A program made the translations under genes and the position numbers. The notes under the pieces were generated by a model. The model was given only the letters and a program-made list of their open reading frames with translations. It was not told where the DNA came from and did no database searches. DNA of 64,000 nucleotides, taken from positions 1,263 to 65,262 of the forward strand of contig DATLOL010000080.1 in assembly GCA_035536275.1 (NCBI GenBank). The letters are read 5' to 3'. Source of the DNA: Thermoanaerobaculia bacterium. Lineage in GTDB: Bacteria; Acidobacteriota; Thermoanaerobaculia; Gp7-AA8. Below, piece by piece: positions 1 through 64,000 of the stretch. How positions within the stretch are numbered: position 1 is the first letter of the stretch; each line of letters opens with the position of its first letter.

Positions 1-1088
1 AGCCCTACGACACGCTTACCGCGTGGGAGGGCGCTTACCCCGACCAGTCTGACATGACGATGCTGGTCGTCGCCGCCACCTTCCGCGGCCGCGCGATCTA
101 CTTCCACATCATCGACCCGTGGAACCGGGCATCGCGCCAAGTGGCGGCGCGCCAGGACGCACAGGCGAAAGTTCTTCAGGCCGTGCTTATCGTCTTCCTG
201 CTCCTGATCCTGTCGAGCGCCGTCTTTCTCGCGTGGCGCAATCTGCGGCTCGGGCGCGGCGACCGCAAGGGCGCTTTCCGCATCGCCTTCGTCGTCTTCG
301 TGCTCTACATGATCGCCTGGCTCTTCTCGGCTCACCACGTCCCCGACCTCGGGGAGTTCGCTCTCTTTATCGAGAACCTCGCGTGGTCGCTGATGATCGC
401 CTGCATGATGTGGATCGTCTACATCGCGCTGGAGCCGTTCGTCCGACGGCGCTGGCCCCGGCGCATCATCTCCTGGTCAAGACTTCTCGCCGGCGACTTC
501 CGCGATCCGCTCGTCGGGCGCGACATCCTGCTCGGCGCCGTCTTCTCCTTCGGGCTTTTGCTCATCGGCTACCTCGTCGAGTACGTGCCGCGCCTCCTGG
601 GCCAGCCGCCTTCGACGCCCGGCATTCACGGCCTCGCCCTCAACGCCCTTCAGGGCACGCAGCAGTTGATCCCGACCTTCACCGCGCAGATCATCAACTC
701 GTTCGTCACGCCCGCCGGGATGATGTTCCTGCTCCTGCTCTTCTCGATCATCCTGCGCCGGGAGTGGATCGGGGTCGGGCTGTTGTGGCTGATCTTTACG
801 GTCATTGGCGCGCTCACGGGCGAGCACCCGGCGATAGACTGGGCGTTCGCCGCGGCGAGTTCCGCCGCGATGCTCTTCATCCTGCTGCGCTACGGGCTGC
901 TGACGATGGTCGCCATGCAGTTCTTCGTCCTCGGCTTTGTCTTCTACCCTATCACCACGGACTTCTCCGCCTGGTACGCCGGCTCCACCATCTTCGCCGT
1001 CGCCGTCGCCGTCGCCCTCATGGCCTATGGCTTTTACATCTCGCTCGCCGGGCAGAAACTCTTCAGCGGCGACCTGATTGGGGAGTGA
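1..1088 (+). CDS. polytopic membrane protein of unknown function, 5'-partial (frame open to window start)
   Basis: ORF 54..1088 has no in-frame stop back to position 1; about 9 predicted hydrophobic helices; no catalytic motif recognised. Confidence 0.45.
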   Translation, partial: PYDTLTAWEGAYPDQSDMTMLVVAATFRGRAIYFHIIDPWNRASRQVAARQDAQAKVLQAVLIVFLLLILSSAVFLAWRNLRLGRGDRKGAFRIAFVVFVLYMIAWLFSAHHVPDLGEFALFIENLAWSLMIACMMWIVYIALEPFVRRRWPRRIISWSRLLAGDFRDPLVGRDILLGAVFSFGLLLIGYLVEYVPRLLGQPPSTPGIHGLALNALQGTQQLIPTFTAQIINSFVTPAGMMFLLLLFSIILRREWIGVGLLWLIFTVIGALTGEHPAIDWAFAAASSAAMLFILLRYGLLTMVAMQFFVLGFVFYPITTDFSAWYAGSTIFAVAVAVALMAYGFYISLAGQKLFSGDLIGE

Positions 1089-1236
1089 GCGGTAGGACGG
1101 AGAAGAGTCAGTTGTAAGCGTCCGGCGGAATTCAAGGCGTCAACGAGCCGCGGAGCGGCGGCAGAATGTAGCCCACGGCGCAAGCCGTGGGTCAACCGGC
1201 AACCAAAACCTCACCAGCCCCAGAGGGGCGAAAGAA

Positions 1237-1684
1237 ATGCCTCACGCCTTCACGAACCTCCTCGCGCACAGTCATCTTCAGCACCAAGGAACGCTCCCCA
1301 TTAATCGACGCCGAGCTGAGACCTAAACTGCACGCCTACCTCGGCGGCATCGTCCGCGAACTCAACGGCACGACGATAATAATCAACGGCACGGACGACC
1401 ACGTTCACCTGCTCGTCTCCATGCCGGCGACAATCTCGGTCTCCGACGCCATGCGCGTGCTCAAGACGAACTCATCGAAGTGGGTACACGACACGCGCCG
1501 CAAGCCGTTCGGCTGGCAGGCGGGTTACGGCGCTTTCAGTGTGAGCAAATCAAACGTCGAGGCAGTCAGCCGCTACATCGCTGACCAGGAGGAGCACCAC
1601 AGGAAAGTTTCATTTAAAGAGGAGTTCGTCTCGTTTTTAAAGAAACACGGCGTGGAATACGACGAGCGGTTCATCTGGGGGTGA
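1237..1684 (+). pseudogene. IS200/IS605-family Y1 (HuH) transposase, RAYT-like, with apparent +1 frameshift near 1270
   Basis: ATG at 1237 encodes MPHAFTNLLAH (canonical IS200/RAYT N-terminus) in frame 1, then conserved VIFSTKERSPLID...DDHVHLLVS (HuH)...VLKTNSSKW...GYGAFSV (catalytic Tyr region)...QEEHH continues in frame 2 (track ORF 1187..1684); one extra nucleotide near 1270 separates them. Could also be a sequencing error. Confidence 0.55.
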
Positions 1685-1694
1685 AGATTCTTTC

Positions 1695-1721
1695 GCCCCC
1701 TTCGGGGGCTGCGTTTGTCGG
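1695..1721 (+). terminator. GC hairpin GCCCCC-TTCG-GGGGGC followed by a weak U-tract, 3' of the transposase ORF
   Basis: Perfect 6-bp GC stem with TTCG tetraloop at 1695..1710 then TGCGTTTGTCG. Confidence 0.3.
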
Positions 1722-1823
1722 GCGGGCCTGTCCCCACGGCTTACGCCGTGGGCTACATTCTGCCGCCGCTTTCTGCGGCTCGTTGTCGCGTGGGACTGAG
1801 CTACGCCCTCACGTCCATTGGTT

Positions 1824-3851
1824 TTACTGGCTCACCACGCTGACGACCTTGATCGACTCCAAAGCGCGCAGGTATTCCACGACCACGTCGAGCGGCACGG
1901 GGCCGTAGACGGCCGAGACGCCGTCGCGTATCTCCTGCGCGGTGCGCCGGCCGTCGGCGAAGTTCAAGACCTCGTAGGCGTACTCGCCGCCGCCGCCGCG
2001 CAACCCCTGAAAGTTCAGCAGCCGAATCTTCGCGGCGCGCTCCTCGCCATAGTGATCCGTGAAGTAGTCGTAGCCGAAGGCCGACATGGGGCCGCGCACG
2101 GATGGGTTGCGGCGGAAAACTATGGAGCCGCCGGTCGTCGCGGCGACGGCCGGGGCGGCGGGGCGTGTCTCGCCGACGAGCCTTTGCAGGTTGTCGAGAA
2201 ACTGAGTCGCCTGCGCGTCCATCGCTTCGGGGACTTTGAAGAATCGCTCCATCGAGCTATGCGTCTCGCGCTCGTGCCGGAGGTGGAAGCGCGTGAGGTT
2301 TGCGGCCTCGGCGGCGTCGGCGAGCGCGGCGCGGCGCTCCAGCATCCGGGCCGCGCGCCGCAGACCGTTTTGTTGGAGCAGCGCGAGCAGGGCGGGCGCG
2401 TTCGCAGGCCCCGTGTTCGCCAGAAAGTAGCCGACCGCCGCGCCGATGAAGGCGGCGCGCTTGAGCTTCGTCGGGTCGATGTTGGCCGGCGTGTCGGCGT
2501 TCGTGTGGATGTAGCGGTCGGGCCAGTCGTTCAGGTAGATGGCCGGGATGCCGAACGAGCTGTCGGTGTAGACCTGATGGTCGCTGCCGGCGCTGAACGG
2601 CGCGAGCTCGGCGCGCAGCGGATCCCTGCTCCCATCCGATGCCACGAGCGGATACTTCGCCTCTCCCGTCTTCGCAAACGCCTCGGACTGCTCATTTACG
2701 AACATGCCCACGCTGTCCGCAAGGTCGTAGATGAACGAGGGCGCCGAGGCCGGCCCGCGCGTGACGTGAAAGATGGCCTTCGTCTCCGGGCCGCCGCCGA
2801 CCATGTCCAGATGGATCGCGGCGCGGATGTTCTTCGCGATCTCCGGCTTGCCGTTGAGCAGCGCCAGCGTGCCTTCGATCTCGGCGGGAAAGACGAAGCG
2901 AATGGTGCGGCGCGGTTTCTCCAGACGCTTCTCGTCGATCAGCTGCGAGAGGGTGCGGGCGACCTCCAGGATCGTCGCGCAGCCGCTGGCGTTGTCGTTG
3001 GCGCCGGGACGCGGATGATCGAGATGGCAACTGAAGACGATCTCGCCGCGCTCGCTCCCAGGGATCGTGGCTGTGGCGATGTCGTACGAGCCGGGCTCCT
3101 GTCCGGCCACGACGTTCGCGCGGAGGCGAATCTTCTCGCCGCCAGCGAGACGCATCTGAAAAAGTCTCGCCGTCCTGAGCGACACCATGAACGCGAAGGT
3201 CTTGTGCTCGGCGAACGTGTCGAGGTGACCCCAGCGGATCAGAGTGTCGTCCGCGCCGTACCACGCCGTGCGCTGGTTCTGGGCGTAGCTGATGATGCCC
3301 AGCGCGCCGCGGGGGATGGCCTTCGCGGCGACGGCTCCGGGCTGGGCGGAAGTGAGGACGATCTTTCCTTTGACGTCCTTGTTCGCGTAGTCCGCGTCGG
3401 CGGTGCCGGCGCCTACGTCGATCAGCTCCCCGGTGACGTCCGCGGAGTGGCTGTCCTGCGCGAGCGTGATCGGCGCGGACTCCCAACTGGCGATGCGGTG
3501 CACGTGCGCGTCGCTGCCGTCGAGCTCCCACAGCTCGCCGCGCTCCGCGTTCCACGCGGGCCGCGAGCGCTGCGTGCCGTAGAAGATCGTTCCGTCGGCG
3601 GTCAGCGACTCGATGTGCGCGTCCTCGTAGCCGTAGCGCTTCAGCTCCGCCACGATCTGCTCGGATGCCGCGCGGAACCCGCGCGACCCGCGCATGCGGT
3701 GGTGCCGCGAGAAGCCCTCGAGATTGCGCTTCGCCGACTCGCCGGAGATCTCCGACGCCAGCGCGGCGATCTGTTTTTCGGACAGAAAAGGGATCGAGGT
3801 TTGCGCGGCGGCGGACAGGGTGACGATGAGTGCAATCGCCAGCTTACGCAC
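1824..3851 (-). CDS. secreted M28-family zinc aminopeptidase with PA domain
   Basis: Signal peptide MRKLAIALIVTLSAAAQT; metal-binding HLDHPRPGANDNASG and HLDMVGG motifs typical of peptidase M28. Confidence 0.8.
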   Translation of the reverse strand: MRKLAIALIVTLSAAAQTSIPFLSEKQIAALASEISGESAKRNLEGFSRHHRMRGSRGFRAASEQIVAELKRYGYEDAHIESLTADGTIFYGTQRSRPAWNAERGELWELDGSDAHVHRIASWESAPITLAQDSHSADVTGELIDVGAGTADADYANKDVKGKIVLTSAQPGAVAAKAIPRGALGIISYAQNQRTAWYGADDTLIRWGHLDTFAEHKTFAFMVSLRTARLFQMRLAGGEKIRLRANVVAGQEPGSYDIATATIPGSERGEIVFSCHLDHPRPGANDNASGCATILEVARTLSQLIDEKRLEKPRRTIRFVFPAEIEGTLALLNGKPEIAKNIRAAIHLDMVGGGPETKAIFHVTRGPASAPSFIYDLADSVGMFVNEQSEAFAKTGEAKYPLVASDGSRDPLRAELAPFSAGSDHQVYTDSSFGIPAIYLNDWPDRYIHTNADTPANIDPTKLKRAAFIGAAVGYFLANTGPANAPALLALLQQNGLRRAARMLERRAALADAAEAANLTRFHLRHERETHSSMERFFKVPEAMDAQATQFLDNLQRLVGETRPAAPAVAATTGGSIVFRRNPSVRGPMSAFGYDYFTDHYGEERAAKIRLLNFQGLRGGGGEYAYEVLNFADGRRTAQEIRDGVSAVYGPVPLDVVVEYLRALESIKVVSVVSQ

Positions 3852-4902
3852 GGTACAGAGCAGCTCCCCAATGCAATCCCGCGCCGAGCGCGGTGAAACA
3901 GATCAGTGATCCCGGCACAATGCGTCCGGCCTCGCGCATCTCGTGAAACAGAATCGGCAGCGTGCCCGCGGTCGTGTTGCCGTAGCGGTCGATGTTGTGG
4001 GGGACCTTTTCCTTCGGCAGCCCGAGCTGCTTGGCGACCGCCTCGATGATGCGCAGGTTGGCCTGATGGACGAGTAGCAGATCGATTTCGGCGACGTCGA
4101 CGCCTGCGGCCTCACACACGGCTCGCACCGATGCGGGCATCCGCGAAACCGCTTCCTTGAACACCTCCCGCCCTTCCATCACCGGAATGATCTCGCTCGT
4201 GTCGATCTGATCGTGCGTGACGTACGGCCGGCGGCGGAAGCCGACGCCCGGAACGTAAAGCGCCTCGATGTTCCCACCGTTGGTGAAGAGTCGCGTGGCC
4301 AGAATGCCGCTGCCGTTATCCGAGGCTTCGAGGACGACCGCGCCCGCGCCGTCGCCGAACAGCACGACACGGTCGCGGAGCGCCGTATTGGCTGCGTACT
4401 CTTCTGGGGTGACCTCGCGCTCTTCTTGGCCGATCGTCGTCGCCCAACCGTTCTGCCACGGCATGAACGGCGAGTGCACGTCCGCCCCGACCAGCAGCAC
4501 GCGTCCGTACTTGCCGCTGCGGATGAGCGAGTCGGCGAGATCCAGCCCGTACAGGAACCCGGAGCACTGCTGGCGAATATCGAACGCGGGCACGGACTCG
4601 GGAAAGCCCATCTTCGCCTGGAGCACCGGTCCATTGCCGGGGAAGAAGTGATCCGGGGTCATGGTCGCGAAGATGATCGCGTCGATCTCGTCCTTCGTGC
4701 GGCCGGCAGAGTCGAGTGCCGCGGTCGCGGCCATCACGCCGAGGTCGGACGAGCCCTGGCCGTCATCGACGTAGTGCCGCTGCTCGACGCCGCTGCGTGT
4801 GCGGATCCACTCGTCGGTGGTGTCCATGATCCGCGTGAGCGCGGCGTTCGGGACGACGTTCTTCGGAATGCCGATTCCGGTGCCGGTGATGATGGAGGCC
4901 AT
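3844..4902 (-). CDS. 3-oxoacyl-ACP synthase III (FabH/KAS III family condensing enzyme)
   Basis: Cys-His-Asn triad contexts QQCSGFLYGL, LVHQANLRI, YGNTTAGTLP; length 352 aa. Confidence 0.8.
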   Translation of the reverse strand: MASIITGTGIGIPKNVVPNAALTRIMDTTDEWIRTRSGVEQRHYVDDGQGSSDLGVMAATAALDSAGRTKDEIDAIIFATMTPDHFFPGNGPVLQAKMGFPESVPAFDIRQQCSGFLYGLDLADSLIRSGKYGRVLLVGADVHSPFMPWQNGWATTIGQEEREVTPEEYAANTALRDRVVLFGDGAGAVVLEASDNGSGILATRLFTNGGNIEALYVPGVGFRRRPYVTHDQIDTSEIIPVMEGREVFKEAVSRMPASVRAVCEAAGVDVAEIDLLLVHQANLRIIEAVAKQLGLPKEKVPHNIDRYGNTTAGTLPILFHEMREAGRIVPGSLICFTALGAGLHWGAALYRA

Positions 4903-4911
4903 TCGCCCCCT

Positions 4912-4992
4912 AGTTTATCCTGCGCGAAGACGCAGGATCTCCGGTGCAGCCGCTTGGCACCCGAGATCCCGCGTCTGCGCGCGGGATAAACT
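4912..4992. repeat. family-A nested palindromic repeat, copy 1 (81 bp)
   Basis: AGTTTATCCTGCGCGAAGACGCAGGATCTCCGGTGCA..GGCACCCGAGATCCCGCGTCTGCGCGCGGGATAAACT: two inverted 37-bp arms, each itself a hairpin ATCC(C/T)GCG-loop-CGC(G/A)GGAT; fills the gap between the fabH-like start and the hslO stop. Confidence 0.8.
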
Positions 4993-4997
4993 GAAAA

Positions 4998-5885
4998 TCA
5001 GGCCTCGTGTTTCGCCGTCAGCGCGAGCAGGTCCTCTGCGGAAAACTGGTACTTCCTGCCGCAGAACTGACACGCCACCTCGGTGCCGCCTTCGTCGATG
5101 ATGTCCTGGATCTCGTCCGCCGCGAGGAACGACACGCCGGCCAGCGCGCGGTCGCGCGTGCACTGGCAGGTGTAGCTCACCGGCACGGTGTGACCGGCGT
5201 CGATCTGCTTATAGCCGGCGCCGCTGAAGATGGTCGCGACCACGTCCTCGATCTCCATCTTCTCGAGCAGCGTCGACAGCGGCGGGGCCTCGGTGATGCA
5301 GCGCTCAATCTTCGCGATGGCCTCGGCGGGCGCATGAGGGAAGGCCTGCACGACGATGCCGCCCGCGGAGGCGACGCCGTCGCGGCGATTGAACACACCG
5401 AGGAGCACGGCCGAGGCGATCTGCTCGGAGTTGAGCAGGTAGCGGGTGAGATCGGTGGCGATGCCCGTACCGCCGAGGAGCAGTTGCGATGTGTACGGTT
5501 TGCCGGTGGGCGGCGTGCCGCGGATGATCGTGAGCTTGCCGTTGCCGATGCTCGCGTCGACGTCGAGCAGCGGATCGTCGGGGACCGGGTTCGCGACGTA
5601 GCCGCGCACGTGGCCGGCGTTCGTGCCGTCGGCGATGAGCGTGCCGAGCGGCCCGTTGCCTTCGAAACGAAGCGTGACGTACTGGTTGCGGACGTCCTTG
5701 TCGAGCAGGCGCGCGAGGAGCAGGGCGCCCGTCATGGCGCGGCCGAGCGCGTCGGCGGCGACGGGAGAGAGGTCGAGGATCTCGCGCGCGGTGTCGACGG
5801 CCGTGGTCGTCTGCGCGGCGATGACGCGGAAGTGGCCGTCCACGGCCATCCCCTGAATGATACGGTCCTGAGTCTGCTGCTGCAT
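4998..5885 (-). CDS. hslO: Hsp33 redox-regulated chaperone
   Basis: N-terminal Hsp33 fold alignment; C-terminal zinc centre CQCTRD...CQFCGRKY (CxC...CxxC). Start placed at MQQQTQDRIIQ (M17 of track ORF) by homology. Confidence 0.85.
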   Translation of the reverse strand: MQQQTQDRIIQGMAVDGHFRVIAAQTTTAVDTAREILDLSPVAADALGRAMTGALLLARLLDKDVRNQYVTLRFEGNGPLGTLIADGTNAGHVRGYVANPVPDDPLLDVDASIGNGKLTIIRGTPPTGKPYTSQLLLGGTGIATDLTRYLLNSEQIASAVLLGVFNRRDGVASAGGIVVQAFPHAPAEAIAKIERCITEAPPLSTLLEKMEIEDVVATIFSGAGYKQIDAGHTVPVSYTCQCTRDRALAGVSFLAADEIQDIIDEGGTEVACQFCGRKYQFSAEDLLALTAKHEA

Positions 5886-5931
5886 GGACGGGTGGAAACG
5901 CGGCGGAACGGCAGTTGCTTCCGAGTTCAGC

Positions 5932-6291
5932 ATGAAGAAATTGGTCGTCGCTCTCGCAATCTTCGCCGCCGCGTGTCAGGTCAACGATAAGACAGGAGAA
6001 GTTCAACCGACGGCGGAGACGCAGACGGCCACGGCCGCGGCCGCCGAACAGACCCGCGATGCCGCCCAGGAAGTGAAGGAAGGCGCGCAGCAGCTCGGTC
6101 AGGAGATCAAGGAAGGCGCAAAACAGGTCCAGGAGTCCGAGGCCGGACAGCGCGTGGCCGAGGGCGCGCGCGAGGCCGGTCAGGGGATCAAGCAGGGCGC
6201 CGGTGAGGCCGCCGAGGCCGCCGGGCAGAAACTGGCCGAGGAAGGCCGCGAGGCTCAGGCCGAAGCCAAGGCCACGAAGAAAAAGCAGTAG
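5932..6291 (+). CDS. putative lipoprotein with low-complexity QE/KE repeats
   Basis: [15 protein letters not shown] lipobox-like signal; repeated [19 protein letters not shown] units. Confidence 0.45.
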
Positions 6292-6353
6292 GATTCGTTT
6301 CGCGCGCAAGCCGCCGTGGACGCGGCTTGCGCGACACGCAAGGAGGATCTTCC

Positions 6354-6863
6354 ATGGTGAGTTTCGGAAGAGCTTCCGTTGCCGGCGAGACCCAGACGCT
6401 CAAGGTCGGAGACACCGCTCCCGATTTCCAGCTTCCGGGTCACCGCGACAACGAGAAGTTCCGTCTCAGTGACTACAGGGGAAAGAAGAACGTCGTTGTG
6501 GTCTTCTACCCGCTCGACTGGACCCCTGTTTGAACGGTTCAGATGCCGTCGTATGAGGCCGAGTCGGCCGACTTCGAACGGTATGATGCCCAGGTCGTGG
6601 GCATTTCGGTGGATTCAGTACCCAGTCACGTTGCATTCTCAAAATCGATCGGCGGGATCACGAAGTATCCGCTCCTCGCCGATTTCCATCCCAAAGGTGA
6701 AGTCTCGAAAAAGTACGGCGTCTGGAAAGAAGACAAAGGAATCTGCGAGCGCGCCGTCGTGATCGTCGACAAGAAGGGCATCGTCCGCTACGTCGACGTC
6801 CACGACATCGGAGAAGCACCCGACAACGAGCAGTTGCGGGATGTCTTGCGCGAGCTCGATTAG
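6354..6863 (+). CDS. peroxiredoxin (AhpC/Prx1-type) with in-frame UGA at 6531..6533 in the peroxidatic Cys position; candidate selenocysteine selenoprotein (PrxU-like)
   Basis: Track ORFs 6327..6533 and 6543..6863 share one frame, separated only by TGA plus 3 codons. Joined read FYPLDWTPV-[UGA]-TVQMPSYEA...[18 protein letters not shown]...YPLLADF...[15 protein letters not shown] aligns with FYPLDFTFVCPTE...GVSVDS..SH.AW of Prx1/AhpC, so UGA falls on Cp. GGAGGA 7 nt before ATG 6354. No resolving Cys at C-terminus. Confidence 0.65.
6534..6600 (+). promoter_or_regulatory. candidate bacterial SECIS region downstream of the UGA
   Basis: GC-rich stem-loop GGCC-GAGUC-GGCC at 6557..6569, apex about 30 nt after UGA, embedded in further self-complementary sequence (GUUCAGAUGCCG...CGACUUCGAAC); fold not computed. 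Confidence 0.3.
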
Positions 6864-6869
6864 CAGTAC

Positions 6870-6938
6870 GGGCGGGCCGTCCACGGGCCCGCCGTATAGG
6901 TCGTATAGGACCTATACGACTATACGACCCATACGAGG
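6870..6938. promoter_or_regulatory. intergenic hairpin (GGGCGGGCC-GTCCAC-GGGCCCGCC, 6870..6893) followed by palindromic GTATAGG/CCTATAC 9-bp repeat block (6894..6938)
   Basis: Contains perfect 21-bp palindrome GTCGTATAGGACCTATACGAC (6900..6920); same 9-bp unit family as the arrays at 41773, 49851 and 27585; lies in the 80-bp gap between the prx gene and the GrdB-like gene. Confidence 0.5.
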
Positions 6939-6943
6939 TTTTC

Positions 6944-7627
6944 ATGCTCAACATCGCACGCAAGTGCGTTCCCTTTACTCCCTACGACAAAGATCTCGCC
7001 TCCGCCACCGTCACCATCGTCTCGCTCACCGGGGTCTTCCTCGGCGACCAGGAGCCGTTTCCGGGTGAAGACCCGGGCGACATCACCTATCGCGTCATCC
7101 CCGGCGACGCCGACCTCGGCACGGCCCGCATCGTCCATGGGCACTACGATCACAGCGAGGCGGACGCGGATCCGAACATCGTCTTTCCACTGGAGACGCT
7201 GCGCGACCTGGCCGCGGAAGGACTGATCGGCGCCGTGAACGACAAGCACTACTCGTTCGGATTCACGACCCGTTTGCGCGAGCTGTACGAGACGGCATAC
7301 CCCGAGGTCGCGGACAAGATCGAGCGCTCGAAGACCAAGCTCGTGTTGCTGACGGCCGGCTGTCCGGAGACGTGTCACCGCGCGGTGGGCAACCTCGCGC
7401 GCGAGATCGAGGCCCGCGGCATCCCCACGCTGATCCTCAGCGCCTCGCCCGCGGCGACCGAGTCCGTGCGTCCGCCGCGCGCCATGACCTGGGACGGTGC
7501 GCAGATCGGCAGGATCATCGGCCGGGCCGGCGAGCGCGAGCAGCACAAGCTCGTGGTCCGCGCCGCGCTGCAGATGTTCACGCACGACACGCCGCCCGGG
7601 AAGGTCGTCGTGAAAAACCTCCACTGA
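6944..7627 (+). CDS. GrdB/PrdB-family (glycine/sarcosine/betaine/D-proline reductase selenoprotein B-like) small protein, Cys form
   Basis: 227 aa; overall resemblance to the short 'selenoprotein B family' proteins of non-clostridial bacteria; GCPETC motif where selenoprotein members carry U. Assignment from memory of the family, not searched. Confidence 0.4.
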   Translation: MLNIARKCVPFTPYDKDLASATVTIVSLTGVFLGDQEPFPGEDPGDITYRVIPGDADLGTARIVHGHYDHSEADADPNIVFPLETLRDLAAEGLIGAVNDKHYSFGFTTRLRELYETAYPEVADKIERSKTKLVLLTAGCPETCHRAVGNLAREIEARGIPTLILSASPAATESVRPPRAMTWDGAQIGRIIGRAGEREQHKLVVRAALQMFTHDTPPGKVVVKNLH

Positions 7628-7677
7628 ACCTTTTCTCTTCGCAGCCGGTATACCGTGATGTGACCGACGCACATCTC

Positions 7678-8184
7678 ATGGGCTGCATCGTCAACGGCGA
7701 CGCCGACGCGGTTCGCCCGTTGATGGAGCGCCACCGGCGCCCTCTCGCTGCAATGCTGCAGCGAGCCCTCGGCAGCGACGCCGACGATGTGTTCCAGGAG
7801 ACGTGGATCCGGGTCGTACGCAGTGCGCACCGATACGACCCGGAGCAGCGCTTCGGCGCGTGGCTGTTCGCCATCGCCTGGAACCTGGTGAAAGACCGCT
7901 GGTCCCGGCGCGTCGTCGTCTCCGTGGATGACGTCGATGTCGCGGCCATGGCCTCGCCGGCCCGCACGCCCGAGGAGTCTGCGGTGGCGAGCGAGCGCGC
8001 GGAACGCGTGCGCGACGTGGTGTCGCGCCTGCCCGAGCGGCTCGCGCAGGCGATCCTCCTTCGCTACTTCGAGGAACTCTCGGAGAGAGAAGTGGCGGAA
8101 CGCCTGGGCATCCCCGTCGGCACGGTGAAGAGCCGCATTCATCACGGACTGCGATTGATGAGGGAGAGCAATGAACTGCAATGA
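7678..8184 (+). CDS. ECF (sigma-70 group IV) RNA polymerase sigma factor
   Basis: Region 2 DVFQETWIRVVRSAHRYDPEQRFGAWLFAIAWNLVKDRW and region 4 LPERLAQAILLRYFEELSEREVAERLGIPVGTVKSRIHHGL. Start at ATG 7678 (GTG 7660 also possible); the 5' part of track ORF 7372.. is Arg-rich and rejected. Confidence 0.8.
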   Translation: MGCIVNGDADAVRPLMERHRRPLAAMLQRALGSDADDVFQETWIRVVRSAHRYDPEQRFGAWLFAIAWNLVKDRWSRRVVVSVDDVDVAAMASPARTPEESAVASERAERVRDVVSRLPERLAQAILLRYFEELSEREVAERLGIPVGTVKSRIHHGLRLMRESNELQ

Positions 8185-8839
8185 CACGATGGCGGCGCTG
8201 GTGGCGTCGCTCGAGAACGCAACTTCTCTGACCGAAGAGCAGCGCGAGCACATCCGCGCGTGCCCGCGATGCAGCGCAATGCTGAACAGCGCGAAAGAGG
8301 CGCTTCGGGTCATCCCGAGCGAAGCCGAGGGACCCCCCGCGATCGACGCCGCCGTGGCGGCGGCGGAACGCGAAGTCGCGCGCAAGAGCTTCTGGCGCGG
8401 CGTGCGCGTGTTCGCTGGGGCATTGCTGCTGCTGGCCGCGATCGGCGCGCTTTTCTTCGCGCGGCTCGAGAACATCCCCCTGCCCACGGCGTTGCTGTTC
8501 GGCGCCGCCGGCTTCGCGATCGCGCTGCTCGTGGCCACGCCGATCCTGCTGCTCATCTGGCTCGTGCGCGGTTCCGGGAAGCGCGTCTACAAGCGACTCG
8601 GACCGGGCCGGTTGATCTCCGGCGTCTGCCTGGGCATCGCCGAGGCGACGAAGATCGACGTCCGTCTGCTGCGTCTGATCTTCGTCTTCCTGCTGTTCGC
8701 GGACGGCGCCGGCTTCTGGATCTACATCCTGCTCGACCTGGCGATGCCTGTGCATCCTGACGACCGCCAACACCTCTGGCGCTTCAGAATCCGGCGTTGG
8801 TGGACGAGGTCGAGACATGCAGAGCAGCGCGCTGGGTGA
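8171..8839 (+). CDS. anti-sigma factor: N-terminal zinc-finger (HxxxCxxC) fused to membrane PspC domain
   Basis: HIRACPRCS ZAS-type motif; PspC signature LISGVCLGIAEATKIDVRLLRLIFVFLLF; start codon overlaps the sigma gene stop (ATGAACTGCAATGA). Confidence 0.65.
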   Translation: MNCNDTMAALVASLENATSLTEEQREHIRACPRCSAMLNSAKEALRVIPSEAEGPPAIDAAVAAAEREVARKSFWRGVRVFAGALLLLAAIGALFFARLENIPLPTALLFGAAGFAIALLVATPILLLIWLVRGSGKRVYKRLGPGRLISGVCLGIAEATKIDVRLLRLIFVFLLFADGAGFWIYILLDLAMPVHPDDRQHLWRFRIRRWWTRSRHAEQRAG

Positions 8840-9656
8840 GATTCCGGACATCGGCTTCGGCGGCATGCCGCTGTCGATTCAGGGCCGCCCCGATGAAGAA
8901 CAGGGTCGCCGCGTTCTCAACGCGGCGATCGACGCGGGCATGACCCTGATCGACACGGCCGACGTCTACTGTCTCGACGACAACGACATCGGCCACAACG
9001 AGCGCCTCATCGCCTCCATCAATCGCCGCGATTTCAAAGTTGCGACGAAGGCGGGACTGCGCCGGCCGCGCGGCGCCTGGACGAACGACGCCTCGCCGCA
9101 GCACATCCGCGAGGCCTGCGAGCAGAGTCTGCGCTCGCTGAAGACCGATCGGATCTGGTTGTATCAACTGCACGCGCCCGATCCGAAAGTGGCGTGCGAG
9201 AAGAGCGTAGAAGCGTTCGCGGAACTGCAGCGCGAAGGGAAGCTCGAGCACTTCGGGCTGAGCAACGTCAGCGTGAAGCAGATCGACGCCGCATCGAAGA
9301 TCCTCCCGGTTGTGTCCGTGCAGAACCGGCTCAATCCCTACTTTCGGGAGTCGATCAAAGTCGCCAAGGCGTGCGCGGAGCGTGGCATCGTCTTCCTAGC
9401 GTACAGCCCCGTCGGTGGCGGGCGTCTCGCGAAGAAACTGCCCCAGTTCGACGTGCTGATCGATCTCGCGCGCAAGCACGATCGGAGCGTGCACGCCATC
9501 ACCATCGCCTGGGTGCGGGCGCAGGCGAAGACGGTCGTTCCTATCCCGGCGGCGCGCAGCGTCGAGCACGCGGTCGACAGTGCGAAAGCGACAGGTTTCA
9601 TGCTCGATGAAGAGGACGTGCGCATGATCGACGAGTCGGAGTTCGACCGCACGTGA
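8817..9656 (+). CDS. aldo/keto reductase family oxidoreductase
   Basis: AKR signature IDTADVY...LIDTADVYC...GKLEHFGLSN...LAYSPVGGG. Confidence 0.85.
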   Translation: MQSSALGEIPDIGFGGMPLSIQGRPDEEQGRRVLNAAIDAGMTLIDTADVYCLDDNDIGHNERLIASINRRDFKVATKAGLRRPRGAWTNDASPQHIREACEQSLRSLKTDRIWLYQLHAPDPKVACEKSVEAFAELQREGKLEHFGLSNVSVKQIDAASKILPVVSVQNRLNPYFRESIKVAKACAERGIVFLAYSPVGGGRLAKKLPQFDVLIDLARKHDRSVHAITIAWVRAQAKTVVPIPAARSVEHAVDSAKATGFMLDEEDVRMIDESEFDRT

Positions 9657-9658
9657 CG

Positions 9659-9691
9659 GTGTCATCCCGCGCCGAAGGCGCGGAATGACAC
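9659..9691. repeat. family-B palindromic repeat, single-hairpin short form
   Basis: GTGTCATCCCGCGCC-GAAG-GCGCGGAATGACAC, begins 3 nt after the AKR stop codon; followed by a T-rich stretch, so may also act as terminator. Confidence 0.75.
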
Positions 9692-9700
9692 GACGCTGAT

Positions 9701-11698
9701 TTGTTCTATTCTTCCCGATCAGAAGGGGGCACACGACAGGAATTGACGACGCACGAGCTCATCGAAGCGCAGCAGGAGCAGGAAAGCGAGCATCGCTGGA
9801 CCACCGACGACGCGGTCTCGCTGTACATGATCGATCGGTGGGGCGGCGGATACTTCGACGTGGCCGCGGACGGCATGATGACCGTCGCACCTCTGCAGCA
9901 GAAGGGGATCTCCGTGCCGATCCTCGCCGTGCTGAAGGAAGCGCAGGCGATGAACCTCGCCGCGCCGCTCCTGATCCGCTTCCAGGACCTCCTCCGCCAC
10001 CGCGTCGAAGTGCTCAACCATGCGTTCAACGACGCCATCGCGGAGCACAACTACCGCAGCCAGTATCGCGGTGTCTTTCCGATCAAGGTCAACCAGCTTC
10101 GTGAAGTGGTCGAGGAAATCCTGGACGCCGGCCGCCCCTACCACCACGGCATCGAAGTGGGCTCGAAGCCGGAGATCTTCGCTGGCCTGGCCGTGCATAC
10201 CGATCCCGACTCCATCCTGATCTGCAACGGCTACAAGGACCGCGCGTACATCCGCACGGCGCTGATGGGCCGCAAGCTCGGCAAGAAAGTCATTCTCGTC
10301 GCGGAGAAGATCTCCGAGGTTGCGCAGATCGTGAAGATCGCGGCGGAGATGGGCGTCGAGCCGTGGATCGGCCTGCGCGTCCGCCTGCTGGCGAAAGGTG
10401 CCGGCAAGTGGGCGACCTCCGGCGGCGAGCATGCGAAGTTCGGCCTCTCGACCGCGGAGATTCTCGAGGCCATGGAGATCATGCGCGAGGCCAACATGGC
10501 CTCCGCGTTCAAGCTCCTCCACTTCCACATCGGCTCGCAAATCCCCGACATCCTGACCATCAAGCGCGCCGTGCGCGAGGCGGCGATGTACTACGCGAAG
10601 CTCTACAAGAGCGGGCATCGCCTCGAGTACATCGACGTCGGCGGCGGACTGGCCATCGACTACGACGGCTCGCGCTCCACGTTCCACAGCTCGATGAACT
10701 ACTCGATCGAGGAGTACGCGAGCGACATCGTCTACAACATCATGGACGTCTGCGACGACGAGAAGGTGCCCCATCCGATCATCGTCTCGGAGTCGGGCCG
10801 GGCCACGGTCGCGCATCACTCCGTACTGGTCGTGCAGGCCTTCGGCGCGATCGAGAAGACGCCGCTCGAGTCGCGGGAGATCCAGGCCAAGGATCACAAG
10901 CTCGTGCGCGAGCTGCTGGACATCGACGGCTCGCTGTCGACGGACAGCGTCCAGTCCGCGTGGCATGACCTGCAGCAGATCAAGGAGCAGGCGCAGACGA
11001 TGTTCGAGCTGGGGTTGCTCGATCTCGACGTGAAGGCGCGCGTCGAGTCGCTGTTCTGGCAGATCGCAGAGCGCATGCAGGCCATGGTCATGGGCATGGA
11101 GCCCGAGGAAGTGCCGGAGGACCTCGGCAACCTGAAGATCGAGCTCGCCGACCAGCACATCTGCAACTTCTCCGTGTTCCAGTCGCTGCTCGATCACTGG
11201 GCCCTGGGACAACTCTTCCCGATCGTGCCCATCCACCGCCTGCACGAGCGCCCGCAGCTCGAGTCGACGCTGGTCGACATCACCTGCGACTCGGACGGCA
11301 AGGTATCGAAGTTCATCGACCTGAACGACGTCCGCGAGACGCTCCCGCTCCACGAGATCCGTCCCGAGGAGCCGTACTTCCTCGGCATCTTCCTCACCGG
11401 CGCCTACCAGGACATCATGGGCGACATCCACAATCTCTTCGGCCGGGTGAACGAGGTCCATGTGTTCCTCGATCCGGACGAGGAGTCGGGCTTCTACATC
11501 GAGGAGGAGATCCCCGGCCAGCCCATCGGCGAGGTGCTGGCCATGACCCAGTGGGACTGGCGCGACCTCGAGAAGCGCATGAAGCAGCAGATCGACGTGG
11601 CCATCAAGCAGGACCGCGTCAAGCCGAACGAAGGGATGCGCCTGCTGCAGGATTTCGAGCGCGGGCTCAAGGACCAGACCTACCTCACGTTCGAATAG
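9701..11698 (+). CDS. speA: biosynthetic arginine decarboxylase
   Basis: Collinear with E. coli SpeA from YxIxxWGxxYF through PIKVNQ, CNGYKDREYIR, GGEKSKFGL, LHFHLGSQ, DVGGGL, CDSDG and the C-terminal YLxxE; TTG start at 9701 uncertain (TTG 9746 is an alternative). Confidence 0.85.
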   Translation: MFYSSRSEGGTRQELTTHELIEAQQEQESEHRWTTDDAVSLYMIDRWGGGYFDVAADGMMTVAPLQQKGISVPILAVLKEAQAMNLAAPLLIRFQDLLRHRVEVLNHAFNDAIAEHNYRSQYRGVFPIKVNQLREVVEEILDAGRPYHHGIEVGSKPEIFAGLAVHTDPDSILICNGYKDRAYIRTALMGRKLGKKVILVAEKISEVAQIVKIAAEMGVEPWIGLRVRLLAKGAGKWATSGGEHAKFGLSTAEILEAMEIMREANMASAFKLLHFHIGSQIPDILTIKRAVREAAMYYAKLYKSGHRLEYIDVGGGLAIDYDGSRSTFHSSMNYSIEEYASDIVYNIMDVCDDEKVPHPIIVSESGRATVAHHSVLVVQAFGAIEKTPLESREIQAKDHKLVRELLDIDGSLSTDSVQSAWHDLQQIKEQAQTMFELGLLDLDVKARVESLFWQIAERMQAMVMGMEPEEVPEDLGNLKIELADQHICNFSVFQSLLDHWALGQLFPIVPIHRLHERPQLESTLVDITCDSDGKVSKFIDLNDVRETLPLHEIRPEEPYFLGIFLTGAYQDIMGDIHNLFGRVNEVHVFLDPDEESGFYIEEEIPGQPIGEVLAMTQWDWRDLEKRMKQQIDVAIKQDRVKPNEGMRLLQDFERGLKDQTYLTFE

Positions 11699-11762
11699 GA
11701 ATCGGCCTAGGTCGCGGTTCGTTACATAGAGCGTCCAAACAAACCACAGGAGAAACGATCTC

Positions 11763-12695
11763 ATGCGTAGAAATCTCGCGCTCAGCCTGGTCCTGCTTCT
11801 CGCCGTCGCCGGCAATGCGTTTGCCGGTGCCGAAGCCCGTATGACCGGAAAGATCCTCGACGCCGCCACCAAGGCGCCAGTTGCGAACGCGACCGTGAAG
11901 GTGGAAGCAGTCGAAGGGAAGACCCTCAAGCTCGATGCGAAAGTGAAGGCCGACAGCACGTACGCGCTGTTCCTGCTCGACTCGACGATCCGGTACAAGT
12001 ACACGGTCGCCGCGCCCGGCTATGACACTTTCAGCGAGGTGATCAAGCTCTCGATCGGTGAGAACAAGCAGCGGGACTTCCTGCTGAACAAGGCGGGCAC
12101 GGCTGCTGCGGCCGCCGCTCCCCAGGGCGCTGCGCCCGCTCCGGTCGATCCGGCCGTCATCGCCTACAACGAGGGCGCCGCTCTCGCGAACGCGGGCGAT
12201 CACGCCGCCGCCGCGGCGAAGTTTCGCGAGGCAGTCACGGCGAAACCGAACCTGACCGCGGGCTGGATCGCGCTCGCGAAGATCGAGAACCGCCTGAAGA
12301 ACCACGCCAAGGCCATCGAGGCGGCGAACAAGGTTCTCGAGGTCGATGACACGGACACGGACATGCTGTCCATCCTCGTCCAGGCGTACACCGCCACCGG
12401 CGACAAGGCCAAGGCCGCCGCGGCGTCGGCGAAGCTGCCGAAGGACGCCGGCTCGCTCTTCAACGACGCGGCGAAGCTCATCAACTCGGGTGACGACGCC
12501 GGCGCCGAGAAGCTGCTCAAGTCGGCCATCGACACGGACGGCTCGTTCGCGCAGGCGCACTACGAGTTGGGCATGATCTACGTCCGCGGCGGCAAGTCGG
12601 CCGACGCGAAGGCGGCGCTGACGAAGTACCTCGAGCTCGACCCGAAGGGTCGCGACGCCGCGACCGCGAAGGAAATGCTCGGCTATTTGAAGTGA
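11763..12695 (+). CDS. secreted protein: N-terminal carboxypeptidase-regulatory-like (Ig-like) domain plus TPR repeats
   Basis: Signal peptide MRRNLALSLVLLLAVAGNAFA; GKILDAATKAPVANATVKV beta-sandwich-like start; TPR-like Ala-rich repeats; AGGAG RBS upstream. Confidence 0.55.
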   Translation: MRRNLALSLVLLLAVAGNAFAGAEARMTGKILDAATKAPVANATVKVEAVEGKTLKLDAKVKADSTYALFLLDSTIRYKYTVAAPGYDTFSEVIKLSIGENKQRDFLLNKAGTAAAAAAPQGAAPAPVDPAVIAYNEGAALANAGDHAAAAAKFREAVTAKPNLTAGWIALAKIENRLKNHAKAIEAANKVLEVDDTDTDMLSILVQAYTATGDKAKAAAASAKLPKDAGSLFNDAAKLINSGDDAGAEKLLKSAIDTDGSFAQAHYELGMIYVRGGKSADAKAALTKYLELDPKGRDAATAKEMLGYLK

Positions 12696-12763
12696 AAAAG
12701 TTTACCCCGCGCGCTTGCGCGCGCGGTCTCGGGTGCACCTGCGCTGATCTCGCTTCGGTGCGA

Positions 12764-16528
<3,765 letters not shown>

Positions 16529-16667
16529 TCAAGTCTCCGGAAAAACAAAAAGCCCCGCCATCAGTGCGGGGCCGCTCGAAAAAAGCAAAACGAGACGAAC
16601 TGCCGGCGATTTAGCTTTTTTTATCCTGGTTGCAAGCGGCCCGCAAATCAGTCCAGGTCGGGCGAGA
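16529..16667 (-). promoter_or_regulatory. metH 5' leader (139 nt) containing a terminator immediately before the start codon; candidate attenuator or riboswitch-like element
   Basis: Minus-strand RNA ..GCGGGCCGCUUGCAACCAGGAUAAAAAAAGCUAAAUCGCCGG.. then terminator GCCCCGCACUGAUGGCGGGGCUUUUUGUUUUU 13 nt before the AUG; leaves no room for a separate promoter. Confidence 0.3.
16541..16572 (-). terminator. rho-independent terminator-like hairpin plus U-tract on the minus strand, 13 nt upstream of the metH start codon
   Basis: Minus-strand RNA GCCCCGC-ACUGAUG-GCGGGGC then UUUUUGUUUUU (plus-strand 16541..16551 A-run, 16552..16572 stem-loop). Confidence 0.55.
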
Positions 16668-17180
16668 CTACCGCCGCCAATCGGTGTTGTCAAACAGCGT
16701 CAGCCGCGGAATCCAGCGGCGCACGTGCCTGCCATAGTGCTCGTAGTCCTCGCCGAAAAGACGGCGCAGCGTCGGCTCTTCGTACGTGACGATGAACAGC
16801 GTGATGACGAAGCCCATCACCGCAACGAGGATCAACATCGGCCGCGTCACCTGCGGCAGCGCCAGCGCCTCGCCCACGAGAAAGATCCCCATCGACACGT
16901 ACATGGGATTGCGCACCCATCGATAGAGCCCGCTGACGACCAGCCGCCGCGGCGGATCGAACGGCGCCGGCGTGCCCTGTCCCTTCCACGCGAAGTCCCA
17001 GACGCACTTGAGCATCCCCGCGCCGCCCACGACCATCAGCGCGACGGCCCCGGCGCTCCATCGCGGACGCAGATCGCCGCCGGCCATCCAGCGCGGCACG
17101 AACCAGGTCCAGAGCGAGATGAAGAGCGCGGAGACGACGGCCGCGCGCACCAGAACGAACGCGGCGTTGATCCGTATCAC
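16668..17180 (-). CDS. isoprenylcysteine carboxyl methyltransferase / phospholipid methyltransferase family membrane protein
   Basis: Four to five TM helices and the ICMT/PEMT C-terminal signature VVSGLYRWVRNPMYVSMGIFLVGEAL...YEEPTLRRLFGEDYEHY. Confidence 0.7.
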   Translation of the reverse strand: MIRINAAFVLVRAAVVSALFISLWTWFVPRWMAGGDLRPRWSAGAVALMVVGGAGMLKCVWDFAWKGQGTPAPFDPPRRLVVSGLYRWVRNPMYVSMGIFLVGEALALPQVTRPMLILVAVMGFVITLFIVTYEEPTLRRLFGEDYEHYGRHVRRWIPRLTLFDNTDWRR

Positions 17181-17285
17181 GTGCTGAGAACCATTGTTGC
17201 GCTTTTGCGAGCTGACCCGCCAGATCGAGCCCGGCCATCAGGGACTCCACGGCCGCGCCGGTGCAGTGATCTATCATCCGCCCTG

Positions 17286-18419
17286 ATGACCACGGCCGCC
17301 GACACGCCCATCGCCCACACCGATCCGACGAACGCGCAGATCCTCGCGGTCTCCGAGGATCGCATTCAGGGGTTCGTCCGCGATCCGTTCGGCACGATCG
17401 CGCGGCAGGCCGGTCTCGAGCCGGAGCCGGTGATGGAGCGCATCCGCGCGATGCTCCGCGGCGGCACGATCCGCCGCGTGCGGCAAACGCTCATGGCCAC
17501 CAACCTCGCCGAGGGCGCGCTGGTGGCGTGGCAGTTCCCGAACGAGAAGCTCGATGCGGCGTTCGACTTCATGTTTCAGGAGGACCCGTTCTCCGGACAC
17601 GTGGTCATCCGCTCCGCCGATCCGGCAACGCCCGGCTCGAGCTATCGCCTCTGGACGACGGTCAAAGTCCCGCAAGGCTATTCGATCGAGAAACACTGCG
17701 CGTTTCTGTCGACGCTCACCGGCGCCGATCACTTCTGCGTCATGCCCGCCAAGCGCATCTTCGCCCTCGGCGTCGGCCACGTCCGCCGCAAGGGGATGGA
17801 GCCCGGCTCGAAGTCCGATGAGTCGGCGCAGGTCAAGGACACCGCCAAGGTCGAGCTGACGGATCTGGAGTGGCAGGTCCTGACGGCGGTGAAACGCGAG
17901 CTCACCGAGGACGAGGTGACGCGCGATCTGTGGGAGCGCCGCGCGCGGGAGGCGGGCGTGCCGCTCGAGCAGTTCTACGAGGTCGCGGAGAACCTCAACG
18001 CCCGCGGCGTGGTGGGACGCTTCTCCACGTTCCTCGAGCACGTGAAGCCGCTGCAGACGGGGGAGCGCGTGACGCGCTTCAACGCGCTTTTCCACTGGGC
18101 CGTGCCGCCGGGGCGCGAGCTCGAGGCCGGACAGCAGGCCGGACGCTTCCACATCCTCACCCACTGCTACTGGCGCGAGGGCGGACCGGAGTTCCGCAAC
18201 GTGAACATCATGGCCGTCGCTCACGGCACTGAGAAGGAAGCCGTGCTCGCGCACAAGCGCGCCATCGACGAGCACCTGGAGAGCGTCGGCATCCCCGTGT
18301 CGTACACGAACGTGTTCTGGGGCGGCCGCAGCGAGATCAAGCCGAGCGAGATCTCGCCGTTCGCGTATCGCGCGTGGTGCGCGTCGCGCGGCGTCGACGC
18401 CGAGACGATGCGCGACTAG
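17286..18419 (+). CDS. fused siroheme decarboxylase-like protein (AhbA/AhbB or NirDL-type; two Lrp/AsnC-like repeats)
   Basis: Two tandem about 180-aa repeats, each an HTH-like segment (LTDLEWQVLTAVKRELTEDEV) followed by ...LTHCYWREGGPEFRNVNIMAVAHGTEKEAVLAH..., resembling AhbA ...[22 protein letters not shown]...QTVLAQ. Start moved to ATG 17286 because the upstream part of the track ORF overlaps the opposite-strand methyltransferase gene. Confidence 0.5.
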   Translation: MTTAADTPIAHTDPTNAQILAVSEDRIQGFVRDPFGTIARQAGLEPEPVMERIRAMLRGGTIRRVRQTLMATNLAEGALVAWQFPNEKLDAAFDFMFQEDPFSGHVVIRSADPATPGSSYRLWTTVKVPQGYSIEKHCAFLSTLTGADHFCVMPAKRIFALGVGHVRRKGMEPGSKSDESAQVKDTAKVELTDLEWQVLTAVKRELTEDEVTRDLWERRAREAGVPLEQFYEVAENLNARGVVGRFSTFLEHVKPLQTGERVTRFNALFHWAVPPGRELEAGQQAGRFHILTHCYWREGGPEFRNVNIMAVAHGTEKEAVLAHKRAIDEHLESVGIPVSYTNVFWGGRSEIKPSEISPFAYRAWCASRGVDAETMRD

Positions 18420-20032
18420 CTCGCCGCCATGAACTCGACGCCCGCGTTCTCTTTCTGCGCGTAGTCGAGCTCCCAGTCCGACGTGAACAGCACGACCGCG
18501 TGTCCGTTGCGATCGATGGCCACGCGCGAGCGCGAGGGAAGGGTCATGCGCGCGACTTCGTCGACGTCGCGATCGACCCAGCGTGCCAGCTTGTACGGCA
18601 GGTTCGTCATCGTCGTCTCGACGCCGTACTCGGTCTCGAGCCGGGACGCGAGCACGTCGAACTGCAGCTCGCCCACGACCGCGAGAATGGGCTCGCTCTT
18701 CAGGCCATCGTGCAGCACGAAGACCTGCATCGCGCCCTCTTCCTCGAGCTGCGCCAGGCCTTTCTGGAACTGCTTCTGCCGCGTGACCTGCTTCGCGCGC
18801 AATGTCGCGTAGTGCTCGGGCGCGAAACGGGGGATGCGGTCGAACTCGACCGGCTCGCCGGATGACACGGCGTCGCCGATCTGGAAGAGGCCGGGATTGA
18901 CGAAGCCGATGACGTCGCCGGGATAGGCCTTGTCGATCGTGACGCGTTCCTGAGCGAAGAGGCGATGCGGGCGGGTCATGCGCACCTCCCGGCCCAGGCG
19001 CGCGTGATGAACGACCATGTCCTTCTCGAAGACCCCCGAGGTGATGCGCATGAACGCCAGGCGGTCGCGATGGCGCTTGTCCATGTTCGCCTGAATCTTG
19101 AACACGAACCCGGTGAAGACGTCGCTGTGCGGCGTGAGCTCGAAGTCCTCTCCTTTCGCCTTGGCGTGACGCGGCGAGGGAGGCGGCGCAAACTCGATGA
19201 CGGCGCGCAGGAACGACTCGACGCCGAAGTTGTTCACGGCGCTGCCGTAGAACACGGGGATGACCCGGCCGTACTCGAACTGCTTCTGATCGAACAATCC
19301 GCCGGCGCCCTCGAGAAGCTCCGCCGCATCGCGAAGGTCCTGCCACGCCGTTGGTCCGATCGCGTCGGCGAGATTCGGATCATCGAGGCCGCTCACGGTC
19401 ATGGGCGCGACGGATGCGCCGTGCCGGGTACGCTCGAATTGCAGCACCTGCTGGTTGCGGAGGTCGAAGACGCCCTGGAACGTCGGCCCGTCGCCGATCG
19501 GCCAGTTCATCGGCACGGCCGAGACCTTCAGCTCGCGCTCGATCTCGCTCAGGAGCTCGAACGGATCCTTGGCCGGCTGATCGAGCTTGTTGACGAAGCA
19601 GAGGATGGGGATGTGCCGCATCCGGCAGACCTCGAACAGCTTGCGCGTCTGCGGCTCGATGCCCTTGGCGCCGTCGAGGACCATGACCGCGCTGTCCGTG
19701 GCGGCCAGCGTGCGGTAGGTGTCCTCGGAGAAGTCCTGGTGGCCGGGGGTGTCGAGGAGGTTCAGCACCGACCCCTCGTACTCGAACTGGAGCACGGTGG
19801 AGGTGATGGAGATGCCGCGGCTCTGCTCGATGGCCATCCAGTCCGAGGTGGTGTGACGCTGCTGCTTGCGCGCGCGCACCGAGCCGGCCTCTTCGATCGC
19901 GCCGCCGTAGAGGAGGAGCTTCTCGGTGAGGGTGGTCTTTCCCGCGTCAGGGTGGGAAATGATGGCGAAGGTCCGCCGGCGGGCGACCTCACGACCGAGG
20001 TCGTCGGCGGTGACTTCAGGAACGGCTGTCAT
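18416..20032 (-). CDS. prfC: peptide chain release factor 3 (GTPase)
   Basis: Collinear with E. coli RF3: RRTFAIISHPDAGKTT, DTPGHQDFSEDTYR, NKLD, GFVFKIQANMD, PNFAPE. Start at MTAVPEV (M61 of track ORF). Confidence 0.9.
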   Translation of the reverse strand: MTAVPEVTADDLGREVARRRTFAIISHPDAGKTTLTEKLLLYGGAIEEAGSVRARKQQRHTTSDWMAIEQSRGISITSTVLQFEYEGSVLNLLDTPGHQDFSEDTYRTLAATDSAVMVLDGAKGIEPQTRKLFEVCRMRHIPILCFVNKLDQPAKDPFELLSEIERELKVSAVPMNWPIGDGPTFQGVFDLRNQQVLQFERTRHGASVAPMTVSGLDDPNLADAIGPTAWQDLRDAAELLEGAGGLFDQKQFEYGRVIPVFYGSAVNNFGVESFLRAVIEFAPPPSPRHAKAKGEDFELTPHSDVFTGFVFKIQANMDKRHRDRLAFMRITSGVFEKDMVVHHARLGREVRMTRPHRLFAQERVTIDKAYPGDVIGFVNPGLFQIGDAVSSGEPVEFDRIPRFAPEHYATLRAKQVTRQKQFQKGLAQLEEEGAMQVFVLHDGLKSEPILAVVGELQFDVLASRLETEYGVETTMTNLPYKLARWVDRDVDEVARMTLPSRSRVAIDRNGHAVVLFTSDWELDYAQKENAGVEFMAAS

Positions 20033-20108
20033 TGCCGCGGCGAGAACAACGGTGAGAGAGCGTGTCATCCCTCTTGAGCATCTGACTCTCGCAAGGTCCG
20101 CTTTTCGC

Positions 20109-20411
20109 ATGTACGGCCATCCGGAGAAAAGGCAATGCGCCACTACCAAAGTGTCTGCTCTGTTGCTGGTTCTGGCCAGTCTTCCGATGCTCGCCGACGA
20201 CAAGCCCGGCATCCCGATTGTGGAGCCCGAGGAGGACGAAGGCGGGTGTGAGGAGTGCGTCTACAGCGAATACGACGGCAGCGTTTCATGTGAGCCGGAT
20301 CCGATCGGCGCCGGCTGGATGGACTGCGAAGGCGGGTGGTTCTCTCAGTGCGATGCGACCGGCGATTGCGTGCGCACTCCCGATTGCGGCCAGCGTTGCG
20401 CGATTGCATGA
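20109..20411 (+). CDS. small secreted acidic cysteine-rich protein (9 Cys in a 68-aa mature region), function unknown
   Basis: Predicted signal peptide ...KVSALLLVLASLPMLA|DDKPG; mature part CEECVYSEYDGSVSCEPDPIGAGWMDCEGGWFSQCDATGDCVRTPDCGQRC; stop overlaps the next gene's ATG (ATGA), suggesting translational coupling. Start uncertain (ATG 20109 or GTG 20151). Confidence 0.4.
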   Translation: MYGHPEKRQCATTKVSALLLVLASLPMLADDKPGIPIVEPEEDEGGCEECVYSEYDGSVSCEPDPIGAGWMDCEGGWFSQCDATGDCVRTPDCGQRCAIA

Positions 20412-22546
20412 AGAGTGCGGCATTCGCGGCGTTGCTCCTCCTCGCGTCGCCGGACGCGATCGGAGCGACCGCGATCCGCGTTTTCACGCGAGATCCTGGA
20501 CGCTGCAGCGCCGGAACGATCCACGCTGAGCCTCAGTGTGACGGATGCGCGGAGACGCGCGTCGCGCGGTGGAACGCGCGCGACGGAGTCGCCGATTTCC
20601 AACTCGACCTCGTCGACGTGCCGCAGTGGCGCGTTCACTCCACCGCCGACGGATGCTGGAGCGCGCGCGTTCTCGTCGACGGCGCCGCGGAGGCTGTGAC
20701 GCTCACGGTGTGGCCGGCCGCCCGTTTCGTGGCGGCGCTCTCGACTCCGCGCGGCGACAACGCGCCTGAGGCCTTGCAGTTGCGTGTGCGCAGCGTCCGC
20801 GAAGGGGAAATCCCGGATGCCGAGATCGACTGCCGGAGAGCAGACGATCGCTGGCGCTGCGACGTGCCCGCGACCTCGATCGATGTGAGAGTCGCGCCTC
20901 GAGGCTTCGTTCCGCATTACCTGTGGGGCATCCGTCCGAAGGCGGGAATGACTCTCGATGCCGGCAAGCTCGAGCTCCGTCGCGGCGCGTCGATCAGCGG
21001 ACGGGCCGCGGTCCCGGCGCGCGACGCGGCCGCACCGATCACCGTGACGCTCGCACCGGACGCGTTCACCGACACTCCGGGCCGGACGGGCCTGCAGACG
21101 TTCACGGTCACGACGAACGAACGTGGTTTCTTTCAGCTCGCGGGCTTTTCCCCGGGCGCGTGGACGATCACCGCGTCGCGGAGCGGTTGGTCGCCGGCTC
21201 AGACGAAGGTCGTCGTCCGCAGCGCTGACGAGACCGTTCTTCCATCGACGCTCATGCTGCAGCCGCGCGCGCGCGTCGCGTTGCAACTCGACCCGCCGTT
21301 CGACGTCGGTGGTGCGGACTGGATGGTGAACATCCAGCATGCACCCGCTTGGGGAGTGCGCCTGCCGATTGCCGAATCCCCATCTAGCGACGGACGGTGG
21401 CAGTCCGATCCCGTCGAGAGCGGTCTGTACTTCATCACCGTAAAAGCAGCTGACGGCACCGTGGTCCACAGGGGCGGACAGATGATCGAGCCCGGAATGG
21501 CACCGCTCACGATCCGCATCGATCGGATCGTCATACGTGGGACCGTCACCCTCACGGACGAGGCGCTCGAGGCGCGGCTCACGTTCACTGACAACGCGGG
21601 ACAGCGCATCGTCGTTGCGTCCGATCCAGAGGGTGCGTTCCAGGGTGCCGTCTCGCGGCGCGGTGACGCGAAGTGGAGCGTGGAGGTCGCGCCGAAGGGA
21701 TCGTCGTCCAAGATCCGTGTTCGCAACATACGCATCGAACCGGTCGAAGGAGTGGCGACCGTGTCGATCGATCTCCCCGACGGGAAAGTCGAGGGACAGA
21801 CCGTCGACGACAGCGGCCAGCCCGTACGTGCGTCGGTGCGAGTCGTCGGTAAGGACTCCTCGGCTGAAGCGACGAGTGCCGCGGACGGGTCGTTCACTGT
21901 CGCCGGCCTCGCCGCCGAAGAGGTGAAACTGCAGGCGCAGAACTCCATGGGCGACAGCGGGTTCGTCGCGCACACCGTTCGCGGTGCCGACGACGATCCA
22001 GTGACGCTCGTCCTGGCGAAGAAGCTCAAGGCCAGCATCACTATCGAGACCCCCGCGGGACAGCCATACGCGGGCGCGGTCGTGCGCGTCATCACTTCGA
22101 GCGAACGGATGGTGGAGCAGGTGAGCAGCCCCGCGGGTCGCGTCCCGGTCGTGTCGCCGCAGACCGATCCCGTCGCGCACGTGATCGTCGTGGCGCCAGG
22201 TTATCCGCTGGCGATGCGAGCGGTCCCTCTCACCGGCGACGATGCTTCGCGTCATGTGGTGCTGTCGCGGGCCGCGGGACGCGTGTTGGTGCCGTCCCGA
22301 GCCAACCCGGACATGGTCATCGGTCGTGTCGGGATGCCGCTGCTGCCGCTGTTTGCCTGGCAGGATCCCCCGCCAGGAACGTTTCGGAATCGCGTCGAGG
22401 GCGGATTTTTGCTCGAGCTGGAAGCGGGCGAGTACCGGTTCTGCACCGACACGAAGGAGCAGGTCTGCGCCACGCGCGTCGTCACACCGGGATCGCAGCA
22501 GGCCGTCGACTTCGCTCCGCGCGCCGCGCAAAAGGAGCAGCCTTGA
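20408..22546 (+). CDS. large secreted protein with multiple carboxypeptidase-regulatory-like (Ig-like beta-sandwich) repeats
   Basis: Signal peptide MKSAAFAALLLLASPDAIGA; several repeats of the form ..ISGRA..P...A.VTL..D......G......T...G.F.L.G..PG.W.I.AS..G.. Confidence 0.55.
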   Translation: MKSAAFAALLLLASPDAIGATAIRVFTRDPGRCSAGTIHAEPQCDGCAETRVARWNARDGVADFQLDLVDVPQWRVHSTADGCWSARVLVDGAAEAVTLTVWPAARFVAALSTPRGDNAPEALQLRVRSVREGEIPDAEIDCRRADDRWRCDVPATSIDVRVAPRGFVPHYLWGIRPKAGMTLDAGKLELRRGASISGRAAVPARDAAAPITVTLAPDAFTDTPGRTGLQTFTVTTNERGFFQLAGFSPGAWTITASRSGWSPAQTKVVVRSADETVLPSTLMLQPRARVALQLDPPFDVGGADWMVNIQHAPAWGVRLPIAESPSSDGRWQSDPVESGLYFITVKAADGTVVHRGGQMIEPGMAPLTIRIDRIVIRGTVTLTDEALEARLTFTDNAGQRIVVASDPEGAFQGAVSRRGDAKWSVEVAPKGSSSKIRVRNIRIEPVEGVATVSIDLPDGKVEGQTVDDSGQPVRASVRVVGKDSSAEATSAADGSFTVAGLAAEEVKLQAQNSMGDSGFVAHTVRGADDDPVTLVLAKKLKASITIETPAGQPYAGAVVRVITSSERMVEQVSSPAGRVPVVSPQTDPVAHVIVVAPGYPLAMRAVPLTGDDASRHVVLSRAAGRVLVPSRANPDMVIGRVGMPLLPLFAWQDPPPGTFRNRVEGGFLLELEAGEYRFCTDTKEQVCATRVVTPGSQQAVDFAPRAAQKEQP

Positions 22547-22938
22547 GAAAGCTCGCAATTGTGTCGCTGCTGGTCGTGCCAATGCTGCTCGCCGCCGACG
22601 GTGTGCCGGGATGGATTGGCATCGGCTACCTGTACCGCAAGACGGGACCGGAGGGATGGATGCTCATACAACACGTCATGCCCGACGGACCCGCGGCAAA
22701 GGGTGGTTTGCGGCCACGCGACATCGTCACTCGTATCGACGGCAAGCCGATCACTGTCGCGTCCCAATACGATGTGATGCAGTTGCTGCGCACCGTCAGG
22801 CCTGGCCGGGAGGTCGCTTTCACCGTTCGGCGCGGCGATCTTCCCGTCGTGATCACTGCTGCGAAGATGAACGCGCAGCAGGAGCGTTTGTGGCGCGAAA
22901 CGCTCGACTACGAGCGCGGTCGGGCCAAGCCGCGATGA
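22543..22938 (+). CDS. secreted PDZ-domain protein
   Basis: Signal peptide then canonical PDZ GIGYLY...GWMLIQHVMPDGPAAKGGLRPRDIVTRIDGKPITV; TTG start overlapping the upstream stop. Confidence 0.6.
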   Translation: MRKLAIVSLLVVPMLLAADGVPGWIGIGYLYRKTGPEGWMLIQHVMPDGPAAKGGLRPRDIVTRIDGKPITVASQYDVMQLLRTVRPGREVAFTVRRGDLPVVITAAKMNAQQERLWRETLDYERGRAKPR

Positions 22939-22939
22939 C

Positions 22940-23764
22940 TCACTGCCGCCGCGCGAACGAGCGCATCTCGTTCGTGTAGCGGTGCTCCTCGGGGGCCAGC
23001 TCCGCCGCCGTAGCGTAATACTTTCGGGCCGCTTTGCGGTCGCCGAGGGCTTCGCAGACGGCGGCGAGGTTGAAGTGCAGCGGGGCGGAGCGCGGGTTGC
23101 GTCGCAACTCTGCCTCCCAGGTCGCCCGTGCCTCCGCGATGCGTCCAGACTCGATGAAGCCGAAGCCTTCCTCGAACGCCGGCGCCGACTCATCGAGTTG
23201 AATGTGCTCCCGGATCCTTCGGGGAGTGATGCGCTCCGCTGCGTTGCTTCCGGCGTAGCGTGCGGCCAGGCGCAGCGCTGCATACGTTTCCTCGTCCGAC
23301 AACGTTTCCACGCGCGGTGACGTGCCGTCGCCGCGGCCGAAGAAGCTCGACACCTGCTTCATGTCGCGAGTCCGCACGTCGACGCGGGCTACGCAGACGG
23401 CATCGACCCACACGTGTCGCCGCTTTACGCGGCTGCCGTCCTGGTCGCGCGCCGTGCCTTCGCCCTCGCGGTTGAAGGTCTCGCACGTGAACGAATGCAC
23501 CGTCAGGTACGCATCCGCCGGGCCCGTGCTCTCGCGCGCGTCGCGGGCGTGAAGGAAGCCGGCCTGATTCACCCGATCGATGAAGAACTCGACGAACGTC
23601 TCCGTCGCGTCGGAGTTGCCGGGCGTGTGCACGAGGGCGAGATCGCGGGCCGGGCCGAGATCGTGGACGGCCGGAAGCACGCGCTCGAAGCCGACGCGGG
23701 CGGAGGCCGCGAAGACCGGCGTAGCGAGGAGGATCGGGAACAGCAGGAGTGCGACCCTGCGCAT
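22940..23764 (-). CDS. secreted hypothetical protein with C-terminal TPR-like repeat
   Basis: Start set at MRRVALLLFPILLATPVFAASA (signal peptide; M59 of track ORF). C-terminal APLHFNLAAVCEALGDRKAARKYYATAAELAPE is TPR-like. Confidence 0.45.
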   Translation of the reverse strand: MRRVALLLFPILLATPVFAASARVGFERVLPAVHDLGPARDLALVHTPGNSDATETFVEFFIDRVNQAGFLHARDARESTGPADAYLTVHSFTCETFNREGEGTARDQDGSRVKRRHVWVDAVCVARVDVRTRDMKQVSSFFGRGDGTSPRVETLSDEETYAALRLAARYAGSNAAERITPRRIREHIQLDESAPAFEEGFGFIESGRIAEARATWEAELRRNPRSAPLHFNLAAVCEALGDRKAARKYYATAAELAPEEHRYTNEMRSFARRQ

Positions 23765-23819
23765 GGGACCGCCGCGAATCTTAGCGCCGATTCGACGCCC
23801 TGAGTAGAATCCGCCGCGC

Positions 23820-25085
23820 ATGCGTCTCAACGTCACCAGCGAGATCGGTCGCCTCAAGAGCGTGCTGGTCCACCTTCCCGGGCGGGAGATCGACCTGATG
23901 ATTCCGCCCATGATGGCCCAGCTCCTCTTCGACGACATCCTCTACGGCCAGGTCGCGCGCGAGGAGCATCGCCGTTTCCAGCAGCTCATCCGCTTCATCG
24001 CGGACGACGTGTACGACCTCCAGGACCTTCTCGAGGAGGTCCTCGAAGACGCCGACGCGAAGAAACACATCGTCCGCGATCTCGCGAAGCGCAACGGACT
24101 GCGGCCGCGCATCACCGCGCAGCTTCTCGAGCATCCGGCGGGCGCGCTCGCGGAAGTGCTCATCGCGGGGATCTCCCGCGACAAAGGCTCGGGCGATCTC
24201 CCCGAGTTCGACCTCTTTCCGATCCCGAACCTCTTCTTCATGCGCGACCCGCAGATCGTCCTCGGCGATCGCGTCGTCATCGCATCGATGGCCACGCAGG
24301 CTCGCCGCCGCGAGTCGCTGCTGTCGAAGTACGTATTCGAGAATCACCCGCACTTCCGCGACAACGAGTTCTGGGTGGACTTCATGGCCACCGAGCCGGA
24401 GCGCCCGATGTCGCGCAGCACGCCTACGCTCGAGGGCGGCGACGTGCTGGTGCCCCGTCGCGATCTGCTCCTCGTCGGCGTCACCGAGCGCACGAACAAG
24501 GCCGGCGTGCAGTCGTTGATCTCGTCGCTGAAGAAGGCCAACGCCGGCGTAAACACGGTGATCATCGTCGAGATCCCGCGCCAGCGCTCATTCATGCACC
24601 TCGACACGATCTTCACCTTCATCAACCGGCACGAGTGCCTGGTCTATCCGCCGGTCATCCTGCCGAAGGGCGGACAGGCGGCGAAGGTCACGAGCGTAGA
24701 TCTGACGAAGAAGCGCGGCGCGGCGTACAGCGCGGAGAAGTCGCTGCTCGCGGCGCTGAAGAAGCAGGGCTTCGATCTGGATCCGATCTACTGCGGCGGA
24801 CAGAGCGCCGTCGACCAGCAGCGCGAGCAGTGGACCGATGGGGCGAACGCGTTCGCGCTCGCGCCGGGCGTCATCCTCCTGTACGAGCGCAACGTGCGCA
24901 CCGCGGAGGAGCTGGCCCGCCACGGCTATCACATTGTGTACGAGGACGATCTGCTCCTCGGCCGCACGGAGCTCGAGACCTGGACCGACAAAAAGTACGC
25001 GATCCAGATCGCGGGTAACGAGCTGTCGCGCGCGCGGGGCGGCCCTCGCTGCATGACCATGCCGCTCGAGCGCGAGGAGCTTTGA
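23820..25085 (+). CDS. arcA: arginine deiminase
   Basis: 421 aa, amidinotransferase fold; catalytic-Cys context SRARGGPRCMTMPLERE at C-terminus; conserved FMRDPQIVLGD and HLDT motifs. Confidence 0.85.
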   Translation: MRLNVTSEIGRLKSVLVHLPGREIDLMIPPMMAQLLFDDILYGQVAREEHRRFQQLIRFIADDVYDLQDLLEEVLEDADAKKHIVRDLAKRNGLRPRITAQLLEHPAGALAEVLIAGISRDKGSGDLPEFDLFPIPNLFFMRDPQIVLGDRVVIASMATQARRRESLLSKYVFENHPHFRDNEFWVDFMATEPERPMSRSTPTLEGGDVLVPRRDLLLVGVTERTNKAGVQSLISSLKKANAGVNTVIIVEIPRQRSFMHLDTIFTFINRHECLVYPPVILPKGGQAAKVTSVDLTKKRGAAYSAEKSLLAALKKQGFDLDPIYCGGQSAVDQQREQWTDGANAFALAPGVILLYERNVRTAEELARHGYHIVYEDDLLLGRTELETWTDKKYAIQIAGNELSRARGGPRCMTMPLEREEL

Positions 25086-26033
25086 TTGGCTGACCGCAAG
25101 CTGGCCGTCGTGGCGTTCGGCGGCAACGCGCTCCTTCGCGCCGAAGACCACGGAACCCAGGAAGAGCAGATCGGCCGCGCCAAGCAGGCCGCGCGCTGGC
25201 TCGCGGAGATCGTGCGCTACGGCTACAAGCTCCTGGTCGTGCACGGCAACGGACCCCAGGTCGGGAACATCCTCGTGCAGGCGGAGGAAGCGTCGACCAA
25301 GATCCCGCCACAGTCGCTGGACGTGTGCGTTGCGCAGACCGAGGGCTCGATCGGGTTCATGCTGCAGCAGGCCATTCGCAATCGTCTCGAGTCGATCGGC
25401 CTCGGCGGCGAAGTCGTGACCGTGCTGACGGAAGTCGAGGTCGACGTTGCGGATCCCGCGTTCAAGCGTCCGACGAAGCCCATCGGACCGTTCTTCACGC
25501 GCTATCGTGCCGAGACCCTCGAGCGCGACCTCGGCTGGACGATGCGCGAGGACGCGGGCCGCGGATGGCGTCACGTCGTGCCTTCGCCGAAGCCGCTGCG
25601 CATCCTGAACATCAAGACCATCGCCCGGATGCTCGACACAGCCTCGGTGGTGATCGCAGCGGGCGGCGGCGGCATCCCGGTGGTGAAGGGACGCGACGGT
25701 CAGTGGCGCGGCATCGAGGCCGTCATCGACAAGGACTACGCGTCGGCGCTCCTCGGCGCGGGACTCGACGCCGACGTCTACATCGTGCTGACCGGCGTAC
25801 CGAAAGTCGCGATCGATTTCGGCAAACCGTCGCAGCGTTTCCTCGACCGCATGACGGTGGCCGAGGCGGAGAAGCACATGGCGGACGGACAGTTTCCGCC
25901 CGGCTCGATGGGGCCGAAGATCGACAGCGCGATCCAGTTCGTGCGCCAGTCGGGGCACGAGGTGCTGATCACGGACGTGGAAGTGCTGCGCGAAGCGCTC
26001 GAGGGGAAGAACGGGACCGTGATCACGCGGTGA
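25086..26033 (+). CDS. arcC: carbamate kinase
   Basis: VVAFGGNALL, VVHGNGPQVGN, AAGGGGIPVV amino-acid kinase family motifs; TTG start 1 nt after the arcA stop. Confidence 0.85.
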   Translation: MADRKLAVVAFGGNALLRAEDHGTQEEQIGRAKQAARWLAEIVRYGYKLLVVHGNGPQVGNILVQAEEASTKIPPQSLDVCVAQTEGSIGFMLQQAIRNRLESIGLGGEVVTVLTEVEVDVADPAFKRPTKPIGPFFTRYRAETLERDLGWTMREDAGRGWRHVVPSPKPLRILNIKTIARMLDTASVVIAAGGGGIPVVKGRDGQWRGIEAVIDKDYASALLGAGLDADVYIVLTGVPKVAIDFGKPSQRFLDRMTVAEAEKHMADGQFPPGSMGPKIDSAIQFVRQSGHEVLITDVEVLREALEGKNGTVITR

Positions 26034-26337
26034 CGCGGCAGTCCGGGCAGAACGCGCGCAGCCGCTCGTAGGTCCAGATCCCGTACGTGTGTCCGTCCGC
26101 CCAGTTGGGTTGCAGCGCGTAGTTGCCGACCGGCTCGACGGAATGGAGCACGAACGAATGCGGGGTGTAGCGCTGCGGCAGGCCGCCGGACATGCGCCCG
26201 AACAGATCGGGCTCGCCGGAGCAGACCGCGCACGGACAGTGGCGGCGGAGCTCTTCGAGCGGGTAGTACGATTCGTGGCCGTCGTCCCACACGACGACGA
26301 ACAGATCACCGATTACCTGATATGAATTAGGCCGCAT
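26023..26337 (-). CDS. DUF971 / gamma-butyrobetaine hydroxylase-like N-terminal domain protein
   Basis: 104 aa with CPCAVCSGE and FCPDC zinc-ribbon-like Cys pairs, typical of DUF971. Confidence 0.55.
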   Translation of the reverse strand: MRPNSYQVIGDLFVVVWDDGHESYYPLEELRRHCPCAVCSGEPDLFGRMSGGLPQRYTPHSFVLHSVEPVGNYALQPNWADGHTYGIWTYERLRAFCPDCRVTA

Positions 26338-27121
26338 GGCGACGTATCGATTGTTGCTGGAGTACGAAGGGACTCGCTACTCCGGGTGGCAGGCGCAGGG
26401 TAACACGCAGAAGACGGTGCAGGGCCACCTGCTCCGGGCCGCGCGGGACATCCTCGGCGACGTCGACATCGGCGGCGCCGGCCGCACCGACGCGGGCGTG
26501 CATGCCTCGGGTCAGGTCGCGCATCTGCGCTGCCACAAAACGTCCGATCCGCTGCAGTTGCAGCGCAAGCTGAACGATCTCCTGCCACACGACATCAGCA
26601 TCCTCGACGTCACTCGGGTGAAGGACAACTTTCACGCGCGACACGACGCGATCTCTCGCGTCTACCTCTACCAGATCGCCACGCGCCGCACCGCGTTCGC
26701 CAAGCCGTTCGTGTGGTGGATCAAGGACCGTCTCGACGTCGAGGCGATGCAGACCGCCGCCGGCGCGATCGCGGGACGCCACGACTTCTCGGCGTTCAGC
26801 GACAAGCGGCTGAAGGAGGATGAGTCGCGCATCGTGGTCGTTGAGCGCTGCGAGCTCGCCCGCGAGGGCGATCTGATTCTCGTGCGCATCGCCGCGTCGC
26901 ACTTTCTCTGGAAGATGGTGCGCAAGCTGATGTCGTACTTTGTCGAAGTCGGACGCGGGAACATCGGCGCGACCGACATCGCGTCGCGACTGAATGCGAA
27001 GGCCGAGGGGTGGCAGCCGACGGCGCCGCCGTCGGGACTGTTCCTCGAGGCGATCATCTATCCGCGCGAGACCTTCGATCGGCCGCTGATTCCGATCGTG
27101 CCGGTGGAGAGCCTCAAGTGA
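26336..27121 (+). CDS. truA: tRNA pseudouridine(38-40) synthase
   Basis: YEGTRYSGWQ..., catalytic GAGRTDAGVHA, and SHFLWKMVR motifs. Confidence 0.9.
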   Translation: MATYRLLLEYEGTRYSGWQAQGNTQKTVQGHLLRAARDILGDVDIGGAGRTDAGVHASGQVAHLRCHKTSDPLQLQRKLNDLLPHDISILDVTRVKDNFHARHDAISRVYLYQIATRRTAFAKPFVWWIKDRLDVEAMQTAAGAIAGRHDFSAFSDKRLKEDESRIVVVERCELAREGDLILVRIAASHFLWKMVRKLMSYFVEVGRGNIGATDIASRLNAKAEGWQPTAPPSGLFLEAIIYPRETFDRPLIPIVPVESLK

Positions 27122-28062
27122 ACGAGGCCCAGCTCGTCGCGCGCGTGCGGGAGCTCTTCTCGCCGCGCATCGGCGACGACGCGGCGGTCATCGACGGGCA
27201 GGTCCTCACGACCGACATGCTCGTCGAGGACGTCGACTTCACTCAGGCGATCCCGCTGCGTTTCATCGCCCGGAAGTCGCTGGCGGTCAACCTCTCCGAT
27301 CTCGCGGCCATGGGTGCGACGCCGCAGTACGCGCTGCTCGCGCTGGCGCTGCCGCCGTGGGCTCTCGACGGGGCGGAGGAACTGCTCACCGCCTACGCGG
27401 AGGCGGCGAAGCAGTACGGAATCGAGATCGTCGGCGGCGATTTCTCGCGCGCGGAGAAGCTGACCATCAGCGTGACCGCGATCGGGCGGGTGGGCGCGCG
27501 GCCGCTGCTGCGAAGCGGCGCGAGCCCTGGCGACAAAGTCTATCTCTCGCGCCCGGTCGGCGGCAGCGGCGCCGGCTTCGCGCTCATAGGTCGTATAAGT
27601 CCCATAGGTCCCACAGGCTACGCAGAGCGCGAGTTCATCGAATCAGCCATCCGCCGCCACGTCGACCCCGAGCCCGAGCTTGCCCTCGGCGCTGCGCTTG
27701 CGGAGATTGAGCAGGTCACCGCTTGCATCGATGTGAGTGATGGTCTGTCGAGTGATTTGCACCACCTCTGCGACGCGTCCGCATGCGGCGCGGAAATCGA
27801 GAAAGAGCGCATCCCCGTCTTCTCTGAGCTGGCGAATTACGCGCGCCAGTTCGGCATCGACGTGCGCGACGTCGTGCTGCACGGCGGCGAGGAGTACGCG
27901 TTGCTCTTCACGTCATCGCTACGCGAGTCGGAGCTGAGTGCGCGGCTCAAGCGTCCCGTGTACGCGATCGGCCGGATGACGCGCGAGCGCGGCGTGCTGT
28001 TGAAGGAAGACGGCGTGGCGCGGCCGCTCGAGGCGCGCGGGTGGGATCACTTCGCGCGGTGA
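27118..28062 (+). CDS. thiL: thiamine-monophosphate kinase
   Basis: AIR-synthase-related fold: DDAAV, LVEDVDF, SDLAAMGA, GGDFS, VSDGLSSDL; GTG start overlaps the truA stop (GTGA). The 5' 108 nt of track ORF 27010.. is truA overlap and rejected. Confidence 0.8.
   Translation: MNEAQLVARVRELFSPRIGDDAAVIDGQVLTTDMLVEDVDFTQAIPLRFIARKSLAVNLSDLAAMGATPQYALLALALPPWALDGAEELLTAYAEAAKQYGIEIVGGDFSRAEKLTISVTAIGRVGARPLLRSGASPGDKVYLSRPVGGSGAGFALIGRISPIGPTGYAEREFIESAIRRHVDPEPELALGAALAEIEQVTACIDVSDGLSSDLHHLCDASACGAEIEKERIPVFSELANYARQFGIDVRDVVLHGGEEYALLFTSSLRESELSARLKRPVYAIGRMTRERGVLLKEDGVARPLEARGWDHFAR
27585..27620. repeat. 9-bp (C/T)ATAGGTC(C/G) tandem repeat-like stretch embedded in frame in thiL
   Basis: CATAGGTCG TATAAGTCC CATAGGTCC CACAGGCTA encodes IGRISPIGPTG inside a variable ThiL loop; same unit family as the intergenic arrays. 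Confidence 0.5.
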
Positions 28063-28580
28063 CGGCCGATATTCGACGCGGCCACGGCGCAGACGAACGC
28101 GCCGATGCCGAGGGTCGTGCGCACGGCGTGAGCGCGGCTCCAGTTCTTCACCAGCGACTGGGATTTCTCGCTCGGATAGTCCGTCGCTGGCTGCGCCTCG
28201 AGCTCTTTGTTGATCGGTACCGTGACCATGACCGTCGCCGCGAGCACGCCCGCCAGGCCCACTGCGGACGCCGCGTCGAGGATGCGTCGCGCGGGACCGC
28301 TGGAGCTCGGCGCCGCGATGGCCAGCGTCACGGCAGTGCCCAGTGCCACGGGGCCGATCGCGTTGAAGTAGCCGGCGATCTTCTGCGCCCGGGTGGACTC
28401 TTCGGCGGGAAGCTCGTCGTTCCAGCCCGGGACCAGCGCTGCCTCGCCGAAGCCGAGCGAGCCGGCCAGGAGACCAGCGGTGGTGAGGTTGACGAAGCGA
28501 AGAGCCGTTTCGATCGTGCGGTTCACAGAAATGTAGTGTAGCGAGTTGCGCGCGCAACCCGCTACACCCCGTGAGGTCAT
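28047..28580 (-). CDS. small 4-TM membrane protein (DUF1772-like)
   Basis: Four hydrophobic helices and no other motif; start uncertain. Confidence 0.35.
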   Translation of the reverse strand: MTSRGVAGCARNSLHYISVNRTIETALRFVNLTTAGLLAGSLGFGEAALVPGWNDELPAEESTRAQKIAGYFNAIGPVALGTAVTLAIAAPSSSGPARRILDAASAVGLAGVLAATVMVTVPINKELEAQPATDYPSEKSQSLVKNWSRAHAVRTTLGIGAFVCAVAASNIGRHRAK

Positions 28581-29188
28581 TTCTGCAGCTTCTTCTCGAG
28601 ATCCTTGAGGCGCGTTTCGAGCTCTTTGATGCGGCTCTGCAGCGCGCCGCAGTCGCCTCCGAGGCGTTCGACGCGGGCGCGGAACTCGGGAGTGCCGACG
28701 ATGGTCGGGAGATCCTCGAGCTGCATCAGGCGCGGCGACTGGCGCTCCTTCACGGACGTCACGACGGTCTGGCGCGCGCGGCCGCGGAGCAGGTCGATGC
28801 GCACCGAGTCGCCTTCCTTCTTGTCCTTGAGGGCCATGCGCAACTCGGCAGACGACTTCACGTCCTTGCCGTCGACGGAGAGGAGGATGTCACCGACGCG
28901 GATGCCGGCCTTCTCGGCGGGGCTGTCGTCCTGCACGCTCTCCACGATCACGCCGGCGTCTTTCGGGGCGCCGAAGTGCTCGCGCAGCTCCGGCGAGAGG
29001 CTGACCAGACCGACGCCGATGAACGTGCGCGATCCGAGCAGCGACTCGACGAGATAGCGGTGGTCGCCCTGGGTGGTGATGACCTGGCCGTCGCGGACGA
29101 CGACCGTGTTGGTGCGGCGCACCGGCTGATCCGCCAGAGCCGCCGTGCCGATGACGAATGCGAGTGCGGTGGTGATGATGCGTTTCAT
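28577..29188 (-). CDS. periplasmic PDZ-domain protein
   Basis: Signal peptide MKRIITTALAFVIGTAALA; PDZ core GVIVESVQDDSPAEKAGIRVGDILLSVDGKDV; coiled-coil C-terminus. Confidence 0.6.
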   Translation of the reverse strand: MKRIITTALAFVIGTAALADQPVRRTNTVVVRDGQVITTQGDHRYLVESLLGSRTFIGVGLVSLSPELREHFGAPKDAGVIVESVQDDSPAEKAGIRVGDILLSVDGKDVKSSAELRMALKDKKEGDSVRIDLLRGRARQTVVTSVKERQSPRLMQLEDLPTIVGTPEFRARVERLGGDCGALQSRIKELETRLKDLEKKLQK

Positions 29189-29210
29189 GTCTCTCTCTTT
29201 CCTTTGGGGG

Positions 29211-29594
29211 CTAGTCGTAGTTGCGAAGCGATGCGGGTTGGACGGCGGAGGCGAGGTCCATGATCACCCTGGTCCCGTCGGCGTTCTCGAGCACGACCAC
29301 GGGCTCGCTCTCGGCGGCGCTCTTCTTCACCGCGTTCAGCTCGGCGACGAGGCGCTGCTGTTCCGCTTTCAGGGCGACGGCGTGCTTGTGCTGGCGATGC
29401 TCAAGCACGGCGATCTGCACGACGGCGATGATGCAGACCGCCATGGCGAAGGCCGCCGCCATCCGCCACACGAGCGGACGCCGGACACTCTCCTCGCGTT
29501 CCTGCGCGGCGCGCAGGACGTTACGAGTGAATGCCGGCGACGCGTTCGTGCGCGGGAGCGTGCGCATCAAGTCGCCGAGTCGAGAGTCGTTCAT
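29211..29594 (-). CDS. membrane-anchored anti-sigma factor (putative)
   Basis: Short cytoplasmic N-terminus, single TM (WRMAAAFAMAVCIIAVVQIAVL), periplasmic tail; immediately downstream of an ECF sigma gene. Its 5' end overlaps the sigma ORF by about 74 nt out of frame, so the true start or the sigma stop is uncertain. Confidence 0.45.
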   Translation of the reverse strand: MNDSRLGDLMRTLPRTNASPAFTRNVLRAAQEREESVRRPLVWRMAAAFAMAVCIIAVVQIAVLEHRQHKHAVALKAEQQRLVAELNAVKKSAAESEPVVVLENADGTRVIMDLASAVQPASLRNYD

Positions 29595-30147
29595 GAATTT
29601 CTCCTCCGGTCCACCACGGAGCGAGGTGGCGCCGCAGCAGGTCTCTGGCCCGCGAGATCCGTGACTTCACGGTCCCGCCGGGGATGTCCAGTGCTTTCGC
29701 GATGTCGTCGTACGACCACTCTTCGATCTCGAAGAGCACGAGCGGCGCGCGATATGGAATCGGCAGCTTCTCGATGGCCGCGGACACCTGCCGTTGAATC
29801 TCCGTGGTGAGCAGGTTGGTGTCGGGTGCCGGCTCGTGATGACGCGAGCTGGCGTGAAGGCGCGGGAGGAGGAGGCTCCACCGCTTCTCGCGACGAACGG
29901 CCGTGACGACCAGATTCGTGGCGATGCGGAAGAGATACGGCCCCAGCCGCTCCTGTTGCTTGTACTTGGCTGCGTTGCGATACAGCCTCACGAACGCATC
30001 CTGCGCCACCTCCTCGGCACGGTCCCGGGACCGGACGAGGTGGGTGAGGTAGTTGACCAGCGAGTCCTTGTAACGGCCGACGATCTCCGCGAAGGCGTCG
30101 TCGTCACCCTCGCGAACCCGCTGCATCAGTGCGTCGTCTGTCTGCAT
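29521..30147 (-). CDS. ECF (group IV) sigma factor
   Basis: Region 2 FAEIVGRYKDSLVNYL...EVAQDAFVRLYR and region 4 IPYRAPLVLFEIEEWSYDDIAKALDIPGGTVKSRISRARDLL. Confidence 0.8.
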   Translation of the reverse strand: MQTDDALMQRVREGDDDAFAEIVGRYKDSLVNYLTHLVRSRDRAEEVAQDAFVRLYRNAAKYKQQERLGPYLFRIATNLVVTAVRREKRWSLLLPRLHASSRHHEPAPDTNLLTTEIQRQVSAAIEKLPIPYRAPLVLFEIEEWSYDDIAKALDIPGGTVKSRISRARDLLRRHLAPWWTGGEIHERLSTRRLDAHAPAHERVAGIHS

Positions 30148-30181
30148 CCATGTGATGAACGCACGGGGCGGGAAAAGGTTC

Positions 30182-33100
30182 CTAGCGCCGCGAGTCTTCG
30201 AGCGCCTTGATCCGCGTAGTCACGTCCCGGTAGGTCGAGTTGGCCGCGTACACCTCCATGAACGACTTCTGGGCGTTCTCGGTGTCGCCGACTTCCTGGT
30301 AGGCGGAGGCGAGGTCGTAGAGCAGGCCGACGTGCTCTTCCTGGGTGATCTCGGGCATCTCCAGCCCTTTGCGGTACCACTTGATCGCGAGCTGGGGCAT
30401 GCCCTTCTCGAGGAAGCAGAGGCCGAGCATCGACGCGCACTCGACGGCCCGTTTGGGGTCCTTCGAGGCGAGCTGGAACTCGCCGATGGCCTCGTCGATC
30501 AGCCCCATCTCCTTGTAGGCGATGCCGAGGTTGTAGTGCGTGTCGTAGTCCTCGGAGTCGAGCTGCTGTTCGACGCCCTTCTTGAACTCCTTGAAGATCT
30601 CTTCGAGGGACTGCTCCTCCTCGGACAGCGAGACCGTTTCCTCTTCCTCGGCCAGTTCCGACTCGAGCTCGGCGGCGAGGTCGAAGAAGTTGTCCTCGTC
30701 CGCGAAGAGGTTCTCCTCCTCGACGAGCGCCGCGGCGAGGGCGGGCGGCTCGGGCGGAGGGCCGATGGACGGCTGCTCCGGCGCCGCTTCCGGCATCACC
30801 AGGTCCTCGTCCTCGTCCGGGATCGCGGAGAGCAGCTCGCTCTCGATCTCGTCGCGGGACAGCGCCGGCGGACGCGAGGCCGCGGTCACGGCGGCGTTCT
30901 CCACGCGGTCGCGCCGCGACGCGAGGCTGGCGTCGTTGGGGAAGCGCGCATCGAGCGACTGCAGTTTGCGGCGGGCCTCGTCGAAGAGCTCCTGCTCGAT
31001 GTAGAAGTCGATCTCGTTCAGCTCTTCGAGCGGCAGCTCCTCGATCTCGAGCCCTTCCATCCCGAAGAACGGCTCCGTGTCCGCGACCGGCTCCGCGACC
31101 TCGTCGATCGCCGGCAGCTCCGCCGCAGTCTCCTCGAAATCCATCAGCGGCTCGGTGAGCAGCTCCGGCTCGCTCTCTTCCGCGAACACCGAGACCGGTT
31201 CCGGCTCGGGCTCCGGCTCGGGTGCAAGCTCGGCCACGAAGTCGGACACCACCTCGGGCTCCGGCATCGGCTCCGGCTCGAAGTCGAATGCCGACGGCGC
31301 TTCCGCGGCGATCTCGATCACCGGCTCTTCGGCCGGCTCTTCGATGTCAAACTCGATCTCCGTGGCGCCGGCGTCGAGATCGAACGTCAGCTCTTCCGCA
31401 GGCTCGTCGCTGAAATCGAACGTGAGCTCAGGCTCCGGCTCCGGCGCGGCAACCGGGGGCGTGGGCACGGTGGCCGGGGCAGCGATCTCGAACGCGTGGC
31501 CGCGCGAGAGGAACTCGTTGCGAACGGCGGTGGCGCTCGCGGCATCGTCGACCAGGGCGACGTAGTTGCGCGCGGCGCCACGCGCGCCTTCGACGTCGCC
31601 TTCCTCCAGCAGGATCCGGAAGAGGCGCTCGTGCGCCGTGACATTCTTCGGTGCGCGCTCCAGGACGGCCCGCAGGTGCTCGGCCGCCTTCTCCGCGAGT
31701 CCGTACTTGGCGAACACCTCCGCCTCGGTCAGGTGCTCGGTGATGAAGTCGAGATCGTCGGCCGACTCGCCGATGTCCTGCGCCGCCATCTCCACCGCTG
31801 GTGCGAGACGTTGCGGGGGCGGAGGCGGCGGCGCGGGCGCCACGAACTCCGGTGCAGGCTGGTCGAGCTCGAAGTCGAGCTCGATCCCCGGACTCGCGTC
31901 GAGGTCGAGACTGAGCTCCGGCTCCGCGCTGCCGCCGAAGTCGAACGTCGGCGCGGGCTCGTCGATCTCCATCGGCGGAAGCTGCACCGCGGGCATGGGC
32001 GCCGGCGTGGGGGTGCGCAGCGGTGAGGTGTCGAGCCCCATCTGCGAGCGCACGAACTGCAGCTTCGTCCGGTGCTGCGCGTTCTGGGGCTCGCGCTGGA
32101 TCAGCTTCTCCAGTACCTTCGCCCCCTCGTCGAGCGTTCCCCTCGCGATGTGCGCCTCGGCCAGGCTGTTCATCGACGCGAGAATGTTCGTCTCCTCGTT
32201 CAGGCGCTGGTAGAGCGCAACGAGCCGTTCGAGCGTGGGGATGTGTTTCGCGTCGACGCGGAGGATGCGGCTCAGCATCTCGATGGCCGCGTGACGCTCG
32301 CCGCGCCCGAGGGCGCGCTCCGCGAGCGGAGCCATCATGTCCAGAGCGCGATCGGCATCGGACTGCTTCAGGTAGAGATCGGCCAGCGTCTCGCGGACCG
32401 AGGGCTCGTTGGGATCGGCGGAGGCGGCGCGCTCGAGGGTCGTGCGGGCGGCGGCAGCGTCGCCGCGTCCGAGCTGAATGCGCCCGAGCATCGCCAGCAG
32501 CTTCGAGTTGCCGGCGTTGCCTTCCAGCGCGGTCTCGACGATCTGCCGCGCGTTCTCATAGTCCTTGGCCTCGAGCAGCGCCGTGACCAGCGAGTCGACG
32601 AGGTCCGTGTTGCGCGGATCGATCTTCAGCGCCTTGCGGAAGACCTGCACCGCCTCGTCGAGCATGGCCCGCTTGAGGAGCATCCGCCCGACGCGGTCGT
32701 ACTCCTTGAGCGCCTCGGCCGTCTTGCCCACCTGCACGTAGAGGTCGGCCAGCTTGACGTGAACGTTGATCGAGTTCGGGTCGAGCTCGGAGATCTTGCG
32801 GTAGATCGTGACCGCGTTCCCGGGGTCGCCGTGCTTGAGGTAGTAATCGGCGAGGACCTGGTACTGGCTCTTCGCCTCCATGGCCAGACCCTGTTTCGCG
32901 TAGAGGTCGGCCAGGCGCGCGTACACGTCGAGCTTCGAGGGGTCGAGCTTGTTGATCTTCTTGTAGATGGCGATGGCTTTGAGGAAGAAGCCATCCTTCG
33001 AGTAGTGGTCCGCGATCTTGGTGAAAACCTTGACCGCCTCGTCGTTGCGGTTGATGCGGACCCAGAGGTCGCCGATGCGGTTGAGGGTGTTGACGTCGTT

Positions 33101-33208
33101 GGGGTTGTCTTCGAGGAGGCGCTCGTATTCCTTGATCGCGGGCTCGATCTTTCCCTTGGCAACGAGCTTTTCCGCGCTCGCGATGACTTTATCGCGCTGA
33201 ACCGCCAT
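30182..33208 (-). CDS. large TPR-repeat protein with central acidic low-complexity (PEPEPE/EE-rich) region
   Basis: More than 15 TPR-like units (e.g. LADLYAKQGLAMEAKSQYQVLADYY); about 300-aa D/E/P-rich linker; second TPR block at the C-terminus; 1008 aa. Confidence 0.7.
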   Translation of the reverse strand: MAVQRDKVIASAEKLVAKGKIEPAIKEYERLLEDNPNDVNTLNRIGDLWVRINRNDEAVKVFTKIADHYSKDGFFLKAIAIYKKINKLDPSKLDVYARLADLYAKQGLAMEAKSQYQVLADYYLKHGDPGNAVTIYRKISELDPNSINVHVKLADLYVQVGKTAEALKEYDRVGRMLLKRAMLDEAVQVFRKALKIDPRNTDLVDSLVTALLEAKDYENARQIVETALEGNAGNSKLLAMLGRIQLGRGDAAAARTTLERAASADPNEPSVRETLADLYLKQSDADRALDMMAPLAERALGRGERHAAIEMLSRILRVDAKHIPTLERLVALYQRLNEETNILASMNSLAEAHIARGTLDEGAKVLEKLIQREPQNAQHRTKLQFVRSQMGLDTSPLRTPTPAPMPAVQLPPMEIDEPAPTFDFGGSAEPELSLDLDASPGIELDFELDQPAPEFVAPAPPPPPPQRLAPAVEMAAQDIGESADDLDFITEHLTEAEVFAKYGLAEKAAEHLRAVLERAPKNVTAHERLFRILLEEGDVEGARGAARNYVALVDDAASATAVRNEFLSRGHAFEIAAPATVPTPPVAAPEPEPELTFDFSDEPAEELTFDLDAGATEIEFDIEEPAEEPVIEIAAEAPSAFDFEPEPMPEPEVVSDFVAELAPEPEPEPEPVSVFAEESEPELLTEPLMDFEETAAELPAIDEVAEPVADTEPFFGMEGLEIEELPLEELNEIDFYIEQELFDEARRKLQSLDARFPNDASLASRRDRVENAAVTAASRPPALSRDEIESELLSAIPDEDEDLVMPEAAPEQPSIGPPPEPPALAAALVEEENLFADEDNFFDLAAELESELAEEEETVSLSEEEQSLEEIFKEFKKGVEQQLDSEDYDTHYNLGIAYKEMGLIDEAIGEFQLASKDPKRAVECASMLGLCFLEKGMPQLAIKWYRKGLEMPEITQEEHVGLLYDLASAYQEVGDTENAQKSFMEVYAANSTYRDVTTRIKALEDSRR

Positions 33209-33827
33209 GTCCCTCGCTGTTGCCGAAAAGCAGCCTCGGCTCCTCCACCCCTTCGAACGATCTGCGATGAATCGGGCTCGCGCCGTACGTCTTCAGCGCG
33301 GCCTGATGCCCTTCGGTAGCGTATCCCCGATTGTGTTTGAAATCGTAAACGGGGTACCGCGCATGATACGACTCCATCAACAGATCGCGATAGACCTTCG
33401 CCACGACCGATGCGGCCGCGATGGAGATGCTGCGCCGGTCGCCGCCGATCAGCGGAACCTGCGGCATTTCCAGATCTTCAAGGAGCACGGCGTCGAGGAG
33501 GAGCACGTCGGGACGGGTTGGGAGGTCGTGCACCGCGTGGCTCATGGCCAGCTTGCTCGCGCGGAGGATGTTGATGCGATCGATCGTCGACGCTTCCACC
33601 ACGCCGACCGCGACCGCGCGCGCGCGCCGAAGGACCAGCCGGCAGATGCCGAGGCGGTCTTCGTGGTCGATCAGCTTGGAGTCGTTGACACCGAAGAGCG
33701 TGGGATCGGAGGGGAGGACCACGCACGCCGCAACGACGGGACCGGCCAGACAGCCGCGGCCCACTTCGTCGGTGCCGGCGATGCAGCGGAAACCAGAATC
33801 GCGGAGCCTGCGCTCGATCGCTGACAT
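33189..33827 (-). CDS. rnhB: ribonuclease HII
   Basis: IAGTDEVGRGCLAGPVV (DEDD active-site start), NDSKL, HAVHDL, and the C-terminal YPVYDFKHNRGYATEGH motif; start at M87 of the track ORF by homology and to clear rplS. Confidence 0.85.
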   Translation of the reverse strand: MSAIERRLRDSGFRCIAGTDEVGRGCLAGPVVAACVVLPSDPTLFGVNDSKLIDHEDRLGICRLVLRRARAVAVGVVEASTIDRINILRASKLAMSHAVHDLPTRPDVLLLDAVLLEDLEMPQVPLIGGDRRSISIAAASVVAKVYRDLLMESYHARYPVYDFKHNRGYATEGHQAALKTYGASPIHRRSFEGVEEPRLLFGNSEGHGGSAR

Positions 33828-33888
33828 TTCAGCGACGCGCGCGAGCTCCGCGAACAGGGAGTCGTAGAGGCGTTCGTCCGGGGTGCGC

Positions 33889-34242
33889 TTATTTCGGGCG
33901 CTTTTCTTCGATACGTGCGGCTTTACCGCGGAGATCCCGGAGGTAGTAGAGCTTTGCGCGACGGACCCGGCCATGACGTTCCACCTCGATCTTGTCGATC
34001 GTCGGAGAGTACAGCGGGAACATGCGCTCCACGCCGATGCCGCCCGAGACTTTACGGACGGTGAACATCTGGCGCGTGCCGCCACCGCGGCGGGAGATCA
34101 CCACGCCCTGGAAGATCTGAATGCGCTCTTTGTCGCCTTCTTTGACCTTGACGTGCACTTTGATGGTGTCGCCGGGGCCGAACGACGGGATGTCCGTGCG
34201 TTTGATCTCGGCCGACTCGACGAGTTTCATGATGTCTGGCAT
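33889..34242 (-). CDS. rplS: 50S ribosomal protein L19
   Basis: [13 protein letters not shown]...[29 protein letters not shown]...[17 protein letters not shown]. Confidence 0.9.
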
Positions 34243-34305
34243 GACTAGATACTCCAGTAGATTGAAAAAGCGCGTAAGTATAGCGTTGCTGGTGCGCAAC
34301 CGGCC

Positions 34306-35082
34306 CTAGAACTTGCCGAGCCTCCCGAGAATTTCCCGCGCCTCCTCATCCAGCTCCGCGCTCTCCAGCAGATCCGGCCGCTTCTCCAGCGTCGCGCGCA
34401 AAGCCTGCTCCTTCCGCCACTTGCGGATCTTCTCGTGGTGGCCGGAGAGGAGAATGTCCGGCACGAGCAGCCCGCGCAACTCCTCGGGCCGCGTGTAGTG
34501 CGGGTAGTCGAGCAGCCCGCGGAAGAACGAATCCTCCTCGACCGAGCCGGTGTTGCCGACCACGCCCGGCACCAGCCGCCCGATCGCGTCCGCCATCAGC
34601 ATCGCCGGCAACTCCCCGCCCGAGGCGACAAAGTCGCCCATCGAGATCTCATCCGGCTGCAGCAGCTCGTGCACTCGATGATCGAATCCCTCATACCGCC
34701 CGCAGAGAAAGACCACATGCTCTTTCCCGACGAGCTCGGATGCCACATGCTGATCGAACCGGCGGCCTTGGGGGGAGGTCATGACGAGGTGTGGAGCGGC
34801 GGCCGCTTCGGCCGCCGACGTACCGGCGCCCGAAGCGGGCGCCGCTCCACTCATGATCGCCTCCACACACCGAAACACCGGCTCCCCCAGCATCACCATG
34901 CCCGGCCCGCCGCCGTAGGCCTCGTCGTCCGTGGAGCGATGCTTGTCCGTCGCGTAATCGCGGAGGTCCCACACCCGCACGTCGAGCAGTCCCTGCTTCA
35001 CGCCGCGCGCGATCACCCCCTCGGCGAGGAGCGGCGCGAACATGTTCGGGAAGATGGTGACGAAATCAATCCGCAACGGCAT
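34306..35082 (-). CDS. trmD: tRNA (guanine37-N1)-methyltransferase
   Basis: MRIDFVTIFP, DDEAYGGGPGMVM, LLSGHHEKIRKWR; SPOUT knot fold. Confidence 0.9.
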   Translation of the reverse strand: MPLRIDFVTIFPNMFAPLLAEGVIARGVKQGLLDVRVWDLRDYATDKHRSTDDEAYGGGPGMVMLGEPVFRCVEAIMSGAAPASGAGTSAAEAAAAPHLVMTSPQGRRFDQHVASELVGKEHVVFLCGRYEGFDHRVHELLQPDEISMGDFVASGGELPAMLMADAIGRLVPGVVGNTGSVEEDSFFRGLLDYPHYTRPEELRGLLVPDILLSGHHEKIRKWRKEQALRATLEKRPDLLESAELDEEAREILGRLGKF

Positions 35083-35596
35083 CGAGGTCCTCGATCCCTT
35101 CGGGCAGATGGACCACGATCCGCTTCGCCGCGACGTCGATCTCCGTGCAGAGATCCGCCGCGAACGGCAGCTCGAACTCGCGGCCGTCGGCGCGCTTCAC
35201 GTTGAGGAGGATGCCGCCGCCGCCCTCGTAGGTCTCGGTGACGACGCCACGCTCGCGCCCCTCGCCGTCGACGAGGGTCATTCCCACGAGATCGTGCAGG
35301 TAGTACTCGTCTGCATCCAGCGAGCGCGCCTCGGACTCGGGGATCTCCACCGTCCAGTTGTGCAGTTGCTGTACGGCCTCCGGCGTCTCGATCCCCGCGA
35401 ACTTGAGGAGCGCCCGTCCGGCGTGGATGCGCATCGACTCCACGGTCGTCTCGCGGGTCTCGCGCTCATCGGGCGAGACCAGCGTGACCGTCGCGAGGTC
35501 GTCGAAGCGTTCGGCGGAGTCGGTCCACGGCTCGACGCTCGCTTCGCCACGAACGCCGTGCGCCTTGCGGATCACGCCGACGGCGATGCGAGTCAT
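35066..35596 (-). CDS. rimM: 16S rRNA processing protein RimM
   Basis: N-terminal IAVGVIRKAHGVRGE and C-terminal PRC-barrel; conserved operon position. Confidence 0.85.
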   Translation of the reverse strand: MTRIAVGVIRKAHGVRGEASVEPWTDSAERFDDLATVTLVSPDERETRETTVESMRIHAGRALLKFAGIETPEAVQQLHNWTVEIPESEARSLDADEYYLHDLVGMTLVDGEGRERGVVTETYEGGGGILLNVKRADGREFELPFAADLCTEIDVAAKRIVVHLPEGIEDLDAVAD

Positions 35597-35597
35597 C

Positions 35598-35828
35598 TCA
35601 GTCGAGGATGTCGAGCGAGTAGCGGCGGCGCGTCTTCTGGCTCGCGGCGTTGAGGAGCGTGCGCAGGGCGCGCGCGGTGCGGCCCTGGCGTCCGATCACC
35701 TTGCCGAGGTCCGCCTCCGCGACTTCCAGCTCGAGCACGGTTTGCTGGTCGCGCTGATGACGGTGCACGTTCACCTCGTCGGGATTGTCGACAAGGGACT
35801 TGGCTACAAACTCGATCAGCTCGTCCAT
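35598..35828 (-). CDS. KH-domain RNA-binding protein (YlqC/UPF0109 family)
   Basis: 76 aa; VIGRQGRTARALRTLL KH GxxG-type motif; between rpsP and rimM as in many bacteria. Confidence 0.8.
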   Translation of the reverse strand: MDELIEFVAKSLVDNPDEVNVHRHQRDQQTVLELEVAEADLGKVIGRQGRTARALRTLLNAASQKTRRRYSLDILD

Positions 35829-35864
35829 CAGAGTGGAGCGGCGGGCTTCAGCCCGCCGTCGGAA

Positions 35865-36101
35865 TCAACCCTTGTACTTCTTGATCAGCGACTTGACGGT
35901 CGGCGAGAGCTGGGCGCCCTTGCTGACCCAGTAGTCGACACGCGCGCGGTCGATCTTCACGTCAGCCGGGTTCTTCTTCGGATCGTAGTGTCCGATCTGC
36001 TCGACCGTCGCCGCGGCGGGCGTCTTGAGCGAGTCGGAGACCACGATGCGGTAGAAGGGGGCGTGCGTGGCTCCACCGCGGCGTAAACGAATCTTCAGCA
36101 T
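35865..36101 (-). CDS. rpsP: 30S ribosomal protein S16
   Basis: MLKIRLRRGGATHAPFYRIVVSDS...IGHYDP canonical bS16. Confidence 0.9.
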   Translation of the reverse strand: MLKIRLRRGGATHAPFYRIVVSDSLKTPAAATVEQIGHYDPKKNPADVKIDRARVDYWVSKGAQLSPTVKSLIKKYKG

Positions 36102-36175
36102 CTATCAGTAACTCCTTGAGGTTCAGGGCGCGGAATCGTACCCGAGCGTCCGGCCGAACAGCAACCCCATGAGTG

Positions 36176-36730
36176 CTATTCCGGCCACAGCCATCCGAAC
36201 ACGCCACCCATCAGCAGCCCGTAGATCAGTCCGTCGATCGCGTATTTGATCGCCGAGCGCCACGGCTTCCCGTACCAGATCGCGTCGCTGATGTTGCTTC
36301 CGAACGACCAGAAGATCGTTCCCGTCGCCCCGGCGATCTGCATGACGCGCATGTATTCGGTGCCGGGCGCGAGCGTCTGGCCGGCGATGTACGCGACGAG
36401 GATCGCGCTCACCAGGCACTGCAGGAAGTGCAAACCCAGCGTGCGCGGGAACGAGAAGGAGGCCGGGTTGCGCAGATACATGATGGCGCTCGGGCCCTTC
36501 GACCACTCGGCCATCTGCTCCTCGGTCGGCTTGCTGGGCGGCATGGCCGGGATCATGTACAGGCCGGACCGCAGCGAGCGCATGGCCTCGACGAACGGTC
36601 CATCGTTGCCGGTCTTGCCGTAGTCCGCCGTGTGCCAGAACGGCAGGGCCATGTGCATGAACGCGCTGGCGATGTGCACGATGACCGCGGCGATGAGGAT
36701 GGGGAGCCAGAGATCGACGAGTGAGACCAT
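36176..36730 (-). CDS. membrane protein of unknown function
   Basis: Four to five TM helices. Start moved to MVSLVDLW (M38 of track ORF) because the first 37 codons of the track ORF are read through a family-B repeat (..[14 protein letters not shown]..). Confidence 0.4.
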   Translation of the reverse strand: MVSLVDLWLPILIAAVIVHIASAFMHMALPFWHTADYGKTGNDGPFVEAMRSLRSGLYMIPAMPPSKPTEEQMAEWSKGPSAIMYLRNPASFSFPRTLGLHFLQCLVSAILVAYIAGQTLAPGTEYMRVMQIAGATGTIFWSFGSNISDAIWYGKPWRSAIKYAIDGLIYGLLMGGVFGWLWPE

Positions 36731-36770
36731 GGGTGAATGATGCACAGACACCCGACAACTGACAACTCGC

Positions 36771-36803
36771 GTGTCATCCCGCGCCTCGGCGCGGGATCCC
36801 CCC
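36771..36803. repeat. family-B repeat, single-hairpin form
   Basis: GTGTCATCCCGCGCC-TCG-GCGCGGGATCCCCCC between ffh and the downstream membrane-protein gene. Confidence 0.7.
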
Positions 36804-36850
36804 ACCACAGGCAGGAAGGGAGGGGGATTCCGTGCCGACACGGTGCGCCA

Positions 36851-38191
36851 CTACTGCAAAAATTCGGGCGGCAGCCCCTTCATCATCTTCCCGAACTTCC
36901 GCGCCCCGAATCCCTTCGAGAACGACCTCATCATCTTCTTCATCTGCAGGTACTGCTTGAGCAGGCGATTGATCTCCTGCACCGAAGTGCCCGACCCCTT
37001 GGCGATGCGCTTCTTGCGGTGGCCGTTGATGATCTGCGGGAACTCGCGCTCCTTCATGGTCATCGAGTCGAGGATGGCCTGCATGCGCACGACTGCCTTC
37101 TCGTCGATGTCCTCTTCGCTGATCTTGCCGGCGCCGGGGAGCATGCCCACCAGCGACGACAGCGGCCCCATTTTCTTCACCTGCTGGAGCTGCGAGCGGA
37201 GGTCTTCCAGCGTGAACTTGTCCTTGGCGACCTTCTCCGCGAGGCGCGCCGCCTCCTTCTTGTCGACCTCGGCCTCAACCTTCTCGATGAGCGAGAGCAC
37301 ATCGCCCATGCCCAGGATGCGCTGGGCCATGCGGTCGGGATAGAAGACGTCGAGGTCGGCGAGCTTTTCGCCGACGCCGACGAACTTGATGGGGCGGTTC
37401 ACGACCGACTTGATCGACAGCGCGGCGCCGCCGCGTGCGTCGCCGTCCAGCTTCGTCAGCACGATGCCGGTGACGCCGAGGCGCTCGTCGAACTCTTTCG
37501 CCGACTTGACGGCGTCCTGGCCGGTCATGGCGTCGGCGACGAACAGGATCTCCGACGGGCGCACGTCGTCGCGGATCGTGTGCAGCTCCTGCATCAGCTC
37601 GTCGTCGATGTGCAGGCGGCCGGCGGTGTCGAGGATGACCGTGTCGTACAGCAGCGTCTTGGCCTCGCTCAGCGCGCGGCGGGCGATCTCGATCGGGTTG
37701 CGGTTGTCACCGATCTCCAGGAACGGGACCTTCACGTTGTTCGCGACGATGCGGAGCTGATCGATGGCGGCGGGTCGGTAGACGTCGCACGGCACGAGCA
37801 GCGGACGGCGTCCGCGGCTCTTGAGGTGCATCGCCAGCTTGCCCGAGGTGGTCGTCTTACCGGAGCCCTGGAGGCCGACCATCATGATCACGGCCGGGCT
37901 TCCCACGAGCGCCAGGCCGACCTCGTTGCCCCCGAGGAGACCCTGCAGCTCGTCGCGGACGATCTTGGTGACCTGCTGCGCCGGAGAGAACGCGGTCAGG
38001 ACGTCCCCACCGACTGCCTTCTCGCGAACGCGGTTGGTGAAGTCCTTGACCGTTTTGAAGTGCACGTCCGCCTCGAGCAGGGCGACGCGGATCTCTTTCA
38101 GCGCATTGTCGATGTGCCATTCGTTGAGAGTGGCCTCACCGCGAAGGGTCTTGAAGACCCGGTCCATCTTGTCCTGAAGGTTGTCGAACAT
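36851..38191 (-). CDS. ffh: signal recognition particle protein
   Basis: NG domain GLQGSGKTTT, DTAGRLH, TKLDGDARGG; M domain methionine-rich C-terminus (MKKMMRSFSKGF...MMKG). Confidence 0.95.
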   Translation of the reverse strand: MFDNLQDKMDRVFKTLRGEATLNEWHIDNALKEIRVALLEADVHFKTVKDFTNRVREKAVGGDVLTAFSPAQQVTKIVRDELQGLLGGNEVGLALVGSPAVIMMVGLQGSGKTTTSGKLAMHLKSRGRRPLLVPCDVYRPAAIDQLRIVANNVKVPFLEIGDNRNPIEIARRALSEAKTLLYDTVILDTAGRLHIDDELMQELHTIRDDVRPSEILFVADAMTGQDAVKSAKEFDERLGVTGIVLTKLDGDARGGAALSIKSVVNRPIKFVGVGEKLADLDVFYPDRMAQRILGMGDVLSLIEKVEAEVDKKEAARLAEKVAKDKFTLEDLRSQLQQVKKMGPLSSLVGMLPGAGKISEEDIDEKAVVRMQAILDSMTMKEREFPQIINGHRKKRIAKGSGTSVQEINRLLKQYLQMKKMMRSFSKGFGARKFGKMMKGLPPEFLQ

Positions 38192-38228
38192 GGCGGTGAC
38201 CTAAATGTCCGCCCGGACGCGGCAATTC

Positions 38229-39401
38229 CTAGCGCATGAACTCGCGGTACTGCAGCGACTTCACGAACTCGGCGTACTCCGGATACTTGCTCAGATCGTC
38301 GATCTCGAGCGTCAGGTCGTCGCGGATGATCGTCAGCAGCCGCGCGGTCTCGGCGAAGTCCTTCTGCGACAGATTGACGTTCACCCGCGTCCACCACGCG
38401 TCCTCGCGCTTCGGATTGCGCTCCGTCGCCCGCACCGCCATGGCCTCGGCCTGCGCCAGGTCGCCTTCCTGCAGCCGGATGTTGGCGCGCATGACGTCGA
38501 GATACGGATCGCCGCCCACAGAGCGGTCGAGCGAATCGACGATCCGCAGGGCCTCGCCGTACTGGCCGCGAAGGATGTTCGCGTCGATGAACATCATCTC
38601 CATCCCGCGATCGTTCGGAAACGCGGCTCGCAGATCGTCGAGCGACCGCGCGTGCAGCTCGTCGTCGCCTGTGTTCGAGCAGGCCATCACGTACGCCAGC
38701 ATGATCGACTTGTCTTTGCGCAACCGCTCCGGCAGTGTGTTGTAGATCTCGATCGCTGCCTTGCCGTCGCCCTCGCGGATCTTCGCCGTCATCTCCCGAA
38801 CCCGGGGCGCGGCAGCGACCATCGGGTTTTTCGTCTTCGATCCCGCCAGCCGTTCGAGGAGGCCGGGATCGGAGTCCGCGCCGATGAGGAACAGCCGGCG
38901 GAGCATGTCTGAGAAGTACTCGCCCGTTGCGTAGATGTAGATGTCGCGCGCGCGGACGAAGCCGGCCGCGTCGCGCACGAGCGGCATCTCGTGATAGTTC
39001 AGCGAGCCATCCGGCAGGAGGACGCGGATGATCGCGCGGCGCTCGCTGCCGATCATGCGCACGCGCACGGCCTCGATGCTGCCGCCGGCCTCGATGTTCT
39101 GGACGAGGTTCTGCGCCAGGCTCGTTTGCGTGTTCGCCGCGCCCTTGGCGACCGCGTTGCGCCAGCCCGGCCCCTGCATTTCGGGCACGTCGGTGGCGCG
39201 CTCGAGAATCGCCTGCCAGTCGAAGAGCTGCGTCGCGCGGGCGACGTTCGGCTTGTAGAGCGCGTCGATGTACGAGTCGACGAACTGGCGCGCCTCCGCC
39301 TCCGTCGGCGTCGCCCGCACGGAGGTTTTCGGGACCAATTTTTCCTTCCGGCAGGCGATCAGCGCGGCCACGGCCAGTGCGCAGAACAACGTTTTTCGCA
39401 T
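38229..39401 (-). CDS. lipoprotein with TPR-like repeats
   Basis: MRKTLFCALAVAALIAC lipobox; start set at M18 of the track ORF; helical-repeat body. Confidence 0.5.
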   Translation of the reverse strand: MRKTLFCALAVAALIACRKEKLVPKTSVRATPTEAEARQFVDSYIDALYKPNVARATQLFDWQAILERATDVPEMQGPGWRNAVAKGAANTQTSLAQNLVQNIEAGGSIEAVRVRMIGSERRAIIRVLLPDGSLNYHEMPLVRDAAGFVRARDIYIYATGEYFSDMLRRLFLIGADSDPGLLERLAGSKTKNPMVAAAPRVREMTAKIREGDGKAAIEIYNTLPERLRKDKSIMLAYVMACSNTGDDELHARSLDDLRAAFPNDRGMEMMFIDANILRGQYGEALRIVDSLDRSVGGDPYLDVMRANIRLQEGDLAQAEAMAVRATERNPKREDAWWTRVNVNLSQKDFAETARLLTIIRDDLTLEIDDLSKYPEYAEFVKSLQYREFMR

Positions 39402-39424
39402 GGGATTGGGCGAGAATACGCCAT

Positions 39425-40936
39425 ATGCCCCCATTGGCGTTTCGCGTCGCACGCGGCGAGCGGGAGCTCGAACAACTCCACGCGCTGCATTACCGTGCCT
39501 TCGTCGAGGAGATCCCCCAGCATCCCCGCAACGACGCGCGCCGCCACGTCGACCGCTTTCATGGCGAGAACGTTTATCTCGTCGCCGTCGACGGCGAGAC
39601 GATCGTGGGAAGCGTGGCCCTGCGCACGCGCCGCCCCTTCTCGCTCGACGCCAAGCTCCCCGATCTCGACCGCTATCTGCCGCGCGATCGCCGGTTCTGC
39701 GAGGTCCGCCTGCTGAACATCCTGCCCGAGCGTCGCGGCAGCAACGTGCTCCCCGGACTCCTCACCGCGGTAACGGACTACGCCGATGCGGAGCAGATCG
39801 ACGCGGCGGTGATCTCCGCGACCACGCGGCAGCTCCGGCTGTACGGGCGTCTGGGGTTCGTGCCATTCGGCCCGCTGGTCGGAACGGCGGACGCGTCGTT
39901 CCAGCCGATGCTGCTGACGATCGAGGAGCTGCGCAGACGCGCGCAGGAGATCGTGGCGCTGCCCCCGGCCCTCCGCGGCGAGGCGGTGAACCTCACCTCC
40001 GGACCGGTGGCCATTCATCCGGACGTCCAGGCCGCGTTCCACACCGCGCCGGTCTCGCACCGTTCCGCGGTGTTCGAGAGCGAGCTGCGCACCGTCAAGT
40101 CGCGACTCTGCGCGCTGACCGCGGCCCGCAACGTGGCAGTGCTCTTCGGCACAGGCACGCTCGCGAACGACGTGGTCGCCGGACAGCTCCGCGCCCTCGG
40201 CGGACGCGGCGTCGTCTTCAGCAACGGCGAGTTCGGCGAGCGCCTCGCCGATCACGCGCGCCGCGCAGGGCTCGACTTCGAGCACCGCCGTTTTCCGTGG
40301 GGCTCGGCAATCGATCCGGGCCCGCTCGATGGCTGTTCGTGGGTGTGGCTGACCGCGTGCGAGACGTCCACCGGCGTGCTGAACTCCGTGTCCGCCCGCG
40401 GAGTGAAGATCGCGCTCGACTGTGTGAGCGCGATCGGTGCCGTCCCGCTCGATCTCTCGCACGTCTGGCTCGCCTCGGGCGCCAGCGGCAAAGCGCTGGC
40501 GTCGTATCCGGGCCTGTCGTTCGTCTTCTACGGCGACGTGCTGCCCACGGGCGGACCGCGCTATCTCGACCTCGAGCTCTACGCGGCCGACGGCGTGCCG
40601 TTCACGCATTCGTCGAATCTCGTGCGCGCGCTGCACGCTGCTCTCACGCGCGTCGACTGGCCCGCGCACTACGAGGAGCTCGCCCGCACCGGCGCCTGGC
40701 TCCGCGCACGCCTCCCGAACGTACTCCCCGGCAACGCACCGCACGTCATCACTCTCACCGTCCGCGACTCGGCGCGCGCTGCCGCGGAGCTCGAACGCGC
40801 CGGCTTCCTCGTGTCCTGGGCCAGCGGCTACCTCCGCGAGCGCAACTGGATCCAGGTCTGCCTCATGGGCGAAGTGCCGCGCGAGGCGCTTCCCGCGCTG
40901 GTGCGGATTTCGCGAGCTCCGTCGCCCGTTGCGTGA
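39425..40936 (+). CDS. fusion protein: N-terminal GNAT acetyltransferase domain plus C-terminal class V (PLP-dependent) aminotransferase
   Basis: Residues 1-170 GNAT-like (..VYLVAVDGETIVGSVAL...RRGSNVLPGLL...); residues 180-519 AGXT/PSAT-like aminotransferase V fold (GPV.IHP.V..A......HRS..F......V...L......N..V.....GT.A.D.V). Start at M17 of the track ORF to avoid overlapping the divergent lipoprotein gene; GTG 39377 is an alternative. Confidence 0.6.
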   Translation: MPPLAFRVARGERELEQLHALHYRAFVEEIPQHPRNDARRHVDRFHGENVYLVAVDGETIVGSVALRTRRPFSLDAKLPDLDRYLPRDRRFCEVRLLNILPERRGSNVLPGLLTAVTDYADAEQIDAAVISATTRQLRLYGRLGFVPFGPLVGTADASFQPMLLTIEELRRRAQEIVALPPALRGEAVNLTSGPVAIHPDVQAAFHTAPVSHRSAVFESELRTVKSRLCALTAARNVAVLFGTGTLANDVVAGQLRALGGRGVVFSNGEFGERLADHARRAGLDFEHRRFPWGSAIDPGPLDGCSWVWLTACETSTGVLNSVSARGVKIALDCVSAIGAVPLDLSHVWLASGASGKALASYPGLSFVFYGDVLPTGGPRYLDLELYAADGVPFTHSSNLVRALHAALTRVDWPAHYEELARTGAWLRARLPNVLPGNAPHVITLTVRDSARAAAELERAGFLVSWASGYLRERNWIQVCLMGEVPREALPALVRISRAPSPVA

Positions 40937-40939
40937 GGC

Positions 40940-41779
40940 GTGGCCGATCCCGCGCTGCGGTTGCCGGATAACGTCGAGGGCGACTTCTTCGTCGACTCGA
41001 CCTGCATTGACTGCGACGCCTGCCGCATCTTCGCGCCCACCGTCTTCAGCGACGCCGGCGATCAGTCGTTCGTCTTTCATCAGCCCGCGAGCGACGCGGA
41101 GCTGCTCGCCGCGCAGAAGGCGCTCGTCAGTTGTCCAACCGCATCGATCGGCGCGCGCAGCGGCGCGCGTCCGGCCATCGACGCGCTGCCGGAGCCTATC
41201 TACGACGATGTGTATCGCTGCGGGTATGCGTCCGAGGACTCGTTCGGGGCGATCAGCTACTTCCTGGGTGGACCGGAGATCCTCGTCGACTCGCCCCGCT
41301 TCGCCGGGCCGCTCGTGAAGCGATTGAGCAACGTGCGGCGCATGCTGCTGACGCACCAGGACGACATCGCCGATCACGAGAAGTTCGCGGCGCGGTTCGG
41401 CTGCGAGCGCGTACTCCACGCCGATGACCGCGGCCGCAACATCGAAGTCCGTCCATCCGGCCGCGCCCCGATCGACCTCGGCGACGGCGTTCTGATGATC
41501 CCCACGCCCGGCCACACCCGGGGCCACGCCGTGTTTCTCTATCGCGAGAAGTTCCTCTTCACCGGCGATCACCTCGCCTGGAGTCCTGCGCGCGGGCACC
41601 TGTACGCGTTCCGCAACGCCTGCTGGTATTCGTGGAGCGAACAGATCCGCTCGATGGAACGTCTGCTCGACCATTCGTTCGAATGGGTCCTGCCCGGCCA
41701 CGGCCGCCCCATCCGCCTCCCGCGCGACGAAATGCGTGCGTCGCTGCGCAAGTGCATCGCCTGGATGAAATCCCTATAG
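40940..41779 (+). CDS. fusion protein: N-terminal ferredoxin-like iron-sulfur domain (CIDCDAC...C) plus metallo-beta-lactamase-fold domain
   Basis: FVDSTCIDCDACRIFAP...SCP cluster-binding Cys pattern, then MBL motifs LLTHQDDIADH...PGHTRGH...GD. Confidence 0.65.
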   Translation: MADPALRLPDNVEGDFFVDSTCIDCDACRIFAPTVFSDAGDQSFVFHQPASDAELLAAQKALVSCPTASIGARSGARPAIDALPEPIYDDVYRCGYASEDSFGAISYFLGGPEILVDSPRFAGPLVKRLSNVRRMLLTHQDDIADHEKFAARFGCERVLHADDRGRNIEVRPSGRAPIDLGDGVLMIPTPGHTRGHAVFLYREKFLFTGDHLAWSPARGHLYAFRNACWYSWSEQIRSMERLLDHSFEWVLPGHGRPIRLPRDEMRASLRKCIAWMKSL

Positions 41780-41817
41780 GTCCTATACGTCCTATAGGTC
41801 CCATAGGTCCTATAGGT
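41773..41817. repeat. tandem array of five 9-bp palindromic units CC(T/C)ATA(G/C)GT
   Basis: CCTATAGGT CCTATACGT CCTATAGGT CCCATAGGT CCTATAGGT; starts inside the stop codon of the upstream gene and ends 30 nt before the yihY start. Confidence 0.85.
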
Positions 41818-41847
41818 GGAACACCCATTGCTCCCAAAACGACGCAA

Positions 41848-42951
41848 ATGGCCAAATACTTAACGGTCTTCAAAGAGACCTTCAAAGAGTTCGGCGAAGA
41901 CAAAGTCCCGCGCCTCGGCGCCGCGCTCGCGTACTACACGATCTTCTCGATCGGCCCGTTGCTGTTGATCGCCGTGGCCATGGCCGGCATCTTCTTCGGG
42001 CAGGAAGCGGCGCAGGGAAAGATCTCCGCGGAGCTGGGCAAGGTGTTCGGCTCCGAGATGGCGAAGTCGCTCGAGCAGATGGTCCAGGCGGCGGCCAAGC
42101 CGAAGACCGGCACGATCGCCACGATCGTCGGCGTCATCACGCTGATGCTCGGTGCGTCCGGCGTGTTCGGGCAGCTCAAGGACGCGCTGAACTCGATCTG
42201 GAACGTAGAGACGAAGAAGGGCGGCGGGATCAAAGGCTTCGTCAAGGGGCGCTTCCTGTCGATGGCCATGGTTCTCGGCATCGGCTTCCTGCTGCTGATC
42301 ACGCTCGTCCTCGATACGGCCATCGCGGCGATGGGGTCGTATGCGTCGAAGTTCGTCGGCGGTGAGGCGGTCGCGCACCTGCTCGCGCTGGCGCTGTCGT
42401 TCGTCGTAGCGGTGGTGTTGTTCGCCGCGATCTTCCGCATTCTTCCCGATCTCAAGATCGCCTGGCGCGACGTCTGGTTCGGCGCCGCCTTCACCGCGCT
42501 CCTGTTCGTCCTCGGCAAGTGGGGACTCAGCGTCTACCTCGGCAAAGCCGCACCCGGCTCCGCGTACGGCGCGGCGGGCTCGCTGGTCATCCTCTTGATC
42601 TGGGTCTACTGGTCCGCGCAGATCCTGTTCCTCGGCGCCGAGTTCACGCAGGTCTACGCGCGCACGTTCGGCTCGCTGAAAGGCGACACGTCGAAGCGCG
42701 AGGCCCGCGCGCAGGCGAAGAAACCCGAGGATCGGCCGAAGGCGCAGACGACACCGAGCAGTGAGCCGCTGGTCGTGCGGCCGACGGCGGTCATGCCCGC
42801 ATACGCGAGGAAGTCCGGTGGCGGGGGCGGCCTGGTGAAAGTCGCGGCCGGCGGTACGGCCGGGCTGATCGTGGGCACGCTCCTCGGCGGGATCACCGCC
42901 GCGGTGATGTTGCTCAAGACCGCGAAGAAGCTGATCATGCCGTTCAAGTGA
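41848..42951 (+). CDS. YihY/BrkB (virulence factor BrkB / ribonuclease BN-like) family membrane protein, paralog 1
   Basis: LAYYTIFSIGPLLLI...ASGVFGQL..ALN.IW pfam03631-type signature, six TM helices; start at MAKYLTV (M73 of the track ORF, whose 5' part is read through the 9-bp repeats). Confidence 0.8.
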   Translation: MAKYLTVFKETFKEFGEDKVPRLGAALAYYTIFSIGPLLLIAVAMAGIFFGQEAAQGKISAELGKVFGSEMAKSLEQMVQAAAKPKTGTIATIVGVITLMLGASGVFGQLKDALNSIWNVETKKGGGIKGFVKGRFLSMAMVLGIGFLLLITLVLDTAIAAMGSYASKFVGGEAVAHLLALALSFVVAVVLFAAIFRILPDLKIAWRDVWFGAAFTALLFVLGKWGLSVYLGKAAPGSAYGAAGSLVILLIWVYWSAQILFLGAEFTQVYARTFGSLKGDTSKREARAQAKKPEDRPKAQTTPSSEPLVVRPTAVMPAYARKSGGGGGLVKVAAGGTAGLIVGTLLGGITAAVMLLKTAKKLIMPFK

Positions 42952-43619
42952 AGCGCACGCACATCGTCATCGCCGCGCTCCTTGTGATCGCGTTCGTGGT
43001 GGCGGTGCGTGTGCTGCCGGTCGCGGAGTGGATCACACAGTTCCAGGCCTGGGCTCGTGCCGCGGGACCGGTCGGGTACGTCGCTTACGTGGTCGTATAC
43101 GTCCTCTGCTGCGTGCTGATCATCCCCGCCGTCGCGCTGTCGCTGGGTGCCGGCGCGATCTTCGGGTTCGCGATCGGATCGGTCGTCGTGCTGATCGGTG
43201 CGACGCTTGGCGCAACCGCGGCGTTCCTCCTCGCCCGCACGGTTCTCCGCACGCGAGTCGAGCGCATGACCGCGAACAACGCGAAGTTCCGCGCGCTCGA
43301 TCGCGCGATCACCACCGAGGGCACGAAGATCCTCTGGCTGGTGCGGCTGTCTGGCTTTCCGCCGTTCACCTGGGTGAACTACGCGTTCGGCCTCACAGGC
43401 GTGCGCCTCGGGCCGTACGTGCTGATCACGTTCCTGGGGATCATCCCCGGAACGCTCGCCTTCACCTACGCCGGCGCGGCCGGCGCTGCGGCCCTCACCG
43501 GCAGCGGCAACCGCATCGCGCTGATCGTGACGGCGGTCGGGGCGGTGGTGGTGGCTGTGTTCGTGGGGAGAATTGCGTTGAAGGCGATCCGAAGAGCGGG
43601 AGTCGACGTGTCATCCTGA
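42948..43619 (+). CDS. DedA/TVP38 family membrane protein
   Basis: Conserved G(F/Y)xxxRxxxxPxxR-type core ..GATLGATAAFLLAR.., LVRLSGFPPFTWVNYAFGLTGV; GTG start overlaps the upstream stop; last four codons and the stop lie inside a family-B repeat. Confidence 0.75.
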   Translation: MKRTHIVIAALLVIAFVVAVRVLPVAEWITQFQAWARAAGPVGYVAYVVVYVLCCVLIIPAVALSLGAGAIFGFAIGSVVVLIGATLGATAAFLLARTVLRTRVERMTANNAKFRALDRAITTEGTKILWLVRLSGFPPFTWVNYAFGLTGVRLGPYVLITFLGIIPGTLAFTYAGAAGAAALTGSGNRIALIVTAVGAVVVAVFVGRIALKAIRRAGVDVSS

Positions 43620-43801
43620 GCCGCCGAAGCGCAGCGGAGGACGGTCGAAGGATCCCCTGCTTCGTTACCATGGAGGGGATCCCGCGCTGAAGCGCGGGAT
43701 GACACGTACGCCCCGCGTGTCATCCCGTGTCGCGAAGACGGCACGGGATCCCCCTCCTGGTAACGAAGCGGGGGATCCCTCGACTTCGCTCGGGATGACA
43801 C
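43608..43801. repeat. two tandem family-B nested palindromic repeats (43608..43705 and 43717..43801)
   Basis: Each is GTGTCATCC(C/T)G....GGATCCCC / ....GGGATCCC TCGACTTCGCTCGGGATGACAC with an internal second hairpin; separated by 11 nt; fills the DedA to tal intergenic region. Confidence 0.85.
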
Positions 43802-43844
43802 GGGTCGAATATGCTTACCCTCCGCAAAATCACAGGAGGCGCGC

Positions 43845-46601
43845 ATGACCAATCCCCTCGGGCAACTTCCCAAAGCCGGACAGAGTGTCTGGTTCGATCA
43901 GATGGAGCGCCGGCTCGTGACCAGCGGGAAGCTGCAGCAGATGATCGACGAGGACGATCTCCGCGGCCTCACCTCGAACCCCACCATCTTCGAGAAGGCC
44001 ATCGGCGGGAGCGAGGACTACGACGGGCAACTGCGCACGCTCGCCTCGCAGGGAAAATCGCGCGACGAGATCTACGACGAGCTGGTCGTCGAGGACATCG
44101 GCAACGCCGCGGACGTCTTCCTCCCCGTCTACCAGAAGACGAACGGCGAGGATGGCTACGTCAGTCTCGAAGTGTCGCCGCTGCTCGCCAGCGACACCGC
44201 GAACACGGTCTCCGAGGCCAAGAGGCTGTTCGCGAAAGTGGGGCGGCCGAACGTCATGATCAAGATCCCGGCGACGCCGGAAGGCATCCCCGCGATCCGG
44301 AGCACCATCGCCAAAGGCATCAACGTCAACGTCACGCTCATCTTCTCGAACGAGGTCTACGCGCAGGTCATCGAGGCGTATCTGCGCGGTCTCGAAGAGC
44401 GCGCCGCGAACGGCCTCCCCATCGGGGACATCTCCTCGGTGGCGAGCTTCTTCGTCAGCCGCATCGACGCGCAGGCCGACAAGCAACTGGAGGCGAAAGG
44501 CGAGACGGAGCTCATGGGCAAGGTCGCCATCGCCAACGCGAAGATGGCCTACCAGCTCTTCAAGCAGGTCTTCACCAGCGAACGCTTCATGAAGCTGCGG
44601 GACAAGGGCGCGCGCGTGCAGCGTCCGCTGTGGGCCTCGACGGGGACGAAGAATCCGAAGTATCCCGACACGCTCTACGTCGACTCGCTGATCGGACCGG
44701 ACACGGTCAACACCATCCCGCCCGCGACCTACGACGCGTTTCGCGATCACGGCGGGGTCGAGCTCACCCTCGAGAAGGACGTCGATGAAGCGCGTCGCGT
44801 CCTCGAGCAGTTCGAGACCAAGGGCTTCTCGCTCCCGGCCATCACGGAGAAGCTCACGGCCGAGGGGGTGAAGTCGTTCAACGACTCGTTCGCGCAACTG
44901 ATGGACACGATCGAGGCGCGGCGCGACTCCGTCGTGCGCGGCCTGCCCGACCGCGTGACCGTGCACGGTGCGAACGTCGACGACGCCATCGCCCGCGCCG
45001 AAAAAGAAAAAGTCGTGAGCCGCATCTGGGCCAAGGAAAGCGCGCTCTGGAAGTCCGACGCCGAGCACGCGAAGATCATCGACAACGCGCTGGGCTGGCT
45101 GTTCATCCCGCGTATGATCTCCGGCCAGCCGGCGAAGGAGCTGATGGAGCGGGCGGATGCGCTTCGCCGCGACTTCGACAAGGTCGTCGTCCTGGGCATG
45201 GGCGGCTCGAGCCTCTGCTCCGAGGTCGTACGCCGGCTGTTCGGAAAACGGGAGGGCTATCGGGAGCTGCTCGTCCTCGACTCCACCGTTCCCGAAGCAG
45301 TGAGCCTGCTGGAGGCGAAGCTCGACCTCGCGCGGACGCTGTTCATCGTCGCGTCGAAGTCCGGCGGCACCACCGAGCCGATGATGTTCCATCGCTACTT
45401 CTACGATCGCGTGAAATCGATCAAGGGAGAGAAGGCGGGCGAGAACTTCGTCGCCGTCACCGATCCGGACACGCAGCTCGGGGCGGACGCGCAGCGCGAC
45501 CGGTTTCGCGAGATCTTCATCAATCCGCCCGACATCGGCGGCCGCTACTCGGCGCTCTCGTTCTTCGGCATTCTCCCGATGGCGCTGGCCGGCGTCGACG
45601 TCGCGGAGCTGCTCGACCGCGCCGTGCACGCGATGCACGTCTCCGCGATTCCCCAGGTGCGGAAGAACCCTGCCGCGCTCCTCGGCGCCGTCATCGGCGG
45701 TTGCGCGCTGCAGGGCCGCGACAAGCTCACGCTCATCACGCCCCGGCCGCTCGACACGCTCGGTCTCTGGATCGAGCAACTGATCGCGGAGAGCACGGGC
45801 AAGGAAGGCAAAGGTATCGCGCCGATCGCCGGCGAGCCCGCGCTCGCGGCGAACGAGTACGGGAACGACCGCCTCTTCGTGGCCGTGCGGATGCGTGGCA
45901 GCGACGAGACCGCCCGCCTGCGCGAGCTCACCGCGGCCGGACATCCCGTCGTCGACATCGTGCTCGAAGACCCGCTCGACCTCGGCGAGATCTTCTTCCT
46001 TTGGGAGTTTGCCACCGCCGTCGCGGGGTATCTCATCGGCGTGAACCCGTTCGACCAGCCGAACGTCCAGGAGTCGAAGGACAACACCAAGTCGCTGCTC
46101 GCGGAGTTCACGGAGAAGGGGACCATGACCGGTGCGGGCGGGCCTCCGGGCAAGCGCGTGCCGGTGAGCGACGCGGACGCGATCGCGAGTCTGCTCGCGA
46201 GCGTGAAGCCGGGCGACTACGTCGCGATGACGCAGTACTTCGCTGAGACCATCTCCCGCGAGGAGAAGCTCGCCACGATCCGCGAGACCATCGCCCGCGA
46301 GCTGCGCGTCGCGACGACCAGCGGCTACGGTCCGCGCTTCCTCCACTCCACCGGCCAGCTTCACAAGGGCGGCGGCGGCAACGGCGTGTTCCTGCAGCTC
46401 TCCGGCGGCAAGGGCGATGATGTGGCCATTCCGAACGAGAAGTTCGGCTTCGGCGCGCTGGTCCGCGCGCAGGCGATCGGCGATTTCCAGTCCTTGGTGA
46501 AACGCGATCGCCGCGCCCTCAGCATCGACCTCGGCAACGACGTCGACGCCGGGCTCGAACAGCTCGCGCAGGCCGTGAAGAACGCGGTGGTGAAGGCATG
46601 A
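43845..46601 (+). CDS. bifunctional transaldolase / glucose-6-phosphate isomerase fusion
   Basis: N-terminal about 370 aa transaldolase (TSNPTI, ASFFVSRID with Schiff-base Lys region IKIPAT); C-terminal about 540 aa PGI (GMGGSSL, SKSGGTTE, GGRYS); 918 aa. Confidence 0.9.
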   Translation: MTNPLGQLPKAGQSVWFDQMERRLVTSGKLQQMIDEDDLRGLTSNPTIFEKAIGGSEDYDGQLRTLASQGKSRDEIYDELVVEDIGNAADVFLPVYQKTNGEDGYVSLEVSPLLASDTANTVSEAKRLFAKVGRPNVMIKIPATPEGIPAIRSTIAKGINVNVTLIFSNEVYAQVIEAYLRGLEERAANGLPIGDISSVASFFVSRIDAQADKQLEAKGETELMGKVAIANAKMAYQLFKQVFTSERFMKLRDKGARVQRPLWASTGTKNPKYPDTLYVDSLIGPDTVNTIPPATYDAFRDHGGVELTLEKDVDEARRVLEQFETKGFSLPAITEKLTAEGVKSFNDSFAQLMDTIEARRDSVVRGLPDRVTVHGANVDDAIARAEKEKVVSRIWAKESALWKSDAEHAKIIDNALGWLFIPRMISGQPAKELMERADALRRDFDKVVVLGMGGSSLCSEVVRRLFGKREGYRELLVLDSTVPEAVSLLEAKLDLARTLFIVASKSGGTTEPMMFHRYFYDRVKSIKGEKAGENFVAVTDPDTQLGADAQRDRFREIFINPPDIGGRYSALSFFGILPMALAGVDVAELLDRAVHAMHVSAIPQVRKNPAALLGAVIGGCALQGRDKLTLITPRPLDTLGLWIEQLIAESTGKEGKGIAPIAGEPALAANEYGNDRLFVAVRMRGSDETARLRELTAAGHPVVDIVLEDPLDLGEIFFLWEFATAVAGYLIGVNPFDQPNVQESKDNTKSLLAEFTEKGTMTGAGGPPGKRVPVSDADAIASLLASVKPGDYVAMTQYFAETISREEKLATIRETIARELRVATTSGYGPRFLHSTGQLHKGGGGNGVFLQLSGGKGDDVAIPNEKFGFGALVRAQAIGDFQSLVKRDRRALSIDLGNDVDAGLEQLAQAVKNAVVKA

Positions 46602-48043
46602 GCTCGCAGTTCGGGATGATCGGTTTGGGTGTCATGGGCGCCAACCTCGCGCTCAACGTCGCGGACCACGGCTTCACCGTGGCCGTGTGGAATCGCGAGT
46701 GGGAGAAGGCGCAGAAGTTCTGCGCCGACAATCCGAACAAGCAGCTCACCGCCAAACGCTCGCTCGAAGATTTCGTGCAGGAGCTGGAGCGCCCGCGCCG
46801 GATCATGCTGATGATCAAGGCCGGCGCGCCGGTCGACGAGATGATCGACAAGCTGATGCCGCTGCTCGCGCCCGGCGACGTCGTCATCGACGGCGGCAAC
46901 TCCTGGTTCAAGGACACGCAGCTCCGGGCAAAGAAACTGATCGATCGCGACCTGCACTTCGTCGGCGCGGGCGTGTCGGGCGGCGAAGACGGCGCACGCT
47001 TCGGCCCGTCGCTGATGCCCGGCGGCACGCGCGACTCCTGGGCCACGATGCAGGAGATCTTCAACGCCATCGCCGCGAAGAGCGACTCCGGCCCGTGCGT
47101 GACCTACTGCGGTCCCGACGGCGCCGGCCACTTCGTGAAGATGGTCCACAACGGGATCGAGTACGGCGACATGCAGCTCATCGCCGAAGCGTACGACCTG
47201 CTCCGGCGCGGGCTGGGAATCGATCCGAACGGGCTCGCGGACATCTTCAACCGCTGGAACGAGGGTCCGCTGCAGTCGTTCCTGATCGAGATCACGGCCA
47301 AGATCTTCCGGGTGCGCGATCCGGAAGGAGAGGGCGCGCTGGTCGACAAGGTGCTGGACAAGGCGGGACAGAAAGGCACCGGCAAGTGGACGGCGCAGGT
47401 CGCGCTCGACCTCGGCGTGTCGATCCCGACCATCGCCGCGGCCATCGATGCGCGCGTGCTGTCGTCGATGAAGGACGAGCGCGTCGCGGCTTCGAAGGTG
47501 CTCAGTGGAGCGGCGGCCGCGGAGCCTGCCCTGAGCAGAGCCGAAGGGGCCGCCGGAGTGACCGATCGCGAGCAGTTCATCAGCGACGTGCACGATGCGC
47601 TGTACGCCGCGAAGGTCTGCTCGTACGCGCAGGGCTTCGCGCTGACTCAGGCGGGCTCGCGCGAGTGGAAGTGGGACATCAACCTGCGCGAGACGGCCCG
47701 CATCTGGAAGGCCGGCTGCATCATCCGCGCGAAGTTCCTCGACTCGATCATGCGCGCGTACGACCGCCGCGCCGACCTCCCGAACCTCCTGCTCGACGAC
47801 GCGTTCCGCGAGGATATGGTCAAAGCGCAGCCGGCGTGGCGACGGGCGACCAACTTCGCGCAGGCCAGCGGCATCGCCGTGCCGGCGTTCAGCGCGTCAC
47901 TCGCGTACTTCGACAGCTACCGCACCGCCGATCTCCCGCAGAACCTCACCCAGGCCCAGCGCGACTTCTTCGGCGCGCACACGTACCAGCGAAAGGATCG
48001 GGGAGGGGACGCGCCGTTCGTGCACACCGATTGGACGCCGTGA
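46598..48043 (+). CDS. gnd: 6-phosphogluconate dehydrogenase (decarboxylating)
   Basis: MIGLGVMGANLALN Rossmann motif, VKMVHNGIEYGDMQLIAEAY, 481 aa; start overlaps the tal-pgi stop (ATGA). Confidence 0.9.
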   Translation: MSSQFGMIGLGVMGANLALNVADHGFTVAVWNREWEKAQKFCADNPNKQLTAKRSLEDFVQELERPRRIMLMIKAGAPVDEMIDKLMPLLAPGDVVIDGGNSWFKDTQLRAKKLIDRDLHFVGAGVSGGEDGARFGPSLMPGGTRDSWATMQEIFNAIAAKSDSGPCVTYCGPDGAGHFVKMVHNGIEYGDMQLIAEAYDLLRRGLGIDPNGLADIFNRWNEGPLQSFLIEITAKIFRVRDPEGEGALVDKVLDKAGQKGTGKWTAQVALDLGVSIPTIAAAIDARVLSSMKDERVAASKVLSGAAAAEPALSRAEGAAGVTDREQFISDVHDALYAAKVCSYAQGFALTQAGSREWKWDINLRETARIWKAGCIIRAKFLDSIMRAYDRRADLPNLLLDDAFREDMVKAQPAWRRATNFAQASGIAVPAFSASLAYFDSYRTADLPQNLTQAQRDFFGAHTYQRKDRGGDAPFVHTDWTP

Positions 48044-49225
48044 TCACAACTGCGGCTTCAACCAGTCCGCGAACCACTCCTTCACCCGCTCGCCCCACGG
48101 GCGTTTGAGCCAGCGCGGGCGGGTCACTTCCTCGCTGCGGGCGAGGTCCTCGAAGAACATCTGCTCCATCTGCCCGGCGACGCCGTCGTCGAAGATGTTC
48201 ACGTTCACTTCGTCGTTGAGGCGGAAGGAGCGGTCGTCGAAGTTGGAGGAGCCGATGGTGGTCCAGATGCCGTCCACGACCATGCTCTTGGCGTGCATCA
48301 TCGTGGGCTGGTACTCGAAGATGCGGATGCCGCGACGCAGCAGGTTGCCGTAGTACAGCCGGCCGGCGTGGCGCACGATCGGAACGTCGGTGAACTCGCC
48401 GGGGACGATGACGCGCACGTCGACGCCGCGCCGCACCGCCCCTTCCAGCGCGCGCGAGGTGTCGCGGTCGGGGACGAAGTACGCGCTGTTGATGTAGATC
48501 GACTTCTTCGCCGACACGATGGAAATGATGTAGAGCAGCTTGGCCGTCGACGAGCCCTCGCTCGGTGACGACTTCACGACCTGGGTGAGACAGGTCCCCC
48601 GCGGCTGCACCTGCGGGAAGTAATCGAGACCGGTGAGCAGCTCGCCGCGGCTCTTGACCCAGTTGTCGAGAAACGCGAACTGCATCTGCATGACGACCGG
48701 ACCTTCCACGCGCACCACCGTTTCCCGCCAGTGGTCCTTCGAGTCCGCGTCGCCGAGCCAGGTGTCGGCGATGCCCACGCCGCCGCAGAAACCGATCTCG
48801 CCGTCGACGATGAGCAGCTTGCGATGGGTGCGGTGATTGAGGCGCGAGAGCGTGTACCAGCGCAGCGGGTGATACCACTCCACCTGCACGCCGTTGCGCA
48901 CCAGGAAGTCGGTGAGGTTGTGGGACATGTCCGCGGAGCCGACCGCGTCCAGGACGACGTTGATTTTCACGCCCGCGCGGGCGCGCTCGGCCAGCGCCTC
49001 CGCGAACTGCCGTCCGATCACCCCGTCCCAGTAGATGTAGAACTCGAGGTTGATGGTCCGCCTCGCGCCGCGGATCGCGGAGAGCATGGACGGGAAGATG
49101 CGCACGCCGTTCTTCAGGACCGTGACCAGGTTGTGCTCCGACATGGCCATGCCGGTGAGCGCGTGCATGGTCTGCAGGAAAGCGAGATCGCGCACGCCGA
49201 ACTGATGGCGCATGTGGTAGCGCAT
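48044..49225 (-). CDS. cardiolipin synthase / phospholipase D family protein (two HKD motifs, no N-terminal TM)
   Basis: HRKLLIVDG and HAKSMVVDG HKD motifs; start set at MRYHM (M132 of the track ORF, whose upstream part is Arg-rich and overlaps nothing credible). Confidence 0.75.
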   Translation of the reverse strand: MRYHMRHQFGVRDLAFLQTMHALTGMAMSEHNLVTVLKNGVRIFPSMLSAIRGARRTINLEFYIYWDGVIGRQFAEALAERARAGVKINVVLDAVGSADMSHNLTDFLVRNGVQVEWYHPLRWYTLSRLNHRTHRKLLIVDGEIGFCGGVGIADTWLGDADSKDHWRETVVRVEGPVVMQMQFAFLDNWVKSRGELLTGLDYFPQVQPRGTCLTQVVKSSPSEGSSTAKLLYIISIVSAKKSIYINSAYFVPDRDTSRALEGAVRRGVDVRVIVPGEFTDVPIVRHAGRLYYGNLLRRGIRIFEYQPTMMHAKSMVVDGIWTTIGSSNFDDRSFRLNDEVNVNIFDDGVAGQMEQMFFEDLARSEEVTRPRWLKRPWGERVKEWFADWLKPQL

Positions 49226-49299
49226 CGGCGTGCGACGCCGCACCACCGGCAGCGCGGGACGTCCCGGATAGCGCGGCGCCTTTCGCCGCCGGAAGAAGA

Positions 49300-49833
49300 T
49301 CAGACCCACGATCGCTGTCCGACGATCCAGAAGATCAGGGCGACCACGCCGGCGACCATCGTCACCGCCGCGGCGAGCACCAGCAGCACGATCAACACCC
49401 CCACGAAGGCGATCGCTCCGTACGAGCGTGGCGGGCGGCGCCGGTCGCGATGCTTCTCCAGCAGCCGCAGGTTCGTAACGTTCTCCTCGTACAGGAAGTC
49501 GAACACGTCGCCGGCCACGGGCACCGACCCGACCACCAGGTCGATGCCGATGTTGAGGAGCATCCGGGCGATGATCCGCCCCGGCACGCGATGCCGCAGC
49601 GCGCCGATGACGATCCACGTCGACATCACGCCGCCGATCACGTCGCCGATGCCCGGAATCAGTCCCAGGAGCGCGTCGAGGCCGACCTTGAAGGGCGTCC
49701 CGGGGATGGAGAACGCCTCGTCCATCAAGTAGGCGAAGCGCCGCAACGCCAGCAGATCGCGCGGCAGCTTCTCGTCCGGCTCGATGACGTCGGGGATATG
49801 GACCTTCTCAGGCACGCTGAGCAGTTTATGCAA
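49300..49833 (-). CDS. DUF4112-family membrane protein
   Basis: GLDALLGLIPGIGDVIGGV signature, two TM helices; TTG start. Confidence 0.55.
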   Translation of the reverse strand: MHKLLSVPEKVHIPDVIEPDEKLPRDLLALRRFAYLMDEAFSIPGTPFKVGLDALLGLIPGIGDVIGGVMSTWIVIGALRHRVPGRIIARMLLNIGIDLVVGSVPVAGDVFDFLYEENVTNLRLLEKHRDRRRPPRSYGAIAFVGVLIVLLVLAAAVTMVAGVVALIFWIVGQRSWV

Positions 49834-49850
49834 GATCGAGGACCATCGGT

Positions 49851-49886
49851 CCCATACGTCCTATAGGTCCCATAGGTCCTATAGGA
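49851..49886. repeat. tandem array of four 9-bp units CC(C/T)ATA(C/G)G(T/A) in the divergent promoter region upstream of yihY paralog 2
   Basis: CCCATACGT CCTATAGGT CCCATAGGT CCTATAGGA preceded by the degenerate CCATCGGT; 19 nt before the ATG at 49905. Confidence 0.85.
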
Positions 49887-49904
49887 CTCGTTTATGCTTC
49901 CCCC

Positions 49905-51326
49905 ATGACCGAAGACCCGCGGGAGCGTCCTGCCGGCTGGCGTGACCGCTGGCTGACCAAGCTGATCTCGGCCAAGAACATCTTCTGGTCGTGGCTGACC
50001 GACCCGGCCGTGCTGGTCTACCGGCGTCACGGTTTCGGGCAGAAGCGGTTCCGCGCGACGATCGTCGAGTTCTTCCTCTTCGTGCGCGAGGTCGTGCGGG
50101 AGTTCTGGAACATCGAAGGGACGTCACGCGCGGCGTCGCTGGCGTACACGACCCTGCTCTCGCTCATCCCGCTGCTGGTCGCGTTCACGACCTACGTGCA
50201 GCGCTACTTCTCCACGATCTTCCCCGGCTTCCGCGCGCAGATCGACGCGATCATGAACGCGGTCATCCCCTACCGCTCGCCGCTGGTCACGTATCACCTG
50301 ACGCGATTCACCGAGAACGCGGCCACGGCCTCGATCTTCGGCGCGATCGCGTTCATGTTCATCGCCTTCCGCCTGTTCCTGGCCGTCGAGGGCGCCGTGA
50401 ATCAGATCTGGAAGGTGCGCAGCGTGCGCGGCTACCGCCAGAAGATCACGGCCTTCACGATGCTGTTCTTCTGGGGCCCTCTGCTCATGACGCTGTCGTT
50501 CACGACGACGAACATGCTGGAGCAGAACCGCTACCTGCGCATCCTCTTTCAGGGCGATCTGATCTTCACGATCGTGCCGATCTTCGTCCTGTTCATTGGC
50601 TTCACGATGCTGTTCTGGCTCGTGCCGTCGACGCGCGTGCGCCTGCCCGCGGCGATGGTGGGCGCGATCGTGACGACGCTGCTGTTCGCGGGGGTCCGCG
50701 CCCTCTTCGGCATCTACTCGGACTGGTTGATGAGCGGACGCCTGAACATCATCTACGGCACGGTCGGCTTGGCTGTGGTCTTCCTGATCGCCATCGAGAC
50801 GATGTGGGTGGTCATCCTCCTCGGCGTCGAGGTCAGTTACGTCTGGCAGAACCTCTACGGCGTCCTGCGCGCGACCGAGCAGCAGGTGAACGATGAGCCG
50901 CAGTTCGATCTCTACTTCGCGCTGCGGGCCCTGATCGAGATCTCGCGACGCTTCGACCGGCGCGAGGAGCCTCCGTCCGCGTATCGCCTGGCCGAGCAGT
51001 TCAACACCACGGACTCGCAGATGATGCGGGTCATGCGGAAGCTCGAGGACGGCAAGCTCGTCGCCGAAACGGGCGGCGACTGGATCGGCTACGTGCCCGC
51101 GTGCGACCCCGACCGCATCAGCATCGAGGAAGTGGTCGTGCAGATGGAAGGCGTCCTGCGCCTCGTCCCGGACATCGGCCCCGAGGATCGCGAGCGGGCG
51201 ATGGTGGGAACGCTCTTCCAGACGCTGAACCAGTGCACGTCGCAGGCGCTGGACCGGATGTCGATCGGCCGCGTCGTCCGCGAGCTCTACGCGCCCCGGC
51301 AAGTGCGCGAAGAAGACGTGGTCTGA
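49905..51326 (+). CDS. YihY/BrkB family membrane protein, paralog 2, with about 130-aa cytoplasmic C-terminal extension
   Basis: LAYTTLLSLIPLLVAF...ASIFGAIAFMFIAF..LFLAVEGAVNQIW signature, six TM helices; C-terminal soluble domain (..FALRALIEISRRFDRREEP..MRVMRKLEDGKLV..) looks winged-helix-like. Confidence 0.75.
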   Translation: MTEDPRERPAGWRDRWLTKLISAKNIFWSWLTDPAVLVYRRHGFGQKRFRATIVEFFLFVREVVREFWNIEGTSRAASLAYTTLLSLIPLLVAFTTYVQRYFSTIFPGFRAQIDAIMNAVIPYRSPLVTYHLTRFTENAATASIFGAIAFMFIAFRLFLAVEGAVNQIWKVRSVRGYRQKITAFTMLFFWGPLLMTLSFTTTNMLEQNRYLRILFQGDLIFTIVPIFVLFIGFTMLFWLVPSTRVRLPAAMVGAIVTTLLFAGVRALFGIYSDWLMSGRLNIIYGTVGLAVVFLIAIETMWVVILLGVEVSYVWQNLYGVLRATEQQVNDEPQFDLYFALRALIEISRRFDRREEPPSAYRLAEQFNTTDSQMMRVMRKLEDGKLVAETGGDWIGYVPACDPDRISIEEVVVQMEGVLRLVPDIGPEDRERAMVGTLFQTLNQCTSQALDRMSIGRVVRELYAPRQVREEDVV

Positions 51327-51832
51327 GGTGTCTGACGCGCAGACATTCGAGTCAGCCGCGCATACATTTTGATTCGCCGCGTGATCTTCAAAGCACGCGG
51401 GCCACATATTTAAGAAGAGTGGCCGGACATTTCAGAAGCCGCGTCACACCTCGAAACGGGTTTTTCAGTGATCGACGAACGCCCGCCAGACATCGACGAA
51501 CGCCCGTCACACATTTCTAAACGGCGATCAGACCCTGAAGCATCGGTACCAGAGATCGAGGCACGTTCGCCACACATTGGAGGACGCGCGCCAGACATCG
51601 AAGGACGCCGCCACGTATTTTTCTGCGCTGATCAGACCCCGAAACGAGTTTTTCAGTGATCGAAGCCCGTGCGCCATCGATCTGTTGTCGCATGGCAGAC
51701 ATCGAATCACGCGCGCAACGCCTTTATCGACGAGTGGTTCGCCGATTGCCCAATTTTTCAGTGATCGAAGCGCGCCCGCCATCCATTGAAAGATTCCGCG
51801 CAGCCACTGAATGACCGGCGCAACGCCTCGAG
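51327..51832. repeat. 506-bp non-coding block of degenerate direct repeats between convergent genes
   Basis: Five to six imperfect units of about 40 bp with the pattern cgcCAGACATCGA(A/C)G(G/A)ACGCC...C(A/G)CACA(T/C)ATTT, followed by three copies of TTTTTCAGTGATCGA(A/C)G(C/A)(A/G)CGC(C/G)CG; the only ORFs are repeat read-throughs. Confidence 0.7.
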
Positions 51833-52648
51833 TCAGGTTTGCGACTCTGATCTTTTGACCCGCAGCGCCCGAACCATCCGGATCCTTCGGAATGTCTCGT
51901 ACGCGACCGTCGCGAAGGCCACCCAGATCACGCCCGCGGTGATCCCTGCTGCCACATCCGAGATCCAGTGCACGCCGAGGTAGATACGGGAGGCGCAGAT
52001 GGCGGCGATCATCGAGACGCAGAACGCCAGCGCCGCCGCGCGCGGGCGCCATTTCGTGAGGATGCGGAACGCGAGATAGGCGAACGCGCCGAAGACGATG
52101 GTCGAGCCCATGGCGTGCCCGCTCGGGAACGAGTAGCCATGCGCGTCCCGCAGCGCCTCGGCCAGGTTCGGACGCGCCCGCGCGAAGTAGGACTTGAGCA
52201 GCAGGTTGAGCAGACCGCCGATCCCGCATGTGACGATGAGATAGGCGCCCCACCGCCAGCGCTTGCGGAGGGCGAGGATGCCCGCGGCGATCGCGATCAG
52301 CAGTCCGAGGCCCACCGGGGTGCCGATGATCGTGAGGGCGGTCAGGAAGAACGTCGAGACCGGCGTGCGCGTGTCGACCGCCCAGTCGTGCACATCGCGA
52401 TCGATGCGCTGCAGCCCCGGCGATTCCGCGCGCAGGCTCTCCGCGAGATCGAGGAACTCGTCGCCGGCTGCCAGGGCCAACACGATTCCCACGGTCAGCA
52501 CGACGAAGACGGGGAGATAGTCGCGGTAGCGGAACTTGGTCGTGAAGTGTGCCGACTTTGCGAGCAGGTGCTCGAGCAGCGGCCCGGCGTAGAAGAGGAC
52601 GAGCCAGAGGCCGAGGAAGAGGGCGAGGAAGGCGGCTACGAAAAGCAC
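51833..52648 (-). CDS. PAP2-family (phosphatidic acid phosphatase type 2 / phosphoesterase) membrane protein
   Basis: KSYFARARP, SFPSGHA, SRIYLGVHWISDV three-motif PAP2 signature; GTG start at 52648 chosen because the upstream 53 codons of the track ORF are read through a family-A repeat and overlap the upstream gene. Confidence 0.7.
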   Translation of the reverse strand: MLFVAAFLALFLGLWLVLFYAGPLLEHLLAKSAHFTTKFRYRDYLPVFVVLTVGIVLALAAGDEFLDLAESLRAESPGLQRIDRDVHDWAVDTRTPVSTFFLTALTIIGTPVGLGLLIAIAAGILALRKRWRWGAYLIVTCGIGGLLNLLLKSYFARARPNLAEALRDAHGYSFPSGHAMGSTIVFGAFAYLAFRILTKWRPRAAALAFCVSMIAAICASRIYLGVHWISDVAAGITAGVIWVAFATVAYETFRRIRMVRALRVKRSESQT

Positions 52649-52655
52649 CGCTCGC

Positions 52656-52766
52656 AGTTTATCCCGCGCGAAGACGCGGGATCTCGGGTGCACCTGCGCG
52701 GGCGGCGCCTCAGGCGGTTGCAGCGAGACGGCACCGGAGATCCCGCGTCTTCGCGCGGGATAAAGT
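52656..52766. repeat. family-A nested palindromic repeat, copy 3 (111 bp)
   Basis: AGTTTATCCCGCGCGAAGACGCGGGATCTCGGGTGCACC-[35-nt spacer]-GGCACCGGAGATCCCGCGTCTTCGCGCGGGATAAAGT; fills the gap between the PAP2 start and the upstream gene's stop. Confidence 0.85.
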
Positions 52767-52779
52767 GCAAAGCAGAGCG

Positions 52780-54576
52780 TCAGAAGCCGCCGCTCATGTA
52801 CTTCCACTGCACGATCTTGTCGTTGATCTCGCGCAGGCGGCGGCTGATCATGCGGCAGAGCAGGTTCAGGAACTGGAGCGACGCGTGCGGGTCCATGGAC
52901 AGGATCTCGTTCAGCGTCGCGCGGTCGATCGACAGAACCGTGGCGTCGCCATCGTGTGACTTCGCGTCCGCGCTGCGGGGCTTCTCGTCGATGAGTGCCA
53001 TCTCCCCGAAGAAGTCGCCGCGGTCGAGCACCGTCAGCGCCTCTTCGCCCACGCCGGGGATGAACTTCGAGATGCGCACGCGGCCGTCGAGGACGATGAA
53101 CAGCTTGTCGCCCTTCTCCCCCTCGCGGAAGATCATCGACCCCTCGCGGAACCGCTCCTCGGTCGAGAACGTGGCCAGCAGCTTCATTTCAGCGGCGGAC
53201 AGGCCACGCTCGCGGAACAGGTCCACCTTGTCTTCCGACTTGACCGTGACCTGCTGCATGTCGCGCTTGCCGGCTTCGCGCTTGCGGCCGCCGCCGCGCT
53301 TCGCGTCTTCCTGGAAGAACAGCTTGAGCTGCTCGTTCGCGTCGCGGACCTTGACGGTGAGCGAGCGCCAGAACGCCCAGTGCAAACCGACCGCGAGCTC
53401 CTTGTCCTCGTCCATGAGCTGGTCGAGCGCGGAGAACGAGAACGTGTAGCTCGCGGAGCGATCCGACACCGACAGCGCGTCGCTGGAGCGGTGCGTGCGG
53501 TCGATGAAGTTCATCTCGCCGAAGATGTGATCGGCGGTCAGATTGCCGAGGATCTGCGGGCCGAAAGGAGTCTCCTTGCGGATCTCCATGCGGCCGTCCT
53601 TGACCACGTAAAAATCCATGGACCGGTCTTCCTCGCGGAAGACGTACTCGCCCGTCGAGAAGTCCTGCACGCGGGCCACCTTCGACAGCCGGAAGATCTG
53701 CTCGTCCTTCATGTGCTGGAACACGGTCAGCTTGCGCAGGTCGTGGGCCGTCGTGATCAGGTCCCCGCGCTTCTCCTCGGCCCGAGAGATCTTGGCCAGG
53801 ATCAGCTTCATGTCCTTCCCGATGAAGAGATTCTCCTTGCGCAGCTCGAGGCGCTCGGTGGCCACCTGGAGCTGCTCGACGCGCGACTTGATGCGCGTGT
53901 TGAGCGCTTTCGTGTCGATGCTGTGGATGCGCTTGAGCGTGTTGATCATGCGCCGCACCGGCTCGATCGACTCGCCCTTCTGATCGGTGGCCAGCAGGAA
54001 CGCGTCGATGAAGTCGTCGAGCGAGCGGTCGAAGTTCTTCAGCTCGAACTCGATCCGTCCGGAGATCTCGGCCAGGCCGCGATCGAACGGGTTGAGCTTC
54101 CGGGCGCTCTGGATCTCCTCGTGCGCGGCTTCCCATTCGCCCTGGGAGTAGTAGAGACGCCCGAGGATCTCGAAGGGGCGGTAGTTGTTCGGAGTCTTGA
54201 GCTTCGCGATCTCGAGCAGCTCGATGGCCTTCGAGGTCTGGTCCTTGGCCATGTAGTACTGCGCGAGCCCGACGTACTGCGAAGAATCCACCTCGTCGCG
54301 CGCGCGGTCCGCCACCACCTCGGTGCGCAGCGACGCGAAGCGCGACTCTTCCGCGGCCGCCTTCTGATCGCGCACGCGAGCCAGGTTGATGCGCAGCGCG
54401 ACCGAGCCGGGCTTGAGCTTCTCGGCCATCTCGCAGAGATGGATCGACTCGTCGTACATGCCCTGATCGGCGTAGCGCCGCGCGAGGGCCAGCAGATCGC
54501 CGGCCTCGATGGGGATGCTCGTTTCCTGAGCGAGGGTCCGGAAACGTGCGCGGGCGCCGACGGGCTGTTCGGCCAT
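52780..54576 (-). CDS. TPR-repeat protein with two tandem cyclic-nucleotide-binding (cNMP/CAP-type) domains
   Basis: N-terminal TPR units; two cNMP domains (..FGEMNFIDRTHRSSDALSVSD.. and ..FGEMALIDEKPRSADAKSHDGDATVLSI..) each with the FGE(M/L) phosphate-binding cassette. Confidence 0.75.
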   Translation of the reverse strand: MAEQPVGARARFRTLAQETSIPIEAGDLLALARRYADQGMYDESIHLCEMAEKLKPGSVALRINLARVRDQKAAAEESRFASLRTEVVADRARDEVDSSQYVGLAQYYMAKDQTSKAIELLEIAKLKTPNNYRPFEILGRLYYSQGEWEAAHEEIQSARKLNPFDRGLAEISGRIEFELKNFDRSLDDFIDAFLLATDQKGESIEPVRRMINTLKRIHSIDTKALNTRIKSRVEQLQVATERLELRKENLFIGKDMKLILAKISRAEEKRGDLITTAHDLRKLTVFQHMKDEQIFRLSKVARVQDFSTGEYVFREEDRSMDFYVVKDGRMEIRKETPFGPQILGNLTADHIFGEMNFIDRTHRSSDALSVSDRSASYTFSFSALDQLMDEDKELAVGLHWAFWRSLTVKVRDANEQLKLFFQEDAKRGGGRKREAGKRDMQQVTVKSEDKVDLFRERGLSAAEMKLLATFSTEERFREGSMIFREGEKGDKLFIVLDGRVRISKFIPGVGEEALTVLDRGDFFGEMALIDEKPRSADAKSHDGDATVLSIDRATLNEILSMDPHASLQFLNLLCRMISRRLREINDKIVQWKYMSGGF

Positions 54577-54597
54577 GGGAGGTGCAATTATAGGGAT

Positions 54598-55635
54598 GTG
54601 CGTCTCTTCGTGTTGTTACTGACCGTCTTCAGGATGGCCCTGCCGGGATGGGAGTACTCCTTCCCGCGCGACCACGGCGCCCATCCCGAGTTCAAGACCG
54701 AGTGGTGGTACTACACGGGACACCTGCGCACGGCTGAGGGGCGGCGGTACGGATTCGAGGTGACGTTTTTCCGGGTGGGTGTCAGTCGCGATGCCGCCCA
54801 CACGCGCTGGGATCTCCGCTCGATCATGCCCGCCCACTTTGCGATCACCGACGTCGCGGCGAAAGACTTCCGCTACTACGAGAAGATGAACCGCGCCTCG
54901 GTCTTCACCGCGCAGGCCGCGGAGGGGAAGCTCGACGTCTTCAACGAGTCGTGGAGCGCGACGACGAATCCCGACGGCTCGTGGCGGCTCGTCGCGAAAC
55001 AGGGCAAGGACTCGCTCGATCTCACTCTCCGCGCGCGCAAGCCGCCGGCGATCCACGGCGAGAACGGCATCAGCGTGAAAGCGCCGCAGAAAGGCTATGC
55101 CTCGCACTACTACTCGATGACGCGCATGGAGGCGGCGGGCCTGATCAACGGCGAGCGCGCCACGGGCCAGGCCTGGATGGATCACGAGTTCGGCAGCTCC
55201 GCGCTGCGCGAGAACCAGCGCGGGTGGGACTGGTTCTCGATCCAGCTCGACAACGACGCGGAGCTGATGCTGTACATCATCCGCCGCAGCGACGGCACTC
55301 CCGACGTCACGTCGTCCGGATCGCTGATCACCGACGACGGGCGGGTCATCCACATCCGCCGCGACCAGTTGCGCATCACGCCGCTGGCCCGGTGGAAGTC
55401 GCCGAAGAGCGGCGCCACGTATCCCATGGGCTGGCGCGTCGAGCTGCCGACGTTCAACATCTCGCTGACGGTCCAGCCGCTGATGCGCGAGCAGGAGTTG
55501 GTCACCCACGGCTCGACGAACATCACTTACTGGGAAGGCGCGTGCGACGTCAGCGGCACGTTCGGCGGCACGCCCGTGCGCGGCGAGGGTTACGTGGAGA
55601 TGACCGGTTACGACAAGGCTTTTCGCGCGCCTTGA
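54598..55635 (+). CDS. secreted CrtC-like / AttH-like lipocalin-type protein (hydroxyneurosporene synthase superfamily)
   Basis: Signal peptide VRLFVLLLTVFRMALPG; EWWYYTGHL...GFEVTFFR...YYSMTRM...WMDHEFG motifs typical of CrtC/AttH; GTG start 13 nt after GGAGGTG. Confidence 0.55.
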   Translation: MRLFVLLLTVFRMALPGWEYSFPRDHGAHPEFKTEWWYYTGHLRTAEGRRYGFEVTFFRVGVSRDAAHTRWDLRSIMPAHFAITDVAAKDFRYYEKMNRASVFTAQAAEGKLDVFNESWSATTNPDGSWRLVAKQGKDSLDLTLRARKPPAIHGENGISVKAPQKGYASHYYSMTRMEAAGLINGERATGQAWMDHEFGSSALRENQRGWDWFSIQLDNDAELMLYIIRRSDGTPDVTSSGSLITDDGRVIHIRRDQLRITPLARWKSPKSGATYPMGWRVELPTFNISLTVQPLMREQELVTHGSTNITYWEGACDVSGTFGGTPVRGEGYVEMTGYDKAFRAP

Positions 55636-55659
55636 ACGAGCGCACGCTGTACGCGGCTG

Positions 55660-56535
55660 CTACTGTGGAGTCACCAGCGTGAGGTGCTGCGTTTCGTTGT
55701 TGGTGATGCTTACGAAGGCCCAGAACTCGCTGCCCTCGCTGCGCGGCTGAATCTCGATGCGCAGAGTCTCGGGCAACGCCGTCGCCGCGGGAAGCAACTC
55801 GCGGATATCGCCGATCTGCACGTGCGGCGGCTCGAACATCTTCACCCAGTGGTGCGCGAAGTGCCACGACAGCACGAGGTCCTTCTCGCCCACGAGGCGA
55901 TTGGTCTGCTGATCGAACACTCGCACGGTGAATCCAGCGACTTTCAGATTCAGTTCGTAGAGGCGGAACGTCAGGCGGAAGCTCGGATGCACCGGCACGT
56001 TCAGCAGCGAGGTCGTATTCTTCCGGAACTGCTCCTCGCGAACGACGGGGACCTCCGTTCCGGCATTGGTCGCCGAGCGGGAGGTGTCGAACGCACGCAG
56101 TGCGAACGAGAGCACGGACGGCCACGCCACCGGCTGCGGCGGCTGGCTGAACGGAAGGATGTACAGCAAACGTGGTCCGCCCCGACCGTTCAGCACGTGC
56201 ATGTCGCCCGAAAACGGCGGCAGCGTCGTCTCGGTCTCCCCCGCCGCGAGGTGCGCATTGCTCAGCAGCGGTCGCGAACAGGCGCCGAAAAACGGATCGG
56301 TCGAGCCGGCGCACCATTCGACATGAAACTGGTGAGGTGTGGGGTTGTTCACCGCGTACGCCGTCTTCCACTGTGAGCCGAAAGCACCCGGTGCGGGATG
56401 CTCGAAATAGACGGGTAACAGAACTCGATAGGTCGGCGGTACCTGGCCCAGGGCGGTGGTCGCCAGAAACAGCAGCGTGGTCAACGGCAGCAGTGTCTTT
56501 ATGACGAGATCTCCACAATGTTGCAGCTCTCGCAC
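55660..56535 (-). CDS. secreted hypothetical protein
   Basis: N-terminal hydrophobic signal (LLPLTTLLFLATTALGQ); no recognisable domain. Confidence 0.4.
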   Translation of the reverse strand: MRELQHCGDLVIKTLLPLTTLLFLATTALGQVPPTYRVLLPVYFEHPAPGAFGSQWKTAYAVNNPTPHQFHVEWCAGSTDPFFGACSRPLLSNAHLAAGETETTLPPFSGDMHVLNGRGGPRLLYILPFSQPPQPVAWPSVLSFALRAFDTSRSATNAGTEVPVVREEQFRKNTTSLLNVPVHPSFRLTFRLYELNLKVAGFTVRVFDQQTNRLVGEKDLVLSWHFAHHWVKMFEPPHVQIGDIRELLPAATALPETLRIEIQPRSEGSEFWAFVSITNNETQHLTLVTPQ

Positions 56536-56633
56536 CCGTTTTACTCTTTTACACCCGTTGAAACTTCGGTCCGCCCTGCGAAAATCCTTTCGCGCGCCTT
56601 AGTCTCGCCAACTTCGCGCATCATCGTGCCCGC

Positions 56634-57461
56634 ATGTACGCGCTGATCCTCGCCGCACAGCTCCTCCTTCCGCCGCAGGTCTCCGACGCCACGTTCGGCG
56701 TGACGGCCATTCATCTCGAAACCGGCAAACGCGTTTCCGTGCGCGGCGCGGAGCGCTTTCCGATGGGCAGCGTCTACAAGTTTCCAATCGCGCTGGAGGT
56801 GTTGAAGCGCGTCGACGACGGCAAGCTTCGCCTCGACGACAAGGTCAGGATCACGGAGTTCTCGATCGGCCACAGTCCGCTGCGCGATCAGTCGAAAGGA
56901 AAGCCGGTGACGATGACTCACCGGGAGCTGCTCCGCTTCATGGTCTCGCTCAGCGACAACACTCCCTGCGACTACTACATCCGCACCCTCGGCGCGAACG
57001 CCATCAACGCGCGCCTGAAAGCCCTCGGCGTCTCCGGCATTCGCGTCGATCGCACGGAAAAGGCGATCTCCGTCGACATCCGTCAACACGGGAAGGCGCA
57101 CTTCGCGAGCGACGTGCGCGACACCGCCACGCCGGACGCGATGGCCGATCTGCTCGTGAAAGTTTGGCAGCGCCGCGACGGCCTCTCGAAACAGAGCCAC
57201 GACCTGCTCGTGCAGTGGATGACCGTCACGCCGACGGGGCCGAACCGCGTCAAAGCCGGCCTGCCGACAGGCGCCACCTTCATACACAAGACGGGGACGA
57301 TGCCCGGCACGACCAACGACGTCGGGATCATCGTCCTGCCCGGCGGCAAGGAGCACATCGTGCTGGCGGTCTTCGGCAAGGCCTCGAAGCACAACGTGAC
57401 CGAGGAGGCCGAGAAAGACATCGCCGCGATCGTGCGCAAGGTGCTGGAGCATTTCCGCTGA
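56634..57461 (+). CDS. class A (Ambler) serine beta-lactamase
   Basis: SVYKF (SxxK), SDN, EL..D and KTG(T) motifs in canonical order and spacing; N-terminal signal-like segment. Confidence 0.8.
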   Translation: MYALILAAQLLLPPQVSDATFGVTAIHLETGKRVSVRGAERFPMGSVYKFPIALEVLKRVDDGKLRLDDKVRITEFSIGHSPLRDQSKGKPVTMTHRELLRFMVSLSDNTPCDYYIRTLGANAINARLKALGVSGIRVDRTEKAISVDIRQHGKAHFASDVRDTATPDAMADLLVKVWQRRDGLSKQSHDLLVQWMTVTPTGPNRVKAGLPTGATFIHKTGTMPGTTNDVGIIVLPGGKEHIVLAVFGKASKHNVTEEAEKDIAAIVRKVLEHFR

Positions 57462-57462
57462 C

Positions 57463-57572
57463 GTGTCATCCCGAGCCGCCGGAGCGTAGCGAAGGAGGTC
57501 GAGGGATCCCCTGCCTACGGAGCGGGCACAGGGTTCTAGCAGGGGGTCCCTCGACTTCGCTCGGGATGACAC
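57463..57572. repeat. family-B nested palindromic repeat (110 bp)
   Basis: GTGTCATCCCGAGCCGCC...GGGATCCCC...GGGGGTCCC TCGACTTCGCTCGGGATGACAC; begins 2 nt after the bla stop and ends 6 nt before the convergent sensor-kinase stop. Confidence 0.85.
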
Positions 57573-57578
57573 ACGCGG

Positions 57579-59657
57579 CTACATCGCCGTAACGCGGCGC
57601 AGCTCGCGCACGAGCTGGTCGCGCGCCGATGTCCCCTTTTGGACAACGGAGGACACTTTCGGGTGGAGCAGCGCGCGGTCGGCGCTGGAGATCTCCTTCG
57701 AGGTCAGGACCAGGATGGGGATGTTCGCGGTCAGGGGGTTGGCTTTCAGGGAGCCGGCCACTTCGAAGCCGCTCATGCCCGGCATCATCAGGTCGAGGAT
57801 GATCACGTCCGGCGCGCGCTCGTGTGCGGCGCGCAGTCCGGCTTCGCCGGACTCGGCGTTCTCGATGGCGTAGCCGAGGGGCGTGAGCTCTTCGCCGAGG
57901 AGCGTGTGGACGCTGGCGTCGTCGTCGATGACGAGAAGCCGCTTCGCGCCGTTCCGCGACGTCATCTCGCGCAGTCGCTGGAGCAGCCGCGCGCGATCGA
58001 CGGGCTTGACGAAGTAGTCGTCGGCGCCGAGGGCCATGCCGAGGTCGCGGTTGTCCATCATGGAGATGATCACCACGGGCAGCGTGCGCGTGCTGTCGTC
58101 GCTCTTCAGGCGTCGCAGCACTTCCCAGCCATCCATGCCGGGCAGCACGACGTCGAGCGTGACTGCGGCGGGACGGGTGTCTCTCGCCAGGCGGATCGCC
58201 TCTTCGCCGTGACGCGCACGGATCGGCAGAAAGCCGGCGGAGCCGAGTGCGGAGGCGATCAGCTCGTAGGCGTTCGTATCGTCTTCGACGACGAGCACGC
58301 GCGGCGCGCGCGAGGCGGTTTCCGGAGTCCGCGTCACTACCGCCGCGCGCGAGCGCACCGGCAGCGTGAATGAGAACGTGCTGCCCGCGCCGAGGGAGCT
58401 TTCGACGATCACCACGCCGCCCTGCAGCTCGACGAACTTCTTCACCAGCGCCAGTCCCAGCCCGGTCCCGCCGAACTCACGCCGCACCGAGCCGTCGACC
58501 TGGCGGAACTCCTCGAAGATCATCTCGTGATGCTCTGAGGCGATCCCGATGCCTTCGTCGCGCACGGAGACGTGCAGCGTGCCTTCGTCGACGAATGCGC
58601 GGAGGACGATCGGGCGATCGGGCGGCGAGAACTTCACCGCATTCGACACGAGGTTGAAGAGGACTTGTTTGAACTTGGCGAGGTCGGTCTCGATCTGCGG
58701 GAGATCGGGCGCAACGTCGACGACGATCTTCTGCTGGGCCCGGGTCATGCCGCGCATGACCTGGCACACGCTCTCCACCACCGGCGCGACGGAGAAGTAC
58801 TCGGGGAAGATCTCCATCTTCCCGGCCTCGACCTTCGACAGATCGAGCACGTCGTTGATGATGCCGAGGAGGTGCGTGCCCGAGGTGTGGATGTGGCGGA
58901 GGAAGCCGAGGTGCTTCGGCTCGACCTTGCCATCGAGACGCTCGACGAGGATCTCCGAGAAACCGATGATGGAGTTCATCGGCGTGCGCAGCTCGTGGCT
59001 CATGTTCGCGAGGAACTGCGACTTGAGATTGTTCGCCTCCTGAATGCGGCGGTTCGCATCCGCGAGCTGCTTGGTGACACGCGTGAGCTCCTGGAGCTCG
59101 GCGCGCTCCTGCGCCTCGAGCTGTTTGATGCGCTGCCGCTTCTCCTGCAGGTCGGCGACGCCGATCAGGAAAAAGTACGACGCGCCGAAGAGGAACAGCA
59201 TGCGCGTGATGGCCAGCAGCATCACGTCGTTGAACGGCGTGGCCTGTCCCATCAGCATCAGCACGCCGATGTAGCAGACAGCGCTCGCGGCGCTGACGAC
59301 GTACGCCGCGTGGCGTCCGATCGCAAATGCGGCCGCCGTCGCGCAGGCCAGATACCAAATGTACCAGGGCCCGTTTCCGCCGCCGCTGGCATACACGCCG
59401 ACCGTGGCCAGGGCGATGTCGACGGCCATCCAGACCGGATTCAGATACCGGCGGTCGAAGCCGCGCCGGTAGAGGAAGTAGAGCGTGGTGGCGCTGGCGA
59501 CGGAGCAGACGTAGATGGCGATCGCGGCGCCGATGTTGAGCGGGAAGACACCCAGGAGCATCCCCGCCGTGGCGGTGAGGAAGCCGAGCGTGTAGACGAA
59601 GATGTGGTTGCGCTGAATGGCGAGGTCGAAGCGGATGACGCTCGTCAACGCACTCAT
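57579..59657 (-). CDS. hybrid sensor histidine kinase / response regulator (membrane sensor, HisKA, HATPase_c, two REC domains)
   Basis: Five to six N-terminal TM helices; H-box FLANMSHELRTPMN; N, G1, G2 boxes (GTGLGLAL); two receiver domains with phospho-Asp contexts (LDVVLPGMDG, ILDLMMPGMSG). Start at MSALTSV (M11), which gives a 4-nt overlap with the upstream gene. Confidence 0.85.
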   Translation of the reverse strand: MSALTSVIRFDLAIQRNHIFVYTLGFLTATAGMLLGVFPLNIGAAIAIYVCSVASATTLYFLYRRGFDRRYLNPVWMAVDIALATVGVYASGGGNGPWYIWYLACATAAAFAIGRHAAYVVSAASAVCYIGVLMLMGQATPFNDVMLLAITRMLFLFGASYFFLIGVADLQEKRQRIKQLEAQERAELQELTRVTKQLADANRRIQEANNLKSQFLANMSHELRTPMNSIIGFSEILVERLDGKVEPKHLGFLRHIHTSGTHLLGIINDVLDLSKVEAGKMEIFPEYFSVAPVVESVCQVMRGMTRAQQKIVVDVAPDLPQIETDLAKFKQVLFNLVSNAVKFSPPDRPIVLRAFVDEGTLHVSVRDEGIGIASEHHEMIFEEFRQVDGSVRREFGGTGLGLALVKKFVELQGGVVIVESSLGAGSTFSFTLPVRSRAAVVTRTPETASRAPRVLVVEDDTNAYELIASALGSAGFLPIRARHGEEAIRLARDTRPAAVTLDVVLPGMDGWEVLRRLKSDDSTRTLPVVIISMMDNRDLGMALGADDYFVKPVDRARLLQRLREMTSRNGAKRLLVIDDDASVHTLLGEELTPLGYAIENAESGEAGLRAAHERAPDVIILDLMMPGMSGFEVAGSLKANPLTANIPILVLTSKEISSADRALLHPKVSSVVQKGTSARDQLVRELRRVTAM

Positions 59658-60913
59658 TCGATCGTCACCCCCACGAAGGCGAGACACATCTCATCGGTCG
59701 TGGCTTCGCCCCAGGATACGGGCTTCGGCGGGCTGTTCGGGTTGCGGATGTTGCTCGAGGAGTTGTCGTACCACGCGCGCAGTCCCAGCCTCGTGCCGGC
59801 CGGGACGTCGATCGGATTCTCGTACCGGTACGAGCCCTGCCAGTTGAAGTCCCAGTCGTCGATGCGGATCAGGCACTGCTCGGTGCTGTTGGGCGGCGTG
59901 TAGAACACCTCCATCTTTTTGCCGAGAAGGTGCATGTGCGGCGCGACCAGCCAGATCTTCACCGCGAACCAGAGAGGGAAGGGGAAGTCCCCGTTGACGA
60001 GATAGTTCGAATTGTTGGGCGGAATGGTGAAGCTCTGGTTGACGATGGGGAGGAATCGCAGTTCTTTCGGCGACGGCGCGTCGGAGAAGTAGAGGCCGTA
60101 CGCCGTGCGGTCGGGCATCGGCGTCAGGGTGTGCGGGTGATAGTGCACCTGCATGACCACGCGCGATCCGGCCGGAAGACGGAACGCGACATTCTCCGGA
60201 AGCTCCAACGCGCGCTGACCGGGAGCCCATCCGCCGAGGCTGCCCGTGGTCGTGAAACCGGGACCTCCAAAGCAGGTGTAGCCGGGGCCGGGCTCGGCCT
60301 CGTCCAGTCGCTGCGACTCGCCGGTCGTGTCGATGAAGGTCAGGACGTGATGCACGGTGCTGCGGTCGCCGGGATGCGTGTCGACGGCGCGCACCCACTT
60401 CTCGGAGGTGGTGTTCGTGGGCACGGTGAAGCAGCGGTAGGTGTCTTTGCCCAGCTCGGGCGTGAAGCTCTCGTCGTTCGCGAGGACGAGGTCGGGCGTG
60501 CCGAGCTCCCAGGCGTTGCTGAAGGTGACCGGCGCGGGGAGGTCGGCGCGATTGCCTTCCGGTGCGCCGGCGTCGGCCCACTTCGCGATCGTCGCGATCT
60601 CCTCAGTGGTCAGGCGGCGCTCATCGCGAAAATCGCCACAACCGTCGGCCGCTTTCCACGGCGGCATGTGGCGGATCTGGGTCATGACCTTGATCATCGA
60701 CGCCCGCGGCTTGGCGTCGCTGTAGCTCACCAGAGGGAACGGTGCGATGTCGCCGGCGTGATGGCAGGTCTGGCAGTGCTGCTGGAAGATGCGCACGATC
60801 TCCCTGCTGAAAGTCGGTGTACCGGCGCCTGGCGCGGGATGGCGCACCACTCGCTGCTTTGCGAAGAGAGGAAGGGCAACCGCGAGCGCGAGGAAGAGGA
60901 CCCGGAAACGCAT
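59654..60913 (-). CDS. secreted c-type cytochrome domain fused to a copper type II ascorbate-dependent monooxygenase-like (PHM/DBH-like) domain
   Basis: Signal peptide; CQTCHH haem-binding site; His clusters HHVLTF, HYHPH, HMHLLGK plus Met, spaced like the CuH and CuM sites of PHM/DBH. Confidence 0.5.
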   Translation of the reverse strand: MRFRVLFLALAVALPLFAKQRVVRHPAPGAGTPTFSREIVRIFQQHCQTCHHAGDIAPFPLVSYSDAKPRASMIKVMTQIRHMPPWKAADGCGDFRDERRLTTEEIATIAKWADAGAPEGNRADLPAPVTFSNAWELGTPDLVLANDESFTPELGKDTYRCFTVPTNTTSEKWVRAVDTHPGDRSTVHHVLTFIDTTGESQRLDEAEPGPGYTCFGGPGFTTTGSLGGWAPGQRALELPENVAFRLPAGSRVVMQVHYHPHTLTPMPDRTAYGLYFSDAPSPKELRFLPIVNQSFTIPPNNSNYLVNGDFPFPLWFAVKIWLVAPHMHLLGKKMEVFYTPPNSTEQCLIRIDDWDFNWQGSYRYENPIDVPAGTRLGLRAWYDNSSSNIRNPNSPPKPVSWGEATTDEMCLAFVGVTIE

Positions 60914-61013
60914 GGTTCGTGCAACTATGAGCCTCCACGCGGTTCTCGTCCACCCCGAGATTCACTGGAACACGGGTGTGGCTCTGTATGAAGTGTTACG
61001 ACAACGGGCGGTA

Positions 61014-61110
61014 GTGTCATCCTGAGCCGCCGAGCGCAGCGGAGGACGGTCGAAGGATCCCCCTCCTGGTAACGAAGCACGGGATCCCTCGACTTCGCTC
61101 GGGATGACAC
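61014..61110. repeat. family-B nested palindromic repeat (97 bp)
   Basis: GTGTCATCCTGAGCCGCCGAGCGCAGCGGAGGACGGTCGAAGGATCCCCC..CACGGGATCCC TCGACTTCGCTCGGGATGACAC; ends 3 nt before the amidohydrolase stop codon. Confidence 0.85.
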
Positions 61111-61113
61111 GCA

Positions 61114-62631
61114 CTACGGCTGTTCCCACACCACCTTCCCGTCGATGATCGTCAGGACGCTCTGCGTCGCCGGCAGCGCCGCCGCCGGCACCTCGAAGAT
61201 GTTCTGCGACAGCACGGCGATGTCGGCCAGCATGCCTGGCGCGATCTTTCCCTTGCTGGTCTCGGCGAACTCGGCGAACGCCGATCCGCTCGTGTACGCC
61301 CGCAGCGCCTGCTGCCGCGACAGCGCCTCGGCCGGCTGATCGCGACGCTCCACCGCCCACATCATGTTCAGGAACGGATTCATCGGGCCGTCCGAGCCGA
61401 TGGCGATGGGGATGTCGTTTTTCACGAGCGTCGCGGCGAGCTGATACTGGCCGTTCGCGGGGAAGAACGGACGGGCCATGAAGTGCGACGGGTTCAGCAC
61501 CGCGATGGCGCCCACCGCCCTGGTCTGGCGGAAGAGGTCGCGCTGGAGGCCGTCGGCGTGCTCGAGGCGTGGGCGTTCCAGACTGCGGGCGCTCAACGCG
61601 TTCACCGCCGTGGCGATGGTCTTGTCGCCGACCGCGTGGAGGAGCACCTGCTGCTTGTTTCTCTCGGCGGCCTGGAGGAACGGCGTGATGTCGGTGAAGT
61701 TCTCGCGGCCGGCCGTGTTGTCGGGATAGCGGCCCTCGCGTAGCGCGGCGTTGCGCTCGAGCGGCGTGCCGTCGAGGATCCACTTCACCGGCCCCTTGGA
61801 CGGCATCGTGGCGGCGTCGAACGGGATGTTGATCAGGCGCACGCGCAGCGGCACTCCCGCCTTTGCGAGCGTCGTCGCGAACCGCGACTCGGTCATCATC
61901 GGCATGACCTGGACGCTGGTGATGCCGTAGCGAACCGCCTCGCCGGAGAGGCTCTGAATCGCGCCGTGCAGCTCTTCGTCGGTGGCCAGATCGGCGAAGC
62001 GGCGCTCGAGCGGCCATTGTGCGTATTCGTTCGCGCGTCCGGTCAGCTTCCCGCTCGCGTCGCGGTCGAACCAACCGCCGGCGGGATCCTTGGCGTCCTC
62101 CGCGACTCCGAGCGCTTTCATCGCGGCGCTGCTCATCACCAGACCGTGGCCGGTGAACGCGCGCAGGAGGACCTTGCGTCCCGGCGCCACCTTGTCGAGC
62201 TTCTCGCGGGTGAGGGTCTTGTCCGCGATGAGCGTCGGCCCGAGCTCACCGGTGATCCAGAGGTCCGCGTGCGTTTCATCAGCCGCGGATGCGAGGGCGG
62301 CGGCGACGTTGTCCCACGACGGGTCGGAGTCGGTGCCGAGGCCGAACGCAGTCATGCCGCTCGATGGATGCACGTGCGCGTCATTGATGCCCGGAATGAC
62401 CATCCGCCCCTGCACGTCGATCACACGCGTCTTGCTCGCGTCGGTGACCAGGGCCTTGATCTGTTCGTTGGTGCCGACGGCGGTGATCTGCGATCCGGTG
62501 ATGGCGATGGCCTGGGCCGATGGCTTGGAGGGGTCGTTGGTGAAGACGTTTCCGTTGACGAGAACCAGTGACGGCTGCGCGAAAACGACGACAGACACGA
62601 GGGACAACACGGCCGCGAGCAGAGTCCGCAT
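61114..62631 (-). CDS. secreted amidohydrolase-family metallo-hydrolase (Amidohydro_3-like)
   Basis: Signal peptide MRTLLAAVLSLVSVVVFA; GINDAHVH metal-binding HxH near the N-terminus; HAVGD; C-terminal GSDGPM and ...GMLADIAVL motifs. Confidence 0.7.
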   Translation of the reverse strand: MRTLLAAVLSLVSVVVFAQPSLVLVNGNVFTNDPSKPSAQAIAITGSQITAVGTNEQIKALVTDASKTRVIDVQGRMVIPGINDAHVHPSSGMTAFGLGTDSDPSWDNVAAALASAADETHADLWITGELGPTLIADKTLTREKLDKVAPGRKVLLRAFTGHGLVMSSAAMKALGVAEDAKDPAGGWFDRDASGKLTGRANEYAQWPLERRFADLATDEELHGAIQSLSGEAVRYGITSVQVMPMMTESRFATTLAKAGVPLRVRLINIPFDAATMPSKGPVKWILDGTPLERNAALREGRYPDNTAGRENFTDITPFLQAAERNKQQVLLHAVGDKTIATAVNALSARSLERPRLEHADGLQRDLFRQTRAVGAIAVLNPSHFMARPFFPANGQYQLAATLVKNDIPIAIGSDGPMNPFLNMMWAVERRDQPAEALSRQQALRAYTSGSAFAEFAETSKGKIAPGMLADIAVLSQNIFEVPAAALPATQSVLTIIDGKVVWEQP

Positions 62632-62661
62632 GCGAATCTCCCTTCAGTTGTGCAGCGGAGT

Positions 62662-64000
62662 CTACTCGCTCTTGAGGGCACCGGCGATGGCGATGCGCCG
62701 CGCCAATCGCGCCGGCGCGAGACCGGCCAGCGCCGACGCGAGCAGCGTCACCGCGAGGGACGCCGCGATGAGCGCGGCGGGCGTGTAGAAGTCGATGGTC
62801 CAGCCGAAGGACTGCTTGTTGATCACGTAAATGAGGATCCACGAGAGCGCGTAGCCCATGACCAGTCCGGACGCGGTGGAGGCGACGCCGAGTAGGGTGG
62901 ACTCGAGGACGATCATCAGGCGCAGCTCGCCGGCGGAGAGTCCGCTCACGCGCAGCAGCGCGAGCTCGCGCGAGCGCTCCAGGATCAGCGCGGAGAGCGT
63001 GTTGACGATGCCCAGCACGGCGACGACGATGGCCACGCCGAGGAGCGCGTACGTGATCATGAAGGTCTGATCGAAGATCCGCATCACCTCGGACTTCACC
63101 TCGCCGTTGGTGACGACGAATGCGTTGAACTTCGCCAGCCGTGACTCCAGCACGCGCCGCGCGGTGTCCATCGTCACGCCCGGCTTCAGATACACGACCA
63201 CGGTGTTGATGCGGTCGTCCCTGAACGTGCGCACGTAGAGCGGGCGATGCATGACCACGACGCCGCGGTCGTTCGAGTAGTCGCGGTAGATGCCGGTGAT
63301 GGGAAAGTTCGTGCCCGCGAACGCGAACGTGTCGCCGACGCGCGTCTTGAAGCGCAACGCGAACGGCTCGGAGACGAGCACTCCGTTCAAGCGAATGGCG
63401 TCGAGCAGCGCCTCGCGCTCGGAGCGCGGCGCGACCATCGGCAGGTTGCCGCGTGTCGCGGCGACGTCGAGGTCGCCGCTGCCGATGGTGATGATGGTGT
63501 CGCCGTAGTCGACGTCACGGCCGCGGGCGCGATCGATCGCCTCGACGATGTCGATCCCGCGGACGGCGTCGGTGATCTCGTTCGGGAAGAGCGCGATCTG
63601 CGCGTTGCTCAACCCTTTCGACGGCCGGATCCAGAGATCGGAGCTGACGGTCTGGTTCACCCAGATGCGCACGGTCTCGCGGAAGCTGCCGACCATCAGC
63701 GCGACGGCGACCATCATCCCGGTCGCAACGGCGAGGGCCGCGCTGGCGATGGAGGTGCGGCGCAGCGATCCGGACAGCGACGCCGCGGCGAGCTTGCCGA
63801 CGATGCCGAACGCGCGCTCGAGAACTGGCGCGAACAGCATCGACGTGCCGCGCACGATCGCCGGCGCCAGAAACGAGAATCCGGCCACGACCAGCGTCAC
63901 AGCCGCGTAGCCGGCGACGGCGATGCCGTCGATCGCGGGGAGTCGCGAGATCAGCGCCGCGGCGATGAAGCTGAGGATCGCGAGCACGGCCAGGCGCCGC
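62662..64000 (-). CDS. ABC transporter permease, FtsX/MacB-like, 5'-partial (gene probably continues past the window end)
   Basis: FtsX C-terminal 4-TM module with the conserved ..SRELALLRVSGLSAGELRLMIVLES.. segment; track ORF starts at 63987 but FtsX-like permeases are usually longer and the frame is open to the window end. Confidence 0.65.
   Translation of the reverse strand, partial: RRLAVLAILSFIAAALISRLPAIDGIAVAGYAAVTLVVAGFSFLAPAIVRGTSMLFAPVLERAFGIVGKLAAASLSGSLRRTSIASAALAVATGMMVAVALMVGSFRETVRIWVNQTVSSDLWIRPSKGLSNAQIALFPNEITDAVRGIDIVEAIDRARGRDVDYGDTIITIGSGDLDVAATRGNLPMVAPRSEREALLDAIRLNGVLVSEPFALRFKTRVGDTFAFAGTNFPITGIYRDYSNDRGVVVMHRPLYVRTFRDDRINTVVVYLKPGVTMDTARRVLESRLAKFNAFVVTNGEVKSEVMRIFDQTFMITYALLGVAIVVAVLGIVNTLSALILERSRELALLRVSGLSAGELRLMIVLESTLLGVASTASGLVMGYALSWILIYVINKQSFGWTIDFYTPAALIAASLAVTLLASALAGLAPARLARRIAIAGALKSE

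Follow-up and report, generated by a model that had tools for sequence, protein, structure and literature searches.

The window analysed here is a stretch of 64,000 nucleotides of Thermoanaerobaculia DNA, and its reading frame at 6354..6863 very probably codes for an AhpE-like peroxiredoxin of the cytoplasm, with a selenocysteine (Sec), inserted at a recoded UGA, as the peroxidatic residue; we infer from this that the host decodes Sec. Sec-peroxiredoxins have been known since 2001, and the window gene adds an unannotated member. With it, the users of Sec-peroxiredoxins gain the whole class Thermoanaerobaculia, as the gene is present in 47 of the 47 species genomes examined. We regard the gene context, a peroxiredoxin paired with a PrdB-like protein, as more important than the new member itself. 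The features of the peroxiredoxin gene are as follows.

6340..6347, + strand: Shine-Dalgarno-like AAGGAGGA, read directly from the sequence
6354..6863, + strand: coding sequence of the predicted Sec-peroxiredoxin, 169 residues with U60, AhpE-like (translation and Pfam AhpC-TSA match)
6531..6533, + strand: in-frame UGA at the peroxidatic residue, predicted Sec (TGA in 48/48 genomes, Cys in some orthologues)

Reading frame and start of the gene

The gene is a single reading frame interrupted once, by TGA 6531..6533. As the sequence-only reading of this DNA had described, the open reading frames 6327..6533 and 6543..6863 lie in the same frame, separated by this TGA and three codons, and a ribosome-binding site precedes ATG 6354. 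The distance between this site and the ATG is six nt. The position of this ATG is kept in all 48 relatives, and the true terminator varies among them (TAG, TGA, TAA). The joined protein matched Pfam PF00578 (AhpC-TSA) over profile positions 1-124 of 124, with 133.4 bits (gathering score 26) and an E-value of 5e-39, and it carries the motif P53-L-D-W-T57-P-V-U60 (PxxxTxxU) at the peroxidatic position. Arg133 is invariant (alignment A2) and aligns inside the conserved 'NRGTFVVD' segment of AhpE. The marks of a peroxiredoxin, namely a full AhpC-TSA domain above the gathering score, the PxxxTxxC/U motif and the conserved catalytic Arg, are thus all present.

The protein ends at residue 169 and has no C-terminal extension. 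Its sole other cysteine, C131 in 'GICERA', is kept in 43 of 48 close relatives, and elsewhere in the family the position is Ser or Thr, leaving no family-wide resolving Cys. The earlier statement that a resolving Cys is missing therefore holds for a C-terminal one, but it passed over this second Cys, which is not family-wide.

In public databases the gene is deposited as a 106-aa 'AhpC' product starting at Met64 (>100 clusters), and the uniformity with which gene callers do so could indicate a split or truncated gene, in which the UGA ends translation and the C-terminal 106 aa are produced from ATG 6543, itself invariant, or not at all. Neither fragment would then hold the catalytic residue, and yet purifying selection acts equally on the 59 codons upstream and on the downstream part, and the upstream codons keep a conserved ATG and ribosome-binding site of their own, while no Shine-Dalgarno sequence precedes 6543. 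Met64 is also kept in most of the uninterrupted Cys forms, which marks it as a structural residue. We consider a split gene highly unlikely; on the preferred Sec reading, the 106-aa fragment in the databases should be corrected to the full gene with UGA60.

Conservation and selection at the UGA

TGA was found at codon 60 in 48 of 48 Sec-form genomes (47 Thermoanaerobaculia species and one Chloroflexia) as well as in all soil contigs spanning it (about 60), and TAA or TAG never occurred there in either set. Cys occupies the position in Ktedonobacterales and in some soil orthologues (P0001-P0006, L049-L069, L082). In alignments with solved peroxiredoxins the UGA falls on the peroxidatic Cys, in agreement with its earlier placement on the catalytic Cp, and the accompanying argument that a random nonsense mutation would hardly hit that codon gains force from a recurrence that is far beyond chance. 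Over 1128 pairs, the median dN/dS was 0.149 5' of the TGA and 0.128 3' of it, and synonymous-codon diversity collapses at codons +4..+25 after the UGA to recover at +26.

A nonsense mutation in a pseudogene, or a sequencing or assembly miscall, falling on the Cys codon would require one base change (TGC or TGT to TGA), and the window does come from a metagenome-assembled genome of an uncultured organism. That 48 genomes and about 60 metagenome contigs, all independent, carry an identical TGA speaks against such an origin, as does the selection on RNA structure confined to TGA-bearing genes (see below). Degraded downstream sequence in orthologues that share the TGA, named in the sequence-only reading as the sign of a pseudogene, was not seen, dN/dS after the TGA being 0.13. 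The shared TGA, the purifying selection and the Sec-specific RNA refute this explanation, to which we give practically no probability, and by all comparative indications TGA 6531..6533 is not a lesion.

Genome-wide reassignment of UGA to sense (genetic code 4 or 25) would agree with the Logan gene calls, which read the codon as Trp. In the window, though, true termination is most often by TGA, at the end of 16 of 28 long high-GC3 open reading frames, which refutes the reassignment; the peroxiredoxin gene itself terminates with TGA in many relatives, and no TGA interrupts conserved window genes (MetH, RF3, Ffh and others). The chance that such a code is in use is negligible. What was found at codon 60 is the pattern by which bacterial selenoproteins are recognised: a UGA conserved among orthologues, coding conservation on both sides of it, and Cys homologues aligned to it.

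A two-hairpin RNA element 3' of the UGA

As judged from the alignments, the UGA is followed by a conserved, covarying two-hairpin RNA that is absent from the Cys forms.

6543..6584, + strand: hairpin 1 (H1), 42 nt, MFE -19.1 kcal/mol (RNAalifold; compensatory pair changes)
6586..6604, + strand: hairpin 2 (H2), 19 nt, MFE -10.2 kcal/mol (consensus fold, pair counts, comparison with fdhF)

Folded as a single sequence, the post-UGA region was not significantly more stable than shuffled sequences (z = -1.04), and only the comparative analysis was informative. H1 consists of a basal stem (6543-6549 with 6578-6584), an upper stem (6557-6560 with 6566-6569) and the loop GAGUC (6561-6565). The published bSECIS model (PMC13188914) specifies a loop of 3-9 nt, a stem of 4-16 bp and a G in the first two loop positions, at a distance of 16-37 nt from the UGA and with an MFE <= -7.5 kcal/mol. 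H1 falls within the model on all four counts (loop GAGUC, upper stem of 4-5 bp, spacing of 27 nt, -19.1 kcal/mol), and its upper part alone has an MFE of -8.4 kcal/mol. The stem-loop GGCC-GAGUC-GGCC at 6557..6569, singled out in the sequence-only reading as lying at a SECIS-like distance, is the top of H1; it is real and fits the bSECIS model, but it is only the top of a two-hairpin element and is clade-specific, whereas the base of H1 occurs at the same columns in a distant clade. As an example of covariation in H1, pair 39-45 is CG in 41 sequences, GC in 6, AU in 1 and GU in 1.

H2, 3' of this clade-specific top, is the universally conserved, fdhF-like hairpin. It has a 7-bp stem (AUGCCCA/UGGGCAU) and the loop GGUCG (6593-6597), in which the G and the U are invariant. 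Its distance from the UGA, 59 nt, exceeds the 16-37 nt of the bSECIS model, with which it agrees in every other respect. All seven H2 pairs are formed in 89 of 110 Sec forms versus 0 of 22 Cys forms, with GC content equal (pair types were tabulated over 102 unique Sec forms). Sec forms that contain Thr switch the Gly codon from GGC to GGU and so keep the H2 pair, a change that 19 of the 22 Cys forms do not make. In the two-hairpin consensus, 97.1% of cells are paired versus 33-38% when it is slid, six pairs show compensatory changes and covariation is 0.105 versus 0.037 in shuffles (0/500), values inflated by the use of related sequences that encode a conserved peptide, for which the Cys-form control is a partial remedy. 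The architecture is 92.5% paired in the distant clade. No SECIS-like Rfam family was matched at gathering or permissive thresholds. Rfam matches were limited to two Acido-Lenti-1 RNAs elsewhere and to chance matches.

Taken together, the conserved TGA, the Cys orthologues, the purifying selection on both sides and the covarying RNA specific to Sec forms strongly support the prediction that the UGA at the catalytic position is decoded as selenocysteine, with a 1-Sec mechanism that would do without a C-terminal resolving Cys. On the same four lines of evidence, the earlier proposal of a Sec-peroxiredoxin stands, except for its qualification as PrxU-like.

UGA 6531..6533 would be recoded by SelB and Sec-tRNA(Sec) under the direction of the structured RNA in the next 75 nt of the coding sequence, in the order of 9 nt single strand, H1 (42 nt), 1 nt and H2 (19 nt). 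SelB would most likely bind H2, the apical part of which (CA-GGUC-(G)-UG) resembles that of the Escherichia coli fdhF SECIS (GCA-GGUC-UGC). The two differ in position, the fdhF loop lying at +22..+25 and the H2 loop at +63..+67 behind a 42-nt hairpin; closure of H1 would place the GGU in the H2 loop effectively at +21..+23 from the UGA, compared with +22..+24 for fdhF. SelB may instead bind H1, which agrees with the published model by itself. If the element is indeed a split SECIS, a distal fdhF-like hairpin reaches the canonical effective spacing by means of a 42-nt insertion hairpin, an arrangement outside the current bSECIS model, and in the literature searched we found no fdhF-like hairpin 59 nt from a UGA behind a 42-nt hairpin. 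The element offers a natural test case for how far from the UGA a SelB-binding hairpin can lie, and SECIS gene finders that enforce 16-37 nt would find H1 and miss H2.

Affiliation of the peroxiredoxin

The peroxiredoxin resembles, in its sequence, the 1-Cys peroxiredoxin AhpE. The best PDB match was AhpE from Mycobacterium tuberculosis (E 2e-28, residues 14-166 aligned), and AhpE chains made up the top seven PDB matches (98.9-102.5 bits), with 2-Cys peroxiredoxins close behind (94 bits). The closest relative is therefore probably the AhpE type, and not Prx1/AhpC as in the initial end-to-end alignment. Common to AhpE (Rv2238c; PDB 1XVW, 1XXU, 4X0X) and the window protein are the compact size, the lack of a C-terminal resolving-Cys arm and the segments 'PLL(A/S)DF.P.G' and 'R..(V/F)V(I/V)D'; they differ in that AhpE has Cys where Sec is predicted in the window protein. 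AhpE needs an external reductant (mycoredoxin-1/mycothiol). We know of no PrdB-like neighbour for AhpE, and the Actinomycetota relative L070 has none.

To our knowledge, PrxU of Eubacterium (Peptoclostridium) acidaminophilum is the only biochemically characterised Sec-peroxiredoxin; Sohling et al. are said to have described it in 2001 as having Sec at the peroxidatic position. The window protein is predicted to share this feature, but the PrxU profile has 233 positions and describes a different peroxiredoxin type, while the window protein has 169 residues and is nearest to AhpE. It scored 81.6 bits against NCBIfam PrxU (NF040737, an equivalog with a cut-off of 270 bits), and membership in PrxU, together with the earlier label 'PrxU-like', was rejected; the protein is no orthologue of PrxU. 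Prx (TxxU) counts among the established selenoprotein families (PMC13188914). In the prokaryotic selenoproteome catalogues (Kryukov/Zhang/Gladyshev; PMC1088965, PMC2398784, PMC13188914), compared here by description, this family has, like the window protein, an AhpC-TSA domain, Sec for the peroxidatic Cys in PxxxTxxU and widespread Cys homologues, and was predicted by the same logic of Sec/Cys pairs and SECIS. The same catalogue descriptions lump several peroxiredoxin subfamilies, and contain no mention of Thermoanaerobaculia, of a type resembling AhpE, of a SECIS with two hairpins or of a PrdB-like neighbour.

The PrdB-like partner

6944..7627, + strand: PrdB/GrdB-like redox protein, 227 aa (Pfam GRDB 35.5 bits, TIGR04483 114.7 bits, synteny)
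7361..7375, + strand: codons of the C140-x3-C144 redox motif of this protein, here in the Cys form (alignment A3)

The protein encoded downstream is identical to NCBI HVE71086.1, and C8, HxHYDH and C140-P-E-T-C144 are its invariant features, with the exception that C140 is exchanged for Sec (UGA) in other lineages, 60 other loci having TGA as the codon of the first Cys. In these Sec forms a GGUC-loop SECIS lies 20 nt 3' of the TGA, a tetraloop on a bulged stem at +21..+27 that is fdhF-like. The PrdB-like gene follows the peroxiredoxin gene in 47 + 21 genomes (68), and the pair was also present in 55 of 60 reverse-selected soil loci, with gaps of 3 to about 300 nt between the genes. All four Sec/Cys combinations of the two genes occur across Acidobacteriota, Chloroflexota and soil metagenomes. 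A conserved PrdB-like partner with Sec/Cys exchange was not found in the literature searched, which likewise held nothing on selenocysteine in Thermoanaerobaculia, on PrdB-like/GrdB-like proteins or on a PrxU context.

The likeness to PrdB/GrdB consists of full-length homology to PrdB (TIGR04483, E 4e-33), the Pfam GRDB match and Sec/Cys at the equivalent U-x-x-C position. The partner differs in being paired with a peroxiredoxin and Hsp33 and, in the window lineage, in its CxxxC spacing. True membership in PrdB/GrdB was rejected, since the scores were below the cut-offs (114.7 bits against 300 for TIGR04483, 39.4 bits against 602 for TIGR01917) and no PrdA or GrdA/GrdC subunits lie nearby; the annotated neighbours (Hsp33, peroxiredoxin and ECF sigma factor, and an aldo-keto reductase in L082) include no reductase subunit. 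The predicted model of the protein has a pTM of 0.81 and gave no significant fold match in the PDB (best E 0.026), where no sequence homologue was found either.

From gene context alone, we infer that the peroxiredoxin and its partner may be coupled. The selenolate would reduce a hydroperoxide and be converted to a selenenic acid, and because the peroxiredoxin lacks a family-wide resolving Cys, its oxidised form could be recycled by the downstream PrdB/GrdB-like protein through the C/U-x2-3-C motif, the latter in turn being reduced by a further donor. In soil and ocean metagenomes, stand-alone 'proline reductase PrdB' proteins belong to the most abundant selenoproteins; they have been listed as proline reductase since 2005 although the organisms lack the other reductase subunits. 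We tentatively suggest, as a possibility that we would rate somewhat below even, that the peroxiredoxin works together with the PrdB-like protein as a dedicated two-component peroxidase, with Sec possible at one active site or at both, that the stand-alone 'PrdB' proteins are peroxiredoxin reductants and not Stickland enzymes, and that the peroxiredoxin gene uses a split SECIS. The near-obligate pair provides a testable function for these stand-alone 'PrdB' selenoproteins.

Selenocysteine machinery and read-through

ARAGORN identified no tRNA-Sec in the window, in the 48 genome loci or in any of the 162 loci examined, and tblastn with E. coli SelA, SelB and SelD detected no selA, selB or selD, either in the window (64 kb) or, in 47 relatives, up to 10 kb away from the gene. 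Weak SelB/SelD-like matches were RF3 (window 18416..20212), IF-2 (L065) and ThiL (L056). Acidobacteria and Chloroflexi are among the listed Sec-using phyla (PMC1794560).

The lack of Sec machinery from all loci searched, in the window and around the gene in its relatives, is also what would be expected of SECIS-independent read-through, in which the hairpins would stimulate decoding by a suppressor or near-cognate tRNA (for Cys, Trp or Arg), to give a protein with Cys or Trp and not Sec. Downstream RNA structures can in general stimulate read-through, and some automatic gene callers gave Trp at the codon (P0007, P0010, P0035). Codon 60 is, on the other hand, the catalytic Cys/Sec position, so that Trp or Arg would inactivate the enzyme, and in this family only TGA and Cys codons alternate there. 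Other genes of the window use TGA as an ordinary stop. A second TGA occurs on the same contigs, at the redox Cys of the partner gene, and 20 nt beyond it comes the fdhF-SECIS-like GGUC hairpin, with which H2 shares its apical motif. Read-through of this kind is in our judgement improbable, if less so than a split gene.

Genes surrounding the pair

4998..5933, - strand: Hsp33 redox-regulated chaperone (Pfam HSP33 233 bits), divergent and syntenic with the module
5884..6291, + strand: small Lys/Glu/Ala-rich protein with a lipoprotein-like N-terminus, between Hsp33 and the peroxiredoxin
6871..6936, + strand: intergenic hairpins between the peroxiredoxin and its partner (repeat search)

No further selenoprotein gene was identified in the 64-kb window. 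Two other pairs of open reading frames joined by TGA proved to be adjacent genes, encoding arginine deiminase and carbamate kinase (at 25083) and a FeeM-like protein and a ferredoxin (at 40934). The intergenic region at 6871..6936, where no T-tract terminator was called, contains a perfect 8-bp GC stem (6871-6878 with 6886-6893) and nested TATAGG/TATACG palindromes (6893-6936). The small protein had no family match; homologue matches were obtained in 23 loci, and a similar small open reading frame is present in L082. Hsp33 gave tblastn matches in 46 loci, and the same gene order is found in L082.

An in-frame UGA at the active site of a peroxiredoxin

Two adjacent ORFs in the vicinity of Hsp33, which is transcribed divergently, were found to belong to a single peroxiredoxin gene, here termed Sec-Prx, which is followed directly by a PrdB/GrdB-like gene, its partner.

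Features of Sec-Prx and its neighbourhood
4998..5933, - strand: Hsp33, next to the Sec-Prx module
5884..6291, + strand: small lipoprotein-like ORF between Hsp33 and Sec-Prx
6327..6533 and 6543..6863, + strand: mechanically called ORFs, the two halves of Sec-Prx
6340..6347, + strand: AAGGAGGA, 6 nt 5' of the Sec-Prx ATG at 6354
6354..6863, + strand: Sec-Prx, one frame of 170 codons, sole internal stop TGA 6531..6533, end TAG 6861..6863
6944..7627, + strand: PrdB/GrdB-like partner, 227 aa (Pfam GRDB; TIGR04483 E 4e-33, 114.7 bits against a 300-bit cut-off)
Also in the neighbourhood: an ECF sigma factor and a PspC-domain protein

The sequence-only reading had placed the TGA, within one frame, on the peroxidatic cysteine, and this was confirmed. 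With Cys put for the stop, Pfam AhpC-TSA covers the 169-aa product end to end (E 5e-39, 133 bits, cut-off 26), and the peroxidatic residue coincides with the stop position (P53-LDW-T57-PV-U60), as in the PxxxTxxU motif of Sec-peroxiredoxins (2026 review, PMC13188914). R133, the catalytic Arg, is in place and does not vary, and the ribosome-binding site proposed ahead of the ATG is found in AAGGAGGA.

A scan of one genome per species retrieved 47 Thermoanaerobaculia/Acidobacteriota MAGs (72-96% protein identity) and one Chloroflexia MAG (55%). All 48 carry a stop at exactly codon 60, TGA every time; the ATG start is conserved in position, and the true terminator varies between TAG, TGA and TAA. 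Alignment with Cys-peroxiredoxin homologues placed Cys at codon 60 in 21 Ktedonobacterales/Chloroflexia orthologues (46-53% identity) and several soil sequences (database proteins P0001-P0006 and locus L082). Orthologues with the same TGA were checked for downstream decay, the suggested sign of a pseudogene: the median pairwise dN/dS (1128 pairs) is 0.149 across 59 codons upstream of the UGA and 0.128 across 109 codons downstream, and thus both halves are maintained as protein in one frame. Together with the constant TGA and the Cys orthologues, these values exclude a pseudogene, and the identical TGA in 48/48 genomes excludes a sequencing error. A code-4/25 reading is likewise excluded, since long high-GC3 ORFs of the window terminate most often with TGA (16 of 28), which is therefore not a sense codon genome-wide. 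A split gene, with the two halves as separate products, is very unlikely, as the catalytic residue would then be in neither fragment. Sec-Prx is very probably a genuine selenocysteine-peroxiredoxin gene.

It adds a new member, unannotated in public databases, to a known selenoprotein family. The protein database has more than 100 distinct 90%-identity clusters of 106-aa fragments beginning at Met64, showing that public gene callers truncate the gene systematically; a few translate its TGA as Trp. Three database proteins (P0007, P0010, and P0035; loci L083 and L084, Logan assemblies) have Trp for the Sec UGA, apparently through the choice of code 4, and are full-length but wrong 'TPVWTVQ' proteins.

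Family assignment

The core of the sequence-only reading, a candidate Sec peroxiredoxin, holds, whereas its family label and its simple SECIS picture do not. The label was 'PrxU-like', and Sec-Prx reaches only 81.6 bits against the NCBIfam PrxU equivalog cut-off of 270. Its best solved relatives are the Mycobacterium tuberculosis AhpE chains (E 2e-28, residues 14-166 aligned), with typical 2-Cys peroxiredoxins scoring slightly lower, and Sec-Prx resembles AhpE and is not PrxU. The reported lack of a resolving Cys stands in that there is no C-terminal arm and no family-wide resolving residue, but one further Cys is present, C131 (6744..6746), two residues ahead of the catalytic Arg. It is kept in 43 of the 48 close relatives but replaced by Ser or Thr in the other forms, Sec and Cys alike, which argues against a family-wide resolving role; it could be a lineage-specific resolving residue forming a selenenylsulfide with U60.

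A conserved pair with interchangeable selenocysteine

The Prx/PrdB-like synteny was observed in all 47 Thermoanaerobaculia loci with downstream sequence and likewise in 21 loci of Chloroflexota. As a converse check, 80 loci from soil metagenomes were picked by the PrdB-like protein alone; 60 had at least 600 nt upstream, and in 55 of these the Prx precedes the PrdB-like gene, mostly 3-300 nt apart. The other five (L094, L106, L115, L118, and L143) have room upstream yet no Prx, with Hsp33 still adjoining in L094 and L106; these exceptions may indicate other working partners. The partner is itself a selenoprotein in other lineages, where 60 loci (among L049-L069, L083, and L114-L164) have TGA at the first Cys of a C/U-x2-3-C motif, followed by a canonical GGUC-loop SECIS.

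Residues at Prx position 60 and at the first Cys of the partner
Prx U, partner C: Thermoanaerobaculia; 24 soil loci
Prx C, partner U: 14 of 21 Ktedonobacterales-type loci
Prx U, partner U: 35 soil loci; L083
Prx C, partner C: L082; 7 Ktedonobacterales-type loci

Public names for the partner are 'D-proline reductase PrdB' (JGI) and 'selenoprotein B family protein' (NCBI HVE71086.1, which has the same sequence as the partner in the window), and no PrdA, GrdA or other reductase subunit was found among its annotated neighbours. Its AlphaFold model has an α/β fold (pTM 0.81), which no solved structure matches significantly, and the PDB has no sequence homologue. AhpE-type enzymes, as known from M. 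tuberculosis, require an external reductant; we therefore infer from gene context that the PrdB-like protein may recycle the oxidised Prx. In selenoproteome surveys, Prx and 'PrdB' belong to the most abundant selenoproteins (Sargasso Sea, 43 and 42 genes; GOS, 253 and 235; PMC1088965, PMC2398784); our literature search turned up no text that connects them.

The 80-nt spacer between the two genes holds, at 6871..6936 (+), a GC hairpin with a perfect 8-bp stem and, after it, nested TATAGG/TATACG palindromes whose 16-nt arms are 94% complementary; a T-tract terminator is absent. The structured spacer may be an attenuator, or else a mobile repeat.

RNA structure downstream of the UGA

Synonymous-codon diversity collapses at codons +4 to +25 after the UGA and is normal again from +26. 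Within this region the six-fold Arg codon is CGG in 47/48 genomes, GCC, CAG, GTG, and GGC are invariant, and the rare codons TAT and ATT are fixed in a 66% GC genome. RNAalifold, run on 49 distinct post-UGA sequences, gave two hairpins.

Hairpins 3' of the UGA
6543..6584, + strand: H1, 7-bp basal stem, upper stem 6557-6560 with 6566-6569, loop GAGUC
6586..6604, + strand: H2, 7-bp stem, loop GGUCG

Standard pairs occupy 97.1% of cells in the H1 and H2 alignment, compared with 33-38% when partners are slid by 1-3 columns, and the covariation score is 0.105 against 0.037 in shuffles (0/500 reach 0.105). Six pairs show compensatory double changes (e.g., pair 39-45, CG41/GC6/AU1/GU1; pair 70-78, CG45/GC4), and some of these alter the protein (Q to E along with V to F) yet leave the pairing intact. 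Cys-form orthologues, with nearly the same peptide and the same GC content (0.59), served as control.

Pairing of H2 in Sec and Cys forms
Sec forms, Thermoanaerobaculia-like clade (n=71): mean 6.75 of 7 pairs, all 7 in 53
Sec forms, distant clades (n=39): mean 6.85 of 7 pairs, all 7 in 36
Cys forms (n=22): mean 4.77 of 7 pairs, all 7 in 0

Mean post-UGA MFE is -30.6 kcal/mol in Sec forms and -25.8 in Cys forms. Where Sec forms have Thr for Ala, the paired Gly codon changes from GGC to GGU, giving A-U, whereas Cys forms with the same Thr retain GGC in 19 of 22, giving an A·C mismatch. The H2 pairing and this codon switch show that the RNA structure tracks the UGA and not the protein sequence. 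In one soil contig (L137:727-825) the Prx TGA is kept and the sequence is fully divergent ~37 nt later, through deletion of both hairpins or an assembly chimera.

Candidate hairpins for the SECIS

The bSECIS model (PMC13188914) expects a 3-9 nt loop with a G in its first two positions, on a 4-16 bp stem and at 16-37 nt from the UGA, with MFE <= -7.5 kcal/mol. The stem-loop GGCC-GAGUC-GGCC, proposed earlier as the SECIS, does sit at 6557..6569 as the top of H1, and H1 agrees with the model in all four respects (spacing 27 nt, -19.1 kcal/mol); H2 agrees in all but its spacing of 59 nt (-10.2 kcal/mol). However, H1 is clade-specific in its upper part: in a distant soil clade the base occupies the same columns but bears another top (CCGA tetraloop), whereas H2 is common to all Sec-form clades with its loop G and U invariant. 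Its apical CCA-GGUC-G-UGG closely resembles the SelB-binding minihelix GCA-GGUC-UGC of the retrieved Escherichia coli fdhF sequence, in which the loop lies at +22..+25 from the UGA. In contigs with UGA in the partner gene as well, the SECIS of that gene forms a GGUC-tetraloop hairpin with a bulge, at +21..+27 and 96.4% paired, in which one pair alternates between CG (42 sequences) and UA (14 sequences). GGUC-type loops are thus evidently recognised by SelB in these organisms. If the 42-nt H1 is counted as a closed insertion, the effective position of the H2 GGU becomes +21..+23. We thus favour, with moderate confidence, H2 as the putative SelB-binding element and H1 as a spacer with structure of its own. 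Alternatively, SelB may bind H1, with H2 in an assisting role. On its own, the Sec-Prx gene is moderately interesting; what merits follow-up is its conserved pairing with the PrdB-like gene, Sec being interchangeable between the two, and the composite SECIS, in which an fdhF-like hairpin lies distally.

Selenocysteine machinery and the rest of the window

No selA, selB, selD or tRNA-Sec was found in the 64-kb window or in the relatives' loci examined, and SelB/SelD look-alike matches were RF3, IF-2, and ThiL. Support for Sec machinery in the host is at phylum level, Acidobacteria and Chloroflexi being named among the Sec-using phyla (PMC1794560). The remaining window is ordinary chromosome (MetH, RF3, the arginine deiminase pathway, Ffh, TrmD, and pentose-phosphate enzymes), and neither an Se-related gene nor a second selenoprotein is present elsewhere in it. 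One candidate for the latter, at 23808..26033 (+), joins arginine deiminase and a carbamate-kinase-like protein in the same frame across one TGA at 25083, and was rejected as two ordinary adjacent genes mimicking a selenoprotein signature.

Two opposite-strand copies of the Acido-Lenti-1 sRNA (Rfam RF01687; 1146..1191 (-), 52 bits, and 1733..1780 (+), 48 bits; gathering score 37) flank a 165-aa ORF at 1187..1684 and hint at an Acidobacteriota host. A 945-codon ORF at 43764..46601 (+) combines a transaldolase domain (residues 42-382) with a phosphoglucose-isomerase domain (471-681); 6-phosphogluconate dehydrogenase is next, its stop-to-stop ORF overlapping the 945-codon one. In addition, a single ORF at 49821..51326 (+) fuses a BrkB/YihY membrane domain (99-344) to an Rrf2 transcriptional-regulator domain (366-487).
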